Shown one piece after another: positions 1-64,000 of a DNA stretch of 64,000 nt. The DNA is taken from positions 248,001 through 312,000 of the IMG/VR virus record IMGVR_UViG_3300044640_001495. The stretch is one strand, 5' to 3'. The position numbers and the translations under genes were made by a program. The notes beneath the pieces were generated by a model. It saw only the letters and a list, made by a program, of their open reading frames with translations, was not told the origin of the DNA and did not search any database. Within the stretch, counting starts at the first letter, position 1. Each line of letters begins with the position of its first letter.

Positions 1-150
1 GACATGGGCGAAATACATAGAGAATACGATCCTATCAGAATTTTACCTGATGAGCGAGTGAACAGAATAAATGAAAATATCATGTCAATGACAGACGACA
101 TAACTACACTAGTAGTAAATCACGTATTAGGAAAAAAAGATGACAGTTAA
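1..150 (+). CDS. 3' end of a truncated ORF, possibly a GT9/heptosyltransferase-like glycosyltransferase
   Basis: Frame 1 is open from base 1: DMGEIHREYDPIRILPDERVNRINENIMSMTDDITTLVVNHVLGKKDDS*, overlapping the next ATG. The family call rests on recalled similarity to GT tails preceding carbamoyltransferases in T4-like phages and is weak. Confidence 0.4.
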   Translation, partial: DMGEIHREYDPIRILPDERVNRINENIMSMTDDITTLVVNHVLGKKDDS

Positions 151-1969
151 AACCATATCAGCAAAAAAATCAAATAAACCCGTGTGGGTCGCAGCCATTG
201 CTCGCGGACATAATGCAGGCATCTGTCTACTAAAAGACGGAGAGATTGTATTTTCTATCGAAGAAGAAAGATTGAGTCGTCAAAAGTATGACGGCGGTCC
301 GCTTGCGTCAATGGTTAAGATTTTAGAATACACAGATAAGCTAGACTTTTTGGTTGTAGCACATACACAGAGTCTTGCAGATTCTTCGGGAAAAATTGAT
401 TATACCGGCGACGATATGTACACTGGCCTAGCTCGAAAGTTAGGACTAATTGATAGAAAAGTAGCTAACCTACACAAACATCCTCAGGTGATTGATCTCA
501 GTTTCATGCATCACAAGCTGCATGCTGCCTGCGCATTTTATCGTTCAGGTTGGGAAGATGCAGTTTCTTTGATTGTTGATGGTGCAGGCACATTCTATCA
601 AATGAGTTACAACGACCAACCACTGTGGGTATGGGAAGTTGAGTCTATTGTTGATTGTGCATATCCTGCAGATTTCAAAACTCTTTACAAAAATTACGGT
701 GCAAGAGATCCTATTGTTGGAACATTTCAAGCTGAATTTCCTTCTGCAAATTTAGGCGAGGATGGCGAAACACACGAAGCATGGGTTAGTGATCGTGCAG
801 GCATTGTCAAGGCCTACGAGGGAGTAACTGAATATTGTGGATTCTCAGCTATTGAAGCTGGAAAGACTATGGGATTATTTCCATACGGAAAAGCCAACAA
901 TAAAATTCCTCCGTTGTTTGATACAACATCTAAAATTCCGTTAACAAATAGAAACTTATTGGTGCCAAAATATCCAATGAGTAGCATGGTTAATTCACAA
1001 CTATTTGATTATATTGACGAATTTCCTGAAGATCCTAAAGGTGATGTTACCTACATGGACAATCGTAGAGATATGGCCTATGCTGTTCAGACACAGACGC
1101 AAGAACAGGTGGTAAGACTAATCAAATTAGCCGCAGAAAAAAGTGGAAAGAATCGTGTTGTTATTTCCGGAGGCTATGGATTAAACTGTGTTGCTAACTA
1201 TCATTATCTAGAAGAATTAAAAGATAGCGGCATTGAAATTTATGTTGAACCTATCAGCAATGATGCAGGTACAGCAATGGGCGCAGGTCTGCTGTTCTAT
1301 CATGGCATGTATGACGATACTACCATACGTAAATACGATACTTTGTATTATGGCCCTGTACACACTTATACCAGTGAAGAAATTGCTGCAAAGGCAGAAG
1401 CTGCTAATGCAGAAGTTACAGATGCTACAGCTAAAGACATTGTCAAGCTGTTACGTGAAAAAAACATTGTGACTATCTTCCAAGGACGTTCAGAAAACGG
1501 ACCACGTGCCCTAGGCAATCGTTCAGTGCTGTTTGATCCAACATTTGAAGACGGCAAAGACTATGTGAATGCAGTCAAGCATCGTGAATACTTCCGCCCA
1601 TTTGCGGGAAGTATTCTAGAAGAAGATGTACACGAGTGGTTTGATTTACGTGGAATGAAAAACAGTCCATTCATGATGTACGCTGTAAACTGCCAGCCAG
1701 GAGTTGAAGAAAAGATTCCAAGCATTATTCACGAAGATCATACCTGCCGTATTCAAACAGTTAATCCTGAGCAGAACAAGCACTACTATGATTTGATCAA
1801 AGCATTCAAAGATGAAACAGGCGTTCCTATCCTGTTTAATACCAGCTTTAATCTAGGTGGCGAACCCCTAGTAGAAACACTAGATGATGCTATTTGGACA
1901 TTACAAAAGTCAGAAATTGAATACCTGTACTTGCCCGAGTACAGTAAACTAATTAAAATTGCCAACTAA
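140..1969 (+). CDS. O-carbamoyltransferase, NodU/CmcH/TobZ family, full length (Kae1-like plus YrdC-like domains)
   Basis: Motifs EEERLSRQK, HHKLHAACAF, DGAG, SGGYGLNCVAN, NDAGTAMGA, GRSENGPRALGNRS, KHREYFRPFA, FNTSFNLGGEPLVET. Confidence 0.93.
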   Translation: MTVKTISAKKSNKPVWVAAIARGHNAGICLLKDGEIVFSIEEERLSRQKYDGGPLASMVKILEYTDKLDFLVVAHTQSLADSSGKIDYTGDDMYTGLARKLGLIDRKVANLHKHPQVIDLSFMHHKLHAACAFYRSGWEDAVSLIVDGAGTFYQMSYNDQPLWVWEVESIVDCAYPADFKTLYKNYGARDPIVGTFQAEFPSANLGEDGETHEAWVSDRAGIVKAYEGVTEYCGFSAIEAGKTMGLFPYGKANNKIPPLFDTTSKIPLTNRNLLVPKYPMSSMVNSQLFDYIDEFPEDPKGDVTYMDNRRDMAYAVQTQTQEQVVRLIKLAAEKSGKNRVVISGGYGLNCVANYHYLEELKDSGIEIYVEPISNDAGTAMGAGLLFYHGMYDDTTIRKYDTLYYGPVHTYTSEEIAAKAEAANAEVTDATAKDIVKLLREKNIVTIFQGRSENGPRALGNRSVLFDPTFEDGKDYVNAVKHREYFRPFAGSILEEDVHEWFDLRGMKNSPFMMYAVNCQPGVEEKIPSIIHEDHTCRIQTVNPEQNKHYYDLIKAFKDETGVPILFNTSFNLGGEPLVETLDDAIWTLQKSEIEYLYLPEYSKLIKIAN

Positions 1970-1991
1970 AAAAGCCCGCAAGGGCTTTTTT
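1968..1991 (+). terminator. Rho-independent terminator, potentially bidirectional
   Basis: AAAAAAGCCC-GCAA-GGGCTTTTTT directly after the stop codon, with a GNRA loop. Confidence 0.85.
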
Positions 1992-1998
1992 GTTTTAT

Positions 1999-2006
1999 GA
2001 TAAATA
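1999..2006 (+). promoter_or_regulatory. T4-type late promoter (GATAAATA) 7 nt before ATG 2014
   Basis: Matches the T4 gp55 late consensus TATAAATA; no Shine-Dalgarno present. Confidence 0.65.
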
Positions 2007-2013
2007 CACTACT

Positions 2014-2451
2014 ATGATCAACTTCACAAAATATTTCTTTCAAGGAGTTAAAAACACTCTTAGAATTCAGAACGGAGTGCAATTTGCCTACAAGGGTCCT
2101 TGGCAAACAGTAACACCCAACACCATTATAGACGAATGGTATGTTGGTGATTTTATGGCTGCAGAATACACAGTGGTAGTTGACGTGGGCAACACAAGAA
2201 AAGAAATAATCAAATGTCTAGTGGTAGCAGGCCCTGAAAATGCCAATCTTACCATTTATGGTCGTACCAATCTCAGCGAAAATCTAATAGATATCACAGC
2301 CACTGTTAATGCATCAAAAATGCAACTGGTGGCAAATCCGGCATCCAGCCCGGACGGATCAACCTATGATAACAGCACGTTGTTATTGGGTAGCAAGATG
2401 ATATTCAGTGCCACTTACTATCACACAATCAACGATCTTGCGATTACTTAA
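2014..2451 (+). CDS. hypothetical virion structural protein (start revised from 1990 to ATG 2014)
   Basis: Beta-rich sequence in the tail module, placed directly behind a late promoter. Confidence 0.6.
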   Translation: MINFTKYFFQGVKNTLRIQNGVQFAYKGPWQTVTPNTIIDEWYVGDFMAAEYTVVVDVGNTRKEIIKCLVVAGPENANLTIYGRTNLSENLIDITATVNASKMQLVANPASSPDGSTYDNSTLLLGSKMIFSATYYHTINDLAIT

Positions 2452-2463
2452 AGGTTAACTCCG

Positions 2464-2471
2464 TATAAATA
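2464..2471 (+). promoter_or_regulatory. T4-type late promoter, perfect TATAAATA
   Basis: Exact consensus upstream of 2522; GCGGAG SD-like sequence before the ATG. Confidence 0.8.
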
Positions 2472-2521
2472 CACTAGCAATCTTTGTGGAAGTTGATGGT
2501 GGTGGAATAGCGGAGAACTAA

Positions 2522-3085
2522 ATGTCAGTAAATTACATACCTTTAGAATCAAAAAGCGGCTTTCGCAGCCCGGGCTTCTCAGTGGATGAATTGGGAAATT
2601 TAACGGTCACTGGTGCTGTATCTGTTGCAGGTTCTATCGATACCACTGGCAGTTTCAAAATCAACGGTATTCCTATTATAGATGCCAGCGATTCGATCAT
2701 CGGCCTTGACCCAATCATAGAAAGAGCCATCGGACTAAGACAGTTGGGCACTTTAGATTTTCTAAACATTGCCGGCGATCTTATTATCAGTGAAGGATCC
2801 ACACCTTATTTCAATGTGGTCAACGGACATGTCGAAATGACCAGTGTGTCTTCAGTTGGCGCTATTAATAACATGGATATTGGGTTAATTGAACCCGGTG
2901 ACGGAAATTTTAAATCATTAAATGTTGGACCTGGCGATAGTACAGGTGAGCTCACAGTACAGGGAAATATCTATACCACCGGAGTTATAGATATTGCAAC
3001 AGCCCCTACAGAAACTACACACGCCACTAGAAAAGATTATGTTGATGCAAGAGTAGCTGCATTTTCAATTGCTTTTGGTGCTTAA
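2522..3085 (+). CDS. tail-fibre-associated structural protein
   Basis: Gly/Ile/Thr beta-repeats; C-terminal KDYVDARVAAFSIAFGA of the kind ending T4-like fibre proteins. Confidence 0.55.
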   Translation: MSVNYIPLESKSGFRSPGFSVDELGNLTVTGAVSVAGSIDTTGSFKINGIPIIDASDSIIGLDPIIERAIGLRQLGTLDFLNIAGDLIISEGSTPYFNVVNGHVEMTSVSSVGAINNMDIGLIEPGDGNFKSLNVGPGDSTGELTVQGNIYTTGVIDIATAPTETTHATRKDYVDARVAAFSIAFGA

Positions 3086-3095
3086 GGAAAAATAA

Positions 3096-6000
3096 ATGGC
3101 AAAGAAACAGATTAAACAATACGTATTTGAACCAGGAATAAGCAAAGATGCCAGCCTGTATCCTAAGGCAGTGGCTCTGCTGTTGGCCAACAAGGCCTTC
3201 CTTCAAGCTCAAGTTGTTGCATTTATCAATTATAATATCACAAATAATATTGCTCCGTATGTTGGATATACATTTGCTTCTGCAAAATGTACTAGAGACG
3301 TTGGTTTCTTTATTGATGCTGTTGCACATGATTTAAGATACGGCGGTAATGTCAATTCAAGACAGATAGCAGAATATTTCTGGATCGACGGCGAGCCAAT
3401 GATTCGCGGAGATGTCACTCCAGAAACCACGGGACAGGCCTATCTAGCCAGCGTTATCAACGACTATATCTTTACCAATACCACAGTGTCTCCTAGTTAC
3501 AGCAACGCCAGTGTGCAGACCAAATACATAGGTCAGAATGCAGAAGCAGGTGCTAGCTCAAGAAACACCAGCCTATGGAATATCTTTACCACAGTGATCA
3601 CCAATGGTGTTGATTCTGTACCTGCCAAAGTCACAGGTGTTAGCAGTATAAAATTATTGGGCAATTACACATCCAGCGAACTGTTGTTGATTACCAACAC
3701 AGCAAACAATGAGATTCTTTATAATTTTGCTGACTCTGCGTTTCCTGTCACACTGGTGCAAAAACAAGGTAGAAGCAGCGGCGACGGAAAACTACTTAGC
3801 GATCTAGATTTTCCCTCATGGTGGCAGACCAGTGATGCCATCACCACTCTGTATCTGGCCAAAGACACTTCTACTGCGTCTGCCACAGATGACATTCAGA
3901 TTTTTGTTGAAAATGAATCACAAACAATTAGACCTTGGGACTTTGGTACAGATGCTATTGAGCGTATGCGTGTGGCTGCTCCACAGGCCATGTTGGATGC
4001 TGACTTTGAATATGGATTGCAACCAACCAAATGGCAAGCAATTGGCCTAATGAGAGGTTATCCATCTCTTTTTGAAATTCCAGGCACAGATTTAACAGTG
4101 TCTGCGATGACAACCGATGCATCTGTGAACACAGGAAATTTTGGAAGTTCATTAATCACGGTTACCACTTCGGGTTCACATGGATTTAGTATTCAACAAC
4201 CAATTACAGTAAAAGGATTAAATGCTGCTGTGAGTGGTTTTGCAAGAGCAGAAGGCAGTTTCTTGATCTACAGCGTTCCAAACTCAGTGACATTTACCTA
4301 TTATGCATCAGCTCGAGTAGGATCATCAGATGGTCAGAGTTTGTTCACTTCGTTTGTTCAAATACGGCAAGCAGGATTTTACACAGGAGCCTCAATAGGC
4401 CAGCCCACTTTCAGTGTGTTCAGTAATGGCTCTAACAACAGTATTACCAGCGTGTTTTCAACTCCTTCCGGATCATTCAACATTGCATTTAATGGAACAT
4501 CACCTACACCAGGATCTCCTATATCCGGCAGTCCAAATATTGCGGCAGCAACATCTGTATCTGGTGTTGTTGGAGCATCTACAGTAACAGCCAATGCGAA
4601 ATTTACCACCTTGATCACTGATACAGAACTATCACTGGTGGATTTAACTGGAGTTCAACAGGCCATGGCCATTGACAACGGTTCAGGTAGCGCAATTTTT
4701 ATTAACTCACTTTCTGGCAACTTGTTAAACTTGTCAGGGGCTTGCGGACAGGTCTACATAGGTGCCAATGCAACCAATACAGCAGTGAGTGGTACCAATA
4801 TCAACGGTATTGGAACAAACGCACACTTTGATGTCAGCAGAAGTGGTACCAGCTACACAGTGACTGATGCTCTTGACAGCTCATCAAACGGAGAAAATTA
4901 CGCAGTAGGAGATTCTATAATAATTCTAGGATCAGTGCTAGGTGGCACAGATGGGGTCAATGACGTCATCATCTCAGTTACTGCGGTTGACAGTGGTGGT
5001 GCCATAACTAATTTTAGTTTTGCAGGCACAGCTATATCAGGCGGTGCCACTTATAATAATCAAAATTCTTCTTCAACAACCAGTATAGCTGGTGGAGGAG
5101 CTCAATTATCAGTTGCACGAACAGGTGGCACTGGCGCTTATGCCATAGCTTTATCTGCCGGTGGAGCAGATTACCTAGCTGGCGACACAGTTACTTGGGC
5201 AGGTACACTGTTTGGAGGCACAAGTCCAGCCAATGACATTGTTATCCAAGTTGACGGTGTTACTGCAGGAGCCATAGTAGATTTCCAGATAGTGGGAACT
5301 CCTGTAGGAGCTTCTGGTGATGCATCTTATCCAGGTGAGACAGCTGCCAATATACCAGTATCTGGTAGCGGCGCAACATTTACAATTATACGCACTGATG
5401 GTGTATATTCTATAGTGAGTCCTATAGTTGTGCCCACAGGACTAGGATATGCTATCGGAAACAGAATACTGATTAGTGGAGCCAACCTTGACGGTGCAGC
5501 AGGTGTCAATGACTGTACTGTACAGGTAACCAACGTTAACGGCACAGGAGAAATACTCAGTGCTACAACTACAGGAACTCCTTTTGCGGGTTCTCCTATT
5601 ACCATTTACCCAACACTGAGTATCAGTGAAGCTACCACGGGTATCATTGGATCTGGAACAGTGTTGAATGTGGGCGCCATTGCCACAGTGCAGGTTGACT
5701 TTGCCACAAATCATGGTCTAGTACCAGGCACAACTATTTTGACCAGCATTTCATCACTGCCTGCTCCTGATTTTACGGCCACAGCAAGAACGCTGCCATC
5801 GTCAGGATCTTGGAGCGGAGTTGCATTTGCTGGCAGTACATTTGTGGCCGTGTTACCAGCCACTCAAACATCAGCAAGATCTATAGATGGCAGCAGTTGG
5901 GCCAGCGGAGGCAATCTGCCGTCGTCAGCCACGTGGACTTCAGTGGCTGCAGGTGTAGTTGCATCCACTACCTATTTTGTTGCTGTGGCCAGCGGCGGCA

Positions 6001-9000
6001 CTGCCGCAGCATATTCCACTAATGCAGGAGTTTCTTGGTCAGCGGCCACCTTGCCATCAAGTTCAACTTGGTCCTCTGTGACCTACTACGGCGGATTTTT
6101 TGTAGCAGTAGCCAGTGGTGGTACTGCTGCCGCCTATTCTATAGATGGTGGTCAAACATGGGCAGCAGCAACCCTACCGTCCAGTGCCACTTGGACAGAC
6201 GTAGCAGGTGGACTAATTGGATCTTCAACATATTTTGTTGCTATTTCCAGTGGCGGTACAGCAGCTGCCTATTCAGTGGACAACGGAGCCAGTTGGCTGG
6301 CCACAGGAGCATTACCTGCCAGTACCACTTGGTCATCGATCGCCTACGGCAACAGTAGATTTTTTGCAGTTGCTACAGGAGGAACCATTGGAGCATTTAG
6401 CACCAACGGAAACACATGGACAGCTTCTGTGTTACCTGCATCCGCAAATTGGAACAGTGTGACATTTGGCGATGACTCGTTTGTTGCAGTTGCCAGCGGC
6501 AGCACATCCGCACTGACCAGCTTCACTGGTGAAACTGGCAGTTTTACATCACAAGTAACAACCTCTGCTGCTACCTGGGAAGAAATTGCATTTGGATCTT
6601 ACACAGGACTTGGTAAGTTTGCGGTTGTTGGCAACAGTAACAGTGCCATGGACATTGTGTTGACCAGCGCCAACCACCAAATTGCCACAGGACCACACGT
6701 GGTCACTCAAGTTCCCAGTCTAACCAGTATTAGATATCCTGCAAGAACCACAGGAGCAATCAATACCTCCGTGGCTGGCCTTACTGGATTTGTTTATGCA
6801 AGACCGGACAGTTTCTTTACTCATAGACCATTTGATGGTGGAGTGCAACTAGGAACCGGCGGCCCCAGTCACGGTGCGCAAGCCATACGTCAGAGCAAGA
6901 AATACATTCGTTACCAATCTGGTAAAGGCATGATGTATACCACAGGTGGCCTATTTGCACCTAGTTACAATTTATCATCAGCCACTGCGGTTTCTCCTGA
7001 AGTAAACAGTTTTATCACATTTACCTGTGATGATACAGATCACGGATTGCAACCTGGAGCTGAAATCGAAATAATTGGCTGTGTATCATTTGAATACAAT
7101 GGCGACTATGTGGTAGAAAGTATTGTTGATGCTAGAAGTTTTAGAGTGAGATCCAACGCTTATCTGTCAACTCTGTCTGCACAGTTGGGCACCGACTGCA
7201 AGGTTTTGTTGAAACGCTGGGCAGGCGCCACTGTGCGCATAGGTGCATTTGACGAACAAAATGGTATATTTTATCAATATGATGGTCAAGAAATGGCAGT
7301 GGTTAGACGAAGCAGTACTAACCAGCTCAGCGGTACATCCAGCATCACAGTGGACAGTAATCTAGTCACCGGCAGCGGCACACGTTTTCAAGATCAGTTG
7401 AAAGTGGGGGACAAAATAGTTATAAGAGGTATGAGTCATATCGTATCAGGTATCACCAGCCAAACTTCTATGACAATGACTCCAGATTGGCGAGGCGCCA
7501 ATTCAGTCACAGGCGCTAGAATATGTATCACAGAAGAATTGTATATTCCACAAAGTGATTGGAACGTTGATACTCTTGACGGTAACGGGCCTAGTGGATA
7601 CACCCTGCTGCCATGGCGCATGCAGATGTTGGGCATGCAGTATACCTGGTATGCTGCCGGATTCATTGAGTTCATGATGCGTGGAGCAGACGGTAAATTT
7701 GTATTCCTACACAGAATTAGAAATTCCAATACCAATACAGAAGCTTATATGCGTACAGCCAACTTGCCTGTGCGATATGAAGTTGAAAACAGATCAGCAG
7801 TGAATAAACTGGCACTGGCTCTTGGCAGTGGAGACAATAGTCTCACACTTACAGATGCCTATAGATTTCCAAGTACTGGAATCTTGTACATCGGCAACGA
7901 ATTGATCAGCTACTCTGGAAAATCAGGAAGAACACTCACAGGATTGTCCAGAGCTGCATCATTTACTGCATTCACTGCAGGACAAAATAGAACTTTCACA
8001 GCTGGTGTTACAGCATCACATGCTGCGGGAGCAGGAGTTTCATTGATCAGCTGCACCTGTAGCCCCACAATCAGTCACTGGGGATCAGCACTATTAACAG
8101 ACGGTTTGTTTGATTCTGACAGGGGATATTTGTTTAACTATGCGGTAACCGGATTGTCAGTAACTACAACAAGACAAACTGCTTTTATGTTGAGATTGGC
8201 TCCGAGCGTGTCAAACGCCATTGTTGGCGACCTCGGTGAACGAGATCTACTAAACAGAGCGCAGTTGTTGTTGAACGCTATCACATTAACAGCAGACACA
8301 GGAAGCGGTGCAATCGTTGTTGAAGGAGTTTTGAATCCTAGAAACTATCCTGCTAGTCCCAGCAATGTGACTTTCACGGGCTTGTCAAGTGCTGCCGCTG
8401 GCGGACAGCCAAGTTTTGCTCAGGTGGCACTGGGAGGATCTATCAACTGGGGTGGTGTACCTAGCTCAACAACCACTGCCACGGTGCAGGGAGCATTGAC
8501 CACCACTATCACAGCTAGAGGTTTTGCCACAGTCACACAGACCGTGACTGCTATAGCACTGCCTACCGGCATAGATATTTCAGGACTTGCAGTCAGCAGT
8601 GCTAGAACTGATTTTTATATTTTAAACAGTGCTTACGATTTGATCACAGCAACTCCTTTGAGAGTTGGTGATGGTGTTTTCCTAACTAGTAGAGTAACCG
8701 GCGGACAGACCATTGCCAGTATAACCAGAGCCTATCTAGGCACTGCCTATACAAGAATTGTAATGACAGCGGTGGCCAATTCCAGCAGTCCTGTAAATAC
8801 CAATCAAACCATAACCATAACCAACAGTATTTCTGTTAGCTATTCTAGGGCGTTTTTGGCGGGAAGAACAGATTTCTTGATAACAAATACCGATGCAACC
8901 ACTTCTAATGTGACGGCAGGCGACTCACTGAGTGCTACAACATATGTGATCGGCGGCCAAACTGCAAGTAGTGTGACTTCATCCTATGCCACAGTGGCTG

Positions 9001-9557
9001 GTGTAGCTTATACAAGAATCATAATGAACACCGCTGCCAACGCCTCTATTGGTGCTAACACCAACGTGTCAACCACAGTCACTGCTTCAGGCACCACAGC
9101 ATCATATTCAGGCACAAACTTTTTGTTCTTTACCAACGCTACCTGGAATTCATCTGGTGCTAGTGTGAGCACACGAGTGGCCACATCATTTACTCAATTT
9201 TCAGCGGGAACATCTGTATCTGCTGTGGCTACACGTAGACTGGGTGCTACCACAGTGGTTAGAGCTTCGTTCACACAGAACTTGAACACTGCTGTGGCAG
9301 CAGCAGCCACAGTGACATTCCAGTTTGGAGATCCGCAGTTTGCGCTGCCAGGTGAACAGGTGTTTTCATTCGTGGCAAATCCAGGTAATACCACAAGTTT
9401 AGATTTATTAGAATTGAAAGAGTTGACCACAACAGCAATTGGTGGACGAGGTGCGTTCCCCAATGGACCAGATGTGCTGGCCATCAATGTCTATAAGGTA
9501 TCGGGTACAGCAACTCCTGCTTCAATTATTCTGCGTTGGGGTGAAGCTCAGGCATAA
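3096..9557 (+). CDS. giant Ser/Thr/Gly-rich tail fibre / baseplate-associated virion protein (2153 aa)
   Basis: AAGGA SD; KCTRDVG..DAVAHDLRYGGN motif; internal Gly-rich repeats; BNR-like propeller repeats; located in the tail module. Confidence 0.75.
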   Translation: MAKKQIKQYVFEPGISKDASLYPKAVALLLANKAFLQAQVVAFINYNITNNIAPYVGYTFASAKCTRDVGFFIDAVAHDLRYGGNVNSRQIAEYFWIDGEPMIRGDVTPETTGQAYLASVINDYIFTNTTVSPSYSNASVQTKYIGQNAEAGASSRNTSLWNIFTTVITNGVDSVPAKVTGVSSIKLLGNYTSSELLLITNTANNEILYNFADSAFPVTLVQKQGRSSGDGKLLSDLDFPSWWQTSDAITTLYLAKDTSTASATDDIQIFVENESQTIRPWDFGTDAIERMRVAAPQAMLDADFEYGLQPTKWQAIGLMRGYPSLFEIPGTDLTVSAMTTDASVNTGNFGSSLITVTTSGSHGFSIQQPITVKGLNAAVSGFARAEGSFLIYSVPNSVTFTYYASARVGSSDGQSLFTSFVQIRQAGFYTGASIGQPTFSVFSNGSNNSITSVFSTPSGSFNIAFNGTSPTPGSPISGSPNIAAATSVSGVVGASTVTANAKFTTLITDTELSLVDLTGVQQAMAIDNGSGSAIFINSLSGNLLNLSGACGQVYIGANATNTAVSGTNINGIGTNAHFDVSRSGTSYTVTDALDSSSNGENYAVGDSIIILGSVLGGTDGVNDVIISVTAVDSGGAITNFSFAGTAISGGATYNNQNSSSTTSIAGGGAQLSVARTGGTGAYAIALSAGGADYLAGDTVTWAGTLFGGTSPANDIVIQVDGVTAGAIVDFQIVGTPVGASGDASYPGETAANIPVSGSGATFTIIRTDGVYSIVSPIVVPTGLGYAIGNRILISGANLDGAAGVNDCTVQVTNVNGTGEILSATTTGTPFAGSPITIYPTLSISEATTGIIGSGTVLNVGAIATVQVDFATNHGLVPGTTILTSISSLPAPDFTATARTLPSSGSWSGVAFAGSTFVAVLPATQTSARSIDGSSWASGGNLPSSATWTSVAAGVVASTTYFVAVASGGTAAAYSTNAGVSWSAATLPSSSTWSSVTYYGGFFVAVASGGTAAAYSIDGGQTWAAATLPSSATWTDVAGGLIGSSTYFVAISSGGTAAAYSVDNGASWLATGALPASTTWSSIAYGNSRFFAVATGGTIGAFSTNGNTWTASVLPASANWNSVTFGDDSFVAVASGSTSALTSFTGETGSFTSQVTTSAATWEEIAFGSYTGLGKFAVVGNSNSAMDIVLTSANHQIATGPHVVTQVPSLTSIRYPARTTGAINTSVAGLTGFVYARPDSFFTHRPFDGGVQLGTGGPSHGAQAIRQSKKYIRYQSGKGMMYTTGGLFAPSYNLSSATAVSPEVNSFITFTCDDTDHGLQPGAEIEIIGCVSFEYNGDYVVESIVDARSFRVRSNAYLSTLSAQLGTDCKVLLKRWAGATVRIGAFDEQNGIFYQYDGQEMAVVRRSSTNQLSGTSSITVDSNLVTGSGTRFQDQLKVGDKIVIRGMSHIVSGITSQTSMTMTPDWRGANSVTGARICITEELYIPQSDWNVDTLDGNGPSGYTLLPWRMQMLGMQYTWYAAGFIEFMMRGADGKFVFLHRIRNSNTNTEAYMRTANLPVRYEVENRSAVNKLALALGSGDNSLTLTDAYRFPSTGILYIGNELISYSGKSGRTLTGLSRAASFTAFTAGQNRTFTAGVTASHAAGAGVSLISCTCSPTISHWGSALLTDGLFDSDRGYLFNYAVTGLSVTTTRQTAFMLRLAPSVSNAIVGDLGERDLLNRAQLLLNAITLTADTGSGAIVVEGVLNPRNYPASPSNVTFTGLSSAAAGGQPSFAQVALGGSINWGGVPSSTTTATVQGALTTTITARGFATVTQTVTAIALPTGIDISGLAVSSARTDFYILNSAYDLITATPLRVGDGVFLTSRVTGGQTIASITRAYLGTAYTRIVMTAVANSSSPVNTNQTITITNSISVSYSRAFLAGRTDFLITNTDATTSNVTAGDSLSATTYVIGGQTASSVTSSYATVAGVAYTRIIMNTAANASIGANTNVSTTVTASGTTASYSGTNFLFFTNATWNSSGASVSTRVATSFTQFSAGTSVSAVATRRLGATTVVRASFTQNLNTAVAAAATVTFQFGDPQFALPGEQVFSFVANPGNTTSLDLLELKELTTTAIGGRGAFPNGPDVLAINVYKVSGTATPASIILRWGEAQA
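4800..5580 (+). repeat. three to four degenerate ~85-aa protein repeats (GATFxVxRxGxxY...GxxYxxGDxIxIxGxxLGG...ND)
   Basis: Visible in translation: GENYAVGDSIIILGSVLGGTDGVND, GADYLAGDTVTWAGTLFGGTSPAND, GLGYAIGNRILISGANLDGAAGVND. Boundaries approximate. Confidence 0.7.
5790..6660 (+). repeat. about six BNR/Asp-box-like beta-propeller blade repeats (LPSSATWxxVAxG..FVAVAxGGTAAAYSxDxGxxW)
   Basis: Tandem 42-46-aa repeats in translation, e.g. LPSSATWTSVAAG, LPSSSTWSSVTYY, LPSSATWTDVAGG, LPASTTWSSIAYG, LPASANWNSVTFG. Boundaries approximate. Confidence 0.8.
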
Positions 9558-9828
9558 TTGGCGTTGATCGATAGTTGGCAAGTTTCTGTTCTAACTGAGA
9601 TTTGATTTTTATCAATTCTTGTCTTAGTTCAGAAACTTCAGAATTTATTTTGCCGTTAATGAACATCTGTTCATGGCATCGATCAATGTAGATCACTGTG
9701 TTCTTGAACTCTGCAAGCAGCTTGTTCAACTCATCTTGTTTTTCAGTATCCGAAATGTCCGTGATCTTTTTTTGAAAATTAGAATAATCTTCTTTGAAAC
9801 GTTGACTATTTTGTATTTTTAGCATCAT
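9526..9828 (-). CDS. hypothetical helical / coiled-coil protein
   Basis: Protein-like composition; follows the NUDIX-like gene on the same strand; convergent overlap with the giant gene. Confidence 0.55.
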   Translation of the reverse strand: MMLKIQNSQRFKEDYSNFQKKITDISDTEKQDELNKLLAEFKNTVIYIDRCHEQMFINGKINSEVSELRQELIKIKSQLEQKLANYRSTPIMPELHPNAE

Positions 9829-10198
9829 TTTCTAGTACCAGTATAGTGTCAATTTTAGCTCTAATCAGCTGATTGTTCAATGTGGTCTTTAATCCACCAT
9901 GTAGATTCTTAGGAAGACAATCCACGTTTGCCCAACAGATTGTGTCACTTGCATCCGTTAAGAATTCTAGATCAGTTAGACACACATATGTACCGTATTC
10001 AAATCCTCGATCTTCAGAAAGATACAGTTCAATAGGCAGTATCCTACCAACAGCATATCTAGACATCAGCTGCTCAGCATCTTCCAGCAATGTTGAATTT
10101 CTAGGAAATGTAGGCACAGTCCATTTTTGATCTTCAAGAATCAATAGAATTCTGCTAGTGTTTTTGGCAAGGAAAAGCAGTCCGGCACGTTGTTGCAT
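9806..10198 (-). CDS. degenerate NUDIX-fold protein
   Basis: Begins RAGLLFLAKNTSRILLI as NUDIX strands do, and has FEYGTYVC, but lacks the GX5EX7REUXEEXG box; late promoter TATAAGTA 4 nt upstream. Confidence 0.5.
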   Translation of the reverse strand: MQQRAGLLFLAKNTSRILLILEDQKWTVPTFPRNSTLLEDAEQLMSRYAVGRILPIELYLSEDRGFEYGTYVCLTDLEFLTDASDTICWANVDCLPKNLHGGLKTTLNNQLIRAKIDTILVLENDAKNTK

Positions 10199-10205
10199 CT
10201 TGTAC

Positions 10206-11846
10206 TTATACAGGATCTAGATCAAACCTCCAGTATCCTGATGCATACTCTCCTTCGAAACTCTTCATCCATTGACCATCACTGCCCCAACGATACTGTA
10301 CCCCAGTTTTTAAATTTTGGAACAGTAGACTGATCTTGTCAAATTTATCATTGTTTTCTGGAATATCAGTGTTTTCAATCTGAGTAATATTGGCATTGGC
10401 CTTGTAGGCAACTCCATCATAGATCACAATCTGATTCACGGTATAGGCTACAAGAGCCGCAGTAGAAGGGCTAGGAGTAGATACCATCCATTCTGGCATA
10501 AGGTTAACCCAAGCTGCACCGCTCCATTCAATGATAGAATTGGCTATAATTACAGGATCGCTACCGTTGAGATTTTTCCAACCATCCGGACCATCGTAGT
10601 TGAATGTGGGATTGAATGGAGGTGTATCGACCTGTGTGCCCACGTTTGAACTGTTGTTAACGTCTTCTAACACCAAATATCGTGTGCCTGCTACCAATGG
10701 TTGGTCCGCAGTTTCTTTGTTGGGACGTTTGGGATTAAACTTGTAGGGATCTACTATGGCATCTATAGTGGTTCTACCACTGGGGTACACTGAACTCACT
10801 ACTACTGTATTGGAAGGCTTGTCCTCTAGATTGACCAGCAGTAGAGTGGGGTCAATCTCGTTGACCACAAACGTGCCGCCCAGTTCATTACCATCTGCCT
10901 GTAAGAAAAATATTTTGCTGATACCATTGATATAACCACCATACAGCGCAATAATGGCATTCCAATCAATTGGATCACCGGTTTTTGTTGGTGGCTCAAG
11001 TCCGTTAGCCAGCAAGGCTTCATTTGGCGCCACGATGGATACATCATAATCATTGGCTTGATTGTTGTTGCTTTTCAACAGTAAAATTCTAAAATTGGCC
11101 TGTGTGTTAGGAGTGCGAACGAGACTGGGTGATCCTGCATAGATCAAATCATCCAACGACAGAATATCACCAGTATCACCAAACACATTTGCAACGATAT
11201 TTCTCACCACGCCCAACTTCTTAACCTTGGTAGGCGGACTGATATAGATAGGCATTTTAAATTCTATGCTGCAAATGTCTATGTCACTGTCTGCGCCTTG
11301 AGGGATAGTACGTGAACTAAAGTTCAATGTGGCTAGATCGATCACACTTAGACTGGTCCAGTCAATGTAGTTGTCTGTGGTTTGTATTTCCAAGCTGGGA
11401 TTGAACAGCACCAAAATCTGTTCCATTAGTTGTAGCTTTTGATCAGTGTTTGAAGTCCATATATCCGCTTTCATTGACAGTTTGAAAGGAGTAGGCATGA
11501 GTCTTTCCACTGTGTACCCTGCTCCTTGATAATTTTTATAGTTAATTTCACCGTCAACACTGTCATAGGCACGTTCACTGATGTTGAGCTTGCTGACAAA
11601 ACTAGCATCAGCCAGCCTAGAAGTGTCTAACTCAAGTCCTGAAATATAACAGGCAATTTTTGGCACTGTGGACATCTTGTTTTCGCTGTTGTCTTTAATT
11701 ATACTGGCCACTTGTCTAGTAAGATCGCCATACATCACAGGCACATGGCGCAGAGTGTCGTCACCAGCCTTGTATTTAAATCCTATGAACACACGCATGA
11801 ACTGTGTGACATATCGTCTTATCTGCCCGTCATAAAAATAGTCCAT
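10206..11846 (-). CDS. tail sheath stabiliser / completion protein, T4 gp15-like, with C-terminal extension
   Basis: MDYFYDGQIRRY, VPVMYGD, PTPFKL..ADIWTSNTDQKLQLMEQILVLFNP; adjacent to gp14 and gp13. Confidence 0.75.
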   Translation of the reverse strand: MDYFYDGQIRRYVTQFMRVFIGFKYKAGDDTLRHVPVMYGDLTRQVASIIKDNSENKMSTVPKIACYISGLELDTSRLADASFVSKLNISERAYDSVDGEINYKNYQGAGYTVERLMPTPFKLSMKADIWTSNTDQKLQLMEQILVLFNPSLEIQTTDNYIDWTSLSVIDLATLNFSSRTIPQGADSDIDICSIEFKMPIYISPPTKVKKLGVVRNIVANVFGDTGDILSLDDLIYAGSPSLVRTPNTQANFRILLLKSNNNQANDYDVSIVAPNEALLANGLEPPTKTGDPIDWNAIIALYGGYINGISKIFFLQADGNELGGTFVVNEIDPTLLLVNLEDKPSNTVVVSSVYPSGRTTIDAIVDPYKFNPKRPNKETADQPLVAGTRYLVLEDVNNSSNVGTQVDTPPFNPTFNYDGPDGWKNLNGSDPVIIANSIIEWSGAAWVNLMPEWMVSTPSPSTAALVAYTVNQIVIYDGVAYKANANITQIENTDIPENNDKFDKISLLFQNLKTGVQYRWGSDGQWMKSFEGEYASGYWRFDLDPV

Positions 11847-13111
11847 TACTCGTCCGCCTTGGGTCTAAGAGCCTTGCTGAGGCTTTGTTTTTCTTTGATT
11901 GTTTTACCGTTCAACACAGCCTCTGCATTGTTATTGATAAAACTGGTTTTGTGTGTGAGTCGCACATCCTTGTCAAGGAACACATCATTAGGAGACCCAC
12001 CCGCTGCCACATCTTCGGCGCCCATGTTGCTCATGGTCATTCTAGTGACATCTTCTACTTTTACCCAACGTGTGCCGTTGTATCGAAATAGACGCTTGGG
12101 TAAAAAATCGTTGCGTAGACAAAATTGACCGACGCTTGGCTGCAGAGGAAAACTAATGCCAGCTGAAAATGGAGCGCCGTTGGGAGGTACACCATCTCCG
12201 TCGCCAGTTCCTGGGCCATCATATTCCGGACTTTGATATATGGTGCTGGCTGTGTTGCCAACATATATTGGATCGTTATTTTGGTCGAACAACGGATTGC
12301 CTTCGGCATCGGTGGCCTGTGTTTGGAAACTGGCCAATGACGTGGTCAAAGATGCATCAACTAATTCTACCTTACCGTCTGAATCTTTCTGAATCATGTA
12401 ATGGCGAGTCGTATCGTAGCCACTCTTGGGCGCATCAGATTCTGCTTGATTCAGCACTGCCTGAGTGATCTGCATTTCCTTTTCATAGGTGCTCATGATA
12501 TCACGCAGTGATTGATCGCTACCTTCTCCAGCTGCTCCATCTAGAATTTCTTTGAATTCTTGACTGTCTACCAACGGCTTGCACTTGGCACGATATAAAT
12601 GCGGGTACCAAGTCACAGAAAATCCTTCGGCTGCTCGGTTAACTTCTTCTACCACAAAGAAACGCTTCAAGGCAAATTGAAAATCATTCAGCGCATACTC
12701 GTCTTTGAGATGCGGAAGTTCTATAACATCGCCGGATATTATTTTTCTACCTAGTTTCTCCACAGTGTCATTGATATGAAATGTAATAAAAATTGTGTCA
12801 TTTTGTAGGAATAAACCAAATTGACTGAGGTTGAAATCTATGTCCTGCAGACTATATACCCCTCGCAATTGATAAATGTCAGTGTCGTATTTACGATCTC
12901 TATTTTCTAAAAATAACAGATCCTGTATGTTACTGACACTGTTGCCTACATAATTAGGTGTAGTATCTGTGGTTTCTGTACTGCTTCCAGGGCCGATGTA
13001 CTTGTGAACCAGCACGTCGGTGCCGCCCACTTGAAACATTTCCCAGGCAGTTTTATCAATGAATTTATAATCGTTGCCTTTTTCGGGCCGATATAGTGAG
13101 AGTCTTGGCAT
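11846..13111 (-). CDS. neck protein, T4 gp14-like (start probably ATG 13111 or 13117, not 13162)
   Basis: LFLENRDRKYD, DFNLSQFGLFLQND, GRKIISGDVIELP; divergent late promoter just upstream. Confidence 0.7.
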   Translation of the reverse strand: MPRLSLYRPEKGNDYKFIDKTAWEMFQVGGTDVLVHKYIGPGSSTETTDTTPNYVGNSVSNIQDLLFLENRDRKYDTDIYQLRGVYSLQDIDFNLSQFGLFLQNDTIFITFHINDTVEKLGRKIISGDVIELPHLKDEYALNDFQFALKRFFVVEEVNRAAEGFSVTWYPHLYRAKCKPLVDSQEFKEILDGAAGEGSDQSLRDIMSTYEKEMQITQAVLNQAESDAPKSGYDTTRHYMIQKDSDGKVELVDASLTTSLASFQTQATDAEGNPLFDQNNDPIYVGNTASTIYQSPEYDGPGTGDGDGVPPNGAPFSAGISFPLQPSVGQFCLRNDFLPKRLFRYNGTRWVKVEDVTRMTMSNMGAEDVAAGGSPNDVFLDKDVRLTHKTSFINNNAEAVLNGKTIKEKQSLSKALRPKADE

Positions 13112-13118
13112 AGTCATA

Positions 13119-13130
13119 TATTTATAAATA
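13119..13130. promoter_or_regulatory. overlapping divergent late promoters (TATTTATAAATA)
   Basis: TATAAATA on + at 13123-13130 (5 nt to ATG 13136) and on - at 13119-13126 (7 nt to ATG 13111). Confidence 0.85.
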
Positions 13131-13135
13131 ACAGT

Positions 13136-13894
13136 ATGAGCCAAATTGATCAATCCAAACAAGGTGTTTACGACTACTGCAAAGCTATGCTGGGCGACGG
13201 CATGATCGATGTAGAACTAGACCCTATACATTATGAAACTGCCCTAAGTCGCAGTTTGGGCGTTTTCCGCCAACGTTCAGATAATGCTGTAGAAGAAAGT
13301 TATATGTTTTTGACATTACAAGAAAATCAAAATGACTATATTCTACCCAAAGAAGTGCAACAGGTTCGACAAATCTTTCGCCGGAGCATTGGATCACGCA
13401 CCGGCAACGGATCAGGCGGTACAGTATTTGAACCGTTTAACTTGGCTTACACAAACACCTATTTGTTAAGTTCTACTAACATGGGTGGCTTGCTAACCTA
13501 TGAATTGTTTAGTCAGTATCAAGAACTAGTAGGTAAAATGTTCGGATCGTTTATTAATTTTAATTGGCATCCACAAAGTCGCAAGTTAACTATTCTACAA
13601 CGTCCTCGTGGATTTGAAGAAATTATGATTCAGGTGTATAATACCAAACCAGATTTTGCTATCATTGACGATACTTATGCAGGACAGTGGATCAAAGATT
13701 ACACATTAGCTAACTGTAAAATGATGCTAGGTCAGGCACGTGAAAAGTTTGCTCAAATTGCAGGACCTGGAGGTGGATCAAGCCTTAACGGTGCAGCAAT
13801 GAAATCAGAAGCCACTGCTGATCTAGAAAGACTAACCAAAGAACTAGAAACTCTAGTATCTGGCGGATCTGGGTACACATTTATCATAGGCTAA
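13136..13894 (+). CDS. neck protein, T4 gp13-like
   Basis: DYCKAMLGDGMIDVEL, WIKDYTLANCKMMLGQAREKF, LNGAAMKSEA. Confidence 0.8.
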   Translation: MSQIDQSKQGVYDYCKAMLGDGMIDVELDPIHYETALSRSLGVFRQRSDNAVEESYMFLTLQENQNDYILPKEVQQVRQIFRRSIGSRTGNGSGGTVFEPFNLAYTNTYLLSSTNMGGLLTYELFSQYQELVGKMFGSFINFNWHPQSRKLTILQRPRGFEEIMIQVYNTKPDFAIIDDTYAGQWIKDYTLANCKMMLGQAREKFAQIAGPGGGSSLNGAAMKSEATADLERLTKELETLVSGGSGYTFIIG

Positions 13895-13898
13895 TGTC

Positions 13899-13927
13899 TT
13901 GACCTTGTGCTAATTCTATAGTATAAT
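13899..13927 (+). promoter_or_regulatory. sigma70-type promoter TTGACC-N17-TATAAT
   Basis: Near-consensus boxes with a 17-nt spacer; AGGAG SD before ATG 13946. Confidence 0.75.
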
Positions 13928-13945
13928 TGCTTATAGGAGACAATT

Positions 13946-14602
13946 ATGATTATTGGAATTTGCGGGTTTATCGGTTCAGGCAAGGACACAGTGGCTGACT
14001 ATCTAGTCAACTTCCACGAATTTAGACGAGAATCATTTGCCAGCACACTTAAAGATGCTGTTGCCGCAGTGTTCGGGTGGGATCGTACCATGCTAGAAGG
14101 TCGTACTAAACAGGCTCGAGAGTGGCGTGAACAAGTAGACCCGTGGTGGGCAGAACGTTTAGATATGCCAACGCTAACTCCACGCTGGGTATTACAATAC
14201 TGGGGTACTGAAGTTTGCCGCAAAGCCTTTCATGACGATATCTGGATTGCCTCCCTAGAAAATAAAATTCGAAATTCACGAGACCATGTGGTTATTTCAG
14301 ATTGCCGCTTCCCTAACGAAATACAGGCCATAAAAAATGCAGGCGGCAAGATCTATTGGGTACAACGTGGTGATCTACCAGAATGGTATGATGATGCTGT
14401 GTTGGCTAACAGTGGTAGCAATGTAGGATTAAACAGCATGAAGATGAAAAAAATTCATGCTAGTGAGTGGGCGTGGATCGGTTGTGAATTTGACGCTGTT
14501 CTTGACAACAACGGATCGATAGACGAACTATACAATAGATCAGAAAGCCTAGTAATCGGCGACAAGATCTCCCTGCCGCCAGATAATACCGTCCTTGCTT
14601 AA
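13946..14602 (+). CDS. deoxynucleoside monophosphate kinase, T4 gp1-like
   Basis: P-loop GFIGSGKDT, SFASTLKD, LQYWGTEVCR, SDCRFPNE. Confidence 0.9.
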   Translation: MIIGICGFIGSGKDTVADYLVNFHEFRRESFASTLKDAVAAVFGWDRTMLEGRTKQAREWREQVDPWWAERLDMPTLTPRWVLQYWGTEVCRKAFHDDIWIASLENKIRNSRDHVVISDCRFPNEIQAIKNAGGKIYWVQRGDLPEWYDDAVLANSGSNVGLNSMKMKKIHASEWAWIGCEFDAVLDNNGSIDELYNRSESLVIGDKISLPPDNTVLA

Positions 14603-14884
14603 TACGCTTACGCAATTAGCGCATACTGTTTTTAGATTGCTGTGACGACAATTGTCTAAATCACCGTCAACGTGAAATACTCTAAAAACTTCCGGGTGTA
14701 TTGATTTAAATCCGCACTTGTCGCATTGGTTTTTTATTCTATACCCTGCTCTAAACCAGCGGGGTATTCCATGATTAACTCCGTGAGCCATGCAGATTTC
14801 GCACAATGATCTATAATAGATCTTGTTGTTCTTTTTATAGTTAACAGCACGGGGTCTTTGCCCGCATCTACAAAGCGGTCTCAT
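14549..14884 (-). CDS. small Zn-binding HNH-like protein (start probably ATG 14884)
   Basis: CxC..CxxC N-terminus, CDKCG, FHVDGDLDNC..NLKTVCANC (HNH-like); late promoter TGTAAATA 5 nt upstream. Confidence 0.6.
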   Translation of the reverse strand: MRPLCRCGQRPRAVNYKKNNKIYYRSLCEICMAHGVNHGIPRWFRAGYRIKNQCDKCGFKSIHPEVFRVFHVDGDLDNCRHSNLKTVCANCVSVLSKDGIIWRQGDLVADY

Positions 14885-14949
14885 AAACATATTTACACCT
14901 TTTCAGCCCCTTTTTCATCTAGTATAACAGGCCAATTTTAGCGGATACC

Positions 14950-14957
14950 GCTAAATA
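14950..14957 (+). promoter_or_regulatory. late promoter GCTAAATA for tail sheath/tube
   Basis: Late motif followed by an AGGAGA SD before ATG 14989. Confidence 0.7.
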
Positions 14958-14988
14958 ATATGAGCAACTATTACCAGGAGAAAATGGG

Positions 14989-17900
14989 ATGGCACTACAA
15001 TCACCAGGCGTACAAGTTACGGTAATCGACGAGAGTTTTTATACACCAGCAGAACCTGGTACGACTCCTCTTATCGTTATAGCTACCGCAGAAAGTAAAT
15101 CTAATGCAGCAGGCACGGGCACTGCTGCTGGTACCACGCAGGCAAATGCTGGCAAGGTATTTAAAATTACCAGCCAACGAGAATTGGTCGACACATATGG
15201 TGTGCCGTTCTTTGAAAAGACGGCTTCGTCAAGCCCTATACACGGCAGCGAAAGAAACGAATACGGACTATTAGCAGCATACAGCTTTTTAGGCGTCAGT
15301 AATTCAGCATTTATTGTACGTGCAGACGTCGACTTAGATGAACTGCAAGGCCAAACTTCTGCTCCTGGAGCAGAACCAGCTGACGGACAGTGGTGGTTTG
15401 ATACTAGAGCAACATCATACGGTATTCAAGAATGGAATTCAGCCGCTGCATCGACTACAGGTGGTCAAAAGTTTGCATTGAAAATTCCTCTAGTACTTAC
15501 CGATGATGACAGTGCAAAAATAAATTCAGGCACTAATGCTCCAAAAGATTCTGTGGGCGCTGTTGGAGACTATGCTGTAGTGGCACAGACCATAGGTGAC
15601 ACAGGTGAGGCAGGATTCAGCCTTGCCAAAGAAGCAATTAAAATTTACTACAAACGCAACCAAGCTCTGCTAGGTGGCGATCATTGGGTCGAAGTTGGTA
15701 GCCAAGATTGGGCAGGAAGTCATCCCACAGTGTCGGGCGCCAGCACAGTGACCACAGTCACTCCTAGCCAAACTTTTTCTATCAACGGCACAACTATTAC
15801 AACGCCAGGCACCCCTACACTAGCAGGCTTTTTAACTTATTTCAACGGTGGCCTCGGTGGCCTAGTTACTGGTGTACGAGCAGTGGCATTGAACAGCCGA
15901 TTGTATTTGTACACAGACGGAGCCACTGAAACAGATGGTGACTCTGCTCTAGCAAACTCTATCACTATTGCCGGTAGTACCGCAGCGGGCTCAGCACTGG
16001 CACAGTTAGGTCTTACTACTGGTACATTTTACGGACCAGCAATACAACAGACACCGCACACTAGTGTACCAGAGTGGAAGTCAACAAACACTAAACCACG
16101 TCCAACAGGTTCTGTGTGGATCAAAACCACTGAACCCAACTTTGGAGCAAGATACATTGTCAAACAATGGAATTCAGCTACTAAGACTTGGGTGACCTAT
16201 TCTGCTCCTGTCTACTCAAGCACACACGCTGCCTTGTATTATCTAGATCGCAGTGGTGGTGGACAAGGCATTGCAACAGATAATTTATTTGTTCAAAGCA
16301 ACAGCGATGAAAACAGCAACTATGACACGTCACCAGAAACTGCGTCATTTAGAATTTTCAAAAGAGCAACCACAGGCAATACCGTGGTAACATCCAATCC
16401 TATAATTTCTGGCACATTTAGTGTAGGATCAAACACATTCACATTCAAGGCATCCAGCAAAGGTAATTTAACATTGGATACTGCCAGCTCAGTGAGCTTT
16501 ACTGCTCTAGGCACAGTAGGCGATGCAGAACTAATGGCCACAGCAATAAATGCTGTAGGCAGCACCACTGTTGAAGCTTCTGTGACTGCAGACAATGCGG
16601 TACAAATCATTCATAAAGAAGGTGGTGACATACGTTTTACAGATGGCACAGGCGCACCAATAAGTGATATATTCACTGCCTATAACATCGACACAGGCAC
16701 TGGTACACAGAATATGTACACACCAGGCTCTGGTGCTGCAGAAACTTTCCTTGCAACAAATTGGATTCCATTGGCTGCAGAAGATTTTGCTGCATCTGCT
16801 ACTGCACCTTTGGCCGAACCACAAGACGGACAACTATGGTACACTCCGGTGTTTGATCAAGTAGATATCATGGTACACAACGGTGATATCTGGGTTGGAT
16901 ATAAAACAACAACCAGTCCTTACTATGCTGCAAGCGCAGTTGATAAAACTGATCCAGCAGGACCAATTGTGGCGGCCAGCGAGCCAACAAAACAAAGCGA
17001 CGGGACAGATTTGAAAAATGGTGACTTGTGGATCAGCACAGCCGATCTAGAAAACTTCCCAACTATCTATCGTTATGATGGTCTGGCCCTAGAATGGGTG
17101 TTAGTTGACAAGACTGATCAGACCACAGAAGACGGTATCTTGTTTGCAGACGCTAGATACGGATCAAGTGGCGCTTCAGGTAACACAGCAGCCACTATCG
17201 GAGATCTGTTGTTAAGCAACTATGTAGATTTTGACTGTCCAGATCCAGCACTATACCCCAAAGGCATGCTGCTGTGGAATTTACGCAGAAGTGGCGGTAA
17301 TGTCAAAAGATACAGCAATAATTACATTGACACAGCAGCCGATAACGTGCGTTACGAAGCTTTATACAACGACAACGGCTCCAGTCCAGTTACCGGCGAC
17401 AGTCAAAGCGCCTACGCAACCGATCGTTGGGTCACAGCTTCACCAAACAACGAAGACGGGTCAGGCAGCTTTGGTCGCAAAGCACAGCGCAGTCTGGTTG
17501 TGCAAAAACTCAAATCTGCGATTGACACCAGTTCAGAAGCCAGAGATGAAGAACGTAGAAACTTTAATTTGATCGCTTGCCCAGGATATCCAGAAGCCTA
17601 CAGCAATTTGATCAACTTAAACCTAGATAGAGGAGTCACAGCATTTGTGGTAGCTGATACTCCACTACGTTTGCCGTCAGATGCAACCAGCCTCACAGCC
17701 TGGGGCACCAATGCTAATGGCGCACTAGACAACAATGATACAGGTATTGTTAGCTACGACGAATATTCAGCTGTGTATTATCCCAATGGATTTACCACTG
17801 ACCTAAGTGGTGCTAACGCAGTGGTTCCTGCATCACACATGATGTTGAGAACTATCGCTCTCAGCGACCAAGTTAGTTATCCATGGTTTGCACCAGCAGG

Positions 17901-18408
17901 CACACGTCGCGGCGGCATTACCAATGCCACAGCAGTGGGATACATTGATGCAGACACAGGAGAATTCCAGTCAGTGGCGTTGAATGAAGGTCAACGCGAC
18001 ACGCTGTATGATCTCAAAGTAAATCCAATTCCATTCTTTGTTGGAGTAGGACTAGTTGCATATGGTCAAAAGACTCGTGCTAGAAATGCCAGTGCATTGG
18101 ATCGTATCAATGTATCACGTCTTGTAGTTTATCTACGCAGTCAGCTAAACAAACTTGCTCGTCCGTATATCTTTGAACCCAATGACAAGATTACCAGAGA
18201 TGAAATCAAAGGGGCTGTTGAGAGTCTGTTGATTGAGTTGGTAGGCTTAAGAGCGTTGTATGATTTTGCCGTGGTCTGCGATGAGTCAAACAACACACCA
18301 ACAAGAATTGATCGCAATGAGTTGTATGTTGACATAGCGATTGAGCCAGTCAAAGCGATTGAATTTATCTATATTCCATTGCGTATCAAGAACACAGGAG
18401 AAATTTAA
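14989..18408 (+). CDS. tail sheath protein, T4 gp18-like (1139 aa, with insertions)
   Basis: MALQSPGVQVTVIDES, PWFAPAGTRRG, YGQKT, LDRINVSRL, IFEPND, IEPVKAIEFIYI. Confidence 0.95.
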   Translation: MALQSPGVQVTVIDESFYTPAEPGTTPLIVIATAESKSNAAGTGTAAGTTQANAGKVFKITSQRELVDTYGVPFFEKTASSSPIHGSERNEYGLLAAYSFLGVSNSAFIVRADVDLDELQGQTSAPGAEPADGQWWFDTRATSYGIQEWNSAAASTTGGQKFALKIPLVLTDDDSAKINSGTNAPKDSVGAVGDYAVVAQTIGDTGEAGFSLAKEAIKIYYKRNQALLGGDHWVEVGSQDWAGSHPTVSGASTVTTVTPSQTFSINGTTITTPGTPTLAGFLTYFNGGLGGLVTGVRAVALNSRLYLYTDGATETDGDSALANSITIAGSTAAGSALAQLGLTTGTFYGPAIQQTPHTSVPEWKSTNTKPRPTGSVWIKTTEPNFGARYIVKQWNSATKTWVTYSAPVYSSTHAALYYLDRSGGGQGIATDNLFVQSNSDENSNYDTSPETASFRIFKRATTGNTVVTSNPIISGTFSVGSNTFTFKASSKGNLTLDTASSVSFTALGTVGDAELMATAINAVGSTTVEASVTADNAVQIIHKEGGDIRFTDGTGAPISDIFTAYNIDTGTGTQNMYTPGSGAAETFLATNWIPLAAEDFAASATAPLAEPQDGQLWYTPVFDQVDIMVHNGDIWVGYKTTTSPYYAASAVDKTDPAGPIVAASEPTKQSDGTDLKNGDLWISTADLENFPTIYRYDGLALEWVLVDKTDQTTEDGILFADARYGSSGASGNTAATIGDLLLSNYVDFDCPDPALYPKGMLLWNLRRSGGNVKRYSNNYIDTAADNVRYEALYNDNGSSPVTGDSQSAYATDRWVTASPNNEDGSGSFGRKAQRSLVVQKLKSAIDTSSEARDEERRNFNLIACPGYPEAYSNLINLNLDRGVTAFVVADTPLRLPSDATSLTAWGTNANGALDNNDTGIVSYDEYSAVYYPNGFTTDLSGANAVVPASHMMLRTIALSDQVSYPWFAPAGTRRGGITNATAVGYIDADTGEFQSVALNEGQRDTLYDLKVNPIPFFVGVGLVAYGQKTRARNASALDRINVSRLVVYLRSQLNKLARPYIFEPNDKITRDEIKGAVESLLIELVGLRALYDFAVVCDESNNTPTRIDRNELYVDIAIEPVKAIEFIYIPLRIKNTGEI

Positions 18409-18410
18409 AA

Positions 18411-19052
18411 ATGGCACTAACTTCCTTAAATAGAATTTCGGTTCCTACCTCAGGAGCCAACAGCGGCACAGCTTTGCTGATGCCAAAACTAAAATATCGC
18501 TTTCGGGTGATACTACTAGGATTTGGTGTTGAGGCCAGCACAGAACTAACAAAACAAGTTAGTGATGTAAGTAGACCAACTGTAACATTTGAAGAAATGA
18601 CTATTGAAGTCTACAACTCAAAAGTCAAACTGGCTGGTAAACCAAGTTGGGGAGATGTCACATTAAATCTACGAGACGATGCCAACGGCCAGGTGCAGAA
18701 AATTGTTGGTCAACAGGTACAAAAGCAGTTTGACTTCATGGAACAGGCCAGCGCCCGTTCAGGTATTGATTACAAATTCCAAATGAACATCGAAATGTTA
18801 GATGGTGGCAATGGTAGTTTTGAACCAAACATCCTTGAAAAATGGGAAACGTATGGTTGCTATGTATCAGAAGTCAACTATGGTGAAGCCAACTATGGTT
18901 CCAATGAACCAATGACAGTGGCTCTTACTATCAAGTATGACAATGCTGTACAGTTCGCAGGTGGCACAGGCACAGGCACAGCACGAGGTATCGGTGCAGT
19001 TGTAGGCCGAAGTCTTGGCGAGGCTGTAACAGGCCGCGGCAGCTCGAACTAA
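18411..19052 (+). CDS. tail tube protein, gp19-like
   Basis: MPKLKYRFRV, KLAGKPSWGDVTLNLRDD, WETYGCY, TIKYDNA; directly after sheath with an AGGAG SD. Confidence 0.85.
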   Translation: MALTSLNRISVPTSGANSGTALLMPKLKYRFRVILLGFGVEASTELTKQVSDVSRPTVTFEEMTIEVYNSKVKLAGKPSWGDVTLNLRDDANGQVQKIVGQQVQKQFDFMEQASARSGIDYKFQMNIEMLDGGNGSFEPNILEKWETYGCYVSEVNYGEANYGSNEPMTVALTIKYDNAVQFAGGTGTGTARGIGAVVGRSLGEAVTGRGSSN

Positions 19053-19067
19053 TATCAACCGCTGATC

Positions 19068-19097
19068 AAAAACCCGGATTAATCCCCGGGTTTTTTT
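19068..19097 (+). terminator. Rho-independent terminator
   Basis: AAAAACCCGG-loop-CCGGGTTTTTTT after the tube gene. Confidence 0.85.
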
Positions 19098-19113
19098 ACG
19101 GCTAAATAATTAT

Positions 19114-20217
19114 ATGTCAAATGTATTCACAAGATTTCTCGGCGGTGTAGGAGAAGGGTTACTTACACCCAAAGGCGGCCTCGCGGATTTCCGTCATGCC
19201 AGCAAACTGTTTGTTGAAAACGGCTACCGGCTTATGCCTCGCACCAAGTTCATGTTTTATGTGCGGTTTGAGATTGATAAAACAGTATTATCATCACCGG
19301 TATTCACTAACACTCATGCAGACGAAATTGGTTATCTTATCAAGAGTACTGATCTGCCTAAATTTAAATTTGAAACAGTCACCAAAAATCAATACAATAG
19401 AAAACACATAATTTATAAAAATTTTACCTATGAAGGTATCTCAATGAAATTCCATGACGACAGTGCAGGAGTAATCAATGCATTGTGGGCATTATACATG
19501 GGAACCTATGTACAAGATCGATTCAATCCCGAGGCAGCATTTAGCAAGACAAATCTTGCCGCTTCCGGAACTACATTTCAAGGCTTTAGATACAGTCTCG
19601 ACAAGCAGGGAAAAACTGTGGACTTTTTTAAGTCTATTACTATATATACTATGAGTCGTCGTAGGTTTTTAGGATATACATTAATCAATCCTAAAATTAC
19701 AAGTTGGCAACACGGTGATGCCGGATATAGTGCAAATGAATTTAATGAAACTACAATGAATATAGAATATGAGTCTGTAGTCTACAGCTCAGGAAGTGTT
19801 GCTAAGAATACTCCCAAAGGATTTGCTAACTTATACTACGATAGTGTGCCAAGTCCATTAACTGTAGCAGGCGGCGGCGTCGGAAACTTATTAGGCGAAG
19901 GCGGTGTACTAGACGGACTCGAAAGTATATTCGGAGATGTCAGTAGCGGAGCTGCATTTGGCAGTGTAGGAGGATTCCTTGGCACCGCCATTGCCGCAGT
20001 GAATACTGCAAAAAATATTGGAAAACTATCCAAGGCAAGCCTGCGAGCAGAAGCCATAGGATTATTAAGTAGTCCTGCTGCTATTGGAGGTATTATCAAT
20101 ACCGTAGGCGGAACTTTGGGATCAGTGTTTCCAAAAAACAACGGCGGCAACGGTGGTACACAGGCCACGCAACGCTCAATCGCCCCACCGCCACAAGACC
20201 TAGGACAATTCTTATAA
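19114..20217 (+). CDS. baseplate/tail-tube initiator, gp48/gp54-like tube-fold protein
   Basis: STDLPKF..TKNQYNRK, MKFHDD, LINPKITSWQHGD, MNIEYESV (tube fold); late promoter GCTAAATA 5 nt upstream. Confidence 0.65.
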   Translation: MSNVFTRFLGGVGEGLLTPKGGLADFRHASKLFVENGYRLMPRTKFMFYVRFEIDKTVLSSPVFTNTHADEIGYLIKSTDLPKFKFETVTKNQYNRKHIIYKNFTYEGISMKFHDDSAGVINALWALYMGTYVQDRFNPEAAFSKTNLAASGTTFQGFRYSLDKQGKTVDFFKSITIYTMSRRRFLGYTLINPKITSWQHGDAGYSANEFNETTMNIEYESVVYSSGSVAKNTPKGFANLYYDSVPSPLTVAGGGVGNLLGEGGVLDGLESIFGDVSSGAAFGSVGGFLGTAIAAVNTAKNIGKLSKASLRAEAIGLLSSPAAIGGIINTVGGTLGSVFPKNNGGNGGTQATQRSIAPPPQDLGQFL

Positions 20218-20218
20218 T

Positions 20219-20584
20219 ATGCCAAGTTTACCAAATTCTCTTCAGCAAGATAGTGCTGCTGGAACAAAATTATTTTTTGATCGTTACGGCGAACGAACTT
20301 TGGAATTTGGAGCCAACGAAGTCGGTGCTGCTATTGCTTTTTTCCAAAGTCGTGGATTTGAAAACGAAGCGGCTCTTATCACAGCACAGGTTTTATTGAA
20401 TCAAGCCAAACTCGACGACGTTCCGGTGTTTAAAATCATCGACACTCTCAAGAATTTTAATGGCGTTCAAATTAGTGCTCTGGTGGCTGAGATTCTAAAC
20501 AACAATAGAAATGCCACAAGTTCACTGGGTTATCGCACTGACTTAATAGAAAAACAAAATCAAACTAGAAATATTTTTGCCTAA
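20219..20584 (+). CDS. hypothetical virion protein
   Basis: Co-oriented and tightly coupled between the tube-like gene and gp4. Confidence 0.65.
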   Translation: MPSLPNSLQQDSAAGTKLFFDRYGERTLEFGANEVGAAIAFFQSRGFENEAALITAQVLLNQAKLDDVPVFKIIDTLKNFNGVQISALVAEILNNNRNATSSLGYRTDLIEKQNQTRNIFA

Positions 20585-21024
20585 TGCCAAAGTTTGCTCA
20601 AGGTCGATTTGAAATGAAAAATGTCGACAAATATGTTGGCAAAAAAACACCATTGGCTCGAAGTTCGTGGGAATTTATTTTTATGAAGATGTTGGACGAA
20701 CATCCGGGTGTTGAAAAGTGGGCCAGCGAAAGCATACAAATTCCCTACAGAGATCCGTTAACCGGCAAGTATACAATATATGTTCCTGATTTTTTTATCA
20801 CTTATGTGGATAAAAATGGGAAAAAACATGCAGAAGTTGTAGAAGTTAAACCAGCTAGTCAAACGTTTATAGAACAGGTGGGAAAGAGTCAGTACAATCA
20901 ACAGCAGTATGTTAAAAATATGGCCAAATGGGAAGCTGCCGCAGCCTGGTGCAAACAGCAAGGTGTCAAGTTCCGCATAGTCAACGAAGGCGATATTTTT
21001 CATCAAGGCTCAAAACGCAGATAA
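20584..21024 (+). CDS. head completion nuclease, T4 gp4-like (TnsA-N/PD-(D/E)xK fold)
   Basis: RSSWEFIFM, WASESIQIPY, YVPDF, VEVKP, KWEAAAAWC. Confidence 0.88.
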   Translation: MPKFAQGRFEMKNVDKYVGKKTPLARSSWEFIFMKMLDEHPGVEKWASESIQIPYRDPLTGKYTIYVPDFFITYVDKNGKKHAEVVEVKPASQTFIEQVGKSQYNQQQYVKNMAKWEAAAAWCKQQGVKFRIVNEGDIFHQGSKRR

Positions 21025-21031
21025 GTAATGT

Positions 21032-21514
21032 ATGACGAAAAAACTTGAAGAACTGTTTAATCTAGAAGAATCTAAACCTGCAAAGGAAACAGCCCCTGTT
21101 GAACCCAAAATAGATCACACAGAAGTTCGCAGTTTAGATGACAGCTATAAAGCGGTGGCTGAGATTACTCGCAGTTTACCACAAGTAAAAGAACTAGACG
21201 AACTTAATGATCACGAACTAGACAATCTAGCATCAAAAGCTGAACAGGCCTATGACGACCTAATGGATTTAGGAATGAATGTAGAAGTTCGTTATAGCAG
21301 TCGTATTTTTGAAGTGGCCAGCTCAATGTTAGGCCATGCAATTACAGCTAAGTCTAATAAAATTGAGAAAAAACTCAAGGCTATTGACATGCAAATGAAG
21401 AAATACAAAATTGACAAAGATAACAACGAAGACCCAAATGATGTTATTAACGGGCAAGGATATGTGATCACTGACCGCAACGAGCTGATCAAGAAACTGG
21501 GCGGAAAAGCATAA
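21032..21514 (+). CDS. probable terminase small subunit, gp16-like
   Basis: Helical, with a VITDRNELIKKL tail reminiscent of gp16 C-termini; near the large terminase; late promoter GATAAGTA 4 nt upstream. Inference only. Confidence 0.45.
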   Translation: MTKKLEELFNLEESKPAKETAPVEPKIDHTEVRSLDDSYKAVAEITRSLPQVKELDELNDHELDNLASKAEQAYDDLMDLGMNVEVRYSSRIFEVASSMLGHAITAKSNKIEKKLKAIDMQMKKYKIDKDNNEDPNDVINGQGYVITDRNELIKKLGGKA

Positions 21515-21522
21515 ATACTACT

Positions 21523-22083
21523 ATGAAAACTTTCAAAGAATATCTTGCCGAAGGCAAAAAATCATACAGCTTTAAAATTAAAGTTGCCGGTGATCTGCCC
21601 GAAGATTTCCAATCAAACTTAAAAACGTCCCTAGAAAGATGCAAAGTTATGAAAATGGAAAAACTCAGCACAACACCAATCCAAGCAGTTCCTATGGATT
21701 TTCCAACTATGAAAAACTGTGAAGTTCACGTTTTTGAAGTTGCTTGTGAATATCCTATTACTTCGCCTGAAATCAGCAGTGATATCAAGAGTATGGGTCT
21801 AGACGAAGCTAGTTTTAGAGTAAGAGGAAGCAACGAATCTTCTGAAACTGATCAAGGTGAAATAGAAATTTTAAACACTGACGGGCTGTTAACTGACAGT
21901 CAGTATAAAGAAGGTACCAATGTCAAGCACAAAGATTTCTTTGGCGATGACTTTAACAAGAGTTTTTTAAAAGATTTAAGCAAAGTTGCTAAACAACAAA
22001 AGAAAGACAACGGTCAGACAGAATATAAACTGCCCAAGGCCAAAATTGATAAGACCGGCGTAAAAAGCGCCCTAGGGAGTTAA
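21523..22083 (+). CDS. probable internal head protein
   Basis: N-terminal MKTFKEYLAE resembles T4-like head-targeting / gp21-cleaved leaders; late promoter 5 nt upstream. Confidence 0.5.
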   Translation: MKTFKEYLAEGKKSYSFKIKVAGDLPEDFQSNLKTSLERCKVMKMEKLSTTPIQAVPMDFPTMKNCEVHVFEVACEYPITSPEISSDIKSMGLDEASFRVRGSNESSETDQGEIEILNTDGLLTDSQYKEGTNVKHKDFFGDDFNKSFLKDLSKVAKQQKKDNGQTEYKLPKAKIDKTGVKSALGS

Positions 22084-22084
22084 T

Positions 22085-23029
22085 ATGAATTTCAATGAAT
22101 TGATGTCTAAAATGCGCGAGCTGGATGCTCCTGTCGCTCCATTGGGGGCGGTTGAGGCCTGTGGCGATCCAATGGGCATGCCCCCGCCGAGTATTCCTAG
22201 CAAGCCCGATGAACCTCCCCCAAGCATGAGTTTGAACCTCAATGCACAGGGCATGGACAACATTGCTGAATTAATGAAGTTGATGACCAAAGTCAATCCA
22301 GACATGATCAATCAACCAGCACCAATGAGCATGCCTCCAATGAGTGCCGAACCAAGCATCATGAGTATCAAGCCTCCAATGCCAGGCATTGGAGATCTAG
22401 GAAATCTAGATTCAGGACCATTAAAAATGTTGCCTGACCTAGACAAAGACGAACCACACAGTGAGCCTGATGCAGATAATAGAGGCGGTCCTAGTGACAT
22501 GGATGCAGACAATATGCCTCCAATGGGTGACCTAGATCGTGACGATAAAGGCATTGACTCTATTCAAAAGTCTATGGGCGACCGAGACGGTGACGGCGAT
22601 CATGACATGGATGATCATGACATGGAAAAAGACGGCAAAGAAGGCGACAAGAAAGACAAAGAAGAAGCATTCGGTAATGCACCGGAAGGCGCATCTGGAC
22701 AAGAATATCATGGCATAGATGCTGCTATTCCAGACGGCGACGACTTGAACAAGCCAAAGAAAAGTTTTAGCGGTAAACCATATCGTGGCGACAATCCTAT
22801 GGCTGCCGGCGCTTACGAAAGCAAAGAACAACTACGTGCCAGCATCAAGGAAGAATTACGTAGACGTTTATCAGAAGCAAAAAGTGAAAAGTTTGATCCA
22901 CTAAAACATGTTAAGAATCCAACACAGGGTGAGAAGAATGCAGCACCCGATGTTAATCGTGAAAAATATGGCGATCGGGCAGCAATATTAAGATCCGCCG
23001 AAAAAGACGGTCGCTTAAAGACTACGTGA
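22085..23029 (+). CDS. Pro/Met/Asp-rich low-complexity protein, probably a prohead core or internal protein
   Basis: MNFNELMSKMRELD leader; disordered composition; DRDGDGDHDMDDH motif. Confidence 0.55.
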   Translation: MNFNELMSKMRELDAPVAPLGAVEACGDPMGMPPPSIPSKPDEPPPSMSLNLNAQGMDNIAELMKLMTKVNPDMINQPAPMSMPPMSAEPSIMSIKPPMPGIGDLGNLDSGPLKMLPDLDKDEPHSEPDADNRGGPSDMDADNMPPMGDLDRDDKGIDSIQKSMGDRDGDGDHDMDDHDMEKDGKEGDKKDKEEAFGNAPEGASGQEYHGIDAAIPDGDDLNKPKKSFSGKPYRGDNPMAAGAYESKEQLRASIKEELRRRLSEAKSEKFDPLKHVKNPTQGEKNAAPDVNREKYGDRAAILRSAEKDGRLKTT

Positions 23030-23043
23030 TACAAGTCAAATCC

Positions 23044-23071
23044 AAATAGGCTCTCCGGAGCCTATTTTTTT
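23044..23071 (+). terminator. Rho-independent terminator
   Basis: AAATAGGCTC-TCCG-GAGCCTATTTTTTT. Confidence 0.85.
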
Positions 23072-23085
23072 CAGTAAATAACAGT

Positions 23086-24672
23086 ATGGCAAAATCACTA
23101 GACGGTAATTTAATTAAGAAAGCTCATGCACCTCAACGATATACTCTTGAGGAAGTCAAGCATCTTGAAGCATGTATGGATCCTGTCACTGGTCCGCTGT
23201 ATTTTTGTAAAAACTTTTTAAAGATTCAGCACCCTGTACGTGGATCAATTCCGTTTGCACCTTACGAATATCAAGAAAGACTAATAGATGCCTATCACAA
23301 CAACAAACAGTGTATTGCCATGCTGCCACGACAGATGGGTAAGACCACCTGTGCCACAGGATACTTGTTATGGTACACAATGTTTGTGCCAGAAGCACAG
23401 GTTTTAATTGCTGCTCACAAATACGAAGGTGCGCAGGACATTATGAATCGTTATCGATTCGGTTACGAAAACCTGCCAGATTTTATTCGTGCAGGTGTGT
23501 ATAGCTACAATAGAAACACCATTGAGTATGACAACGGAGCTCGTATACAGGCAGTGACAACTACAGAAAATACAGGTCGTGGTAAATCTCTTTCACTGAT
23601 CTATTGCGATGAGTTTGCGTTTGTGCAGCCTCCAGAAAAAGCCAAAGAATTCTGGACTGCACTGTCACCAACATTATCAACAGGCGGTAAATGTATTATT
23701 ACATCAACACCAAACAGTGACGAAGATCAGTTTGCGTTAATTTGGACTGAGGCTAACAAGCGATTCGATGAGCATGGGAATGAACAGCAATTAGGTATGA
23801 ATGGATTCCACAGTTTCTTTGCACACTGGGCAGAACATCCAGATCGTGATGAGAAGTGGGCTCAGACAGAACGTGCAAAGATTGGTGAAGAGCGTTTCCG
23901 TCGTGAATTTGATTGCGAATTCTTGATCTTTGACGAAACGCTAATCAATGCTGTGCGACTGGCAGAAATGAAAGGTGTTGACCCTATCATGACCATGGGG
24001 CAAACACGTTTTTATAAAGACATTGACCCAAGAGCAACTTATCTAGTTTCCCTAGATCCTTCATTAGGCACTGGTGGGGACTATGGTGCCATACAGGTGT
24101 TTGAAATGCCCAGTATGGAACAGGTAGCAGAATGGCGACATAATCTAACTCCTATTCAAGCACAGGTTAAACACCTAAGAGAAATTTGCAAGTACATTCA
24201 AGACCGAGGACTAGAAAAGGGCGGTATTCCGCAACTTTATTACAGTGTTGAAAACAATACACTAGGCGAAGCTGCTCTTATTGTTATTAGTAATCTAGGA
24301 GAAGAAAACTTCCCAGGATTATTCCTTTCTGAGCCTATGCGTAAGGGTCATGTACGTAAATTTAGAAAAGGATTTAACACAACACACAAGACAAAAATCA
24401 CTGCTTGTAGTCAGGTTAAACACATGTTAGAAACACAAAAAATGAAGATTTACTCTAAACCTCTAATATCTGAGCTTAAAACATTTGTGGCACACGGAGT
24501 GGGATTTGGCGCTAAAACAGGCGAACACGACGACCTAGTAAGTGCCATGCTGTTAATAATACGTATGGCTGGAGTATTATCAGATTGGGATCCCAAGATC
24601 TACGAAAAGATGACAGAAAAATTAAGCGAAGATCAAATGCCCATGCCGATATTTGTCTCTAGCGGTTTTTGA
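23086..24672 (+). CDS. terminase large subunit, T4 gp17-like
   Basis: Walker A RQMGKT, Walker B IYCDE, TSTPN, nuclease SLDPSLG and HDDLV; late promoter AGTAAATA 5 nt upstream. Confidence 0.95.
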   Translation: MAKSLDGNLIKKAHAPQRYTLEEVKHLEACMDPVTGPLYFCKNFLKIQHPVRGSIPFAPYEYQERLIDAYHNNKQCIAMLPRQMGKTTCATGYLLWYTMFVPEAQVLIAAHKYEGAQDIMNRYRFGYENLPDFIRAGVYSYNRNTIEYDNGARIQAVTTTENTGRGKSLSLIYCDEFAFVQPPEKAKEFWTALSPTLSTGGKCIITSTPNSDEDQFALIWTEANKRFDEHGNEQQLGMNGFHSFFAHWAEHPDRDEKWAQTERAKIGEERFRREFDCEFLIFDETLINAVRLAEMKGVDPIMTMGQTRFYKDIDPRATYLVSLDPSLGTGGDYGAIQVFEMPSMEQVAEWRHNLTPIQAQVKHLREICKYIQDRGLEKGGIPQLYYSVENNTLGEAALIVISNLGEENFPGLFLSEPMRKGHVRKFRKGFNTTHKTKITACSQVKHMLETQKMKIYSKPLISELKTFVAHGVGFGAKTGEHDDLVSAMLLIIRMAGVLSDWDPKIYEKMTEKLSEDQMPMPIFVSSGF

Positions 24673-24683
24673 TAAATATAACT

Positions 24684-26651
24684 ATGGACGCAACAAACAA
24701 TATAGCCACCGATTTATTCTATAAAATTAGAAGCCGCTTCAAAGGCCTAAAACTAGGCGATGGAACCGGTTCAATTACCATCAATCCCGAAGATGCCCGA
24801 TTCTTTGACTTTGATTATATGGAAGGCGAAACTGCAATCGGGCATGTTAGTATTAGCCTAGCAGAACAAAATTCATTAAAAGTATATTTCTCAACAGGAA
24901 TTACAGAATCAATGGATGGCGGACAAAAAGATAATTGGTATGGATTTCTAAAAGAATTACGTACATTTGCAAAACGTAGACTAATGGCGTTCGATACTAG
25001 AGACATTGCCAAAGACAATCTAGATCAAAGAGATTATGAATTTCTAAGTCAGCACAATCAGCCTAAAGATCAAGCAAACACAGTAGTTAAACCTGTTGGA
25101 GAAAGCATTATGAGTGAAAGCGCACTATACGGATCAAAGACCGTTAGTTATCAAAAGTTAATGGACACACGTCTTATCATCAAACACAATCAAGCAGTAA
25201 TGGACGATGCAGCACCTGGTGCTAGAAGCCGTAACATTTCTGGACTGTTTGTTGAAAATCAAGACGGAGAACGTTTTAAATATCCATTTATTCATCTAGC
25301 AGGTGCCCGTGCAATGCAACGTCACGTGGCCAACGGTGGCGTGCCATATGACGACATTGGTAAAAGCATTGTTAACATGAGTGAAGAAATTGCACAGCTA
25401 AAGAGTTTTGGCAATTATGTTGTGCGCAACGATCTAATGAATTCAGATACAAATAATGTTGTAGAAAGATCAGCAGAACAACTAAACAGATTGCGCGAGC
25501 AAATTAAAGCTATGAGCAAGCAAAGCCACTACGAACAATATCGTGAATCATTCCAGGCACAAACACAAGAAGAAGTTCCACAAGAATTTGTAGAAGAATT
25601 TACAGAAAAATTCACAGTTAGAAACTTCAAAGAAGATATTAAAAATGTGTTCCCGGTCTTGTATAGACTGATGAAAGAAAGCGACATAGGCTATGACGAC
25701 ATAGTCGCAATGACAACCACAGAACAAGAAACCGTAGAGGATGTTGAGCTCGATGAACACAACGAGTTCGATCGCTTTGAATCTTGGGTTATGGGGTTAG
25801 GCGAAGACTCAGCTATTGCTAGTCAAGATCCACAAGAACAACAGACAGCAAAACAAGAATTACAAGAGTTGGTTAGTCAGGCATTCCCAACAGGCGTTGA
25901 TGGTTCAAATGCTATCGAAAGTCTAAAAGGCATCATTGAAGATCCACAATTATTTAAAGCTATCAAAGAACAAGCACAACAAGATCCAGACTCTGATGTT
26001 CGTGGTATGGTAAAAGATTGGCTAGAATCTAATGCTCCAGAAGCAATTGAAGGGTTAGATTTTGGAGACTTTGAGGAACAGCCTGCAATGGATGCTGAAG
26101 AACAACCACAAGAAGCCAGTGATGGTCCTAACAAAAGCGATGTACCTGCATATCTACGCAAACAAAAAGGTGGAGATGATTGGAAGGTCAGCACTAAAGA
26201 CGTAGAAGATGAAAAAACTAAATCTCCAACAAGTTCAGCAGGCTTAGCACGTAGAAAACAAGAACTAGGAATGGGAGAAGCTGATAGCGAGCCTAGCAAA
26301 AAAGATGACGACAATTCTCCTCCTTGGGATACCGACGACGAAGAAAAGTCACAATTTAAAAAGCCCAATAATCCAAATCGTACAGGCCAAGACAGTGCTA
26401 GAGCATTAGCACAACGAGGCATGCAGTCTAAAATGAATGTACAAGAGTTAGCAGAATTCATCAGTAGTTTTTATGATAGAAATTCAGGTACATTCCCTAA
26501 AGGTCCAGAAGGCGTTGTTATCATGGTAGGCAAAAAGTTTGGTGAACAGGCAGAAATGGTTGCTCGCAAAATGGTAGAAAGAATGGCTCCACAACAACAA
26601 GATCCACAAATTGCAGAATTAGCACGTATTAGAGAATTAGCAGGCTATTAA
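24684..26651 (+). CDS. large acidic hypothetical head-morphogenesis protein (start probably ATG 24684)
   Basis: Late promoter GATAAATA 5 nt upstream; acidic; ends ELARIRELAGY; no portal motifs recognised. Confidence 0.6.
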   Translation: MDATNNIATDLFYKIRSRFKGLKLGDGTGSITINPEDARFFDFDYMEGETAIGHVSISLAEQNSLKVYFSTGITESMDGGQKDNWYGFLKELRTFAKRRLMAFDTRDIAKDNLDQRDYEFLSQHNQPKDQANTVVKPVGESIMSESALYGSKTVSYQKLMDTRLIIKHNQAVMDDAAPGARSRNISGLFVENQDGERFKYPFIHLAGARAMQRHVANGGVPYDDIGKSIVNMSEEIAQLKSFGNYVVRNDLMNSDTNNVVERSAEQLNRLREQIKAMSKQSHYEQYRESFQAQTQEEVPQEFVEEFTEKFTVRNFKEDIKNVFPVLYRLMKESDIGYDDIVAMTTTEQETVEDVELDEHNEFDRFESWVMGLGEDSAIASQDPQEQQTAKQELQELVSQAFPTGVDGSNAIESLKGIIEDPQLFKAIKEQAQQDPDSDVRGMVKDWLESNAPEAIEGLDFGDFEEQPAMDAEEQPQEASDGPNKSDVPAYLRKQKGGDDWKVSTKDVEDEKTKSPTSSAGLARRKQELGMGEADSEPSKKDDDNSPPWDTDDEEKSQFKKPNNPNRTGQDSARALAQRGMQSKMNVQELAEFISSFYDRNSGTFPKGPEGVVIMVGKKFGEQAEMVARKMVERMAPQQQDPQIAELARIRELAGY

Positions 26652-26693
26652 GATTGTTCGTAGCAGTTAGAGTCTAGTTAACTCTATTAGATT

Positions 26694-26717
26694 GGGCACT
26701 TAGGTGTCCTTTCTTTT
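26694..26717 (+). terminator. probable Rho-independent terminator
   Basis: GGGCAC-TTAG-GTGTCC followed by TTTCTTTT. Confidence 0.6.
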
Positions 26718-26807
26718 GGCGAAATCAGTTGTCAACGTAATTGTCAACTAAGGCGTTATATATATGTAGGGGTAGAAATTCCTACTTAACCAAAAGGAAA
26801 CTTTAAA

Positions 26808-27026
26808 ATGAAATCAGCAATCGCAATCCTCGCTACCGTGTTCGCAGTATCAGCATTTGCACAAGCACCTGCCAAGAAAGAAGAAGCCAAGCCAGCAGCA
26901 CCGGCTGCAACAGCAAGTGCTCCAACACCAGCTAAGGCTGAAGTTAAGAAGGAAGAGAAAAAGCCTGCAAAAAGCGAACCTGCTAAGAAAGAGCCAGCTA
27001 AAGCAGACGCAAAAGCCGCTAAGTAA
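26808..27026 (+). CDS. small secreted Ala/Lys/Pro-rich protein with Sec signal peptide
   Basis: MKSAIAILATVFAVSAFA|QAP signal with AFA cleavage site; AAGGA SD; GTAGG..CCTAC leader hairpin at 26766-26785. Confidence 0.8.
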   Translation: MKSAIAILATVFAVSAFAQAPAKKEEAKPAAPAATASAPTPAKAEVKKEEKKPAKSEPAKKEPAKADAKAAK

Positions 27027-27187
27027 ACTTGACCTAGAAGATAGCGATCTCATTGTTGATGATGAGATCACATTTGGTCGTAATCTAAAGGCTCGCAATT
27101 TTGGTCAGTTAGTAGAAGATGACTTATCAGACTATGTGAAGTTTAGATTATGGCTAGCTAGACAAAGAGCAATGGCAGCATATAGAG

Positions 27188-27212
27188 AAAAGTGGGCTTG
27201 ACCCACTTTTTT
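27188..27212 (+). terminator. Rho-independent terminator
   Basis: AAAAGTGGG-CTTGA-CCCACTTTTTT. Confidence 0.75.
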
Positions 27213-27250
27213 CTTTTGGTAAAATAAATCAAAAAAATAGCAGATAATCA

Positions 27251-27279
27251 TTGACCTTGCTAAATAAAAAGCGCATAAT
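27251..27279 (+). promoter_or_regulatory. nested sigma70 (TTGACC-N17-CATAAT) and late (GCTAAATA at 27259-27266) promoters for SSB
   Basis: Both motifs visible upstream of the gp32 leader. Confidence 0.6.
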
Positions 27280-27336
27280 AATACATGTGCATAAGGCATA
27301 TAAACATTTTAGGCATAACACAAGGAGGCATTTAAA

Positions 27337-28320
27337 ATGGCATCACTCGCAGAAATCCGTGCTAAACTTCAAGAAGCACAATCAAAGTCCACAGGACAAT
27401 CCACAGGCGGTGGAGACAACGCAATTTACCCACATTGGAACATGCAAGAAGGCAAGGAAGCGGTCATCCGTTTGCTACCCGATGGCAACTCTGCCAATAC
27501 ATTTTTCTGGGTAGAACGTGCAATGATCAAATTGCCGTTCGCAGGTATCAAAGGTGAAACAGATAGTCGTCCAGTTCAAGTGCAAGTTCCTTGCGTTGAA
27601 ATGTACAACGATGGTACAGTTTGCCCAATCCTTTCAGAAGTGCGTGGTTGGTTCAAAGATAAATCATTGGAAGAGATGGGTCGTAAGTATTGGAAAAAGC
27701 GTTCATACATTTTCCAAGGATTTGTGGTTGAAGATCCTATTAAGGAAGATAAGCAACCTGAGAATCCAATTCGTAGATTTATCATCGGTCCTCAAATCTA
27801 TCAAATCATCCGTTCAGCATTGATGGATCCAGAGTTGGAAGAACTGCCAACTGACTACCTCAAGGGCGTAGACTTCCGTATTGCCAAGACATCTAAAGGT
27901 GGCTTTGCTGACTACTCTACATCAAAATGGAGCCGTCGTGAACGTTCTTTAACGGAAGTTGAAGCAGCAGCCATTGAAGCTCACGGCTTATTTAATTTAA
28001 GCGACTTCTTGCCCAAGAAGCCTACCGATGTTGAGCTCAAGGTCATGAAAGAAATGTTTGAAGCGTCGGTAGACGGTGAAGCATATGACATGGATCGTTG
28101 GGGTCAATACTTCAAGCCAGCAGGTATGGGACAGGCCACGGGCGATCCTAATAAAGCTGCCGCACCACGTGCCGCAGTGACCGCTCCTGCAGCCGAAGAC
28201 GCTCCTTTTGATGCTGATGAACCAGCTGTCAAAGCCAGTGCTCCGGCAGCTCAACCAGCTAGCGATGGTGCTAGTCGTGCGCAAGACATTCTTGCCATGA
28301 TTCGCAATCGTCAGAAGTAA
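27337..28320 (+). CDS. single-stranded DNA-binding protein, T4 gp32-like
   Basis: MASLAEIRAKL, VIRLLP, CPILSEV, YWKKRSYIFQGFV, acidic/Ala-rich tail; AAGGAGG SD. Confidence 0.92.
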   Translation: MASLAEIRAKLQEAQSKSTGQSTGGGDNAIYPHWNMQEGKEAVIRLLPDGNSANTFFWVERAMIKLPFAGIKGETDSRPVQVQVPCVEMYNDGTVCPILSEVRGWFKDKSLEEMGRKYWKKRSYIFQGFVVEDPIKEDKQPENPIRRFIIGPQIYQIIRSALMDPELEELPTDYLKGVDFRIAKTSKGGFADYSTSKWSRRERSLTEVEAAAIEAHGLFNLSDFLPKKPTDVELKVMKEMFEASVDGEAYDMDRWGQYFKPAGMGQATGDPNKAAAPRAAVTAPAAEDAPFDADEPAVKASAPAAQPASDGASRAQDILAMIRNRQK

Positions 28321-28331
28321 ATTGCTAGTCA

Positions 28332-28361
28332 AGAGTACGAGCGTGAGCTCGTACTCTCTTT
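28332..28361 (+). terminator. Rho-independent terminator
   Basis: AGAGTACGAGC-GTGA-GCTCGTACTCT, 11-bp stem with GNRA loop, then CTTT. Confidence 0.75.
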
Positions 28362-28379
28362 CATTTCAGGAGAATAATA

Positions 28380-28592
28380 ATGGCAAAAATATTAAAAGTA
28401 AATGAGAACTTTTCTCTAAGTTATAATAGTCGCGAAGATCAATCTGGCGACACTGTGGCGGATATTGATATTAGATTCGATAATCCTAAGGATGATTCTG
28501 TTATAATTAAAAGACTAAACACTTGGCTACAAGCAATTGGTCGAGAAGACATTGTTGTAAGCCCAAAGAAATTACCAAAGGGTGAACTATAA
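28380..28592 (+). CDS. hypothetical protein
   Basis: AGGAG SD; stop overlaps the uvsX start. Confidence 0.65.
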   Translation: MAKILKVNENFSLSYNSREDQSGDTVADIDIRFDNPKDDSVIIKRLNTWLQAIGREDIVVSPKKLPKGEL

Positions 28593-29671
28593 TGGCAAAA
28601 GCATTTGATATCAGTAAATTTAGAAAGTCAATTACCAAGTCTATCGACGGACTGAGTATTGGTTTTAATGACCCAACTGACTGGGTTAGCACAAACAACT
28701 ACGCATTAAACTATTTGATCAGCGGATATTTCGATCGTGGTATTCCGTTAGGTAAGGTAACAGTATTTGCTGGTGAATCTGGTGCAGGTAAGAGTTTTAT
28801 CTGTTCAGGTAACCTAGTCAAGAATGCACAAGCACAGGGCATTTATCCTATCTTGATTGATACAGAAAATGCACTTGACGAAAAGTGGCTACACGCTCTC
28901 GGTGTTGACACAAGTCCAGATAAGTTGTTGAAACTTAATATGGCCATGATCGATGATGTGGCAAAGACCATTACAGAATTTATTGCAGAATACAAAACAA
29001 TGGATGAAGCAGATCGACCTAAGATATTGTTCATCATAGATTCATTGGGCATGTTGTTGACTCCTACTGATGTTAATCAATTTCAAGCAGGTGATATGAA
29101 AGGTGACATGGGTCGCAAGCCTAAGGCGCTAACCGCACTTGTTCGTAACTGTGTCAATATGTTCGGTAGCTACAATATTGGCATGGTATGTACTAATCAC
29201 ACCTACGCCAGTCAAGACATGTTTGATCCAGATGACAAGATTTCGGGCGGTCAAGGTTTCATCTACGCCAGCTCTATCGTTGTTGCTATGCGTAAATTAA
29301 AATTAAAACTTGATGCAGATGGTAATAAGACTACAACTGTACAAGGTATTCGTGCAGCCTGTAAGATTATGAAAACTCGTTATGCAAAACCGTTTGAAAG
29401 TGTACAGGTTGAGATTCCTTATGAAACAGGTATGAGTCCATATAGTGGATTGGTCGATCTGTTCGAAGCAAAAGGCATGCTCAAGAAAGAAGGAAACAGT
29501 CTTGTATACACTACCAAAGATGGTGAGATTATCAAGCAGTTCCGCAAGGCCTGGGAACGCAACGAGAAAGACGGACTAGACATTGCAATGGCTGACATTT
29601 CAAAACACGGTGAAATTTCCACTTCTGAGATAACTACTACAGTTGAATCAGACTTGGAGGTCACCGAATGA
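28592..29671 (+). CDS. uvsX: RecA-like recombinase UvsX
   Basis: GESGAGKS, IDTENALD, IIDSLG, GDMGRKPK, SGGQGFIYASS, KTRYAKPF. Confidence 0.93.
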   Translation: MAKAFDISKFRKSITKSIDGLSIGFNDPTDWVSTNNYALNYLISGYFDRGIPLGKVTVFAGESGAGKSFICSGNLVKNAQAQGIYPILIDTENALDEKWLHALGVDTSPDKLLKLNMAMIDDVAKTITEFIAEYKTMDEADRPKILFIIDSLGMLLTPTDVNQFQAGDMKGDMGRKPKALTALVRNCVNMFGSYNIGMVCTNHTYASQDMFDPDDKISGGQGFIYASSIVVAMRKLKLKLDADGNKTTTVQGIRAACKIMKTRYAKPFESVQVEIPYETGMSPYSGLVDLFEAKGMLKKEGNSLVYTTKDGEIIKQFRKAWERNEKDGLDIAMADISKHGEISTSEITTTVESDLEVTE

Positions 29672-29907
29672 AAGACGACTTGATTGCAGATATCTGGACA
29701 TTGGTCATTGAGCATATTCCAGAAAAGCATAGAAAAGATCTAGCTGCCGATTTTGTTAACACACTATTAGATTACGGTATTAAAGAATCAACACTTGAAA
29801 GCCTTCTTGGCGTCGATCCTTACCTAGACACTGCAATAGAATATTCAATCGACGGTGAAGAAATTGTAGACGAGGAAGAAGAATACTACGACGAAGACGA
29901 GGAATAA
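29668..29907 (+). CDS. hypothetical acidic protein
   Basis: Coupled to uvsX and uvsY; acidic tail DEEEEYYDEDEE. Confidence 0.7.
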   Translation: MKDDLIADIWTLVIEHIPEKHRKDLAADFVNTLLDYGIKESTLESLLGVDPYLDTAIEYSIDGEEIVDEEEEYYDEDEE

Positions 29908-30363
29908 ATGAATTGGTATGACAGGGTTAGCAAAGATATAAGCAACATTCCCGATGCTGTGGCCTATTATGAAGCTGAGTTAATCGAAGCAAAACAAGAT
30001 GTCCGCATAGCGGGAAACATCGAGAAGGCAAGTTCGCAGATGCCCGGCATTGTGGAAGAACGCTTTAATCAACTTCAAGAAATTGAAGGTATCCTTGAGT
30101 ACTTAAACATTGAACTTCGTAGACTTCGCAGTCAACACTTTCGCAAATATCTCGAAAACTACCAACGTCAACTAAGCTCTAGAGACTGTGAAAAGTTTGT
30201 AGAAGGTGAAGCTGACGTGGTAGATTTTGAAAAAATTATCAACGATTTTGCCCTACTTAGAAACAAGTGGTTGGGCATTATTAAAGCACTCGATCAGAAA
30301 CAATGGCATCTCAGCAACATTGTTAAATTACGAGTGTCGGGATTAGAAGACGCATCATTATGA
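29908..30363 (+). CDS. uvsY: recombination mediator UvsY-like
   Basis: Helical; HFRKYLENY, KFVEGE, LGIIKALDQKQWHLSNIVK; follows uvsX. Confidence 0.8.
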   Translation: MNWYDRVSKDISNIPDAVAYYEAELIEAKQDVRIAGNIEKASSQMPGIVEERFNQLQEIEGILEYLNIELRRLRSQHFRKYLENYQRQLSSRDCEKFVEGEADVVDFEKIINDFALLRNKWLGIIKALDQKQWHLSNIVKLRVSGLEDASL

Positions 30364-31325
30364 ACATCTTAGTAACTGGCGGCCAAGGACTTATCGGACA
30401 CAATGTAGTAAGTAAATTAGAAACACAAGGACATAGTGTTGTAGTTGCCGATACTCAAACTAATTATGGAATTATCCCACAGCCAGAACTCGTTTACCTA
30501 TTATCTGAACGTTCTAAAAAAATAAAATCAAGCGAAGTTTATCTTATAGATATATGCGATCCAATTGGCATGAATCAGTTATTTTCAAAATATAATTTTG
30601 ATATTGTAATTCATCTTGCTAGTTTTCCAAGACAAAAAGTAGTTAATGCTAACCCAGCACTTGGCTCACGTACTATGAGTGAAGGACTGCTTAATCTATT
30701 AGAACTAAGTGTAAAGTATAATGTAAAGAGATTTGTTTACACGAGCTCTAGTATGGTCTACGGTGATTTTACAGATTTTGTTAAAGAAGATGCAGTATGC
30801 CGTCCGCAAGGACAATACGGCATTATGAAACTTGCAGGTGAGTGGTTAATTAAAGACTACACACGTAAGTATGGAATAGAACATACAATATTTCGTCCAA
30901 GTGCAGTGTATGGCCCGCTTGATGTTGAAGACCGCGTTATTAGCAAATTTTTGTTAACTGCCATGCGAGGAGGCGTTCTCAAAGTAAACGGCGTTAATGA
31001 AACTCTAGACTTTACCTATGTGGACGATGCGGCCGACGGAATTGTAGCAGCTTCTCTTGCAAAAAATACTGCAAATAAAACTTACAACATAACCAAAAGT
31101 CATAGTAAGACACTGTTGTCTGCTGCTGAATTAGCAGTTAGCCTAGCAGGTAAAGGCACAGTCGAAGTCAAGGAAAAGGATGCGGATTTTCCTAGTCGCG
31201 GTGCATTAGACATTACCGCAGCACGTCGAGATTTTGGGTTTGATCCTAAAGTTGATATCGACGAAGGATTTGAAATATATTATCGCTGGATTAAAAATTC
31301 AGAATACTGGAAGAAAAATTTATGA
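30360..31325 (+). CDS. NAD-dependent nucleotide-sugar epimerase/dehydratase (extended SDR)
   Basis: TGGQGLIG, SSSMVYG, YGIMK (YxxxK), RPSAVYGP, DFTYVDD. Confidence 0.9.
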   Translation: MNILVTGGQGLIGHNVVSKLETQGHSVVVADTQTNYGIIPQPELVYLLSERSKKIKSSEVYLIDICDPIGMNQLFSKYNFDIVIHLASFPRQKVVNANPALGSRTMSEGLLNLLELSVKYNVKRFVYTSSSMVYGDFTDFVKEDAVCRPQGQYGIMKLAGEWLIKDYTRKYGIEHTIFRPSAVYGPLDVEDRVISKFLLTAMRGGVLKVNGVNETLDFTYVDDAADGIVAASLAKNTANKTYNITKSHSKTLLSAAELAVSLAGKGTVEVKEKDADFPSRGALDITAARRDFGFDPKVDIDEGFEIYYRWIKNSEYWKKNL

Positions 31326-32008
31326 TTCCAAAAATAATACATCATGTTTGGCCAGGTGATGATCCTTTTAGAGAAAAGTTTCATGCTTGGAGAGAAAGTT
31401 GGATGCGACTGCACCCAGACTGGACTTTTTATTTTTGGAGAACTTCTAATCTACCTGAAAATATAAATTCTTTGGCAAAACAAATATTGTTAAATCCATC
31501 GTATGCAATCACTCCTAAATCCGATGTACTGAGATTTGAAGTATTACGAATATACGGAGGAATTTATGTCGACACTGATATGGAATGTCTACGTCCGTTT
31601 GACGAATTTTTAAATCTTGATATGTTCACTGGATTTGAAGATGATTATAGAAGAGTATGCCCAAGTTTAATAGGCTGTGTTTCGGATCACCATCTGTTAA
31701 CTGAAATGTCTAACGTTAGTGTTTCTAGAGCAATAAAATATGGACCTGAAGTTTCTAACGAAAGACCTCATGTTATCACTAGCGTAAAACCTTTTACAAA
31801 AATAATGCAAAAATACTTTAATGACGAGGATTTTGCACAAAGAAAAGTTGAAGACGAAAAAGTTAAAATATTTTCTAAAGATTATTTTTACCCTGTATAT
31901 TTTAACGAAAAGCATCGCCTTACCGAAGAAGCTCCAAATTCTTATGCCAAGCACCATTGGACAGGCAACGATCCCGATGGATGGACAAAAAATCCTAAGT
32001 TTCTGTAG
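31322..32008 (+). CDS. glycosyltransferase, GT32/OCH1-like DXD family
   Basis: MIPKIIHHVW, SDVLRFEVLRIYGGIYVDTD, YAKHHWTG. Confidence 0.88.
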   Translation: MIPKIIHHVWPGDDPFREKFHAWRESWMRLHPDWTFYFWRTSNLPENINSLAKQILLNPSYAITPKSDVLRFEVLRIYGGIYVDTDMECLRPFDEFLNLDMFTGFEDDYRRVCPSLIGCVSDHHLLTEMSNVSVSRAIKYGPEVSNERPHVITSVKPFTKIMQKYFNDEDFAQRKVEDEKVKIFSKDYFYPVYFNEKHRLTEEAPNSYAKHHWTGNDPDGWTKNPKFL

Positions 32009-32774
32009 TCCAGTATGGAAATTTAAAAATTACATCGGATACTGGCTTAGGATATTTGTAATCCACATATTGTGTTTCGCATTTGTGATTAATAGCTAAT
32101 TTAGTATCTTGTTTTTTAAGTGCATCGAGTACTTCGTTCGGATCTCGATACTGCGATTCTATACAACTTTCAACTTTACTTTTTATTCGATTGTCGTTGC
32201 CAATCCATGTCCAGTGCCAGCCTACTATATCGGGATGTCTAACACAATGACTTCTATTTTTTTTCTTGTATTGATCACCCTTGTATAATTCTTGAGGAGT
32301 GTTGAACATGCATTTTTTAGCAACAACTGGTCCACTCCATGTCCTGTATAATTTTTGATCAAATTTAAAGATGAACATATCTAACGTGCAATTTACTGGT
32401 TTATTTTCTTTTTCTAATAAATCTAAAATAGACTGTATCTTTTCAGGGTCTAATATTTCATCTAGATCTGAGTGAATTACAGTATCGTTTGCATCACATA
32501 GGTCAATTCCAGATTGCAAAGATGCTCTACTAAAATTTTCGCATTTCCAATCTTTGTAATCGGCCGGAATATCTAAATTTATTAACTGTATTTTGTTATT
32601 GTATTTTTGTTGATATTCGTCTATTCTAGCAGCCAAGTGGTACGGTTTTTCTTTCCCGCTCCATGTCCGATTGCCTTCTAAAATAATCCACTTATCTACA
32701 TAGTTGTTTGAAATGTCTAATCTGATATCTAACATTTCAAACTCGTCGTTAAACATAAAAGTATCAATAATCAT
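31995..32774 (-). CDS. glycosyltransferase, GT17-like (beta-1,4-GlcNAc transferase family)
   Basis: MIIDTFMFNDEFEMLDIRL, ILEGNRTWSG.KP, HSDLDEI, GWHWTW. Confidence 0.8.
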   Translation of the reverse strand: MIIDTFMFNDEFEMLDIRLDISNNYVDKWIILEGNRTWSGKEKPYHLAARIDEYQQKYNNKIQLINLDIPADYKDWKCENFSRASLQSGIDLCDANDTVIHSDLDEILDPEKIQSILDLLEKENKPVNCTLDMFIFKFDQKLYRTWSGPVVAKKCMFNTPQELYKGDQYKKKNRSHCVRHPDIVGWHWTWIGNDNRIKSKVESCIESQYRDPNEVLDALKKQDTKLAINHKCETQYVDYKYPKPVSDVIFKFPYWTTET

Positions 32775-32776
32775 TT

Positions 32777-33412
32777 TTAAAATTTATAAATTACTTGATG
32801 AGCATCATAAATGGGGAATTTATTTTTTTTCTCTAAATATTCTATGATAAGTCTTCCTTTGCCAGTCCGTCTTTTAGAATCTTCAAAGGTTGAATTATCG
32901 TCAATAGCAACAATAGCACCTGGCTTTAAAAATCTTTCTATTTCTAAAAACTCATTGAGATGATGGGTGGCGCTACCCAAGTCGTTGTTCCATTTAACGT
33001 TCATACTATCTAGATAGAATAAATCAACCAAATTTAAATCTGGTTGATCCCTGAGCCACATAACACTGTCTGCACAATAAGATTGATGATATTTTTTATC
33101 TATGTATTGATTGGCTGATTCTACAGCTTCTAAATCAATATCAACCGACCTAACAAATCCACCGTGAAATTTTACAAAATCTGCAAAAATAAAGCCACTG
33201 TTCCCATCCTTCCAATTATTTGGTTTTCTTGTTGATCCAGTTTCTATAATTAAGAAATTATTAGGTTTTATCGAAAGAAGTTCTTTAAAAACAATCTCAA
33301 ATCCGTTGCCTCGGTGATACAATCCTGGCGTTAGTCCTCGTTTAGAAAAGCTAACATTTACGTCTAAATGAGGTTTAAAAATATTTTGATAATGCGAGAT
33401 CCATGTGTTCAT
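32777..33412 (-). CDS. class I SAM-dependent methyltransferase, Methyltransf_24-like
   Basis: IIETGS, SVDID, DLFYLDS, IVAIDDN..GKG. Confidence 0.78.
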   Translation of the reverse strand: MNTWISHYQNIFKPHLDVNVSFSKRGLTPGLYHRGNGFEIVFKELLSIKPNNFLIIETGSTRKPNNWKDGNSGFIFADFVKFHGGFVRSVDIDLEAVESANQYIDKKYHQSYCADSVMWLRDQPDLNLVDLFYLDSMNVKWNNDLGSATHHLNEFLEIERFLKPGAIVAIDDNSTFEDSKRRTGKGRLIIEYLEKKNKFPIYDAHQVIYKF

Positions 33413-33458
33413 ATAGAATATTTAGCATCATTAACTGCTCTGATAAATATTCGATATG
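33410..33458. promoter_or_regulatory. back-to-back late promoters forming an imperfect 17-bp inverted repeat
   Basis: Minus strand GCTAAATA-TTCTAT-ATG and plus strand GATAAATA-TTCGAT-ATG; 15 of 17 positions identical. Confidence 0.75.
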
Positions 33459-34184
33459 AATAAAACGATTTTAATTTCTTCTATCTTCAGAAATTCTGAA
33501 AAAAAGTTAAACCGATATCATGAGCAATTAAAAACTTTAGTTTTAGGATTTCCTGATATTAAATTCCTGCTCTCTATTTACGAAAACGATTCGTCAGACC
33601 ATACTAAAGATATTTTACATTCTTTAGACTGGTCGTTTGTTTCTGAAAAATCTATAATAACAGAAAATATAGGAACTGACTTTTACGGGTCAGTAGTTGA
33701 CGAGCAACGGGTAAAAAATTTAGCAAGCGCAAGAAATAAAACACTCGATGTTGGAGATTTTTTAAATAAATCCAATTATGTTCTTTCAATAGAATCTGAC
33801 ATACAGTACGATTTAGAATGTGCTCAACGAATTATAAATTTTGAATCTGACTACGGAATTGAAGCCGATATTGTATCAGCTGTTAGTTGCAAACCTAGTA
33901 AATATGACAGAAAACGGTTATATGACCTTTGGGGGACTCGAAGAACTCCAGATGAAGAGTGGGGTAGTATTGATAACGGTACAGATTATAAAGAATATTA
34001 TGCTACCTACAACTGTTTTTGTTTTTACAAATCAGAACCAATAAAAAAGGGAGCAAAATTTGGATGGTATAACAATCGATTAAAAAAGTTTGATTGTGAT
34101 ACAATGGTCATTTGTGAAAATTTTAGAGACATCGGCCATAACAAAATTTATATAAATCACCTTGCCAATTGCTGGCATATTTAA
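33456..34184 (+). CDS. GT-A fold glycosyltransferase-like protein
   Basis: SIFRNSE, SIYENDSSD, LASARNK, IESD, LYDLWG.R, FDCDTMVICENF. Confidence 0.65.
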   Translation: MNKTILISSIFRNSEKKLNRYHEQLKTLVLGFPDIKFLLSIYENDSSDHTKDILHSLDWSFVSEKSIITENIGTDFYGSVVDEQRVKNLASARNKTLDVGDFLNKSNYVLSIESDIQYDLECAQRIINFESDYGIEADIVSAVSCKPSKYDRKRLYDLWGTRRTPDEEWGSIDNGTDYKEYYATYNCFCFYKSEPIKKGAKFGWYNNRLKKFDCDTMVICENFRDIGHNKIYINHLANCWHI

Positions 34185-34186
34185 CT

Positions 34187-35359
34187 ATGAAAAAATACAC
34201 CTGGCCCTTAATGAAAGACACAATAACATTTTTAGATAAACTAAAAATGATAAATTTTATTCTTAGATCAAATAAATTTACAAACGGTAATCAAGTCAAA
34301 CAATTTGAAAAAGAATGGAGTGAATGGTTGAATGTAGACCACAGTCTTTTTGTATCGTCTGGTAGTACTGCCAATTTATTACTACTGTCTGCTGTAAAAG
34401 AAAAGTTCGGATTAAAAGATCAAGACAAAATTGTTGTGCCTGCCTGCACTTGGGTCACAAACATATCCCCAGTTATACAATGCGGACTACAACCTATTTT
34501 TTGTGATATTAATTTTGAAAACTACAGTTTTGATCTTGACCACCTTAAAAAAATCTCGTTAGAGCATCCAGATATAAAAGGAATATTTGTAACTCACTTG
34601 TTGGGGTTTGATGCAAACATAGAAAAAATTAAAGAAATAATTCCCAGTGCGTTGATCTTAGAAGATGTATGCGAATCACACGGTGTTACAGATAGCATTG
34701 GGAATAAAAGAGGATCTTCTTCTTTAGGAGCTACATTTAGTTTTTATTTCGGACATCATATGACAACCATAGAAGGCGGCATGGTGTCTACGACTAACGA
34801 AGAGCTGCATGAACTAATGAGGCTGAAAAGAAGTCACGGATTAGCTAGAGAAGGTTCTCCTGCGTATTTTGAAAAATATAAAAAAGAATATCCAGATTTG
34901 CCTCCAAGTTTTCTTTTTTTAACAGAGGGCTACAATTTTAGAAATCATGAAATTCCAGCAGTATTAGGGCAAAGTCAACTAAAACGACTAACCAATATGG
35001 TAGATATTCGAAAAAACAACTTTATAAAATATTTTAATATAATAAAGAATTACGAAGATAAGTTTTACCTTCCGGAATTTAATGATACAAATAGTAGTTT
35101 TGCATTCCCGTTTGTGTCCAAATCTAAAAACACACACCTGCATCTTATTGAGGCTTTCACGAAATTCAATATCGAACATCGTCCAATAGTTAGCGGAAAT
35201 TTACTCGCCCATCCATTTTTAAAAGAATATAAGTTAGAGCCCGGGAGTAAAAATAATGTTAATCTTTTACACAATAATGGAGTGTATATTGGCAATAATC
35301 ATTTTGTAAATCAACAAGATTTCGATGTATTAACTATAATTTTAGAGAGTATAAAATGA
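34187..35359 (+). CDS. PLP-dependent sugar enzyme of the DegT fold, ColD-like GDP-4-keto-6-deoxymannose 3-dehydratase
   Basis: SSGSTANL, LEDVCESHG, SFYFGHHMTTIEGG (His at the usual Schiff-base Lys), RPIVSGN; start ATG 34187. Confidence 0.8.
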   Translation: MKKYTWPLMKDTITFLDKLKMINFILRSNKFTNGNQVKQFEKEWSEWLNVDHSLFVSSGSTANLLLLSAVKEKFGLKDQDKIVVPACTWVTNISPVIQCGLQPIFCDINFENYSFDLDHLKKISLEHPDIKGIFVTHLLGFDANIEKIKEIIPSALILEDVCESHGVTDSIGNKRGSSSLGATFSFYFGHHMTTIEGGMVSTTNEELHELMRLKRSHGLAREGSPAYFEKYKKEYPDLPPSFLFLTEGYNFRNHEIPAVLGQSQLKRLTNMVDIRKNNFIKYFNIIKNYEDKFYLPEFNDTNSSFAFPFVSKSKNTHLHLIEAFTKFNIEHRPIVSGNLLAHPFLKEYKLEPGSKNNVNLLHNNGVYIGNNHFVNQQDFDVLTIILESIK

Positions 35360-36123
35360 AAACAATAGTAATTGCAACAGGTGGTTTTGACCCTATTCAT
35401 TCAGGTCATATTAACTATATCAAAGAGGCTAAAAAATTAGGCGATGTTTTAATCATAGGAGCAAACTCCGATGCCTGGTTGCGCCGCAAGAAAGGGCAAG
35501 AGTTTATGCCATGGGACGAACGTGCTAGTATTCTAAGTGCTATCAAAGATGTAGATCGTGTTATTAACTTTGACGACGCAGACGGTAGTGCAAAAGACGC
35601 TATTAGAAAAGTAAGATCAATATACCCCAACGATAAAATTGTATTCGCCAACGGCGGTGATCGTACTAAAACTAATATTCCTGAAATGGATGTACTAGAC
35701 GAAATGTTGCATTTAGAATTTGTTTTTGGTGTAGGCGGTGAACACAAAATGAATTCCAGTTCGTGGATATTACAAGAATGGAAAGCGCCTAAGACTGAAC
35801 GACAGTGGGGCTACTATCGTGTACTGCATGAAGTTCCTGGAATGAAAGTTAAAGAGCTCACTGTGGAGCCCGGAAAGAGCCTAAGTATGCAACGCCACCA
35901 ACTACGTGCTGAGTATTGGATGGTTAGTGAAGGCCAGTGTATAGTTAACAGCATGATGCCTAACGGGTATCGATTGCTACCTGCAGAATTAATTAAGCAC
36001 CAAGAATATAAAATTCCGGTTGCCGAGTGGCATCAATTAACAAACCCTTATGATGTACCTTGCAAGATTGTCGAAATACAATACGGGCAAAGCTGTATTG
36101 AAGAGGACATTGAAAGAGTATGA
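35356..36123 (+). CDS. cytidylyltransferase-like (HIGH) domain fused to a mannose-6-phosphate-isomerase-type cupin
   Basis: GGFDPIHSGH, ANGGDR; then ERQWGYYRVL, VEPGKSLSMQRH..RAEYW, EIQYG..EEDIER. Confidence 0.85.
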   Translation: MKTIVIATGGFDPIHSGHINYIKEAKKLGDVLIIGANSDAWLRRKKGQEFMPWDERASILSAIKDVDRVINFDDADGSAKDAIRKVRSIYPNDKIVFANGGDRTKTNIPEMDVLDEMLHLEFVFGVGGEHKMNSSSWILQEWKAPKTERQWGYYRVLHEVPGMKVKELTVEPGKSLSMQRHQLRAEYWMVSEGQCIVNSMMPNGYRLLPAELIKHQEYKIPVAEWHQLTNPYDVPCKIVEIQYGQSCIEEDIERV

Positions 36124-36923
36124 ACAATTGGATCTTTCTCAGCAAGGGCGGCGAAGACGAATATATCAATTCCTTTGCTATAGGCAGTGGCGGTAGAGTA
36201 ATCAATTCTGATGATTTTAATTATGACGACAGTGAAGATCCAATTGTTTTACGCGGAATCCTAAAACATAAAATAATGAAACGCTGTTGGTTTGAAGGCA
36301 GAGATTTTTATTTTATGGACACCGGATACATGGGCAATCAACGAGGTCCGTTGAATCCCATGGGCTGGAAGTTTTGGCACCGTATTGTAAAAAATGATCT
36401 GCAACATGATCAAGTAATTCACCGACCGCCTGATAGATTCAAGAAGCTGGCCATTCCAGTACATCGCTGGAAAAAAGGCGGTAGAAAAATACTTATTGCC
36501 AAACCTGATGAAAAACCCATGAAGTTCTACAATCTAGAACTAGAGCAATGGTTAGAAGAAACCATTGCAACTATTAAGCAATATACTGATCGTCCTATTG
36601 AAGTTAGAGAACGTGTAAAAAGTCGCACTGATAGAATGATCACTAACTCACTCAAAGAAGCTCTAGACGAAGATGTTCATGCGCTAGTGACATTTAACAG
36701 CAACGCTGCCACTGAAGCAGTGTTGTATGGATATCCTGCTTTCACTCTATGCTCAACACACGCAGCTAAATCTGTAACTGAACAAGATCTCAGCAAGATT
36801 GAAACACCATATTATCCCGATCTACAACAAGTTGAAGCGTGGGCACATCATTTGGCCTACTGTCAATTTCATGTCAGTGAACTTAAAGACGGCTCAGCCT
36901 GGAGAATGTTAAATGAACAATGA
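36120..36923 (+). CDS. GT-B / capsule-synthesis (KpsS/KpsC-like) glycosyltransferase, paralogue 1
   Basis: FMDTGY, KILIA, IEVRER, VTFNSNAATEAVLYGYP. Confidence 0.6.
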   Translation: MNNWIFLSKGGEDEYINSFAIGSGGRVINSDDFNYDDSEDPIVLRGILKHKIMKRCWFEGRDFYFMDTGYMGNQRGPLNPMGWKFWHRIVKNDLQHDQVIHRPPDRFKKLAIPVHRWKKGGRKILIAKPDEKPMKFYNLELEQWLEETIATIKQYTDRPIEVRERVKSRTDRMITNSLKEALDEDVHALVTFNSNAATEAVLYGYPAFTLCSTHAAKSVTEQDLSKIETPYYPDLQQVEAWAHHLAYCQFHVSELKDGSAWRMLNEQ

Positions 36924-38376
36924 TTTTTTACCCGTATACATCGGTTATGACAGCAGAGAAGACATAGCGTATCGAGTCTGTGAATATTCCATATATAAAA
37001 ATTCTTCTACGGCCGAGGTTAAATCTCTTAATCAGTCTAAACTTCGTAGAGATGGTTTATATTCTAGAGATGTTGATCAATTGGGATCAACAGAATTTAC
37101 TTTTACAAGATTTCTTGTTCCAACACTGACTAATTTCCAAGGATGGGCCTTGTTTTGCGACTGTGATTTTGTATGGGACGGTGATATTCAAGAAGTTTTT
37201 AAACAGGCAGATCCAAAATTTGCTGTGATGGTTGTCAAGCACGATCATGTGCCAACCAATACAACAAAAATGGACGGAAAAACACAGACACAATATCCTC
37301 GAAAAAATTGGAGTTCGATGATACTTTGGAACTGCGAGCATCCCAGCAACCAGCGGTTGACCATAGATGATGTCAACACCAAAGATGGTGCTTATCTACA
37401 TAGATTTCAATGGTTGCAAGATAATGAAATTGGAGAACTGCAAACAAAATTTAATTTTCTAGTAGGATGGAACAAGGAATCTGCTACCGGAAAACCGTTG
37501 GCCTATCACTGGACCGAAGGTGGTCCTTGGTTTGAAAATTATAGAACCTGCGAATATGCTGATGTTTGGTGGAAGTATCTTATAGACTACGCCAATGAAA
37601 TAGGCAGAAATAATACGCAGGTATATGCACCTATTACCTGGGTGACTAGTCTATCTAGAGAGTATTATAATTATGCAGCCAATTTAACACTACCGTCGTG
37701 GGATAAATTGCCCGGAGATGTAGTTTTTGTTTGGGATGACAAGCCGGTGGATCTAGGTTTTGGCAAAGTCTATAATTTTTGGAAAGATGTAGCAAGTCCA
37801 GAAGACCCCTGGATAAAAGAAGGTATGGGCGGTAGCAAAGCTGATAGATTCTGGAAGAAGAGTCGTACACAAGTATGGGCTGCTAGAAAATTTCGAGGGC
37901 TGGTGGTGTGGATAGATGCTGATATAATGGTAGAAAAAGAGTTGTCACGAGCCAAGGCCATGGAAATTTTACATCCAGGCAACAATATCTGGGCAACACT
38001 AGACACTGGGTCAGATTGGCCGCACAAAGACGATTGCCCCATAGACACCGGTATAGTGGCATTTGATACAAAGAATCCAGAATTTAATAATTTTATTAGA
38101 GACTATTCTATGACCTGGTACAACGGCGATATTTTTAAATTGCCGCAGCCATACGATCATCATGCAGCAAATTATGTGAGACGAAAATGGCCCATGTCAA
38201 CATATTGTCCACACTACAACAATTGGTTAACTATTCCTCAAGGCCATATCAGTAGATTTGCCATGGAAAACAGCAGACTGAAAGATTATTTTACACACTA
38301 TCTTGGTATAGATAGAAAAGAACTGTTAAACAACAACAGTACCAAGAAAGAAAAGAAAGATAAAGGCACCAAGTGA
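36913..38376 (+). CDS. two-domain GT-A glycosyltransferase fusion
   Basis: N-domain YIGYDSRE, STEFTFTRFLVP, FCDCD, KNWSSMILWN, HWTEGGPW; C-domain VVWIDAD, IDTGIV, YD. Confidence 0.78.
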   Translation: MNNDFLPVYIGYDSREDIAYRVCEYSIYKNSSTAEVKSLNQSKLRRDGLYSRDVDQLGSTEFTFTRFLVPTLTNFQGWALFCDCDFVWDGDIQEVFKQADPKFAVMVVKHDHVPTNTTKMDGKTQTQYPRKNWSSMILWNCEHPSNQRLTIDDVNTKDGAYLHRFQWLQDNEIGELQTKFNFLVGWNKESATGKPLAYHWTEGGPWFENYRTCEYADVWWKYLIDYANEIGRNNTQVYAPITWVTSLSREYYNYAANLTLPSWDKLPGDVVFVWDDKPVDLGFGKVYNFWKDVASPEDPWIKEGMGGSKADRFWKKSRTQVWAARKFRGLVVWIDADIMVEKELSRAKAMEILHPGNNIWATLDTGSDWPHKDDCPIDTGIVAFDTKNPEFNNFIRDYSMTWYNGDIFKLPQPYDHHAANYVRRKWPMSTYCPHYNNWLTIPQGHISRFAMENSRLKDYFTHYLGIDRKELLNNNSTKKEKKDKGTK

Positions 38377-39308
38377 AATTTGTTTCCTATCTGGCCTGTT
38401 TACCGCCTAACAATAAAAATGTAGAGAAAGGCGAGATCCTTGATCGATACGCTATGGGAGTAGCCTACATGGGTGATCAAGTTATAGCCCATACTCAACG
38501 AACATTAGTAGACGCAGACGTGGCCATGATGATAGGTTGGGTACATGAAAATTCCAAAGAAAGTTCTCATTTGGATTTTCGCAAGCAGATTATCGATTAT
38601 CAAAGAGCCAAAGGCAAACGAGTGTTGCTTGCAGACAGCAATTTATTTCTTTATAAAAACACAGCCAACCCATTGCACTACTTGAGATACAGCTATGATG
38701 GAATATTTCCCAATACTGGTAATTACTGTGACAAAGAAATTGATCCTGCCCGCTGGAAAAAATTATCTACAGATCTAGGTATCAATCTTAGAGATTATAG
38801 ATCAAACGGCAATCATATTCTATTATGCCTTCAAAGAAATGGCGGGTGGAGCATGGGTGGCTACGATGTTATTGACTGGACAGCAAAAACAATCAAAGAA
38901 CTACGCAAACATTCTACGAGAGACATCGTTATTCGTGCGCATCCAGGAGACAAAGGAGCCAAGGGATATCTAAGTCCCAACAACCTCATTAAAAAAATAG
39001 GCATGTTGAAAGGAGTGAGATTATCCAGAGATGGACACTCGTTGGAACATGATTTAAAAAATTGTTGGGCAGTGGTCAATCATAATTCCAGTCCTACTGT
39101 GGGTGCTGCCATTGAAGGGTTTCCTATTTTTGTTACAGACCCTACAAGAAGTCAATGCGCAGAAATTGCCAACACTGATCTAGCCCAAATCGAAAATCCC
39201 AACCTTCCGGACAGACAAACTTGGGCAGAAAGACTGGCCATGTTTCATTGGAACTTTGCCGAAATTGAAAGCGGCGAGTGTTGGGCACATATGAGAAAAT
39301 ACGTATGA
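38373..39308 (+). CDS. GT-B / capsule-synthesis-like glycosyltransferase, paralogue 2
   Basis: HILLCLQR, IVIRAHP, VVNHNSSPTVGAAIEGFP; GTG start. Confidence 0.6.
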   Translation: MKFVSYLACLPPNNKNVEKGEILDRYAMGVAYMGDQVIAHTQRTLVDADVAMMIGWVHENSKESSHLDFRKQIIDYQRAKGKRVLLADSNLFLYKNTANPLHYLRYSYDGIFPNTGNYCDKEIDPARWKKLSTDLGINLRDYRSNGNHILLCLQRNGGWSMGGYDVIDWTAKTIKELRKHSTRDIVIRAHPGDKGAKGYLSPNNLIKKIGMLKGVRLSRDGHSLEHDLKNCWAVVNHNSSPTVGAAIEGFPIFVTDPTRSQCAEIANTDLAQIENPNLPDRQTWAERLAMFHWNFAEIESGECWAHMRKYV

Positions 39309-40018
39309 ACATAGAAATTATAACAAGTTTTAATCAAAGGTATTATGATCTTATAGGTAAAGATTGTGTTGAAACATGGCTCAAATACTGGCCAAAAGAA
39401 TTGACATTGACATGTTATGTAGAAGAATTTTATTTGCCGGAACATCCTAGATTGAAACAGATATCGTTTGACGATTTTAAATCTGAGTATTATGAATTTC
39501 AGACCACTGCTGAGAAACAGGTTAAAAAGTTTGCAAAAAAAGCATTTAGTTTTATCCATGCTATGGAAAACTCAACAGCAGATAGAATTGTTTGGGTAGA
39601 TGCTGATGTGTTATCAGTGAAAGAGTTGCCAATGGATTTATTATTGGAAGTACTACCCAATGAGGTACTTAGCACTCATATGGGAGTGACATACTTTGCG
39701 GCTAAAGATGGAAGTCCCGGTAGGTGGTTCGTTCCAGAGACTGGATTCTTTGCAGTTAATACTCGTCATCCGCAGTTTAAAGAATTTGCCAGTGAATACA
39801 AAAGACATTACGTAGAACGCGACAACACCATGTTGAGAAGATTTTATGACAACGATGTCTATGGATATGTTTTTGAGAAATTAAAAGCCCCGGGAAATGA
39901 TCTTTGCAAAGATTTCACCAAGGGCTATAAGACACCGTTGCGTCATACTGTGCTTGGACCTTACATTGAACACTACAAGGCCAAACATTCTAAACACGAA
40001 TTTAGCCTGGAGAACTGA
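39305..40018 (+). CDS. GT-A glycosyltransferase-like protein (start ATG 39305)
   Basis: FAKKAFS, VWVDAD, ETGFF, FYDNDVY, EHYKAK. Confidence 0.65.
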   Translation: MNIEIITSFNQRYYDLIGKDCVETWLKYWPKELTLTCYVEEFYLPEHPRLKQISFDDFKSEYYEFQTTAEKQVKKFAKKAFSFIHAMENSTADRIVWVDADVLSVKELPMDLLLEVLPNEVLSTHMGVTYFAAKDGSPGRWFVPETGFFAVNTRHPQFKEFASEYKRHYVERDNTMLRRFYDNDVYGYVFEKLKAPGNDLCKDFTKGYKTPLRHTVLGPYIEHYKAKHSKHEFSLEN

Positions 40019-40826
40019 TCCAGTATTTTTCGTGGCGATTTACAATTAAATCACTCTTTGCGCTCTTACCGTAGTCTTTGCGTTTGCCCTTAAGGTGATC
40101 AAGGTATGCACCCCATGCACTATTGATTAAAGGATGGCCTTCACCTTTGAATAAACCTGCACTCCAGTCATACCATTGCCATTCTGGATGACGTTGTTTG
40201 ACTTCTTTCCTAACAATGTCAAAAACCCAACAGTCGTTCCACTCACTCATGGTAAACAGTCTGCCAGTGTCGTAGGCTTTTTGAAATTCAACAAGAAACT
40301 CTTGAGTGTTTTTGTCCTGCAAGTTCATGGAATACAAGCCGCATTCTGTAAACTTTTTCTCTCTACCTAAAAACCCTAGACCAATGTTAGAAGCAGCCAT
40401 TTTATCTATAAAGTGATGGGGAACAGGTGTATGACACACCATATCAGCATCCATCCAAAATAGTACATCGGCATCACAGTTTGCGGCAGCGTGGCACACT
40501 GAATAAATTTTATGGCTAAACCGGATAGCGTCCCAGCGGAATCCCACTCCAGGTGCTTTGCCTTTTCGATCAACAGGTCCAGTGGCTACAAGACCATTGG
40601 CCCTGGGGTCATTTTTCCACTTTTCTTTAAATGCTACTAGTGCAGGCACAGTGGCATGTAAATCTCTAACCACTAGATTAGGGGCAGACTCGGTTATTTC
40701 ACAGTCTTCTGGGTAGACATACAATGTAATATCTGATGGCCATGTTTTTAAAAATGTTTCAATCATTTTTCGGCCATATTTTTCATAACCAGCCTTGTGA
40801 AATGTAGTGACTACTGCTTTTTTCAT
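40002..40826 (-). CDS. GT-A glycosyltransferase-like protein (start ATG 40826, coupled to the gmd stop)
   Basis: WDAIRFSHK, FWMDAD, ECGLY, EWNDCWVFD, DHLKGKRK; paralogous to 39305-40018. Confidence 0.7.
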   Translation of the reverse strand: MKKAVVTTFHKAGYEKYGRKMIETFLKTWPSDITLYVYPEDCEITESAPNLVVRDLHATVPALVAFKEKWKNDPRANGLVATGPVDRKGKAPGVGFRWDAIRFSHKIYSVCHAAANCDADVLFWMDADMVCHTPVPHHFIDKMAASNIGLGFLGREKKFTECGLYSMNLQDKNTQEFLVEFQKAYDTGRLFTMSEWNDCWVFDIVRKEVKQRHPEWQWYDWSAGLFKGEGHPLINSAWGAYLDHLKGKRKDYGKSAKSDLIVNRHEKYWISSPG

Positions 40827-41836
40827 CTTGTTTGTAATGTCCAATCTGCACCTTGGTTGCCACCATATCGTTTAATGTCGGCGTCGACCATCATTTTAAC
40901 AAGAGCGTCAAAATCAGTCTTACGCTGCCAACCTAGCACTGATTCTGCCTTGGTAGGATTACCACATAGGCTGTGTAATTCAGCAGGACGTACAAATGCT
41001 GGATTAGTTTCAATATAATTTTGCCAATTGTCAATGCCAGCATACTTAAATGCACGTTCTAACAAATCGCCAATGGTATATTGCACACCTGTGGCGATCA
41101 CATAGTCGCCTGGCTCGGGCTGTTGCAACATCAACCACATGGCTTCCACAAAATCTCCGGCAAACCCCCAATCACGTTTGGCATCTAAATTTCCTAAGAC
41201 AATTTTATCTTGAAGGCCAAGTTTAATACGAGCAACACCGTCTGTGATTTTACGTGTGACAAATTCTTTGCCTCTAATAGGACTTTCATGATTAAACAAA
41301 ATACCGTTTGATGCATGTAGGCTATAACTTTCACGGAAGTTTACAGTCATCCAGTATGCATACAACTTAGCAACACCGTAAGGACTACGTGGCCAAAACG
41401 GAGTTTTTTCGTCTTGTTTTCCACCTGAAATTTCAATACTGTTGCCAAACATTTCACTAGTACTAGCTTGGTAATATTTGGTATCTGGACTATGTTGTTT
41501 GACAGCGTTAAGAATATTTAAAACTCCAACAGCATTGACCTCAGTGGTCATTTTATTAAGATCCCAACTGGCTCCGACAAAACTTTGAGCAGCAAGGTTA
41601 TAAAATTCGTTTGGTCTTAAACTCTTTACCAAATGATTCATACAACCGTCGTCTGTAATATCACCGGTAATTAACTCAATGTCGTTTTCAATTCCTAAGA
41701 ATTTGATATTATCCAAATTTGGATTTGAATATCGTTTGACCAGTCCGTAGACCTTGTAGTCTTTTTCTAAAAGTAGTTTGGCAAGGTAAGGACCATCTTG
41801 TCCTGTCATGCCTGTGACAAATGCAATTTTTTTCAT
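40823..41836 (-). CDS. gmd: GDP-mannose 4,6-dehydratase
   Basis: TGMTGQDG.YLA, NLAAQSFV, YQASTSEMFG, PRSPYGVAK, FNHES..RG..FVTRKI, LGNLDAKRDWG. Confidence 0.95.
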   Translation of the reverse strand: MKKIAFVTGMTGQDGPYLAKLLLEKDYKVYGLVKRYSNPNLDNIKFLGIENDIELITGDITDDGCMNHLVKSLRPNEFYNLAAQSFVGASWDLNKMTTEVNAVGVLNILNAVKQHSPDTKYYQASTSEMFGNSIEISGGKQDEKTPFWPRSPYGVAKLYAYWMTVNFRESYSLHASNGILFNHESPIRGKEFVTRKITDGVARIKLGLQDKIVLGNLDAKRDWGFAGDFVEAMWLMLQQPEPGDYVIATGVQYTIGDLLERAFKYAGIDNWQNYIETNPAFVRPAELHSLCGNPTKAESVLGWQRKTDFDALVKMMVDADIKRYGGNQGADWTLQTR

Positions 41837-41890
41837 ATTTTTCCTAGTTTCGATAAGGTGAATTATTTATGAGATATTTTCAATGCTAGG

Positions 41891-42283
41891 TTATTTCTTC
41901 CACACGTAGTAATTTTTAGCAACTTCTCTAATAGCGTAGTGATCTGATTTCAATAATTTTTGACATTCTTTAGATATCAGTTCAGGTCCTTCAATTATGA
42001 TCGTGGGCTGTGTTCGGCGCCATATCTGCTGAAGTTCAGGTATAAATTCTTCATGTACAAAATCAATAATTATTAAATCCACATCAGACACCAAATGGAT
42101 ATTATCGAAATTTTCTCTGTATACCACATTTCTTTTTTGAATACGTGGTAGTGTGCCATTGACCACAAATACCGTGTCAAAGGTTTCTAACAGATCCTCT
42201 AGATTACCCAACGCCGTGCCTACAGCCAGCACATTTCGTGCTTTACGGTGAGCCTTCTTCATTCGTTTTGAAAATTTTGTCAT
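41891..42283 (-). CDS. hypothetical protein, possibly a truncated Rossmann fold
   Basis: Protein-like composition; same strand as and upstream of gmd. Confidence 0.55.
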   Translation of the reverse strand: MTKFSKRMKKAHRKARNVLAVGTALGNLEDLLETFDTVFVVNGTLPRIQKRNVVYRENFDNIHLVSDVDLIIIDFVHEEFIPELQQIWRRTQPTIIIEGPELISKECQKLLKSDHYAIREVAKNYYVWKK

Positions 42284-42319
42284 AGATATTGATTAAATAC
42301 ACATATATTTATTTGACTG

Positions 42320-43159
42320 ATGAGATTCAAAATTCATAAAACCCACGGAGCTCTTAACAGTGCTCCAATATTTGCAGCCTTGGAACAAGGTATCAAAAAT
42401 ACCGGTTTTTCGGTGGTAGATTCGGGTCAAGACGTGGATGTGATTTGGTCAGTGTTATGGCATGGTCGCATGCAGGCCAATCAACTCATCTACAATCAAT
42501 GCCGAGCAAAAAGAAAACCAGTGATGATCATTGAGGTGGGCAATCTCATCCGAGGCACCACTTGGCGTATCAGTTTAGACCACATCCATGGCCTGGGAAT
42601 TTTTGGAAATAGTGAAAATCTTGATCAAGCACGACCAAAAATTCTAGGCGTGGATTTGAAACCCGTTGACGATAATAGAAATAATAAAATTTTAATTGCT
42701 TGTCAACATGAGCGTAGTCTTCAGTGGGAAGGGCAATCATCCATGGCGGAATGGGTGAAACAAAAAGTGGCAGAAATTAGAAAATTCACTGATAAATCTG
42801 TGGTAGTGAGACCGCATCCGCGATCGCCGGTAAGTTTGAATATTCAAGGAGTCACAGTTGAGCAGCCAAAAAAAATTCCAAATAGCTATGATTCATTTGA
42901 TATCAATTACAAATATCACTGCGTGATAAATCACAACAGCGGTCCTGCTGTGCAAGCGGCGATCAGTGGAATTCCTGTGATCTGCGACCACACAAGTTTG
43001 GCATTTGACGTCAGCGATGTCATTGAAAATATCAATAGGCCAATCTTGCCAGACAGAACACAATGGTTTGTGAAACTGTGTCATACCGAATGGACAGTGC
43101 AAGAAATATCCACAGGGATTCCAATACAACGCCTTGTTGCCGCATTAAAAAATTATTGA
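42320..43159 (+). CDS. GT-B / capsule-synthesis-like glycosyltransferase, paralogue 3
   Basis: IIEVG, ILIACQH, VVRPHP, VINHNSGPAVQAAISGIP. Confidence 0.6.
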   Translation: MRFKIHKTHGALNSAPIFAALEQGIKNTGFSVVDSGQDVDVIWSVLWHGRMQANQLIYNQCRAKRKPVMIIEVGNLIRGTTWRISLDHIHGLGIFGNSENLDQARPKILGVDLKPVDDNRNNKILIACQHERSLQWEGQSSMAEWVKQKVAEIRKFTDKSVVVRPHPRSPVSLNIQGVTVEQPKKIPNSYDSFDINYKYHCVINHNSGPAVQAAISGIPVICDHTSLAFDVSDVIENINRPILPDRTQWFVKLCHTEWTVQEISTGIPIQRLVAALKNY

Positions 43160-43166
43160 AAAATCA

Positions 43167-43195
43167 TTGACTTTTGTTAAGAAATACAGTATAGT
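43167..43195 (+). promoter_or_regulatory. sigma70-type promoter TTGACT-N17-TATAGT, 6 nt before the ATG
   Basis: Exact spacing read from the sequence; no SD. Confidence 0.75.
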
Positions 43196-43201
43196 ATTAG
43201 T

Positions 43202-44398
43202 ATGACAAAATTTTCTTGTGTAGAAGATCTATTAGTTGAATTTTATAATCAGACACTGTTTGATATAACAATCTTGCAAGATCAAGATCGTGCTGCCATA
43301 CATGGATTCTATAATACACTAGATCTCGGTAATCAATTAACTGCTAATCAAGGTGGTTTTTTACTGAAAATTCTGTCCAAGTACAAAACGTTTGCCAACA
43401 GTCTCGGCATAGATTATGGCACGTTGATAGACACACCTATATGGAAAACCACCTTTAGAAAATTAGATCTTACTAGAAAAATATTTGTAGAACAGTCCGA
43501 AGAGGGTGAGATCACAGTGTGTTTAAAATTTCCATATGCATTGAAAGAAGCCTTCGAAAAAGAATTTCATACTGAAAATACACCATACAGTTCCAACACC
43601 TGGGACAGTGATAGAAAACTGCGTGTGCTAAATGTTTACAAATATAATATCATACAGCTTGAAGAATTTTGCAGAAAGCATGACTTTGAACTTGATGACA
43701 CTTTTCTCACGTTGGTTGACACAGTGGCAGAGATTTGGGATCAACAGGATCAAATTATCCCCTGTGCATATATCACAGCTGGTGAATTAGTGCTGTGTAA
43801 TGCCACTGAAGATGCAGAACTATTTTATCAAAAACACAAACAGGATGATATAGACCAAAATATATTCTTGGCCAAAAGCATGGGGTATCCTACTCGATTT
43901 GATCGACCAATAGAGACCAAACTTGAGGTTATCTGTTCATCTAAATCAAGATTTTTTTGGATGAAATCTAATAGAGATTTCTTTGACCTTTACAAGCAGG
44001 TCGATGGGATTGTCTGTGTGTTAATTGATCGCAATACTCAAGACAGCATTGATTGGTTGCAAAAATTTGTCGAGTCTGCTGATATTGCCGGTATACCAAG
44101 ATCAGATATCAGGGTGTGTTTTCGAGACCCCACTGAAAAGAAATCTCAGCTAAATGCATGGATCAAAGACAACAATCTTGGTGGTAAAGTTCAAGAAGGT
44201 AAAATACTTATATTCTTTCATAAACCCCCTAAGTGGTTGTTTAAAGACAACATTGATGTTAAAATAGTTGTAACAAATAGCTACACACCAATCAACGAAC
44301 CCACTTCATCTGTGTGGTTAGATACTCATCCTTGTGTGTGTTATTTGAGTGACATAAAACCAACTCCTACAAGGAAACAGAAAATTGTCAGTTTGTAA
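43202..44398 (+). CDS. hypothetical protein coupled to uvsW, possibly with a HARP-like segment
   Basis: Long ORF overlapping the uvsW start; KFPY...WDSDRK resembles HARP-like modules (weak). Confidence 0.55.
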   Translation: MTKFSCVEDLLVEFYNQTLFDITILQDQDRAAIHGFYNTLDLGNQLTANQGGFLLKILSKYKTFANSLGIDYGTLIDTPIWKTTFRKLDLTRKIFVEQSEEGEITVCLKFPYALKEAFEKEFHTENTPYSSNTWDSDRKLRVLNVYKYNIIQLEEFCRKHDFELDDTFLTLVDTVAEIWDQQDQIIPCAYITAGELVLCNATEDAELFYQKHKQDDIDQNIFLAKSMGYPTRFDRPIETKLEVICSSKSRFFWMKSNRDFFDLYKQVDGIVCVLIDRNTQDSIDWLQKFVESADIAGIPRSDIRVCFRDPTEKKSQLNAWIKDNNLGGKVQEGKILIFFHKPPKWLFKDNIDVKIVVTNSYTPINEPTSSVWLDTHPCVCYLSDIKPTPTRKQKIVSL

Positions 44399-45839
44399 AC
44401 TAGTGATTCGAGATGAAGTTAATATCAAGTTGGAAGGACTCAGTGTTGAAACACGGCGTAAAATTGTTAACAAATTGAAATTTGATCTACCATATGCCCG
44501 ACACATGCCATCATACAAACTGGGTCGATGGGATGGTACAAAAACCTATTTTAGCATCGGTGGTACTGGTTATCTTGCACACCTTGATGTTATATTGCCC
44601 ATCGTAGAAGAAGCTGGATATGAAATAGATATTGAAGATCAACGACATCACACCAAGATAGAATTTGCTCCTATAACAGAAAACTACTGGGCAGACAAGG
44701 GCAAGACATGGCCCAAGGGGCATCCTGAAGCAGGAACTCCTATTGTACTTCGTGATTATCAATACGACGTTGTTAACAAGTTTTTAGAAAACTCACAATC
44801 ATTACAGGAGGTAGCTACAGGTGCAGGCAAAACAATTACTACAGCGACATTGTCGCATCTTTGTGAGGCGTATGGGCGTACGATGGTTATTGTTCCGAAC
44901 AAATCTCTTGTTGTACAAACTGAAGAAGACTACAAAAACCTTGGACTAGATGTGGGTGTATACTTCGGCGACAGAAAAGAATTAGGTAAGACGCACACTA
45001 TCTGCACCTGGCAAAGTCTTAATGTACTCGATAAGAAAAGTTACGATGACGAAGTGTTATCGTTAGCTGAATTTACTGCTGGAGTATCTGCAATTATTAT
45101 CGATGAAGTTCATCAGGCCAAGGCAGAAGTGTTAACGAAATTGTTGACACAGAACTTTAGCAACTGTGCTATACGATGGGGACTCACGGGAACTATTCCC
45201 AAAGAAGCATGGGAATTTCAAGGCATCCTTGCCAGCATCGGACCAGTTATCAATCAGGTATCGGCACATGACCTACAGGAGAAGGGCGTTCTAGCACAAT
45301 TACAAATTAACATTTTGCAAACCAACGAAGTACAGGAATTTAGAAGTTTTGCAGACGAATATGCATTTTTGGTCACCGACGATTCTAGAATTACTTGGAT
45401 GGCAAATAAAATACAATCACTAGCTTTAACAGGAAATACTCTAGTGTTAATCAACAGAATTGACACTGGGAATAAATTGATTGAGCGCATACCGGAAGCT
45501 GTATTCGTTAGTGGTGGAATGAAGCTAGGCGATAGGAAAGAAGAATATGACGAGATTAAAACAAGTGATGGTAAGATTATTGTGGCGACTTATGGTGTGG
45601 CCGCTGTGGGTATTAATATCCCTAGGATTTTTAATTTGGTTCTTGTGGAGCCCGGAAAGAGCTTTGTCCGAGTTATACAAAGTATTGGGCGAGGCATTAG
45701 AAAAGCGCAAGACAAAGACCACGTTGAAATCTGGGACATAACTTCACAGTGCAAATATTCCAAACGACATCTCACTGAACGAAAGAAATTTTACAAAGAG
45801 GCCAAGTACCCCTTTACAATTACCAAGGTATCCATATGA
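44385..45839 (+). CDS. uvsW: SF2 helicase UvsW
   Basis: LRDYQ, ATGAGKT, DEVH, GLTGT, VGINIPR, QSIGRGIR; TTG start. Confidence 0.92.
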   Translation: MSVCKLVIRDEVNIKLEGLSVETRRKIVNKLKFDLPYARHMPSYKLGRWDGTKTYFSIGGTGYLAHLDVILPIVEEAGYEIDIEDQRHHTKIEFAPITENYWADKGKTWPKGHPEAGTPIVLRDYQYDVVNKFLENSQSLQEVATGAGKTITTATLSHLCEAYGRTMVIVPNKSLVVQTEEDYKNLGLDVGVYFGDRKELGKTHTICTWQSLNVLDKKSYDDEVLSLAEFTAGVSAIIIDEVHQAKAEVLTKLLTQNFSNCAIRWGLTGTIPKEAWEFQGILASIGPVINQVSAHDLQEKGVLAQLQINILQTNEVQEFRSFADEYAFLVTDDSRITWMANKIQSLALTGNTLVLINRIDTGNKLIERIPEAVFVSGGMKLGDRKEEYDEIKTSDGKIIVATYGVAAVGINIPRIFNLVLVEPGKSFVRVIQSIGRGIRKAQDKDHVEIWDITSQCKYSKRHLTERKKFYKEAKYPFTITKVSI

Positions 45840-46342
45840 AAATTTTAACCCTAAACAATAGATCTTTTGATCTAAACGAATTGCCAGATGAGGTAGACGA
45901 AGACACTAGATTTTCAGTATTAGATAATTCCAATCCTAACGAACCAGATTTCTTTTTTATGCCGTTGATATTTTTGGAATCATTTAACTCGCCTGCTATA
46001 TTATTAAGTGTGGGAGGTTATGAAGTACAAATGCCACTAGACTGGTGCATGATCGTTGGAGATCGAGATTGTGGACTAGACCCTGAAGTTTTGCCCCTGA
46101 CCAGCCTAAATGAACGTGGATTTGATGCATTTATTTTTAATCCCATAAATGGATTTAAATGTGAGTATATGCCCATTGAAATAGTAAATATCTATCAAGA
46201 CGTGAGATGGTACTTTCCTAAAATGAAAAACGGACAATTACTCACTGTGCCATTGCATGATGGTCCTAGTCCGCCATGTGCATATTTTGTTAAAGAAATC
46301 AGTAGACAGAGCGAAATTTTACAATTAGATAAGGTTATTTAA
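45836..46342 (+). CDS. hypothetical all-beta protein, possibly an inactive Hint-like fold
   Basis: Strand pattern loosely follows Hint blocks, with none of the catalytic residues. Confidence 0.45.
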   Translation: MKILTLNNRSFDLNELPDEVDEDTRFSVLDNSNPNEPDFFFMPLIFLESFNSPAILLSVGGYEVQMPLDWCMIVGDRDCGLDPEVLPLTSLNERGFDAFIFNPINGFKCEYMPIEIVNIYQDVRWYFPKMKNGQLLTVPLHDGPSPPCAYFVKEISRQSEILQLDKVI

Positions 46343-46343
46343 A

Positions 46344-46700
46344 ATGAAAGCAGGAAAAGTTTGGGGACAGACAGAATTATTAGAAGCCAATGGTGTATTG
46401 GAATTTCACCGCATTGAAGCCAAAAAAGGCGGCACATGTTCCAAGCATAAACATCAATACAAATGGAATGGCTTCTTTGTAGAAAAAGGTGAAATGATCA
46501 TTCGTGTTTGGAAAAACAACTATGATCTAGTTGATGAAACACTTTTACGAGCCGGAGAGTATACAAAGGTAGCACCCGGAGAATATCATCAATTTGAAGC
46601 AGTAGCTGATTGTGTTGCTTTTGAATTATATTGGGCAGAGTTTGATCACGATGATATAGAGCGTGAAACTGTAGGGTACGCAAAAAATGGGAAATCTTAA
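46344..46700 (+). CDS. cupin-fold protein
   Basis: KVWGQTE, CSKHKH..KWNGFFV.KG, VAPGEYHQF, FELYW. Confidence 0.8.
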   Translation: MKAGKVWGQTELLEANGVLEFHRIEAKKGGTCSKHKHQYKWNGFFVEKGEMIIRVWKNNYDLVDETLLRAGEYTKVAPGEYHQFEAVADCVAFELYWAEFDHDDIERETVGYAKNGKS

Positions 46701-46974
46701 ACCAGGTGCTACCTATACATACGAACACAAAGATAGCGTTGTATATGCCTCAGAAGCAGGCGACTCGAATAAACAAGTACAAGGGTGGATGTATAATAAA
46801 GATAATCCAAACTTTGATCCGCGCACGAGTGATGGAAGACCGTTGCACGATCACATGATGGAAGATCAACTTTGGGGTAAAATTCGGCGGGCTGCCCGGA
46901 CAAATCCCACTTTACAAGAAGCAATAGAACGTGTTATAATAATATATCACCTAAGCAAAGACAATGGCAAATAA
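46687..46974 (+). CDS. hypothetical protein
   Basis: Coupled on both sides within the replication operon. Confidence 0.65.
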   Translation: MGNLKPGATYTYEHKDSVVYASEAGDSNKQVQGWMYNKDNPNFDPRTSDGRPLHDHMMEDQLWGKIRRAARTNPTLQEAIERVIIIYHLSKDNGK

Positions 46975-47440
46975 ACACATAGACCTCTTTAAAGAAATAA
47001 TTCCAGCAGTTGATCTTGGAATGAAAGACTTATGGGATGCCGCCACTGATGATGGAAGGAAAGAGATCAAAGGAGATTTCTGGAATCTTAATAGATATAT
47101 CAGCAGTGTTAAAAGCAGTGATCGGTCGCTTCAAGAGCATTTTGTTTTGACCGTAAATGAATACTACAATAAAAATTGGAATAATATTCAAAAACATCCC
47201 AAACTGGTTTGGCAGTCGTTGTGTGCCTGTAGTAGAGGCACAGGTCAAACCTATTTTCATGAATGGATTCCTCTTAAAAAACAAAAAAATAAAAAAGTAG
47301 ATTTTCTAGCAGAGCTGTTTCCGAACATGAAAATGACAGATGTTGAAACTCTAGCAGCAATAACTACAGACAAAGAAATAAAAGAATATGCTAAGGACCT
47401 TGGTTGGGATAAGAAGCAAATTGCAGACATTAAATTATAA
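46964..47440 (+). CDS. probable clamp-loader small subunit, gp62-like
   Basis: Helical pattern LNRYISS..VNEYYN..HPKL.W..EWI loosely follows gp62; replisome context. Inference. Confidence 0.45.
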   Translation: MANKHIDLFKEIIPAVDLGMKDLWDAATDDGRKEIKGDFWNLNRYISSVKSSDRSLQEHFVLTVNEYYNKNWNNIQKHPKLVWQSLCACSRGTGQTYFHEWIPLKKQKNKKVDFLAELFPNMKMTDVETLAAITTDKEIKEYAKDLGWDKKQIADIKL

Positions 47441-48107
47441 GTGCGAATACTGCGGCAAAGAATTTGTCAAAGAAAAAACTTTGGCTGTGCATGTCTGTGA
47501 ACAGAAACGTAGACACATGAGCAAGAATGAAAGACATGTTCAGGCAGGCCTGTTAACATTCCAACGATTTTATGAACTGGCACAGCGAGGTTCTAGTCCC
47601 AAGACCTTTGATGATTTTGCAGGTAGTTCATTCTACAATGCCATGGTAAAGTTTGGTAGTTTTCTTGTAAACACTGCTCCTATCTATCCAGAGAGATTTA
47701 TTGACTTTGTGGTCAAGAGTGGAGTAAAACTAGATCATTGGTGCAGAGATGAACTTTATGATACCTATATCAGTGAGCTGATAAAAATAGAACCAGCAGA
47801 CGGTGCAATACAGAGAACCATCAAAACCATGATGGAATGGAGTGATGCTAACTCAGCCCCCTGGGAACACTACTTTCAATACGTTAATCTCAACCGCGCT
47901 ACGCACGATATCAAGGAAGGATTGATTAGTCCGTGGATGGTGTTAAATAGCAAGTCGGGGAAGGAAATGTTAAAGCGTATGAATGATGAGCAACTAGATA
48001 TAGTTGGTCCAATTATTGATCCTAACTATTGGTCCAGACGTTTTAAATCTTTACCCGCAGATGTAGAGTTAGTTAAAGACGTCATCAAGGAGGCGAAAAT
48101 ATTATGA
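47421..48107 (+). CDS. C2H2-type Zn-finger hypothetical protein (probable TTG start 47421)
   Basis: YKCEYCGKEF..EKTLAVHVC N-terminus. Confidence 0.65.
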   Translation: MQTLNYKCEYCGKEFVKEKTLAVHVCEQKRRHMSKNERHVQAGLLTFQRFYELAQRGSSPKTFDDFAGSSFYNAMVKFGSFLVNTAPIYPERFIDFVVKSGVKLDHWCRDELYDTYISELIKIEPADGAIQRTIKTMMEWSDANSAPWEHYFQYVNLNRATHDIKEGLISPWMVLNSKSGKEMLKRMNDEQLDIVGPIIDPNYWSRRFKSLPADVELVKDVIKEAKIL

Positions 48108-48352
48108 TTTATAAGAAAAGAAAAGAAGAAGCAAGCGCACCACCTGTAGAAGACGAAGAAGTAGAGTTAGCACACAACGAAGAACATATATCTAGAGACG
48201 ATATAGACATTGAGATAGTGATTGCGGAAGATTCCGACGATGTATTTGTAAAATTTACGGGGTTCAATGATCGCGAAGATTCTGAAGAGTATGCACAGTT
48301 TCTAGCAGATACATTGCCTTTGCTATTGTTTGAAACCACGAGATTGAACTAA
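48104..48352 (+). CDS. small acidic hypothetical protein
   Basis: Translationally coupled on both sides. Confidence 0.65.
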   Translation: MIYKKRKEEASAPPVEDEEVELAHNEEHISRDDIDIEIVIAEDSDDVFVKFTGFNDREDSEEYAQFLADTLPLLLFETTRLN

Positions 48353-48930
48353 TGCCGGATATTGACATAGACTTTGTAGACCGCGATCAAGCATTAAAAT
48401 TGTTTGAACACATCCCTGCCAGTAGACTAGACAATCAACGATTGGTCAAGCATAACACAGGTGTATATCTACACGCTGTTCCTGTAGATGCAGTTAGTGG
48501 TCTATGTCAACTTCCCTATGAACAGGCAGAAGAAGAAAAGTATTTTAAAATAGATTTTCTCAATGTTGGAATTTATAAAGGTGTTCGTGATGAAGAACAT
48601 CTAGTTTATCTAATGAATCAGGAGCCACTATGGGACTTACTTCAACAAGACGAATTTGTAAATCTGTTATTTCATTTGAACGGGCATGGAGATATAATCC
48701 GGAAGACCCTACCGACTTCCGTGGAACAATTATCTGCCGTCCTAGCTATGATCCGCCCAGCCAAACGTTATCTGATTGGGAAGCCTTGGACGACGATCAT
48801 GACGGAAGTATGGACCAAGCCAGAGACTGGTGATTACTACTTTAAGAAGAGTCATGCCACTGCCTATGCTGTTGCTATCGTTGTACAGATGAATTTAATC
48901 TGTGAACAGATTAGTTATGGATTCCAATGA
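48352..48930 (+). CDS. miniature family-C (DnaE / Pol III alpha) polymerase core
   Basis: PDIDID, KHNTGVY, FKIDFLN, LAMIRP, YYFKKSHATAYA occur in DnaE order within 192 aa. Confidence 0.8.
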   Translation: MPDIDIDFVDRDQALKLFEHIPASRLDNQRLVKHNTGVYLHAVPVDAVSGLCQLPYEQAEEEKYFKIDFLNVGIYKGVRDEEHLVYLMNQEPLWDLLQQDEFVNLLFHLNGHGDIIRKTLPTSVEQLSAVLAMIRPAKRYLIGKPWTTIMTEVWTKPETGDYYFKKSHATAYAVAIVVQMNLICEQISYGFQ

Positions 48931-49487
48931 ACTTTGATGCCTTTAGCAGTGCTCAGATACAGAGCAAGATTTGGCTCGTGGATCGATTAGAGCGTACACT
49001 TGAAGAACATAGACCTATTGAGGACGGTTATCGTATATGGATTTTAGCGGGATGGTATGCCTTGGCTAATTTTTTAATCCGTACTAGAAATAAAATACCT
49101 GTGCTGGAGGTCCGTAGCTTTGACCAAGATCCCGCATGTGAACCTATAGCAGAGGCCATCAACAATCTATGGGTCTATCGAGCTTGGGAATTCAAGGCAC
49201 ATACCGTTGACATCAATCTGTTGGAATATAAACCAAGACCAGATGTGATTATAAATTCCAGTGTTGAGCACATGACTTCGAGTCAATGGTACGCAAATAT
49301 CCCAGCGGGCACAGTGGTATGTCTACAGGCCAGCGATATGCTAGATGAGGATCATGTTAATTCTATGTCCAGTATCAAGGACCTAATGCTAAAGTACCCC
49401 ATGAGCGAACAGCTCTACGATGGCATTAAAAGATTTGAATTTGAAGACAAGGCCTTTAATCGAGTAATGATTATTGGCATCAAGTAG
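48927..49487 (+). CDS. class I SAM-methyltransferase-like protein, substrate unknown
   Basis: ILAGWY (motif I-like), RSFDQD, DVIINSSVEH. Confidence 0.6.
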   Translation: MNFDAFSSAQIQSKIWLVDRLERTLEEHRPIEDGYRIWILAGWYALANFLIRTRNKIPVLEVRSFDQDPACEPIAEAINNLWVYRAWEFKAHTVDINLLEYKPRPDVIINSSVEHMTSSQWYANIPAGTVVCLQASDMLDEDHVNSMSSIKDLMLKYPMSEQLYDGIKRFEFEDKAFNRVMIIGIK

Positions 49488-49851
49488 CCCGTCTAACCAA
49501 TGTGATTGATTTGCGCTTGATACGTTTTACAATGATATTATTAAGGCTGGTACAGGGACCAAATAACACCTTGACATCTTTGGTTGAAAAGTTTTTGATG
49601 GTGTATCGGAAAGCATAAATTTCTTTAAGTAAAAATATATTAATAGGAATCTGTCTATTTGATTCCCACCACCAAACTTCTCCTAGTTCTAAGAATTTTG
49701 CTTTTTCTTCTTCAGTTTTGATGTGTGCATAGTCATACATGCTGGTGATAGCAGAATCTTGGTTGATTATGATACCCACATATTCCTGATCAACGTGGGT
49801 TACAACACTGATAAAAGGAAAGTTTTCTTGTAAGTTATGTGTGATTCTCAT
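49480..49851 (-). CDS. hypothetical protein
   Basis: Protein-like (LGEVWWWESNRQIPINIFL); divergent from 49881. Confidence 0.65.
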   Translation of the reverse strand: MRITHNLQENFPFISVVTHVDQEYVGIIINQDSAITSMYDYAHIKTEEEKAKFLELGEVWWWESNRQIPINIFLLKEIYAFRYTIKNFSTKDVKVLFGPCTSLNNIIVKRIKRKSITLVRRAT

Positions 49852-49880
49852 AGATAAATAGTGTAAAGGTCCGCTAGTGT

Positions 49881-50693
49881 ATGCAACTTATTTCAGTTTA
49901 TTTATATCCAAACAAGATAGACGTATTTACAAATACGTTAGCCGCCTGGCAAACAGAGAGGTATCGTAGAGTGTATAATCGCAACTTAAAAATCCATCGA
50001 GGTGTCGATAACAGAATAGACCTGCAGGTGCGTAATTCTGACCAGAAGGCCCAAGACATAACAGGATCATATCTAGTTTTCAATCTAGTGAATAGAGAAT
50101 CTAAAGAACTCATACTGCAAAAGGATTGTGTAATTCAGAGTGCGTCGAGCGGCAAGGCATATGTTATTTTATACAATTCGGAATTGAGAGACATCGAACC
50201 TGGCTTTTATCAATACTCTGTAAACACCGAGACACGAACGCTTGATGGTGATGCACATGTGACCACGGCTAAAAACTCCTTGTATATAGATAGTCAGTAT
50301 GGCGCATTTAGCCCCATAGAAATCACTGGGGATGTATTCGGAGAACCAGTTGATAGTCTAGTAATAAAAGAATTTAAAAATTATCAACCTTACGACCCCG
50401 GCACATCATTATACTATATCAGTGGTATTATTGATGCACAACCCCAGTACGGTACTCCGCAGAGTCTGCATACATTCCAAATCAACATGTCCAATTACAT
50501 TGGCGATATCATCATTCAGGGCAGTCAAAGTGCAGGCGGAAATCCTGAACGCTGGGTTGATCTAGAAACTATAAGTGCCATGCAGGATCCTGTTCTTTAT
50601 CAAAACATCACTGGCAAATTCAATTGGTTTAGAATCAAATATATTCCGGATTTATCAAACACAGGAAAAGTTGACAGCGTACTATATAGATAG
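49881..50693 (+). CDS. hypothetical beta-sandwich protein, possibly structural
   Basis: Late promoter GATAAATA at 49853-49860; Ig/jelly-roll-like strand pattern. Confidence 0.55.
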   Translation: MQLISVYLYPNKIDVFTNTLAAWQTERYRRVYNRNLKIHRGVDNRIDLQVRNSDQKAQDITGSYLVFNLVNRESKELILQKDCVIQSASSGKAYVILYNSELRDIEPGFYQYSVNTETRTLDGDAHVTTAKNSLYIDSQYGAFSPIEITGDVFGEPVDSLVIKEFKNYQPYDPGTSLYYISGIIDAQPQYGTPQSLHTFQINMSNYIGDIIIQGSQSAGGNPERWVDLETISAMQDPVLYQNITGKFNWFRIKYIPDLSNTGKVDSVLYR

Positions 50694-50699
50694 TATACT
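50671..50699 (+). promoter_or_regulatory. sigma70-type promoter TTGACA-N17-TATACT, 6 nt before the primase ATG
   Basis: Near-perfect boxes; no SD. Confidence 0.8.
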
Positions 50700-50705
50700 G
50701 TATGT

Positions 50706-51728
50706 ATGACTCTTGTTCTTGATAAGTTTAGAACTCTCCTTCCTTCAAAATTAAAGACCAGTCCCAGCGGCTGGATTAGTTTCAATGCTCCTTGCTGTCA
50801 GCATAGAGGTCATGCACACGACACTAGAAAGCGTGGCGGTATTATTATTACAGACAGTGTTGTCTATAATTGTTTCAATTGCAAATATTCTACAGGTTGG
50901 AAACCCGGCTCCCCAATCACTGCTAAATTTAAAAGTCTTTGTCAATGGTTAGGCGCCAATGACGACGATATCAAGCAGTTGATATTTGAAGCGATGAAAA
51001 CCGAATCTACAGAATATCAACCAGAAGCATTTGTAGAAAAACCCACATTCACAGAAAAGCCCTTGCCCGAAGGTGCATTACCTTTAATTGAATGGTTGGA
51101 TTCTCAATTGACTGATGTTCAAGAACAACAGTTGATCAAGGCGGTAGAATATGTGGTAGGTAGAGGCTACGATCCGTTGAGCGATCACTTCTTCTGGAGT
51201 CCAGAAGCAGGCTATGCAGATCGTGTCATCATTGCTTTCAAATATCTTGGAAAAATTGTAGGCAACACAGCACGTAAAGTCACAGACGGAAAGCCCAAGT
51301 ATTTGTCCGATCAACATCCATTCTTTGTGTTCAACGTTGACGAACAATGTGAGGCACATAGATATCTGTTTGTGGTAGAAGGCCCATTTGACGCTATCAG
51401 CGTCGGCGGGGTGGCCTTGCTCACTAATGAAATCTCCGACCAACAGGCTCGGATAATTAACAGTATAGGCAAAGAAGTGATTGTGATCCCAGATCAAGAT
51501 AAAGCAGGCACGTTTCTAATAGATCAAGCTAAAGAACTAGGTTGGTCAATTGCATTTCCAACTTGGGATGACTCTGTGAAAGATTGTGCAGACGCTGTGA
51601 AAAAATATGGCAAACTATTTGTTGTTGTTGATGCTATAAAAACAGCAACGGCAAATCCTGCAAAGATTGAAATTGAAAAAAGAAAGATGCTAAACAAGAT
51701 AGCAGTATTGGAGAATCAAAATGATTAA
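50706..51728 (+). CDS. DNA primase, DnaG/T4 gp61-like
   Basis: Zn finger CCQH..CFNC; TOPRIM VEGPFDA and PDQD; KDCAD. Confidence 0.88.
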   Translation: MTLVLDKFRTLLPSKLKTSPSGWISFNAPCCQHRGHAHDTRKRGGIIITDSVVYNCFNCKYSTGWKPGSPITAKFKSLCQWLGANDDDIKQLIFEAMKTESTEYQPEAFVEKPTFTEKPLPEGALPLIEWLDSQLTDVQEQQLIKAVEYVVGRGYDPLSDHFFWSPEAGYADRVIIAFKYLGKIVGNTARKVTDGKPKYLSDQHPFFVFNVDEQCEAHRYLFVVEGPFDAISVGGVALLTNEISDQQARIINSIGKEVIVIPDQDKAGTFLIDQAKELGWSIAFPTWDDSVKDCADAVKKYGKLFVVVDAIKTATANPAKIEIEKRKMLNKIAVLENQND

Positions 51729-51837
51729 AAAAATATTAGATTTTATTTTATATCCGTGGCACAAGTATCAAGAACGCAAGGCATGGAAAAAACGTTTAGA
51801 AGAATTGCGTAAACGTGATCCATTTATCTACAAATGA
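51721..51837 (+). CDS. 38-aa peptide ending KRDPFIYK (absent from the ORF track)
   Basis: MIKKILDFILYPWHKYQERKAWKKRLEELRKRDPFIYK*; GGAGA SD upstream; ATGA overlap with the carbamoyltransferase start. Confidence 0.75.
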   Translation: MIKKILDFILYPWHKYQERKAWKKRLEELRKRDPFIYK

Positions 51838-52775
51838 TCATGTGGGGGGTAAATGCCCTTAATCATGGAAGTAGTCTTGCTGTATTCAAGGACGGCAGTC
51901 TGTGGTCCAATCAAGTGGGTTCTTCGGATGAATTAGACAGCAAAATAATTACCGATGCCCTGCATCTTGGAGCACCAGATCGTATCTTTTGGTACGAACG
52001 ACCCTGGATAAAGAAAGCAAGACAGGCATACGCAGGACAGTGGCATCGTGCCTTAGATATGAAGGTACTTCCACGTAGATATATGAAAGCGCAACATTAT
52101 GCTCCGATCACTTATACACCGCATCATGGTAGTCATGCAGCCGCAGGCTACTATACCAGTCCTTTTAATCATTGTGCTATTGTGGTACTCGACGCCATAG
52201 GTGAATTTGAATGTGCTACCATATGGGAAGGCCTACACGGAGAAATGCGCAAAGTGTGGAGCAGAAGTTATCCTAATAGTCTAGGGCTATTCTATAGCGC
52301 ATTTACTAACTTGTTAGGAATGACTCCAATACAAGACGAATATCTATTGCAACAAATGGCTAAGAAGGGCGACCCACATCGTTATAAACATGATGTTCAC
52401 AAATACATGAGCGGACTATTAATCTCTGGTAAGAACATGCACAAGGGCATCCTCGATTGGCCGCATGACATTGGAAATGAACAAGACCGTTACGATATTG
52501 CTGCCGCAGTTCAACGAGTGTTTGAAGATCAAATCCGTATGGTTATGCTAGAAGCTAAGAAATTAGTCAACACTGACTGTCTAGTTTATATGGGCGGTTG
52601 TGCTATGAATTCAGATGCTAATAAACGATTTGTGGAACCTGCATTTAAGTACAGGTGGAGTTTACCTAATCCAGGAGATCCATCTAGTTCTATCGGAGCA
52701 GTCTTGTATCACACTAAACAACGAGAGTGGAAATACAACTTTGGTGTTGCAAAGCACCTAGCAATTAGTGTATAA
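51834..52775 (+). CDS. carbamoyltransferase, Kae1-like N-terminal domain only
   Basis: NHGSS, HHGSHAAAGYYTSPF, LDAIGE, SLGLFY, MGGCAMN, PGDPSSSIGA; no GPRALG/YrdC-like domain follows. Confidence 0.85.
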   Translation: MIMWGVNALNHGSSLAVFKDGSLWSNQVGSSDELDSKIITDALHLGAPDRIFWYERPWIKKARQAYAGQWHRALDMKVLPRRYMKAQHYAPITYTPHHGSHAAAGYYTSPFNHCAIVVLDAIGEFECATIWEGLHGEMRKVWSRSYPNSLGLFYSAFTNLLGMTPIQDEYLLQQMAKKGDPHRYKHDVHKYMSGLLISGKNMHKGILDWPHDIGNEQDRYDIAAAVQRVFEDQIRMVMLEAKKLVNTDCLVYMGGCAMNSDANKRFVEPAFKYRWSLPNPGDPSSSIGAVLYHTKQREWKYNFGVAKHLAISV

Positions 52776-52776
52776 T
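52747..52776 (+). promoter_or_regulatory. sigma70-type promoter TTGCAA-N18-TATAAT, 7 nt before the ATG
   Basis: Perfect -10, weaker -35. Confidence 0.55.
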
Positions 52777-52783
52777 AAAATAT

Positions 52784-53401
52784 ATGTTTTATTATAATAA
52801 GAAATATCAAACAGGTGATCAATGGCTAATTGATACAGAATATACCAAGTATCAAGACCTATTGCCACTGGTTGAATCAAATCCCAATACTGAATACAGC
52901 AACGAAACTGTGGCGTTTAATGCTAGACAGTACCCATTGTGGAGTGATCCTGTGGTTGCACAGACAGTGAGACACAAACAATTTCTTGATAACTATGTTC
53001 AACACCCCGCTTGGGAAGAAGCAACACATGGTATATTCGAATGGACCAAGCGACGATTAAAAAGAAATAAAATTGACCTAAATTTTGTGCCAACTATTTC
53101 ATGGAGCATGGAATATGCCGCAGGCGGCTGGCAAAGCATGCATACACACGACAACGATTGTGTTACACAGATATTCTATTTAGATGGAGAAATAAACCAA
53201 GACCCAAATGTTAGTGCAAAAGAAAATGCATGGGGGTCTATGTATGCTTTTTTAACTAAAGGCGATAAACCATTATACAAATCATTTAGCAGTTGGGCAG
53301 GCCGTTGCATAATACTTCGTGGCGATATTTTCCACGGTGTTTATCCTATAAAAACATTGCCACGCAGAACAATTATTATGGATTATAAAGTGATACGATG
53401 A
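52784..53401 (+). CDS. 2OG-Fe(II) oxygenase superfamily protein
   Basis: WSMEYAAGGWQSMHTHD, IFYL, FHGVYP, RRTIIMD (HxD/H...H...R). Confidence 0.75.
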   Translation: MFYYNKKYQTGDQWLIDTEYTKYQDLLPLVESNPNTEYSNETVAFNARQYPLWSDPVVAQTVRHKQFLDNYVQHPAWEEATHGIFEWTKRRLKRNKIDLNFVPTISWSMEYAAGGWQSMHTHDNDCVTQIFYLDGEINQDPNVSAKENAWGSMYAFLTKGDKPLYKSFSSWAGRCIILRGDIFHGVYPIKTLPRRTIIMDYKVIR

Positions 53402-54834
53402 TAAAGACCTACGACTACGAAGTACAAAAATTATATCTTGAACTCATGCTGGCAGATGCCGAAGTATTTGTGCGCTGCCAAGGTATATTTGATCATTCAT
53501 TGTTTGACCGAAAACTACAGGATGCAGCAGAATTTATTCATGAATATGCCAAGGGCTATAATGTACTGCCAGACTATGAAATGGTCAATGCATCGTGCCG
53601 CACTGATATGAAACGTCCAGAAGATCTTAAAGAAGGTCACATGGACTGGTTCATGGATGAGTTTGAGAAGTTTACTCAACACAAGGCTCTTGAACGTGCA
53701 ATTATACAATCAGCTGATCTATTAGAAAAACATGACTATGGTGCAGTGGAAGTATTAATTAAAGAAGCTGTACAGATTGGACTTGCCCGAGATATGGGCA
53801 CAGACTACTTTGCTGATCCTCGTGGCCGATTGATGGGCATCAAAGACAAGAATGGACAGGTGAGCACAGGTTGGCCCTGTATGGATCGTAAGTTATTTGG
53901 TGGATTTAATCGTGGTGAACTAAACATCTTTGCCGGTGGATCCGGCGCAGGTAAAAGTTTGTTCTTGGCTAACTTGGGTGTGAACTGGGCATTGATGGGT
54001 CTTAATGTGGTCTATCTAACTCTTGAACTTTCAGAAGCACTGGTCAGTATGCGTATTGATGCAATGATAACAGGAACATCAACTAAAGACATTTTTAAAG
54101 ATCTAGATGATGTTGAAATGAAAGTTAAAATGATCGGCAAGAAGTCGGGCATGCTACAGATAAAATACATGCCCTCAGGCAAGACTGCCAACGACATTCG
54201 TGCATACCTGAAAGAATATGAAATTAAAGTAGGCAAAAAAGTAGACGTACTGTTAGTTGACTACTTAGACTTGTTAATGCCTGTAAGTAAAAAGATCAGC
54301 CCGGCTGACTTATTCATCAAAGACAAGTATGTGTCAGAAGAACTTCGTAATCTAGCAGTGGAGAAGAACTGTGTGTTCGTTACTGCGGCACAGTTAAATC
54401 GTGGTGCTGTAGAAGAAGTTGAATTTGATCACAGTCACATCTCGGGTGGTTTGAGCAAGATTCAAACGGCAGATAATGTGTTTGGTATCTTTACCAGTCG
54501 AGCTATGCGTGAACGTGGTCGCTATCAATTGCAGTTGATGAAGACACGGTCAAGTAGTGGGGTAGGCATGAAGATTGATCTAGAGTTCAATCTAGAAAGT
54601 TTAAGAATCAGTGACCTACCCGAGGACGAACAAGAAAATAACGGTGCAACAAGCAGAGGTAGTTCTAGTATAATTGAGTCAATCAAGGCTCGTAGTACTA
54701 TTCAAGGACGCATCGATGAAGATGGTGTTATACAAGATCCAACTCAAGGTGTTGGTCTAGGCAAGGTTCGTGCCAATGTTGAATCAAGTAAGATGCGTGA
54801 GATTTTAAACAAGCAGTTTGGCGATGAAGACTAA
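53398..54834 (+). CDS. replicative DnaB-like helicase, T4 gp41-like
   Basis: GGSGAGKS, LTLELSE, VDYLDL, TAAQLNR, ADNVF, MKTRSS. Confidence 0.93.
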   Translation: MIKTYDYEVQKLYLELMLADAEVFVRCQGIFDHSLFDRKLQDAAEFIHEYAKGYNVLPDYEMVNASCRTDMKRPEDLKEGHMDWFMDEFEKFTQHKALERAIIQSADLLEKHDYGAVEVLIKEAVQIGLARDMGTDYFADPRGRLMGIKDKNGQVSTGWPCMDRKLFGGFNRGELNIFAGGSGAGKSLFLANLGVNWALMGLNVVYLTLELSEALVSMRIDAMITGTSTKDIFKDLDDVEMKVKMIGKKSGMLQIKYMPSGKTANDIRAYLKEYEIKVGKKVDVLLVDYLDLLMPVSKKISPADLFIKDKYVSEELRNLAVEKNCVFVTAAQLNRGAVEEVEFDHSHISGGLSKIQTADNVFGIFTSRAMRERGRYQLQLMKTRSSSGVGMKIDLEFNLESLRISDLPEDEQENNGATSRGSSSIIESIKARSTIQGRIDEDGVIQDPTQGVGLGKVRANVESSKMREILNKQFGDED

Positions 54835-55060
54835 AAAAGTAGAGTTGTATAAATGGTTAGATAGCGAGGGCGAAAACATTGAAATTGATTGGCCCAAAGT
54901 GCATAAAACGCTAGGATTAGATCATACCAATTGGTTGTTAACGCAACCTGAAGATCAATGTCAAATAGTATTAGAAAAAAACGACATGTATTGTCGTTTA
55001 GTAGCAGAATTCTACAACGATCATGTACTAACACATTATCATTTAATGTGGGCTAAATAG
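54824..55060 (+). CDS. hypothetical protein
   Basis: Overlaps the helicase stop; protein-like. Confidence 0.6.
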   Translation: MKTKKVELYKWLDSEGENIEIDWPKVHKTLGLDHTNWLLTQPEDQCQIVLEKNDMYCRLVAEFYNDHVLTHYHLMWAK

Positions 55061-55063
55061 TAG

Positions 55064-55774
55064 ATGCGTCTAAGAGAATTACACGAACGATCAGATATAA
55101 TCACAGTTAATCGCCGTCTCAATCCCAAGATATGGAACGGTGATGCACTCGACCCAGCGGTGGCACAAAAACTCAAAGAAATTGCCGATGCATTTCAAGA
55201 GTTTATCGGCATTGATCTTGATGTAGTAGATTATACAATTACAGGATCAAATGCCAACTATACCTGGACCGAGCATTCAGACCTAGATCTGCATCTTATT
55301 GTTCAAGGTGAAGTAGATGATGCTGCTAGAGAACTATTCAATGCCAAAAAGGCACTCTGGGGCGAACAACACAATATCACCATCAAAGGTCTTCCTGTTG
55401 AATGTTATGTTCAGGGCAAAGAAGAAGAACACCACAGTACCGGAGTGTATAGCATAGCTGACAATCAATGGCTGGTCGAACCAAAGAAAATAAAACCAGA
55501 AGTAGATGACAGTGCTGTGGAAGCTAAAAAAGATTCAGTCATCCACGACATTGAAACTGCTCTATTAAGTAAAGATCTCAACCGCTTGAGACTAGTAAAA
55601 GAAAAGATCACTAAAATGCGTCAGGCAGGACTGGAACGTGCGGGCGAGTGGTCAGTAGAAAACCTAGTTTTCAAAATACTTCGAAACCTAGGTCTTATTG
55701 ATGAAATTACAGATAAAATTCGCGAACTAGAAGATCAAGAGCTGAGTCTAGAACAGGCCCAGTCTTTAGATTAA
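55064..55774 (+). CDS. DNA polymerase beta-superfamily nucleotidyltransferase
   Basis: ITGSNANY, SDLDLH (GS...DxD), PVECYVQ (third acidic), ENLVFKILR; late promoter GCTAAATA 4 nt upstream. Confidence 0.82.
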   Translation: MRLRELHERSDIITVNRRLNPKIWNGDALDPAVAQKLKEIADAFQEFIGIDLDVVDYTITGSNANYTWTEHSDLDLHLIVQGEVDDAARELFNAKKALWGEQHNITIKGLPVECYVQGKEEEHHSTGVYSIADNQWLVEPKKIKPEVDDSAVEAKKDSVIHDIETALLSKDLNRLRLVKEKITKMRQAGLERAGEWSVENLVFKILRNLGLIDEITDKIRELEDQELSLEQAQSLD

Positions 55775-55905
55775 TCGATCTTATAACAGTCGTAGACATC
55801 CCAAGCGTATATAGAGTAAACTGAAAATCTCACAGCTTGCTCTAGTGTTGAGAATGTTTTAGATCTCAACTGCCCTGTGGCCAAATAGTATTTGAGTCGC
55901 CACAT
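55771..55905 (-). CDS. 44-aa hypothetical protein (absent from the ORF track)
   Basis: MWRLKYYLATGQLRSKTFSTLEQAVRFSVYSIYAWDVYDCYKID*; TAATG-coupled to the Bax-inhibitor gene; stop overlaps the NTase stop. Confidence 0.65.
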   Translation of the reverse strand: MWRLKYYLATGQLRSKTFSTLEQAVRFSVYSIYAWDVYDCYKID

Positions 55906-56600
55906 TAATCTTTCTTAATGCCAAACAACTGTAGTAGGTTGATAAACAGATTGATAAAGTCCATGTAGAGAGTTAATGCGCCCATAACTTCTTCACGACC
56001 TGTATCGCCATCTACTGAAACCATTTCACGAATCTTCTGTGTGTCGTAGGCAGTTAGACCCAGAAACACAATGATAGCAATAGCTGAGATCACCATCTGC
56101 ATCACTGTTGAACCAATAAAGATATTGATTATACTTGCAATGATGATAGCAATCAATCCCACAAACATGAACTTGCCCATGCTGTCAAGACTCTGTTTGG
56201 TAAAGTAGCCATAACCACTCATTACAGCAAACAGTATACCTGCTGACATAAATGCCGATACAATTGATCCCATGGTGAACACCGCAAAGATTGTGGCAAA
56301 GCTCAAACCCATTAGAGCCGCAAACGCATATAAAAATAGTTGTAGTTGCCCTTTATTAAAATGCTGGGCAGCAAAAGCAAATGCCAGGATGACTACCAAG
56401 GGTGAAAAAATCACAATCCATTTCATTGCACCCGTAAAAAAGAACTGCAACAATTCTGGGCTAGAGCCCACAAAGTAACTCACAATCATGCTTACAATAA
56501 CAGCAAGACTCATATGTCCGTAGACACGGCCCATTGCTGAGTTTACTTCTTCTGCTGAGCGGTAGTCTGTGATACCACCTGTATAATTTGTTCCAAACAT
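55905..56600 (-). CDS. Bax inhibitor-1 / YccA (TMBIM) family membrane protein
   Basis: About 7 hydrophobic helices; GLTAYDTQKI, ALTLYMDFINLFINLLQL; AGGAGG SD. Confidence 0.92.
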   Translation of the reverse strand: MFGTNYTGGITDYRSAEEVNSAMGRVYGHMSLAVIVSMIVSYFVGSSPELLQFFFTGAMKWIVIFSPLVVILAFAFAAQHFNKGQLQLFLYAFAALMGLSFATIFAVFTMGSIVSAFMSAGILFAVMSGYGYFTKQSLDSMGKFMFVGLIAIIIASIINIFIGSTVMQMVISAIAIIVFLGLTAYDTQKIREMVSVDGDTGREEVMGALTLYMDFINLFINLLQLFGIKKD

Positions 56601-56623
56601 AAAAATCCTCCTAGGTATAGTAC

Positions 56624-56652
56624 AGTATACACTATTATTATTTATTTGTCAA
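56624..56652 (-). promoter_or_regulatory. sigma70-type promoter TTGACA-N17-TATACT for the BI-1 gene
   Basis: Preceded by GG like the other early promoters. Confidence 0.75.
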
Positions 56653-57517
56653 CCTGTCCTGTGTATATCTTGCGACGTTTTGCCCAAGGTAATACGGGCC
56701 TGTATCTGTCACGATGTTCTAGATTTGATCGTACAGTGGCCACGTCTAATTCTTTGAAAATAAAGTCATCGTCTTTAAGCGCATTGTTTTTGATCAAGCC
56801 TTTGACAAATCCTTCTGTAAGGTCTAGCTGAGTGTCTGTGAGAAGACTGTGAACCAATTTATCCGCTAGAATTTTGTGATTGCTTAGGCACATGTGATTG
56901 TATCTGCCATCGAGTCCGTACCAAAATTTAGCATCAAGATCTGCCGTGATATCTTCAAATTCCCATTGTTGCACATCATCCATCAGTACGCCCTTGGCCC
57001 AATTGATTTCCTGCCAGGTTTCAGCTTGATCCACATCCTGCCCAAAGCATTTCATTATTATAGGTCTGTTGAGTTTTTTCTTTAGAGTCTGATAGGCAAG
57101 ATAGCCCATGCGATTGTTGATGTGTATGAGATCTAATCTAACTCGTTGAATATAACGTATGTAATACTCAATGGCTTTGGCTTCATCCTTGGTGACAAAA
57201 CTGTCCAAATCAATGATGTTGCTGTTGGTCATTTCGGGTAGTCTATCTAGGAACCAAAATCTACTGGGATGCGTTAGAGCTATGACAATGTAGTCATTTT
57301 CTGTAATTCTATGTTCTAACAAATGCTGCAGAACGTCCCAACAGTAGTCTTGAGCACAGCCCATGATGCTGAGATTTTCTAAAACAACATCATGCCCCAA
57401 TTGTTGTTTAAGTCCACGAGCCACCTGTTGTGGCCAAGTCACTGTGGTGTCTTCGGGTTTGGGCGGTACAGAAAAACTGTCACCGATCACATATAGTGTA
57501 GAGTATTTGTTGGTCAT
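56642..57517 (-). CDS. SGNH/GDSL-like protein, paralogue A
   Basis: YVIGDSFS, NLSIMGCAQ, DGRYNHMCLSNH. Confidence 0.65.
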   Translation of the reverse strand: MTNKYSTLYVIGDSFSVPPKPEDTTVTWPQQVARGLKQQLGHDVVLENLSIMGCAQDYCWDVLQHLLEHRITENDYIVIALTHPSRFWFLDRLPEMTNSNIIDLDSFVTKDEAKAIEYYIRYIQRVRLDLIHINNRMGYLAYQTLKKKLNRPIIMKCFGQDVDQAETWQEINWAKGVLMDDVQQWEFEDITADLDAKFWYGLDGRYNHMCLSNHKILADKLVHSLLTDTQLDLTEGFVKGLIKNNALKDDDFIFKELDVATVRSNLEHRDRYRPVLPWAKRRKIYTGQVDK

Positions 57518-57564
57518 ACAGTAGTTAGCTGCAGGGCATGGTCAGTGACAAAAAACTTGAAACT

Positions 57565-58395
57565 TCACCAACTGGGTCGTTTCATTATTTTTGACATAGT
57601 CCACGCAGGCCTAGCATGCATGTCCGTGATGCGATATTGATTGAATTCTCTCGCACAAAAATCTGTATCTCGCCAACTGTCTTTGAGAATAAGTCCTTGA
57701 ACGAATCCGTCAGCAAGATCCACTGTTAGACCTTGTTGGAAAAAATCCACAATTTTTTTGGCCAGTATGCCATGATTGCTCAAGGTGATGTGATTGTATC
57801 TACAGTCCACGCCTCTAAAATATTGATCACTTTGAGTGCCTGGTTCCGCAAACTCTTGCGTTTGGATATCAAACAAGGTGCCCGTGGCCCAGGCTATTTC
57901 TTGGTGGTGTTGAGCTTCACTGACGTCTATGTCAAAGCAGCGCAATATCAAAGGCTTGGGCAAGCCCAGTCTAGTGATGTAACTGGTGAGCCAACCCAAT
58001 CTCATCATCATGTGCAGAGTATCCAATTGTGGTCGTTGAATGTGCTGCATGAATCCTTCTATGGCCTTGTTTTTTTCCTTGGAAACATACTGATCCATAC
58101 CTATGATGTGCATGTTACTGAGATTGGGTTCATCTTGCACAAACCAATATCTGTTGGGATGTGTTAGACATATGACGATTCGATCTTCAGCTGTGATTTG
58201 ATTCACAGAATGAAATCCTGCTCTCAACTGTTGAAAGCACCAATCTTGACTGACTCCATGCTGACTCAGGGGCATTAATTTGAGTCCTAGGTCAGCAGCC
58301 ACCTGTCGCGGCCATGTGATGGTGGCGTCTGTTGATTCCATGGGTTCAACAGAGAAGCTGTCGCCTATCATGATTAGTCTCGGAGTTGTGGTCAT
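57565..58395 (-). CDS. SGNH/GDSL-like protein, paralogue B
   Basis: IMIGDSFS, LSQHGVSQ, DCRYNHITLSNH; aligns colinearly with paralogue A. Confidence 0.65.
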   Translation of the reverse strand: MTTTPRLIMIGDSFSVEPMESTDATITWPRQVAADLGLKLMPLSQHGVSQDWCFQQLRAGFHSVNQITAEDRIVICLTHPNRYWFVQDEPNLSNMHIIGMDQYVSKEKNKAIEGFMQHIQRPQLDTLHMMMRLGWLTSYITRLGLPKPLILRCFDIDVSEAQHHQEIAWATGTLFDIQTQEFAEPGTQSDQYFRGVDCRYNHITLSNHGILAKKIVDFFQQGLTVDLADGFVQGLILKDSWRDTDFCAREFNQYRITDMHARPAWTMSKIMKRPSW

Positions 58396-58435
58396 TTGTT
58401 ATAATTATCTTCTTGATAATATTCACTGAATTTTC

Positions 58436-58464
58436 TTGACAAAGGTTAAATAGCAGTATATAAT
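58436..58464 (+). promoter_or_regulatory. sigma70 promoter TTGACA-N17-TATAAT with nested TAAATA (58447-58452)
   Basis: Perfect boxes upstream of 58488. Confidence 0.75.
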
Positions 58465-58487
58465 TAAACATAACTTAGTGGACCATC

Positions 58488-58922
58488 ATGCTAGAAAGAA
58501 TCACCACACTCACAGACGAATTGATACGACTGCTCAAGGACGATCCTGTTCGACCTGAGATCCCTGCAGACTTTAGAGTGGACAAGAACTCCAGAGTTTA
58601 TGTGTTGAAGAGTGAAACAGGTGAGCCCATGGCTGTGACCTGTGTGAAGTTTCTAGCAGAAATTCCACAAAGTGTAGACGATCTTGCCAATGTGGCTGTG
58701 AATACTTCTACTGCGGTCTTCTATACCATTTGGAGTTATGCAGCCGGTGCGGGTCGCAGTCTTATAGAAGCGGCTCAAGAGGATATCAAGACTCACGAAC
58801 CCCAAGTTAAAACCTTTGTAACACTGAGCCCAAAAACAGAAATGGCTCGCAAGTTTCATCACAAAAACGGGGCCACTACCTATAGAGAAAATCAAGACTC
58901 AATTAACTATCAGTATCACTGA
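58488..58922 (+). CDS. GNAT-fold protein resembling the malonyl-CoA decarboxylase catalytic domain
   Basis: TAVFYTIWSY..GAGRSLI...KTFVTLSP parallels the MCD AVFYSIS...G.GNFLI...FVTLSP pattern. Confidence 0.55.
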   Translation: MLERITTLTDELIRLLKDDPVRPEIPADFRVDKNSRVYVLKSETGEPMAVTCVKFLAEIPQSVDDLANVAVNTSTAVFYTIWSYAAGAGRSLIEAAQEDIKTHEPQVKTFVTLSPKTEMARKFHHKNGATTYRENQDSINYQYH

Positions 58923-59548
58923 TCGTTAAAATTACCACACAATGTATCAACTAGGTGTTTTTCTTTTAGTTTATCAACAGTTGAATAATAGTGGTCGGAT
59001 GTAATTGGCCCTTTGGTTATCAAGGGATTCAGTTCATAATAGCCCATTGACAAAACATATCTAGATTCAGTTCCGTAATTAATACTGTTATGTGGTATTT
59101 GTGTGTTTAACAGATAAAATTGATTGGGTTCGTAGGTGAGTCTAGTATAGGGGAAATAGACGTAGTCTCGAGGCATAAGCGAATCCTTCTTGTGCTCATG
59201 TGCAAACATAACCAAATACTGATCATCTTGTGTCAACATTAAATTAAATGCAGTAGCACGGTAAACATCTCTATGCCAATTATAGATGTATCCGGGTTCT
59301 ATTAACAGTATTCTTGGGTATAAATTAAACTCTTGTATTAGTTCTAGAATTGGTTCGTTCTCGAAATAATTCTGCGGAACTTTATGCTGTTTGAACGTGG
59401 CTGATATCGCAACATCGTGGGTGACCCTGCCTTCTTTGCCTTGATTTTTAGTAACATCAACATGCCCGTAATCAAAAGTTTTACAGTCTTCAAATAAAGG
59501 ATTAGACGGCGAAAGCCCTAGTGATAATTTTGTGAAACACTCATTCAT
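58916..59548 (-). CDS. 2OG-Fe(II) oxygenase / Asp-hydroxylase-like protein (start revised to ATG 59548)
   Basis: EPGYIYNWHRD, AFNLML, PHNSINYG..RYVLS; late promoter AATAAATA 5 nt upstream. Confidence 0.7.
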   Translation of the reverse strand: MNECFTKLSLGLSPSNPLFEDCKTFDYGHVDVTKNQGKEGRVTHDVAISATFKQHKVPQNYFENEPILELIQEFNLYPRILLIEPGYIYNWHRDVYRATAFNLMLTQDDQYLVMFAHEHKKDSLMPRDYVYFPYTRLTYEPNQFYLLNTQIPHNSINYGTESRYVLSMGYYELNPLITKGPITSDHYYSTVDKLKEKHLVDTLCGNFNDQ

Positions 59549-59603
59549 GCTGCTATTTATTTTTTCATTTTGATCAATAGCAGCAAACGTGATTAGAACA
59601 TTA

Positions 59604-59810
59604 TCACTGACTACCGGGTTTAAAGCCCACTGTGTAGACAGCAACCACAGGTTCCCAATTTTCACGATCCTTGGCCGTTTGGCTTTCAGCAAACTGCTGT
59701 GCCACAAGATTGGCTCTGCTGAGATCGGTGATGTGTTCACCAGCGAGAAATTGACGCTGTAGTCTAATACCTGTGCGGCTGTTTCGGGCCATGATCTTGT
59801 ATGCTTGCAT
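59604..59810 (-). CDS. hypothetical protein
   Basis: AGGAG SD and late promoter GATAAATA at 59829-59836. Confidence 0.7.
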   Translation of the reverse strand: MQAYKIMARNSRTGIRLQRQFLAGEHITDLSRANLVAQQFAESQTAKDRENWEPVVAVYTVGFKPGSQ

Positions 59811-59855
59811 TGTGTGCTCCTGGTCGAGTATTTATCAACCTAGACACATCATTAC

Positions 59856-60431
59856 CTATTTGGATTCTTTAACTGTGTAGTTAATGGTTAACACATATCT
59901 GCTTTCGTGTGCAACGGGTGTGGTTGATGAGTGAAAATGCCTGCCGGGAAAGTCCATCCATAGATTGGCCGTGGGTTTTTGTCTGTGCCATTCTGTGTAC
60001 ATTTCCCTTTTAGGCTGTTCCTTGCGCTGATCAAATATGACAGTGTCACCATCACTGGTCGCAGGATAGAATATGCCTGTGCGATGATTCAGTACAGGAT
60101 GATCTATATGCGGTGTGTGTTCCACACTCCAGGGTGTGCGTGTGCATAGTCCCAGGCGCACTCTTAGTACTGAATCCAATTGTTGATCTTGATGATCCAG
60201 AGCAGCCAATAGTATGAGCAGACTGGGATCCCATAATGGACTGATATTTTGACTGTCCTTGTAGATCAAATGACTAAACGATCCCTGATACTGGGGATCC
60301 GCCCCACTGATATCATCAGGGTTAGCAGTAAAGGGCAGATAGAACCAATCTATAGCAGGATCAGTGAGGCGTTGGCAGACATAGCTGAATTGGTTGGGTT
60401 TGAGTAGATCTTGTATGAGTGTGATAGACAT
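59856..60431 (-). CDS. 2OG-Fe(II) oxygenase (start probably ATG 60431)
   Basis: HTPHID, GIFY..SDGDTVIF, HFHSSTTP, RYVLTINY; GATATATA 5 nt upstream. Confidence 0.75.
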   Translation of the reverse strand: MSITLIQDLLKPNQFSYVCQRLTDPAIDWFYLPFTANPDDISGADPQYQGSFSHLIYKDSQNISPLWDPSLLILLAALDHQDQQLDSVLRVRLGLCTRTPWSVEHTPHIDHPVLNHRTGIFYPATSDGDTVIFDQRKEQPKREMYTEWHRQKPTANLWMDFPGRHFHSSTTPVAHESRYVLTINYTVKESK

Positions 60432-60480
60432 GTGAGTATATATCACATGTCAATGATCACCACTCACAGAGTGGCAGCGA

Positions 60481-60654
60481 TTAGGCCTGTCCTGCAGTGG
60501 GATCTAGTGAAGGCAGTGGGGGCTCAACGGGTGGCACATCTTTGGGACTCTGTAGATCCCAATAGGCCATGTGTGCTTTACGTTCAGTAGTTTCGGCTAA
60601 TTTTTTAGCAGTTTCTGTGGCTGCGATTGCTTCGGGTGTCATTGGTCTTGCCAT
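60481..60654 (-). CDS. small hypothetical protein
   Basis: GGAG SD before ATG 60654; late promoter GCTAAATA at 60681-60688. Confidence 0.6.
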   Translation of the reverse strand: MARPMTPEAIAATETAKKLAETTERKAHMAYWDLQSPKDVPPVEPPLPSLDPTAGQA

Positions 60655-60718
60655 GAAGTTCTCCAAATTGGTTAATGATGTATTTAGCTGTGAGATTTCA
60701 GTTGTTGATGGCGCAGCC

Positions 60719-60763
60719 TAGCGCAAAATTTTTTGCTGCGAAGCAGTAGCGCAGATTTTTTGC
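60719..60763. repeat. direct repeat TAGCGCA(A/G)A..TTTTTGC flanking a GCTGCGAAGCAG hairpin
   Basis: Copies at 60719-60736 and 60747-60763; the first is a GCAAAA-TT-TTTTGC quasi-palindrome. Confidence 0.55.
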
Positions 60764-60775
60764 GATCAAGAGTGT

Positions 60776-60910
60776 CTAGTCATCCTCATCATCGTAGTCC
60801 TCATCATCTTCTTCATCATCCTCATCGTAGTCGTCATAATCATCATCCTCATCGTAGTCGTCATAATCATCATCCTCATCATCGTCATAGAAGTGTGGAA
60901 CTGTGCTCAT
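60776..60910 (-). CDS. 44-aa hyperacidic Asp/Glu/Tyr peptide (absent from the ORF track)
   Basis: MSTVPHFYDDDEDDDYDDYDEDDDYDDYDEDDEEDDEDYDDEDD*; GGGAGA SD; GCTATATA late-like motif at 60932-60939; contains a 27-bp tandem duplication. Confidence 0.8.
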   Translation of the reverse strand: MSTVPHFYDDDEDDDYDDYDEDDDYDDYDEDDEEDDEDYDDEDD

Positions 60911-60982
60911 GATAATCTCCCTGTGATCATGTATATAGCTGAAAAAAGGCTAGACACCACGAAAAAATACGTGCGCAGTTTT

Positions 60983-61192
60983 TTAAAGCCCGGTGACTGG
61001 ATCTAGAGTGGGATCTACTAGAGGACAGTGATCACTGAAACGTAGCACAAACTCTGTGTATGCAGGCGTGTGAGTGTCTAGCCAAAAGCGAGTGCGATTG
61101 AGGTGTACTTCATGATCAAGCGCATGACACTGAATAAATTCAAAAACAGTCTTTAGAATGGGACTGGAGTTTAGAACATAGTATTGCTGCAT
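60983..61192 (-). CDS. hypothetical protein (start ATG 61192)
   Basis: GCTATATA 5 nt upstream; protein-like. Confidence 0.6.
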   Translation of the reverse strand: MQQYYVLNSSPILKTVFEFIQCHALDHEVHLNRTRFWLDTHTPAYTEFVLRFSDHCPLVDPTLDPVTGL

Positions 61193-61196
61193 GTGA

Positions 61197-61466
61197 TTAT
61201 ATAGCGCCACGCAATATGCTCATGGTTATTTCTTGATCCGCTATACGAAGGACATTGTAGCACTCCCGCCGGATCTGCTTTTGACTGGGCTTGCTTCTAC
61301 GACCACCCGCAGAGCTATTAAGTGGCTGTAGCTGTAGAAAATTACTGTTGGGATAGAGTTTAATGACTCGGGCCAGAATGAGTCTATTGTGTTCAGTGAC
61401 TAGACAGTGATCTCCGGGTGCGAGAGTGTGGCCCGCAATGTCTCTGTGTTGTAAGGTATAGTTCAT
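61197..61466 (-). CDS. hypothetical protein, SH3/KOW-like small beta domain
   Basis: RDIAGHTLAPGDHCLV..LARVIKL pattern. Confidence 0.55.
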   Translation of the reverse strand: MNYTLQHRDIAGHTLAPGDHCLVTEHNRLILARVIKLYPNSNFLQLQPLNSSAGGRRSKPSQKQIRRECYNVLRIADQEITMSILRGAI

Positions 61467-61638
61467 AGTAGGTATTGTGGTTAGTGTAGAAAAAGGTTAC
61501 AAGATGGGAAAAAATTGGTCGCGTAAAAAATTAGGGTGGAGTACTTATCGTTTCATGGTGGTGATTTGCTACCCCTAGTGTTGTATATACGCAACACTGT
61601 GCATGTATACCCCGACCCCCCACCATGACCCCTCCACC

Positions 61639-61872
61639 TCAGCACCGCCTGGTCATGCCTGGCTTCATCTCATCGGGTCTCAGGTGACTGCCGCACCGTC
61701 TGATGGCAGCGTCATCCCAATTGGGTATCTGTTCGAACAACATGCGGCCCTGTGGCGGGTCATGTGGCGCTGTGCCCGCAGGGCGCAACAGCTTTGCCCT
61801 GTCCTGCACAGCACAGCCCGCAGTACTAGCGGCTGCTAACACGAGCAATAAGGTCAAGAGTATCCTGCTCAT
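61639..61872 (-). CDS. small lipoprotein
   Basis: MSRILLTLLLVLAAASTAG-C type II signal / lipobox. Confidence 0.7.
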   Translation of the reverse strand: MSRILLTLLLVLAAASTAGCAVQDRAKLLRPAGTAPHDPPQGRMLFEQIPNWDDAAIRRCGSHLRPDEMKPGMTRRC

Positions 61873-62059
61873 AGAGATCCAGTCTGTTATCTTGTTCTAG
61901 GCTTTCCTGCACAGCGATAGTGACTAGGCTAGCACAGTCCTGGCCATCACGTTTGGGCAGGCTCTTGATGAATGCTTCAACTGCGGGCATTGAATCCATA
62001 GCCCACATCACATCCATAAGCACCTTCTGCTTGTGAGTAAGTCCTTGTATAGTAATCAT
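61826..62059 (-). CDS. hypothetical early protein
   Basis: ATGA-coupled to the upstream gene; overlaps the lipoprotein start by 47 nt. Confidence 0.6.
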   Translation of the reverse strand: MITIQGLTHKQKVLMDVMWAMDSMPAVEAFIKSLPKRDGQDCASLVTIAVQESLEQDNRLDLYEQDTLDLIARVSSR

Positions 62060-62247
62060 TCTGATGCTGCCTCGTTGGCATATGATGCACCCAGGGCCAT
62101 AAAGCCTATGCCTACCAGTGCAAACAGGCCTAGGTATGCGCCATCGCCTGACAGTAGATCTGGGCTGGTTTCAATGCCGCCCACAACTCCTAACAGTAGC
62201 ACAATACCTGCGTACAGGAAAGATAAAGCCTTTTGTCTAGTAGTCAT
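62056..62247 (-). CDS. small two-helix membrane protein
   Basis: Two hydrophobic segments; AAAGGA SD downstream of an early promoter. Confidence 0.7.
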   Translation of the reverse strand: MTTRQKALSFLYAGIVLLLGVVGGIETSPDLLSGDGAYLGLFALVGIGFMALGASYANEAASE

Positions 62248-62273
62248 TTAGTGTCCTTTGTGTGTATGTAGTA

Positions 62274-62304
62274 ATTATACGGCAGTTTGGCTAATGTGTC
62301 AACC
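62274..62304 (-). promoter_or_regulatory. early sigma70 promoter GGTTGACA-N17-TATAAT
   Basis: Perfect consensus followed by ACATACACACA leader. Confidence 0.88.
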
Positions 62305-62305
62305 A

Positions 62306-62623
62306 TTATTTGGCAATACGCACGATCAAGCCCTGTGGCGTAGCTGCCACATTGTAGCCATTGCTTTCGAATAACTCAACGACCTCTTTAGCCATACGAT
62401 CTCTAGCTCTAGCACCTTCTGCTTTGACTGCTATGAACTTCTTGCGATAGTTGATGTAGAGACTTTTGTAGCTGAACGCTGAATCAAGTAGGTCTCTTAC
62501 TGAGAGAGCCTTGCGGATCTGATCTTGTGAATAGGTGCTCTTGTTGTTTGAGTTTTGACGCTGTGCATCCATTGCGGCTGCAAATGCAAACCCGCCTGCG
62601 TCTTTAGTATCTAGTTCTTTCAT
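62306..62623 (-). CDS. hypothetical early protein (start ATG 62623)
   Basis: AGGAG SD; promoter immediately upstream. Confidence 0.7.
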   Translation of the reverse strand: MKELDTKDAGGFAFAAAMDAQRQNSNNKSTYSQDQIRKALSVRDLLDSAFSYKSLYINYRKKFIAVKAEGARARDRMAKEVVELFESNGYNVAATPQGLIVRIAK

Positions 62624-62652
62624 TACTCGCTCCTGTTTGTGTGTATGTGTCA

Positions 62653-62683
62653 ATTATACTGCCAAAAAGCCTCGGTGTCAACC
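62653..62683 (-). promoter_or_regulatory. early sigma70 promoter GGTTGACA-N17-TATAAT
   Basis: Perfect consensus followed by ACACATACACACA leader. Confidence 0.88.
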
Positions 62684-62743
62684 TACGAAGTGCCCAGGCG
62701 TGTTGCAGGGTCTAGTGGTAGGCTGACACTTTGGCAACCCCTA

Positions 62744-63292
62744 TTAAGCCGCTTGTCTAGCCATATGGATCATTTCAACGCGGCCCATGTATGCGGTATT
62801 TACAACGCAGGGCTGAGTCTTAGAAGCAATCAGTGTACCTGAATTCTCTGTAAGATGAATCTCTGTTACACGGCAGGTGAAAGGATACAGTTTTTTGGTC
62901 TCGCGATAGTCTTCAGCGGCCATCTCTTTCTCACGTGGCAAATATTCATACACACGCAGTTTGACCTTGCGCTCTTGTCCGTTAGGAAAGGCACTGGCAA
63001 ATCCAGGGCCACGAGCACGTCTACGCACTGGATCTTTTGCGCCATCATTCTGTTCAAGTACCAAACGATTAAACGCATCGTGATCTGGAATGCCAGCTTC
63101 AACCATCGCAGCCTTGTCTTCTAGCATCTTGATGTAGTTGAGGAATCGTTTGGCTTTGACTTTGCCACCTGCGCCGTTGACATTATAGGTCTTGCCATCA
63201 ATTAACCATTCAGCCACAAAGGTCTTATATGGACGGGCATCGCGAAACAGTTCTTTAGCTTTGGCCAATGTCATAATAGGATGTGTTTTCAT
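62744..63292 (-). CDS. hypothetical early protein
   Basis: 182-aa ORF downstream of an early promoter. Confidence 0.7.
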   Translation of the reverse strand: MKTHPIMTLAKAKELFRDARPYKTFVAEWLIDGKTYNVNGAGGKVKAKRFLNYIKMLEDKAAMVEAGIPDHDAFNRLVLEQNDGAKDPVRRRARGPGFASAFPNGQERKVKLRVYEYLPREKEMAAEDYRETKKLYPFTCRVTEIHLTENSGTLIASKTQPCVVNTAYMGRVEMIHMARQAA

Positions 63293-63324
63293 CTTGCTCT
63301 TTCTGTGTGTTTGTGTATGTGTTA

Positions 63325-63355
63325 ATTATAACAGGGTTTTGGCACCCTGTCAACC
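63325..63355 (-). promoter_or_regulatory. early sigma70 promoter GGTTGACA-N17-TATAAT with palindromic spacer
   Basis: ACAGGGT-GCCAAA-ACCCTGT inside the promoter; ACACATACACA leader. Confidence 0.88.
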
Positions 63356-63358
63356 AAA

Positions 63359-63742
63359 TTAGATCCAGCTGTCTACCATCATAACGGGCTTCTTCAAGAC
63401 CCGTTTAACAAAGTCCTCGGGCTCGTCGTCAGCACGTACTAACATAAAGCCCATGCTCTCTACCAGGTCTACCTCGCAGATCTGGAGGTCCACACCTGCC
63501 TTCTCAAATGCAATGTTCATCTTGGTCAGGGCATACTTAACGCCTGCTTCAAATGTCTGGTATTCGCCGTCATGGACTTCATCGTAGTCAAACTCTTTAA
63601 GCATGACCTCTGCGTACTCTTCACCGTCTGCTACGATGAAAGGGCGGATCTTCTTCCAGGCCCGTTGATCGGTACAGTCAAAGTGGTCACAGGCTTCGTT
63701 GAGGTCAAACGAGGCAAATGCGTCATAATTTACTTTAGTCAT
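63359..63742 (-). CDS. acidic hypothetical early protein (start ATG 63742)
   Basis: AGGAG SD; the longer ORF-track start overlaps its own promoter. Confidence 0.72.
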   Translation of the reverse strand: MTKVNYDAFASFDLNEACDHFDCTDQRAWKKIRPFIVADGEEYAEVMLKEFDYDEVHDGEYQTFEAGVKYALTKMNIAFEKAGVDLQICEVDLVESMGFMLVRADDEPEDFVKRVLKKPVMMVDSWI

Positions 63743-63776
63743 TGGGTTCGCTCCTAATGTTTGTTTGTATGTGTCT

Positions 63777-63807
63777 ATTATACAACTAATTTGGCTAGTT
63801 GTCAACC
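63777..63807 (-). promoter_or_regulatory. early sigma70 promoter GGTTGACA-N17-TATAAT with palindromic spacer
   Basis: ACAACTA-GCCAAAT-TAGTTGT inside the promoter; ACACATACAAA leader. Confidence 0.88.
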
Positions 63808-63849
63808 TAGTTATGAACAGTTAGAAAAGAATTAAAGGAACCATTGTCA

Positions 63850-64000
63850 ACTCTCTGTCTCTACCCTAACCAACGTCTAGCTAGGGCCGTGACGGTCATT
63901 ACTTCCTACAGTGCCCGCCAGCTTCAGCTTTCGCTTTGCCTTCATATACTTAGATTGAGCGTGAGCGGCCTCACTGTCCTCGCCTTAAGTACCTAACGGT
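63850..64000 (-). ncRNA. candidate structured RNA, 3' portion, truncated by the window edge
   Basis: No long ORF; hairpins GTGAG-GCCG-CTCAC, AGC-GAAA-GCT and CCCTAGCTAG-ACG-TTGGTTAGGG, plus complementary ACAGTG/CACTGT. Confidence 0.35.

What the first reader, a model, noticed from the sequence alone, without database searches (positions are those of the whole stretch)
48927..54834. Candidate replisome-embedded DNA hypermodification cassette: methyltransferase, oxygenase and half-carbamoyltransferase
Seen: primase -> 38-aa peptide -> Kae1-domain-only carbamoyltransferase with intact metal ligands (HHxxH, D, GD) -> 2OG-Fe(II) oxygenase -> helicase, tightly packed or overlapping and under sigma70-type promoters (pre-late timing). 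A SAM-MTase-like gene sits 2.3 kb upstream, coupled to the mini-DnaE. Established: 2OG oxygenases (TET/JBP) hydroxylate methyl-pyrimidines, and a phage carbamoyltransferase converts 5hmC to 5-carbamoyloxymethyl-C. Inference: a methyl -> hydroxymethyl -> carbamoyl route, or an unknown acyl transfer, at the fork. The missing YrdC-like domain implies a trans donor (ORF 140-1969, host TsaC, or another gene) or a different acyl-adenylate.
Basis: partly seen in the sequence, partly recalled or inferred. Interest (0 to 1): 0.75.

Follow-up and report, generated by a model that had tools for sequence, protein, structure and literature searches.

The report
Tail-peptide plus half carbamoyltransferase module
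The genes are real, but they do not form a DNA-hypermodification pathway: the conserved unit is an unannotated 38-residue peptide with an invariant DPFIYK tail paired with a carbamoyltransferase, inserted between primase and helicase of a lake jumbo phage, while the methyltransferase-like and oxygenase genes are variable passengers.

Summary
The 313-aa protein is a TobZ/NodU-type carbamoyltransferase that has only the Kae1-like domain, with all metal ligands intact. The 186-aa protein has a class I SAM-methyltransferase fold. The 205-aa protein is a divergent 2OG-FeII_Oxy_5 oxygenase.

The three do not behave as one cassette. In relatives the methyltransferase-like and oxygenase genes are usually absent from this locus. 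The 98%-complete genome has no ThyA-type hydroxymethylase, no TET/JBP and no C5 DNA methylase.

What is conserved is the 38-aa ORF plus the carbamoyltransferase.
- In 77 of 87 related loci, a small ORF ending in DP[FY][IL]Y plus one residue lies within about 6 kb of the enzyme gene, usually abutting it.
- A reverse scan for the motif alone found the enzyme in 99 of 119 loci.
- The pair occurs with half and full-length enzymes, in replisome and non-replisome contexts.
- A complex prediction (0.53, best control 0.01, weak support) places the PFIYK tail in the catalytic cleft.

The YrdC-like domain was lost at least three times.

The substrate is unproven. My best guess is the peptide's Tyr37.

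The parts
51721..51837 (+). 38-aa peptide with an invariant C-terminal DPFIYK tail. It is translationally coupled to the primase gene upstream and the carbamoyltransferase gene downstream.
   Evidence: Homologous small ORFs ending in DP[FY][IL]Y plus one residue lie within the fetched +/-6 kb of the enzyme gene in 77 of 87 loci, usually directly upstream. A motif-only scan of viral contigs gave 119 loci, 99 of them with the enzyme. In 152 distinct genes every synonymous codon is used while the residues stay fixed. The family is unnamed in Pfam, PHROGs and the ESM Atlas.
51834..52775 (+). Half carbamoyltransferase: the Kae1-like catalytic (acceptor-side) domain only, of the TobZ/NodU/NovN type.
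   Evidence: Carbam_trans_N scores 92 bits. The family profile hits NovN, GdmN and TobZ at 1e-44 to 1e-26, against Kae1/TsaD at 8e-6 and HypF at 7e-5. H11, H97, H98, H101, D120 and D282 are invariant. More than 120 metagenomic homologues of 311-316 aa share 73-96% identity. It lies in a half-type clade nested among full-length enzymes.
140..1969 (+). Full-length 609-aa carbamoyltransferase (Kae1-like plus YrdC-like domains), the candidate trans source of carbamoyl-AMP.
   Evidence: Carbam_trans_C at 2.9e-58 and Carbam_trans_N at 1.4e-25. It is the only Carbam_trans_C in the genome, which has no YrdC/Sua5 gene. Orthologues of 606-624 aa occur in 7 of 9 records with a half-type enzyme.
50706..51728 (+). 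DNA primase, the left flank of the insertion site.
   Evidence: Toprim_2 and phrog_47. In PA5oct the primase directly abuts DnaB.
53398..54834 (+). DnaB-like replicative helicase, the right flank of the insertion site.
   Evidence: DnaB_C and phrog_19 at 7e-72. It is 51% identical to the PA5oct helicase.
52784..53401 (+). Accessory Fe(II)/2OG oxygenase, a divergent 2OG-FeII_Oxy_5 member. It is a variable insert with its own promoter-like site.
   Evidence: HxH...H...R is conserved with the paralogues. The model has pLDDT 84.5, and its best PDB matches are PolD, ALKBH5 and PHD2. At this position it occurs only in the window, L006/7, L014, L020/21 and L196. An RNA contig skips it. Only 5 homologues were found in the word-based search.
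48927..49487 (+). Accessory gene with a class I SAM-methyltransferase fold and an atypical motif I. It is a variable insert.
   Evidence: The model has pLDDT 93 and matches TehB and small-molecule methyltransferases. It is absent at this place in L006, L007, L008 and most relatives. Distant homologues lie near peptide-enzyme modules in a few non-replisome loci (L076, L091/L192, L096, L122, L143).
48352..50693 (.). Conserved replication-block genes shared with PA5oct: mini-DnaE-like (48352-48930, +), a 123-aa gene (49480-49851, -) and a 270-aa gene (49881-50693, +).
   Evidence: phrog_11778, phrog_11637 and phrog_14467. The same order is seen in relatives and in PA5oct gp264-gp262.
52747..52776 (+). 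Sigma-70-like site (TTGCAA-18-TATAAT) directly before the oxygenase gene.
   Evidence: This is a consensus match only; such sites are not enriched in the region.

Best explanation
The locus is not a three-step DNA-modification pathway. It is a conserved two-gene module lodged at the primase/helicase junction of a freshwater PA5oct-like jumbo phage. The module is a 38-aa peptide with an invariant DPFIYK C-terminus plus a TobZ/NodU-type O-carbamoyltransferase. Two unrelated accessory genes sit beside it: a methyltransferase-fold protein and a 2OG-FeII_Oxy_5 oxygenase.

In this lineage the enzyme has lost its YrdC-like, carbamoyl-AMP-forming domain and keeps only the Kae1-like transfer domain.

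Inferred mechanism:
- Carbamoyl-AMP (or a related acyl-adenylate) is made in trans, most likely by the 609-aa full-length paralogue at window 140-1969.
- The half enzyme binds the peptide's C-terminal tail in its acceptor cleft.
- It transfers the carbamoyl group to that tail, most plausibly to the hydroxyl of the invariant penultimate Tyr37. This would resemble HypF acting on the C-terminal tail of HypE, or a peptide-derived (RiPP- or cofactor-like) product.

Shown here: the gene identities, the co-inheritance of peptide and enzyme, protein-level selection on the tail, repeated loss of the donor domain, co-occurrence with a second full-length enzyme, and the variability of the methyltransferase and oxygenase genes.

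Inferred only: binding, the acceptor atom, the trans donor, and the biological purpose.
For: Peptide-enzyme linkage:
- 77 of 87 enzyme-centred loci carry the peptide within the fetched +/-6 kb, usually directly upstream with an ATGA overlap. This holds for both half (~313 aa) and full-length (~475-497 aa) enzymes, in replisome and unrelated contexts, and includes an unannotated ORF in Ralstonia phage RsoM2USA.
- In the L013/L042/L084 clade the peptide lies downstream of the enzyme gene.
- In the reverse scan, 99 of 119 motif loci hold the enzyme.
- D, P and Y are invariant, F and I nearly so, across 152 distinct genes that use all synonymous codons.

Complex prediction: score 0.53 against a best control of 0.01, which the tool rates as 'weak support'. 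In its calibration the mark was reached by 58 of 80 solved complexes and 2 of 110 mismatched pairs. Only 7 of those 80 solved complexes, and both mismatches that passed, scored 0.60 or under.
- Peptide residues 34-38 touch enzyme residues 10-11, 64-72, 121-122, 152-166 and 202-205.
- Of these, Q69, I122, S155, A156, H203 and G205 are invariant or nearly so in peptide-linked enzymes, but differ in the 609-aa paralogue and mostly in the peptide-less cyanophage enzyme.
- In the one clade where the last peptide residue is Asp instead of Lys, contact residue 64 is Arg/Lys instead of Gln. This is a single event.

Donor-domain loss happened at least 3 times, with catalytic residues kept. A second full-length enzyme is present in 7 of 9 half-type records but only 1 of 19 full-type records.

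The module is an insertion: PA5oct has primase directly next to DnaB.

The accessory genes vary between relatives.
Against: - No experiment exists, and the phage is uncultured.
- The complex score is in the range the tool calls weak, and it may echo solved HypF-HypE complexes.
- O-carbamoyl-tyrosine on a peptide has no precedent that I know of.
- The half-type records with a second enzyme all descend from one loss event. The other two loss clades are on contigs too short to test.
- TobZ channels carbamoyl-AMP internally, so trans supply is an assumption.
- In some subfamilies another gene (DUF6071, a methyltransferase or others) separates the peptide from the enzyme. Nine of the 80 viral enzyme loci show no peptide within 6 kb.
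- Neighbours in non-replisome loci (radical SAM, UDP-glucose dehydrogenase, nucleotidyltransferase, HAD) would also fit a sugar or small-molecule acceptor.
Confidence: 0.42

Rival explanations
1. The peptide is an obligate partner but not the acceptor: an adaptor, activator, or pseudosubstrate regulator that occupies the cleft. The enzyme carbamoylates a sugar, sugar nucleotide, glycan or other small molecule, as NodU, NolO, TobZ, NovN and GdmN do.
For: The closest solved relatives are natural-product O-carbamoyltransferases. In non-replisome loci the module sits among radical SAM, UDP-glucose dehydrogenase, nucleotidyltransferase, HAD, methyltransferase and DUF6071 (GDSL/SGNH-like) genes. The window itself carries a GDP-mannose 4,6-dehydratase at 40823-41836. 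The genomic linkage and the predicted binding are explained equally well.
Against: The tail's penultimate Tyr is invariant and sits at a fixed distance from the C-terminus. The tail is predicted to occupy the acceptor cleft itself. This genome has no DUF6071 gene and no sugar genes adjacent to the module.
Confidence: 0.25
2. One reading: the half enzyme carbamoylates hydroxymethyl-pyrimidines in nascent or single-stranded DNA, or in nucleotides, at the replication fork. The hydroxymethyl group comes from an oxygenase acting on a methylated base.
For: A phage carbamoyltransferase that converts 5hmC to 5-carbamoyloxymethyl-C and prefers ssDNA is published (PMC8670742). The gene's place between primase and helicase is kept across many lake phages. 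The genome has six or seven 2OG oxygenase paralogues of unknown function. RNA-library contigs cover the region.
Against: The 98%-complete genome has no Thymidylat_synt-family hydroxymethylase, no Tet_JBP and no C5 DNA methylase. ThyA homologues occur in only 3 of 27 related records, and in none of the complete genomes G000, G002 and G012. The oxygenase and methyltransferase-fold genes are not conserved partners. The methyltransferase fold resembles small-molecule enzymes and has no DNA-recognition domain. PA5oct lacks the module. The same module occurs far from replication genes. The model gives the peptide no role.
Confidence: 0.12
3. The 38-aa ORF is a cis-acting leader or ribosome-arrest peptide, in the manner of TnaC, SpeFL or SecM. 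Its conserved C-terminus stalls the ribosome to control translation of the coupled enzyme gene.
For: Conservation is concentrated in the last ~17 residues, which are basic and followed by D-P. The N-terminus varies in sequence and length (27-66 aa). The stop codon overlaps the next start codon in most loci.
Against: In the L013/L042/L084 clade the peptide gene lies downstream of the enzyme gene. In many loci another gene separates them. The tail is predicted to dock on family-specific invariant residues of the enzyme, while the controls score 0.01 or less.
Confidence: 0.07
4. The half enzyme is a decaying remnant or a non-catalytic structural protein, or a TsaD-like t6A enzyme serving the phage's 32 tRNAs.
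For: The donor domain is missing. Split or frame-shifted versions exist in L099 and L176. The genome encodes 32 tRNAs.
Against: The half-type clade sampled in the tree (30 rows, down to about 48% identity to the window protein) keeps every catalytic residue, and lengths stay at about 290-340 aa. The profile matches O-carbamoyltransferases 20-38 orders of magnitude better than Kae1/TsaD.
Confidence: 0.05

Closest known systems
TobZ / NovN / GdmN / NodU-CmcH O-carbamoyltransferases (Pfam Carbam_trans_N + Carbam_trans_C)
   Same: The Kae1-like transfer domain with the HHxxH, D and D metal site. These are the best sequence matches among solved structures (1e-44 to 1e-26).
   Different: Here the YrdC-like carbamoyl-AMP-forming domain is absent. 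The enzyme is compact, and it is coupled to a dedicated small peptide that none of the known enzymes has, to my knowledge.
Phage 5-hydroxymethylcytosine carbamoyltransferase (Yang et al., eLife 2021, PMC8670742)
   Same: A phage-encoded member of the same superfamily. Its preference for ssDNA would suit a replisome location.
   Different: That enzyme is a 63-kDa two-domain protein defined by co-occurrence with a thymidylate-synthase-like hydroxymethylase. This genome has none, and only 3 of 27 related records do. The two sequences were not compared directly.
HypF-HypE (hydrogenase maturation)
   Same: A YrdC-like plus Kae1-like carbamoyltransferase that transfers carbamoyl to the flexible C-terminal tail of a protein acceptor. 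The peptide tail here is predicted to enter the Kae1-like cleft.
   Different: The HypE acceptor residue is a C-terminal Cys of a 35-kDa enzyme; here it would be a penultimate Tyr of a 38-aa peptide. Sequence similarity to HypF is marginal (7e-5).
TsaC/TsaD (t6A synthesis), as a model for split donor and acceptor halves
   Same: The adenylate made by a YrdC-type protein is used by a separate Kae1-type protein. That is the arrangement proposed here between the 609-aa and 313-aa enzymes.
   Different: The half enzyme is not a TsaD orthologue (8e-6 against 1e-44 for O-carbamoyltransferases). The proposed donor is itself a complete two-domain enzyme.
Peptide-derived cofactors and RiPPs with an invariant C-terminal Tyr (MftA/mycofactocin, PqqA/PQQ)
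   Same: A very short precursor with a variable N-terminus and an invariant C-terminal motif containing Tyr, encoded next to its tailoring enzyme. Radical SAM/SPASM, methyltransferase and sugar genes accompany the module in some phages.
   Different: No radical SAM gene is adjacent in this window. There is no sequence similarity to MftA or PqqA. Carbamoylation is not part of those pathways. The comparison rests on my own knowledge and was not tested.
Pseudomonas phage PA5oct (Arenbergviridae) replication block
   Same: The same gene order: mini-DnaE-like, a small minus-strand gene, a structural-protein homologue, primase, DnaB. The helicase is 51% identical.
   Different: In PA5oct the primase abuts DnaB directly, with no peptide, carbamoyltransferase, oxygenase or methyltransferase-fold gene.

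Membership tests
TobZ/NodU-type O-carbamoyltransferase | Kae1-like N-terminal domain (Carbam_trans_N) above Pfam's cut-off | tested here: met
   92 bits against a cut-off of 24. The family profile matches NovN, GdmN and TobZ at 1e-44 to 1e-26.
TobZ/NodU-type O-carbamoyltransferase | Metal-binding residues (HHxxH, Asp, Asp) | tested here: met
   H97, H98, H101, D120 and D282 are invariant in 41- and 77-sequence alignments.
TobZ/NodU-type O-carbamoyltransferase | YrdC-like C-terminal domain (Carbam_trans_C) that makes carbamoyl-AMP | tested here: not met
   There is no Carbam_trans_C in the 313-aa protein or next to it. The only copy in the genome is in ORF 140-1969.
TobZ/NodU-type O-carbamoyltransferase | Carbamoyl transfer from carbamoyl-AMP to a hydroxyl acceptor | not testable with these tools
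   Needs an enzyme assay.
Phage 5hmC carbamoyltransferase system (PMC8670742) | Co-occurrence with a thymidylate-synthase-family dCMP hydroxymethylase | tested here: not met
   No PF00303 match in the 98%-complete genome. Only 3 of 27 related records have one.
Phage 5hmC carbamoyltransferase system (PMC8670742) | Two-domain (N + C) enzyme | tested here: not met
   N domain only.
Phage 5hmC carbamoyltransferase system (PMC8670742) | Activity on 5hmC in ssDNA or on 5hmdCTP; modified bases in virion DNA | not testable with these tools
   The public runs are held only as assembled contigs, with no raw signal.
TET/JBP dioxygenases (for the 205-aa protein) | Match to Tet_JBP | tested here: not met
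   No PF12851 match anywhere in the genome at E <= 0.1. The top structural matches are PolD, ALKBH5, PHD2 and P4H.
2OG-FeII_Oxy_5 (PF13759) | Score above Pfam's cut-off | tested here: not met
   21.3 bits against 27.
2OG-FeII_Oxy_5 (PF13759) | Jelly-roll fold with the family's HxH...H metal residues and the 2OG-binding Arg | tested here: met
   H120, H122, H184 and R195 are invariant with five paralogues that score above or near the cut-off. The model has pLDDT 84.5 and a 2OG-oxygenase fold.
DNA cytosine-C5 methyltransferase (for the 186-aa protein) | Match to DNA_methylase and a target-recognition domain | tested here: not met
   No PF00145 match in the genome. The 186-aa single-domain model resembles TehB and small-molecule methyltransferases.
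Class I SAM-dependent methyltransferase fold | Rossmann-like seven-strand fold | tested here: met
   Foldseek E 2e-9, TM 0.6-0.65, to many SAM- or SAH-bound methyltransferases. Motif I is atypical (AGWY in place of GxGxG), and SAM binding was not tested.
HypF-HypE-like tail carbamoylation | The acceptor's C-terminal tail enters the Kae1-like active site | tested here: inconclusive
   Predicted complex scores 0.53 against a best control of 0.01, rated 'weak support'. The tail touches residues lining the cleft.
RiPP or peptide-derived cofactor precursor | Short peptide with a conserved core, encoded beside its tailoring enzyme | tested here: met
RiPP or peptide-derived cofactor precursor | Dedicated maturase (for example radical SAM/SPASM) or protease in the same cluster | tested here: not met
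   None is adjacent in the window; the nearest radical SAM gene is about 32 kb away. One is present beside the module in RsoM2USA, L013 and L059.
TsaD/Kae1 (t6A) | Best family match is TsaD/Kae1 | tested here: not met
   8e-6 against 1e-44 for O-carbamoyltransferases.

The most novel reading that the evidence does not exclude
Lake phages, and Ralstonia phage RsoM2USA, encode a previously unrecognised system. A ribosomally made ~38-aa peptide is O-carbamoylated on the penultimate Tyr of its invariant DPFIYK tail by a dedicated TobZ-type carbamoyltransferase. The result would be either a carbamoylated peptide effector or an activated aryl-carbamate carrier that passes the group on, for example to the DUF6071/SGNH proteins that often sit between the two genes. 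In the window's lineage the enzyme has split functionally into a donor (the 609-aa paralogue) and an acceptor-side half.
Probability: 0.3. Interest if true: 0.8.

Novelty: new variant of a known kind. Interest (0 to 1): 0.6.

Why it matters
This result prevents a wrong annotation: gene adjacency to the replisome here does not indicate a DNA-hypermodification pathway.

It also brings out a small unnamed gene family (no name in Pfam, PHROGs or the ESM Atlas; no paper found for its recurrent neighbour family DUF6071). That family is the most faithful partner of a phage carbamoyltransferase clade found in hundreds of environmental contigs and in one cultured phage, where the ORF is unannotated.

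The repeated loss of the adenylate-forming domain, with the catalytic half kept, is a natural experiment on whether TobZ-type enzymes can work with a donor supplied in trans.

If the peptide is the acceptor, this would be the first phage peptide carbamoylation system and a new tyrosine modification. The test is simple: three small genes, carbamoyl phosphate, ATP and a mass spectrometer.

Tried and rejected
- megablast of the 6-kb region against cultured phages found no match.
- tblastn of the oxygenase and of the peptide against cultured phages found no match. The RsoM2USA peptide was found only by a regex on the fetched locus.
It was re-sent with the window's proteins and search-result proteins only.
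- The oxygenase has only 5 homologues in the word-based search, so its model rests on a 13-row alignment.
- Testing whether the other half-type clades also carry a second full-length enzyme failed. All 20 records are 1-11% complete and show no Carbam_trans_C.
- DUF6071, which recurs beside the module elsewhere, is absent from this genome. No paper mentions it.
- The literature search for carbamoyltransferase plus jumbo phage gave nothing relevant.
- The genome search reported a 693-aa 'open frame' over the primase-enzyme region. Translation shows three stop codons in that frame between the two genes, so this is not a fusion or a recoding.
- The public runs are held only as contigs, so base-modification signals could not be examined.
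- The published 5hmC carbamoyltransferase sequence was not compared directly, because that would have meant typing in a long external sequence.

Full report
**What the window is.** The window is bases 248001-312000 of a 353-kb IMG/VR virus record that CheckV rates 98% complete. Near-identical sequence is held by many lake-water metagenomes. The helicase is 51% identical to that of the jumbo phage Pseudomonas phage PA5oct (Arenbergviridae). PA5oct shares the local gene order. No cultured phage matches the region at the DNA level.

**The observation.**
- Mini-DnaE-like gene, 48352-48930.
- A 186-aa gene, 48927-49487, overlapping the stop of the mini-DnaE-like gene.
- A 123-aa minus-strand gene and a 270-aa gene.
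- Primase, 50706-51728.
- A 38-aa ORF, 51721-51837.
- A 313-aa Carbam_trans_N-only protein, 51834-52775.
- A 205-aa weak 2OG-FeII_Oxy_5 protein, 52784-53401.
- DnaB, 53398-54834.

The enzyme's HHxxH, D and D ligands are invariant across relatives.

The 186-aa protein has no family hit. Its model (pLDDT 93) is a class I SAM-methyltransferase fold, closest to TehB and to small-molecule or protein methyltransferases, with no DNA-recognition domain.

The 205-aa protein keeps the HxH...H...R residues shared with the genome's clearer 2OG-FeII_Oxy_5 paralogues. Its model (pLDDT 84.5) matches PolD, ALKBH5, PHD2, P4H and ABH2, not TET/JBP.

Sigma-70-like sites are not enriched: 24 found against 26.2 expected. 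Good matches do precede the primase and the oxygenase.

**Is it a cassette?** Relatives say no.
- In contigs whose half enzyme is 78-79% identical, the 186-aa gene is missing. The oxygenase is either present (L006/L007) or absent with the enzyme gene abutting DnaB (L008).
- Across 80 viral loci found with an enzyme alignment, and 119 found with a motif scan, the oxygenase sits between the enzyme and DnaB only in the window's nearest kin. The 186-aa gene does so in a handful of loci.
- A metatranscriptome contig joins 52777 to 53398, which is a variant lacking the oxygenase.
- The genome holds six or seven 2OG-FeII_Oxy_5 genes scattered elsewhere.
- It has no Tet_JBP, no C5 DNA methylase, no thymidylate-synthase-family enzyme and no YrdC/Sua5 gene.
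- The published phage 5hmC carbamoyltransferase is a two-domain enzyme identified through its co-occurrence with a thymidylate-synthase homologue. In unmodified contigs, carbamoyltransferases had unrelated neighbours (PMC8670742).
- Among 27 related records only three carry a ThyA homologue. The complete genomes G002 and G012 do not, and neither does G000.
- In PA5oct the primase directly abuts DnaB. Everything between them here is therefore an insertion at a junction that tolerates accessory genes.

**What is conserved.** The 38-aa ORF is the conserved partner.
- A regex on the fetched loci showed the same kind of small ORF next to a 55%-identical half enzyme (L010), a 48%-identical one (L012) and a 46%-identical one in a radical-SAM/HAD/nucleotidyltransferase context, where it lies downstream (L013). 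It also appears as an unannotated ORF upstream of the full-length enzyme gp199 of Ralstonia phage RsoM2USA.
- Of 87 enzyme-centred loci, 77 carry a peptide ending in DP[FY][IL]Y plus one residue within the fetched +/-6 kb, usually overlapping the enzyme's start codon.
- The reverse test scanned IMG/VR for a back-translated R-D-P-F-I-Y-K-stop. Each motif hit lies at the end of a small ORF of this kind, and 99 of the 119 loci analysed contain the enzyme. Only five loci with at least 2.5 kb of downstream sequence lack it.
- The alignment shows a variable N-terminus, a basic helix-like stretch, and D, P, F and Y invariant.
- Across 152 distinct genes every synonymous codon is used at these positions. 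Selection is therefore acting on the peptide.
- The family has no name in Pfam, PHROGs or the ESM Atlas.

**How peptide and enzyme may work together.** One complex prediction was run, using the enzyme with an alignment of search-derived homologues and the window peptide alone.
- It scored 0.53 (three runs: 0.51-0.58). Three controls scored 0.01 or less. The tool rates this 'weak support'.
- In the tool's calibration the mark was reached by 58 of 80 solved complexes and 2 of 110 mismatches. Scores of 0.60 or under were reached by only 7 of the solved complexes and by both false passes.
- The confident contacts are peptide residues 34-38 against enzyme residues 10-11, 64, 67, 69, 72, 121-122, 152, 155-156, 159, 165-166 and 202-205.
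- Several of these (Q69, I122, S155, A156, H203, G205) are invariant or nearly so in peptide-linked enzymes. They differ in the window's 609-aa paralogue and mostly in a peptide-less cyanophage enzyme. The universal catalytic residues are shared by all.
- In the single clade whose peptides end in Asp rather than Lys, contact residue 64 is Arg/Lys rather than Gln. This is one event, so it is only suggestive.

Together with the genomic linkage, this makes the tail a likely ligand of the acceptor cleft. The invariant penultimate Tyr is the obvious hydroxyl for an O-carbamoyltransferase. That step is inference.

**The missing domain.** The nearest relatives at 35-45% identity are a mix of ~290-340-aa and ~475-505-aa proteins.
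- A maximum-likelihood tree of 75 N-domains needs at least three losses of the C-terminal domain: a well-supported clade of 30 half enzymes that includes the window; L013; and L074/L087/L093, which are nested among full-length enzymes in the same replisome position.
- Split or frame-shifted intermediates occur in L099 and L176.
- Seven of nine records holding a half enzyme of the window's clade also hold a 606-624-aa full-length enzyme orthologous to window 140-1969. These are G000-G004, G006 and G008. The two without one are 16-19% complete.
- Only 1 of 19 records with a full-length peptide-linked enzyme holds a second Carbam_trans_C. G005 (92% complete), G012 (100%) and G019 (82%) each have only their own.
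It reflects a single loss event, however, and the other loss clades sit on contigs too short to test.

**Context elsewhere.** Outside the replisome context the module keeps company with these genes:
- DUF6071 (GDSL/SGNH-like), often between the peptide and the enzyme, and present in three copies in RsoM2USA;
- radical SAM enzymes;
- UDP-glucose dehydrogenase;
- a nucleotidyltransferase;
- HAD phosphatases;
- several kinds of methyltransferase.

This neighbourhood looks like tailoring chemistry on a peptide, sugar or small molecule, not DNA metabolism. DUF6071 is absent from this genome.

**Expression.** Contigs from lake metatranscriptome libraries cover the region, including pieces spanning the primase end, the peptide ORF and the enzyme's start. 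DNA carry-over cannot be excluded.

**Verdict.** The trans-donor inference gains support. The DNA-hypermodification pathway and the three-enzyme cassette are not supported. The most likely reading (about 0.4) is a peptide-carbamoyltransferase module in which the half enzyme acts on, or through, the DPFIYK tail using an adenylate made by the 609-aa paralogue. The main rival (about 0.25) keeps the partnership but puts the carbamoyl group on a sugar-like acceptor. DNA modification remains possible (about 0.1) and is cheap to test alongside.

Noticed in passing
L004:6038-6148 (Ralstonia phage RsoM2USA, MG752970.1, between RsoM2USA_201 and _200): An unannotated 36-aa ORF ending in DPFIYK lies upstream of a DUF6071 gene and the full-length carbamoyltransferase gp199, next to two more DUF6071 genes and a radical SAM gene. 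This gives a cultured phage in which the module could be tested.
   Followed up: partly
G000:C1:58125-66330 (outside the window): The genome encodes 32 tRNAs, 29 of them in one array. Two 2OG-FeII_Oxy_5 paralogues (62213-62830 and 65528-66100) sit inside that array, which hints at an RNA-related role for this oxygenase family.
   Followed up: no
G000 and relatives G002, G005, G012, G019 (whole records): These jumbo phages carry unusually many radical SAM genes: about 9 matches in G000, 21 in G005, 13 in G019. In G005 and G019, clusters of them lie within about 15 kb of the peptide-carbamoyltransferase module.
   Followed up: no
L099:958-2321 and L176:1310-2776: The carbamoyltransferase N and C domains lie in adjacent, separate frames. 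These could be split genes, frameshifts or assembly errors, and may be intermediates of the domain loss.
   Followed up: no
window 52777/53398 (RNA run X19): One metatranscriptome contig joins the end of the carbamoyltransferase gene to the DnaB start, with 5 other letters between them. This is a natural variant without the oxygenase gene.
   Followed up: partly
L008:8616-9155 and the unnamed place: In relatives lacking the oxygenase between the enzyme and DnaB, a different 179-aa 2OG-FeII_Oxy_5-like gene sits after DnaB and an 80-aa gene. Further paralogues lie a few kb on, so these oxygenases shuffle around the block.
   Followed up: no
window 40823-41836 (-) and 40002-40844 (-): A GDP-mannose 4,6-dehydratase (E 8e-117) with an adjacent 280-aa gene of unknown family. 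This is sugar-nucleotide metabolism about 10 kb upstream of the module.
   Followed up: no
window 55905-56600 (-): A Bax1-I (BI-1/YccA-like) membrane protein gene (E 7e-52), also present in relatives.
   Followed up: no
window 3096-9557 (+): A 2153-aa ORF lies about 1.1 kb downstream of the 609-aa full-length carbamoyltransferase, separated from it by two small ORFs with no Pfam hit (153 and 187 aa).
   Followed up: no
window 49881-50693 (+): The 270-aa gene inside the replication block matches a PHROG of virion structural proteins. Its positional counterpart in PA5oct (gp262) was detected in virions by mass spectrometry according to the record.
   Followed up: no
L033:5261-6001 and L132:6261-6896: Other methyltransferases, one with an NPPH motif and an MTS/N6_Mtase match, occupy the gap between the peptide and the enzyme in some relatives. 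Together with the 186-aa family near some non-replisome modules, methyltransferases of several kinds recur beside the module.
   Followed up: partly

What the first reader, a model, noticed from the sequence alone, without database searches (positions are those of the whole stretch)
60776..60940. 44-aa Asp/Glu/Tyr peptide, a candidate minimal nucleic-acid mimic
Seen: after an 8-aa head, 36 residues are exclusively D, E (31) and Y (5), with Tyr spaced 3-10 residues apart. It has a strong SD, a late-like promoter, and a 27-bp tandem duplication that lengthened the tract in frame. It is too short for the ORF track. Established: phage anti-restriction and anti-CRISPR proteins (Ocr, Arn, AcrIIA4) mimic DNA with acidic surfaces. 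Inference: a disordered polyanion with aromatic base mimics that sequesters nucleases, nucleoid proteins or RNA polymerase, or condenses/chelates cations in the capsid.
Basis: partly seen in the sequence, partly recalled or inferred. Interest (0 to 1): 0.62.

Follow-up and report, generated by a model that had tools for sequence, protein, structure and literature searches.

The report
Young hyper-acidic micro-ORF in jumbo phage
A 353-kb lake-water phage carries a recently gained 200-base insert that encodes a 44-residue peptide made almost only of Asp, Glu and Tyr; it looks like a real but very young orphan gene, and its function, and whether it is expressed at all, remain untested.

Summary
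The ORF is real: window 60776-60910, minus strand, 44 codons. It has an 8-residue head and then 36 residues of only D (24), E (7) and Y (5). GGGAG lies 6 nt before the ATG. A perfect 27-bp tandem repeat (2.5 copies) sits in frame. The run is unique in all six frames of the 353-kb genome.

Inside the tract, codon position 2 is always A, position 1 is G or T, and position 3 varies freely. Random decay of a GAT repeat never reproduced this (0 of 200,000 simulations), so the Asp frame looks constrained as protein.

The ORF has no relatives. Every copy found comes from one phage genotype. Four related lineages (about 83-94% DNA identity in the flanks) have the same two neighbouring genes with nothing between them, so the roughly 200-nt cassette is a recent gain at a variable spot. 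Its 5' flank is a degenerate copy of the next gene's regulatory region.

The 'late-like promoter' is only partly supported. No RNA evidence was found.

A disordered polyanionic decoy is the most likely function, but it is untested. Translating such an N-terminal acidic run is known to be risky (intrinsic ribosome destabilization), and the Tyr residues may help translation rather than mimic bases.

The parts
60776..60910 (-). 44-codon ORF (ATG at 60908-60910, TAG stop at 60776-60778) encoding the 8-residue head plus the 36-residue D/E/Y tract.
   Evidence: An identical ORF is present in four IMG/VR contigs of the same genotype.
60779..60886 (-). Acidic tract of 36 codons: GAT 17, GAC 7, GAG 5, GAA 2, TAC 3, TAT 2. 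Codon position 2 is A in 36 of 36, position 1 is G in 31 and T in 5, and position 3 uses all four bases.
   Evidence: 0 of 200,000 random-decay simulations give only D/E/Y; unique in the genome.
60813..60880 (-). Perfect 27-bp (9-codon) tandem repeat, 2.5 copies. One unit is missing in contigs L012 and L013, giving a 35-aa form.
   Evidence: In lake runs X16 and X17 the repeat-junction unitig is as deep as the flanks, so the two-unit form dominates there.
60917..60921 (-). Shine-Dalgarno-like GGGAG, 6 nt before the ATG. This is the same GGAGA-5 nt-ATG layout as the next gene.
60926..60941 (-). 16-nt promoter-like block, CAGCTATATACATGAT. It is a paralogue of the block before the 57-aa gene (60675-60690) and carries one change in the conserved TAAATA core.
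   Evidence: The pattern occurs only twice per genome, and only in this phage, within IMG/VR.
60911..60982 (-). 72-nt 5' flank of the ORF. It is a collinear, shortened, degenerate copy of the regulatory region upstream of the 57-aa gene: A-tract/CTGCGC box, T-tract, promoter block, SD, ATG.
   Evidence: global alignment z = 4.2; 2 of 3000 shuffles reach the score
60765..60980 (-). Approximate extent of the cassette that is present here but absent from related phages. The borders are blurred by a short shared CGCA/CTGCGCA.
60720..60767 (-). 48-nt intergenic element with a small stem-loop flanked by A and T runs. It is invariant in 7 relatives and single-copy in the genome. The variable spot lies directly upstream of it.
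60481..60654 (-). Downstream neighbour, a 57-aa protein of unknown function. The ORF listing gives 61 aa from an upstream TTG. It is preceded by the conserved GCTAAATACA block and GGAG.
60983..61210 (-). Upstream neighbour, a 75-aa protein of unknown function. In relatives its stop codon abuts the 48-nt element.

Best explanation
This is a very young, lineage-specific small gene (or proto-gene) in a variable accessory region of a freshwater jumbo myovirus. A cassette of about 200 nt entered the spot just upstream of a conserved 48-nt intergenic element. The cassette carries a degenerate copy of the neighbouring gene's regulatory region, an ATG, and a GAY/GAR/TAY codon repeat. The repeat has since grown by a 27-bp in-frame duplication.

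If translated, the product is a 44-residue, unstructured polyanion with a net charge of about -31. The most likely mode of action is non-specific electrostatic decoy binding. It would compete with DNA or RNA for the basic surfaces of nucleic-acid-binding proteins of the host (nucleoid proteins, RNA polymerase, nucleases), as the disordered acidic region of SPO1 Gp44 does. The Tyr residues would serve as bulky or sticky contacts, and may help the ribosome get through the acidic run.

Shown: the anatomy, the coding-type constraint, the recent gain and the duplicated regulatory flank. Inferred: translation, stability and every aspect of function.
For: - ORF, SD and repeat are as described.
- The codon-phase pattern restricts change to synonymous, D/E or Y outcomes. 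After removing one repeat unit, 13 of the 16 departures from GAT are at position 3, 3 are G-to-T at position 1, and none are at position 2.
- GGAG in the SD window is about 8-fold enriched at real starts in this genome.
- All neighbouring genes are on the same strand. Four perfect sigma70 promoters lie upstream, and the scan found no minus-strand terminator-like site between them and the ORF, so read-through transcription is plausible.
- The cassette is absent from L011, L021, L022/L023 and L025, and other content occupies the spot in L018, L019, L020 and L024.
- The 5' flank is a paralogue of the next gene's regulatory region.
- No fold is predicted.
- The precedent for a disordered acidic single-strand-DNA mimic is SPO1 Gp44 residues 56-122: 57% D/E, no basic residues, binds RNA polymerase subunits (PMC8208478).
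- D/E/Y tracts recur in at least 61 other viral contigs, including free small ORFs such as a 59-aa one in L069.
Against: - There is no evidence of transcription or translation. The two RNA runs that share words hold only 90-99% alike fragments, and none of the pieces lying on the ORF is better than 95% alike.
- All carriers are one genotype (0-1 mismatch in 6 kb), so there is no independent test of purifying selection. The codon-phase signal could have been inherited from a donor sequence.
- The promoter copy is mutated at a position that is invariant in the orthologous promoters.
- Glu codon use (GAG 5, GAA 2) is atypical for a genome that uses 80% GAA.
- An acidic run starting at residue 9 is the situation in which E. 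coli ribosomes abort most often (bioRxiv 10.1101/2021.02.02.429294). This peptide has 9 D/E in its densest 10-residue window within residues 2-31, while no other crude gene of the phage exceeds 6.
- No partner is known.
Confidence: 0.4

Rival explanations
1. It is a neutral by-product: a codon-like repeat expansion in a variable intergenic spot that happens to be open. It is either untranslated, or translated into a peptide with no role (a proto-gene at best).
For: - A repeat based on GAT is open in several frames by construction: the Met-rich and His-rich ORFs overlap it.
- It is present in one genotype only and absent from all relatives.
- There is no RNA evidence.
- The promoter core is mutated and Glu codon use is atypical.
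- Length changes in a period-3 repeat are always in frame, so the in-frame duplication says little.
Against: - The position-2 invariance and the restriction to D/E/Y outcomes are not expected from neutral decay.
- A proper ATG with GGAG at the spacing used by the neighbouring gene precedes a non-repeat head.
- The two-unit form is held at full depth in lake populations sampled in different years.
Confidence: 0.3
2. It is a cis-acting regulatory mini-ORF. Translating the acidic run destabilizes ribosomes (intrinsic ribosome destabilization, as in MgtL). How far ribosomes get, depending on Mg2+ or ribosome state, sets transcription or translation of the downstream 57-aa gene through the conserved stem-loop element.
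For: - The acidic run starts at residue 9, the most destabilization-prone position (bioRxiv 10.1101/2021.02.02.429294, sections read).
- The stop codon lies about 10 nt before a conserved 48-nt element with a small stem-loop and A/T runs, followed by the next gene's promoter block and SD.
Against: - Relatives run the same downstream gene and element without any such ORF.
- The RNA folds are not better than shuffles (z -1.0 and -1.3).
- 36 acidic codons are far more than the few needed for such a sensor.
- The bulky PHFY just before the run, and Tyr within it, are features reported to counteract abortion rather than promote it.
Confidence: 0.1
3. It is a virion or capsid-associated polyanion. 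It would be packaged or used during head assembly, as a counter-ion partner for basic internal proteins or polyamines, or as a cation buffer.
For: - The promoter-like block resembles the late-type motif.
- D/E/Y tracts of 19-31 residues occur inside head-maturation-protease/major-head fusion proteins (phrog_3270) of other phages.
- T4 heads contain acidic internal peptides (own knowledge).
Against: - The ORF lies in a block of small accessory genes driven by early sigma70-type promoters, more than 30 kb from the structural module.
- It has no targeting or cleavage motif and no link to a scaffold protein.
- A polyanion would be repelled by packaged DNA.
Confidence: 0.07
4. The coding frame is another one: the plus-strand His/Arg-rich 59-aa ORF (60733-60912) or the minus-strand Met-rich 40-aa ORF (60766-60888).
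For: Both are open. His-rich peptides could bind metals.
Against: - In those frames the sequence variation is non-synonymous and gives 5-6 residue types (logic).
- The plus-strand ORF starts at a TTG inside the conserved element without an SD and runs against all neighbouring genes.
- The Met-rich ORF has no SD.
Confidence: 0.03

Closest known systems
SPO1 Gp44, central disordered acidic region (residues 56-122), a single-strand-DNA mimic that binds RNA polymerase (PMC8208478)
   Same: Phage-encoded; intrinsically disordered; no Lys or Arg; very high D/E content; internally repeated; proposed to act by non-specific electrostatic mimicry.
   Different: Gp44 is a 27-kDa three-domain protein whose DNA-binding N-terminal domain and C-terminal part are both needed. 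It is 57% D/E, against 86% in this tract. There is no sequence relationship. Here nothing but the tract and an 8-residue head exists.
Folded DNA-mimic anti-restriction and anti-CRISPR proteins (T7 Ocr, ArdA, T4 Arn, AcrIIA4, AcrF2)
   Same: Small, acidic phage products that occupy the DNA-binding sites of host proteins; usually encoded in accessory regions.
   Different: Those proteins have defined folds that place carboxylates at the spacing of DNA phosphates. This peptide has no predicted fold and no match to any family or solved chain.
Intrinsic ribosome destabilization sequences and the MgtL leader peptide (bioRxiv 10.1101/2021.02.02.429294)
   Same: A run of acidic residues close to the N-terminus of a short ORF lying upstream of another gene.
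   Different: MgtL is a few codons of EPDP upstream of a Mg2+ transporter gene, with defined alternative RNA structures. Here there are 36 acidic or Tyr codons, no significant RNA structure, and bulky residues that should counteract abortion.
Hyperplastic regions and promoter/stem-loop (PeSL) mediated gene shuffling in T4-type phages (PMC2839356, PMC4122927)
   Same: Small orphan ORFs are gained, lost or swapped between close relatives exactly at a conserved composite stem-loop/promoter motif. The phage has T4-like modules (gp32-, UvsX- and UvsY-like genes, an ATAAATA late motif).
   Different: PeSLs are dispersed repeats containing an early promoter. The 48-nt element here is single-copy in the genome and sits next to a late-type motif.
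D/E/Y low-complexity tracts in other viral proteins
   Same: The same residue alphabet and the same DDYDDYDE word. A few are free small ORFs (L069 59 aa, L079 56 aa, L040 51 aa).
   Different: Most are tails or linkers of larger proteins, for example the protease-capsid fusions of phrog_3270. None shares the head or flanks. The likeness is compositional and probably convergent.
Acidic C-terminal tails of single-strand-binding proteins (E. coli SSB, T7 gp2.5, T4 gp32; own knowledge)
   Same: Disordered acidic segments with aromatic residues that bind basic or hydrophobic pockets of partner proteins and compete with single-stranded DNA.
   Different: Those tails are attached to OB-fold proteins and end in an aromatic or hydrophobic residue. 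This peptide is free-standing and ends in DDEDD. The phage's own gp32-like protein has no such tail.

Membership tests
Folded DNA-mimic proteins (Ocr / ArdA / Arn / AcrIIA4 type) | Sequence or profile similarity to a described family | tested here: not met
   No family at E<=10 in Pfam or at E<=0.01 in PHROGs; no PDB chain at E<=10; 0 hits at E<=0.001 in 1.84 billion representatives.
Folded DNA-mimic proteins (Ocr / ArdA / Arn / AcrIIA4 type) | Stable fold that displays carboxylates with the geometry of the DNA backbone | tested here: not met
   AlphaFold2 single-sequence model: mean pLDDT 61, pTM 0.12, no secondary structure. This is a weak test for an orphan, but the composition (86% D/E) makes a fold implausible.
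Folded DNA-mimic proteins (Ocr / ArdA / Arn / AcrIIA4 type) | Binds the DNA-binding site of a defined target protein | not testable with these tools
   The host and any target are unknown, so no complex prediction was attempted.
Disordered acidic nucleic-acid mimic (SPO1 Gp44 56-122 type) | Long stretch with more than 50% D/E, no basic residues, predicted disordered | tested here: met
   31 of 36 residues are D/E, there is no K or R, and one His lies in the head. No structure is predicted.
Disordered acidic nucleic-acid mimic (SPO1 Gp44 56-122 type) | Homology to Gp44, and flanking DNA-binding and C-terminal domains required for activity | tested here: not met
   No homologues. The ORF has only an 8-residue head.
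Intrinsic-ribosome-destabilization leader peptides (MgtL type) | D/E(/P)-rich run within the first ~30 residues of a short ORF | tested here: met
   The run begins at residue 9, with 9 D/E in the densest 10-residue window of residues 2-31. The maximum in 449 crude genes of the phage is 6.
Intrinsic-ribosome-destabilization leader peptides (MgtL type) | Alternative RNA structures that couple ORF translation to expression of the downstream gene | tested here: inconclusive
   A small conserved stem-loop element follows the stop codon, but the folds are no better than shuffles, and relatives keep the element without the ORF.
PeSL-type mobile regulatory cassettes of T4-type phages | Indels or gene swaps between close relatives occur exactly at the conserved promoter/stem-loop motif | tested here: met
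   Four kinds of content lie upstream of the invariant 48-nt element in 8 or more relatives.
PeSL-type mobile regulatory cassettes of T4-type phages | The motif is a dispersed repeat present many times in the genome and includes an early promoter | tested here: not met
   The element is single-copy in the 353-kb genome. The adjacent promoter block is of the late-type TAAATA class.
SSB-type acidic C-terminal tails | Acidic tail attached to an OB-fold protein and ending in an aromatic or hydrophobic residue | tested here: not met
   The ORF is free-standing and ends in DDEDD. The gp32-like protein of the phage lacks such a tail.

The most novel reading that the evidence does not exclude
The ORF is a functional, free-standing minimal polyanion: a 35-44-residue D/E/Y micropeptide with no folded part. 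It would have arisen recently from duplicated regulatory DNA plus codon-repeat expansion, in effect a gene caught at birth in a phage variable spot. It would act as a length-tunable nucleic-acid decoy against host DNA-binding or defence proteins, with the Tyr residues selected because they let ribosomes traverse an otherwise untranslatable N-terminal acidic run.
Probability: 0.12. Interest if true: 0.7.

Novelty: new variant of a known kind. Interest (0 to 1): 0.35.

Why it matters
If the peptide is made and active, it would be the smallest and simplest nucleic-acid-mimic-like phage product known. It would show that bare charge density plus a few aromatic residues is enough for a counter-host function.

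It would also be a dated example of how phage variable regions create new genes, because the presence/absence series in relatives and the duplicated regulatory flank are both visible.

It is a natural test case for the rule that N-terminal acidic runs abort translation. Either the peptide is barely made, or its PHFY head and interspersed Tyr residues are a natural solution to that problem.

If it is not expressed, it is an ordinary low-complexity orphan ORF of the kind common in jumbo-phage accessory regions.

Tried and rejected
- Near-identity DNA search of 58000-64000 against GenBank phages found no match.
- PHROGs, Pfam and PDB sequence searches with the peptide found nothing.
- The word-index protein search gave only the peptide's own one-unit variant, mis-called as 61 aa because a gene caller read TAG as Gln. 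The genome has no tRNA with a CTA anticodon, so that reading is an artefact.
- The exhaustive HMMER search of 1.84 billion representatives gave 0 hits. This is expected for a low-complexity 44-mer, so it shows little beyond the absence of near-identical kin.
- The ESM Atlas feature search gave only unnamed clusters below 0.9. These are leads of no value.
- A back-translated head pattern and the promoter-block pattern found only the same phage in IMG/VR.
- Rfam gave only sub-threshold C/D-box hits caused by the repeated UGAUGA words, rejected as chance.
- RNA folds of both flanks are no better than shuffles.
- A sigma70 promoter for the ORF was not found.
- The metatranscriptome runs X19 and X20 are not informative. 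Their pieces are 90-99% alike and short, and probably come from other organisms or relatives.
- The one-unit (35-aa) form in L012 and L013 was considered as proof of natural length polymorphism. It is kept only as 'possible', because a 27-bp repeat forms a loop in a k=31 graph and can be collapsed by assemblers.
- The inverted and direct GTGTCTAG copies flanking the ORF were considered as ends of a mobile element. This was rejected as unproven: the 8-mer is at chance frequency genome-wide (12 copies against about 11 expected), and the indel borders defined by relatives do not coincide with the copies.
- No complex prediction was run, because no justified partner exists.

Full report
**Setting.** The window is bases 248001-312000 of a 353,123-bp IMG/VR virus record rated 98% complete. 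It is a jumbo myovirus with T4-like modules.
- The 1139-aa tail sheath is about 40% identical to those of PA5oct-type and Atu_ph07-type phages.
- It also has a large terminase, DnaB-like and other helicases, and gp32-like, UvsX-like and UvsY-like genes.
- It carries 32 tRNAs and a tmRNA-like gene.
- Near-identical DNA occurs in at least 18 lake-water metagenome runs from 18 different studies.
- The finding lies in a block of small minus-strand genes. Four perfect TTGACA-17-TATAAT promoters lie upstream at 63805, 63353, 62681 and 62302.
- Its neighbours are orphan proteins and two paralogous proteins of PHROG 274, one at 59856-60446 in the window and a counterpart in L006.

**Observation.**
- The ORF is at 60776-60910 on the minus strand, 44 codons. 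After the head MSTVPHFY come 36 residues that are only Asp (24), Glu (7) and Tyr (5). Tyr falls at residues 16, 19, 25, 28 and 39.
- GGGAG lies 6 nt before the ATG. In this genome GGAG in that window precedes 19% of crude gene starts against 2.3% of all ATGs.
- Tandem Repeats Finder reports a 27-bp unit in 2.5 perfect copies at 60813-60880.
- The run is unique. In a six-frame scan of the whole genome the next longest D/E/Y run has 12 residues.

**Is it coding?** A GAT-type repeat is open in several frames by construction, so openness alone proves nothing; a Met-rich ORF and a His-rich ORF overlap this one. The informative signal is codon phase.
- After removing one duplicated unit, position 2 is A in 27 of 27 codons. 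Position 1 is G in 24 and T in 3. Position 3 uses T 14, C 7, G 4 and A 2.
- Sixteen departures from GAT are all either third-position changes or G-to-T at position 1, and none creates a stop.
- In 200,000 simulations of random decay of a GAT repeat with the same number of changes, none stayed within D/E/Y.
- In the other open frames the same variation is non-synonymous.
- This argues for constraint on an acidic-plus-Tyr product in this frame. It could in principle have been inherited from a donor sequence.
- Against maturity as a gene, Glu codons are GAG 5 to GAA 2 in a genome that uses 80% GAA.

**Relatives.**
- The four IMG/VR contigs that carry the ORF (L002-L005) differ from the window by 0-1 bases in 6 kb. 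They are the same genotype and give no evolutionary test.
- The word-index search found one other protein, P0001. It comes from two short contigs (L012 from Logan, L013 from ENA). These are identical to the window except that one 27-bp unit is missing. The gene caller had read the TAG stop as Gln. The true product there would be 35 aa.
- This may be natural length variation, but a 27-bp repeat forms a loop in a k=31 assembly graph and can be collapsed. In two lake runs the loop unitig (60824-60869) is as deep as the flanks and the shared unitig is twice as deep. The two-unit form therefore dominates there.
- The exhaustive HMMER search, Pfam, PHROGs and PDB sequences gave nothing.

**Presence and absence.** The flanking genes do have relatives, and these are decisive.
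- In L011 (90-94% DNA identity), L022/L023, L021 and L025, the stop codon of the 75-aa gene is followed within a few to about twenty bases by a 48-nt element (window 60720-60767). That element is invariant in all seven aligned sequences. The promoter block, SD and ATG of the 57-aa gene follow it. There is no acidic ORF.
- In L019, L020 and L024 an unrelated opposite-strand gene occupies the spot. In L018 the 75-aa gene is missing. In the more distant L006 the 75-aa homologue runs straight into a PHROG-274-type gene.
- The roughly 200-nt cassette (about 60765-60980) is therefore a gain in the window's lineage, at a spot where content turns over. This resembles the hyperplastic regions of T4-type phages, where indels occur at promoter/stem-loop motifs (PMC2839356, PMC4122927). 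Here, however, the element is single-copy in the genome.

**Origin of the signals.**
- The 72 nt between the 75-aa stop and the ORF's ATG align collinearly with the regulatory region of the 57-aa gene: A-run plus CTGCGC, T-run, a 16-nt block, GGAGA, five bases, ATG. The alignment has z = 4.2, and 2 of 3000 shuffles reach the score.
- The 16-nt block matches the window's own neighbour at 14 of 16 positions and L020's version at 15 of 16.
- In IMG/VR the block-plus-SD pattern occurs only in this phage, twice, at these two adjacent genes.
- The ORF's expression signals are therefore a diverged duplicate of its neighbour's. The degree of divergence (about 60% overall) is greater than the 6-10% separating the window from L011. 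Import by recombination from an unsampled relative is therefore at least as likely as birth on the spot.

**Promoter claim.**
- Motif counting shows the phage's late-type signal is ATAAATA. It is 12.7-fold enriched in upstream regions, and 47 of 69 copies lie within 60 nt of a start, often 11-14 nt before the ATG.
- The 57-aa gene has GCTAAATACA, invariant in relatives. The ORF's copy reads GCTATATACA, changed at an invariant core position. CTATATA is only weakly associated with starts (7 of 52).
- No sigma70-type promoter is present.
- Transcription could still come by read-through from the early promoters upstream, because no terminator-like site was found between them on the minus strand.
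- Timing is therefore open, and 'late-like promoter' is only partly supported.
- The two metatranscriptome runs that share words with the region hold only short pieces that are 90-99% alike, none of those on the ORF above 95%. There is no expression evidence either way.

**What it would be and do.**
- The product has net charge about -31 and no Lys or Arg. It is predicted without secondary structure (mean pLDDT 61, pTM 0.12).
- The closest functional precedent I could document is the disordered acidic middle region of SPO1 Gp44: 57% D/E, no basic residues, behaves like single-stranded DNA and binds RNA polymerase subunits (PMC8208478). There it works as part of a three-domain protein.
- Folded mimics such as Ocr are a different solution.
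- I therefore favour a non-specific electrostatic decoy for basic nucleic-acid-binding surfaces, at modest confidence (0.4 for the whole statement; about 0.65 that it is a translated gene at all).

- In E. coli, runs of acidic residues destabilize the translating ribosome. The risk is greatest in the first ~30 residues, before the exit tunnel is filled. Bulky residues just before the run counteract it (bioRxiv 10.1101/2021.02.02.429294).
- This ORF starts its run at residue 9 and has 9 D/E in its densest 10-residue window within residues 2-31. No other crude gene of the phage exceeds 6 in that region.
- Either little full-length peptide is made, or the PHFY head and the interspersed Tyr are what make it translatable. 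That gives the aromatic residues a role other than 'base mimicry'.
- It also motivates a rival: a MgtL-like regulatory mini-ORF. I rate this low because relatives run the same downstream gene without it, and no RNA switch is evident.

**Context from other viruses.**
- A back-translated DDYDDYDE pattern hits 61 other IMG/VR contigs, where about 0.1 would be expected by chance (my estimate).
- Most hits are tails or linkers of larger proteins. These include tracts of 19-31 residues inside head-maturation-protease/major-head fusion proteins of phrog_3270.
- A few are free small ORFs. One is a 59-aa ORF in L069, directly upstream of a thymidylate-synthase-like gene and on the same strand as a dUTPase-like gene (both named from visible motifs, not searched).
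- The residue alphabet is therefore a recurrent, probably convergent, viral low-complexity type. A peptide that is almost nothing but the tract is the unusual part.

**Verdict.** The ORF is best read as a very young, lineage-specific small gene or proto-gene encoding a disordered polyanion. The mimicry idea is plausible but untested. The promoter claim is weak, and translation itself is questionable on known grounds.

Noticed in passing
window 63805-63777, 63353-63325, 62681-62653, 62302-62274 (minus strand) and 58436-58464 (plus strand): Five perfect 12/12 sigma70 consensus promoters (TTGACA, 17 nt, TATAAT). GGTTGAC, GTATAAT and ACACACA words are enriched in upstream regions genome-wide, and the copies at 62302, 62681 and 63353 are followed by a CACACA-type stretch. 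This looks like a family of strong early promoters in the small-gene block.
   Followed up: partly
whole genome G000; for example window 59554-59560 and 59829-59835 (minus strand): The late-type motif ATAAATA has 47 of its 69 copies within 60 nt upstream of a gene start. It often lies only 11-14 nt before the ATG with no Shine-Dalgarno sequence, which suggests very short leaders on late genes.
   Followed up: partly
window 60720-60767: A 48-nt intergenic element is invariant in seven relatives whose flanking genes differ by 6-20%. It is single-copy in the genome and marks a spot where gene content differs between relatives: nothing, the acidic ORF, an opposite-strand gene, or loss of the 75-aa gene. 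On the plus strand it reads as a terminator-like hairpin followed by a T run.
   Followed up: partly
window 29668-29907 (+): A 79-aa orphan protein ends in a 12-residue D/E/Y tail (DEEEEYYDEDEE). It lies between the UvsX-like recombinase (28592-29671) and the UvsY-like mediator (29908-30363), with a gp32-like SSB at 27337-28320. It may be an acidic-tail partner in the recombination module.
   Followed up: partly
genome G000 24882-25318 and 58125-66330 (outside the window): ARAGORN finds a tmRNA-like gene (permuted type) and a cluster of about 29 tRNAs including Asp-GTC, Glu-TTC and Tyr-GTA. There is no tRNA with a CTA anticodon, so reading TAG as Gln on short contigs (P0001) is a gene-caller artefact.
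   Followed up: no
L027:4068-5831, L074:4758-6626, L030:658-2754 (other IMG/VR viruses): D/E/Y tracts of 19-31 residues sit inside head-maturation-protease/major-head fusion proteins (phrog_3270), just before a conserved MKHN-FD motif. This is a recurrent acidic-aromatic linker in prohead proteins.
   Followed up: partly
L069:3433-3612 (minus strand): An unrelated AT-rich phage has a free 59-aa ORF with a 26-residue D/E/Y run. It overlaps the start of a gene that, from its visible motifs, looks like a ThyX-type thymidylate synthase (not searched against any family). It is the closest compositional analogue of the finding.
   Followed up: partly
window 60773-60780 (+), 60950-60957 (-), 61074-61081 (+): The 8-mer GTGTCTAG occurs three times within 310 nt around the ORF. 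One pair forms a 10-nt perfect inverted repeat and another a 12/13 direct repeat. Genome-wide the 8-mer is at chance frequency (12 copies). The meaning is unknown.
   Followed up: partly
window 59856-60446 (-) and L006:3212-3772: Proteins of PHROG 274 (labelled 'DNA endonuclease V' in PHROGs) flank the small-gene block. In the distant relative L006 such a gene directly follows the 75-aa gene.
   Followed up: no
window 140-1969 (+): A Nol-type carbamoyltransferase (phrog_1601, E 3e-165), an auxiliary metabolic gene, lies at the start of the window.
   Followed up: no
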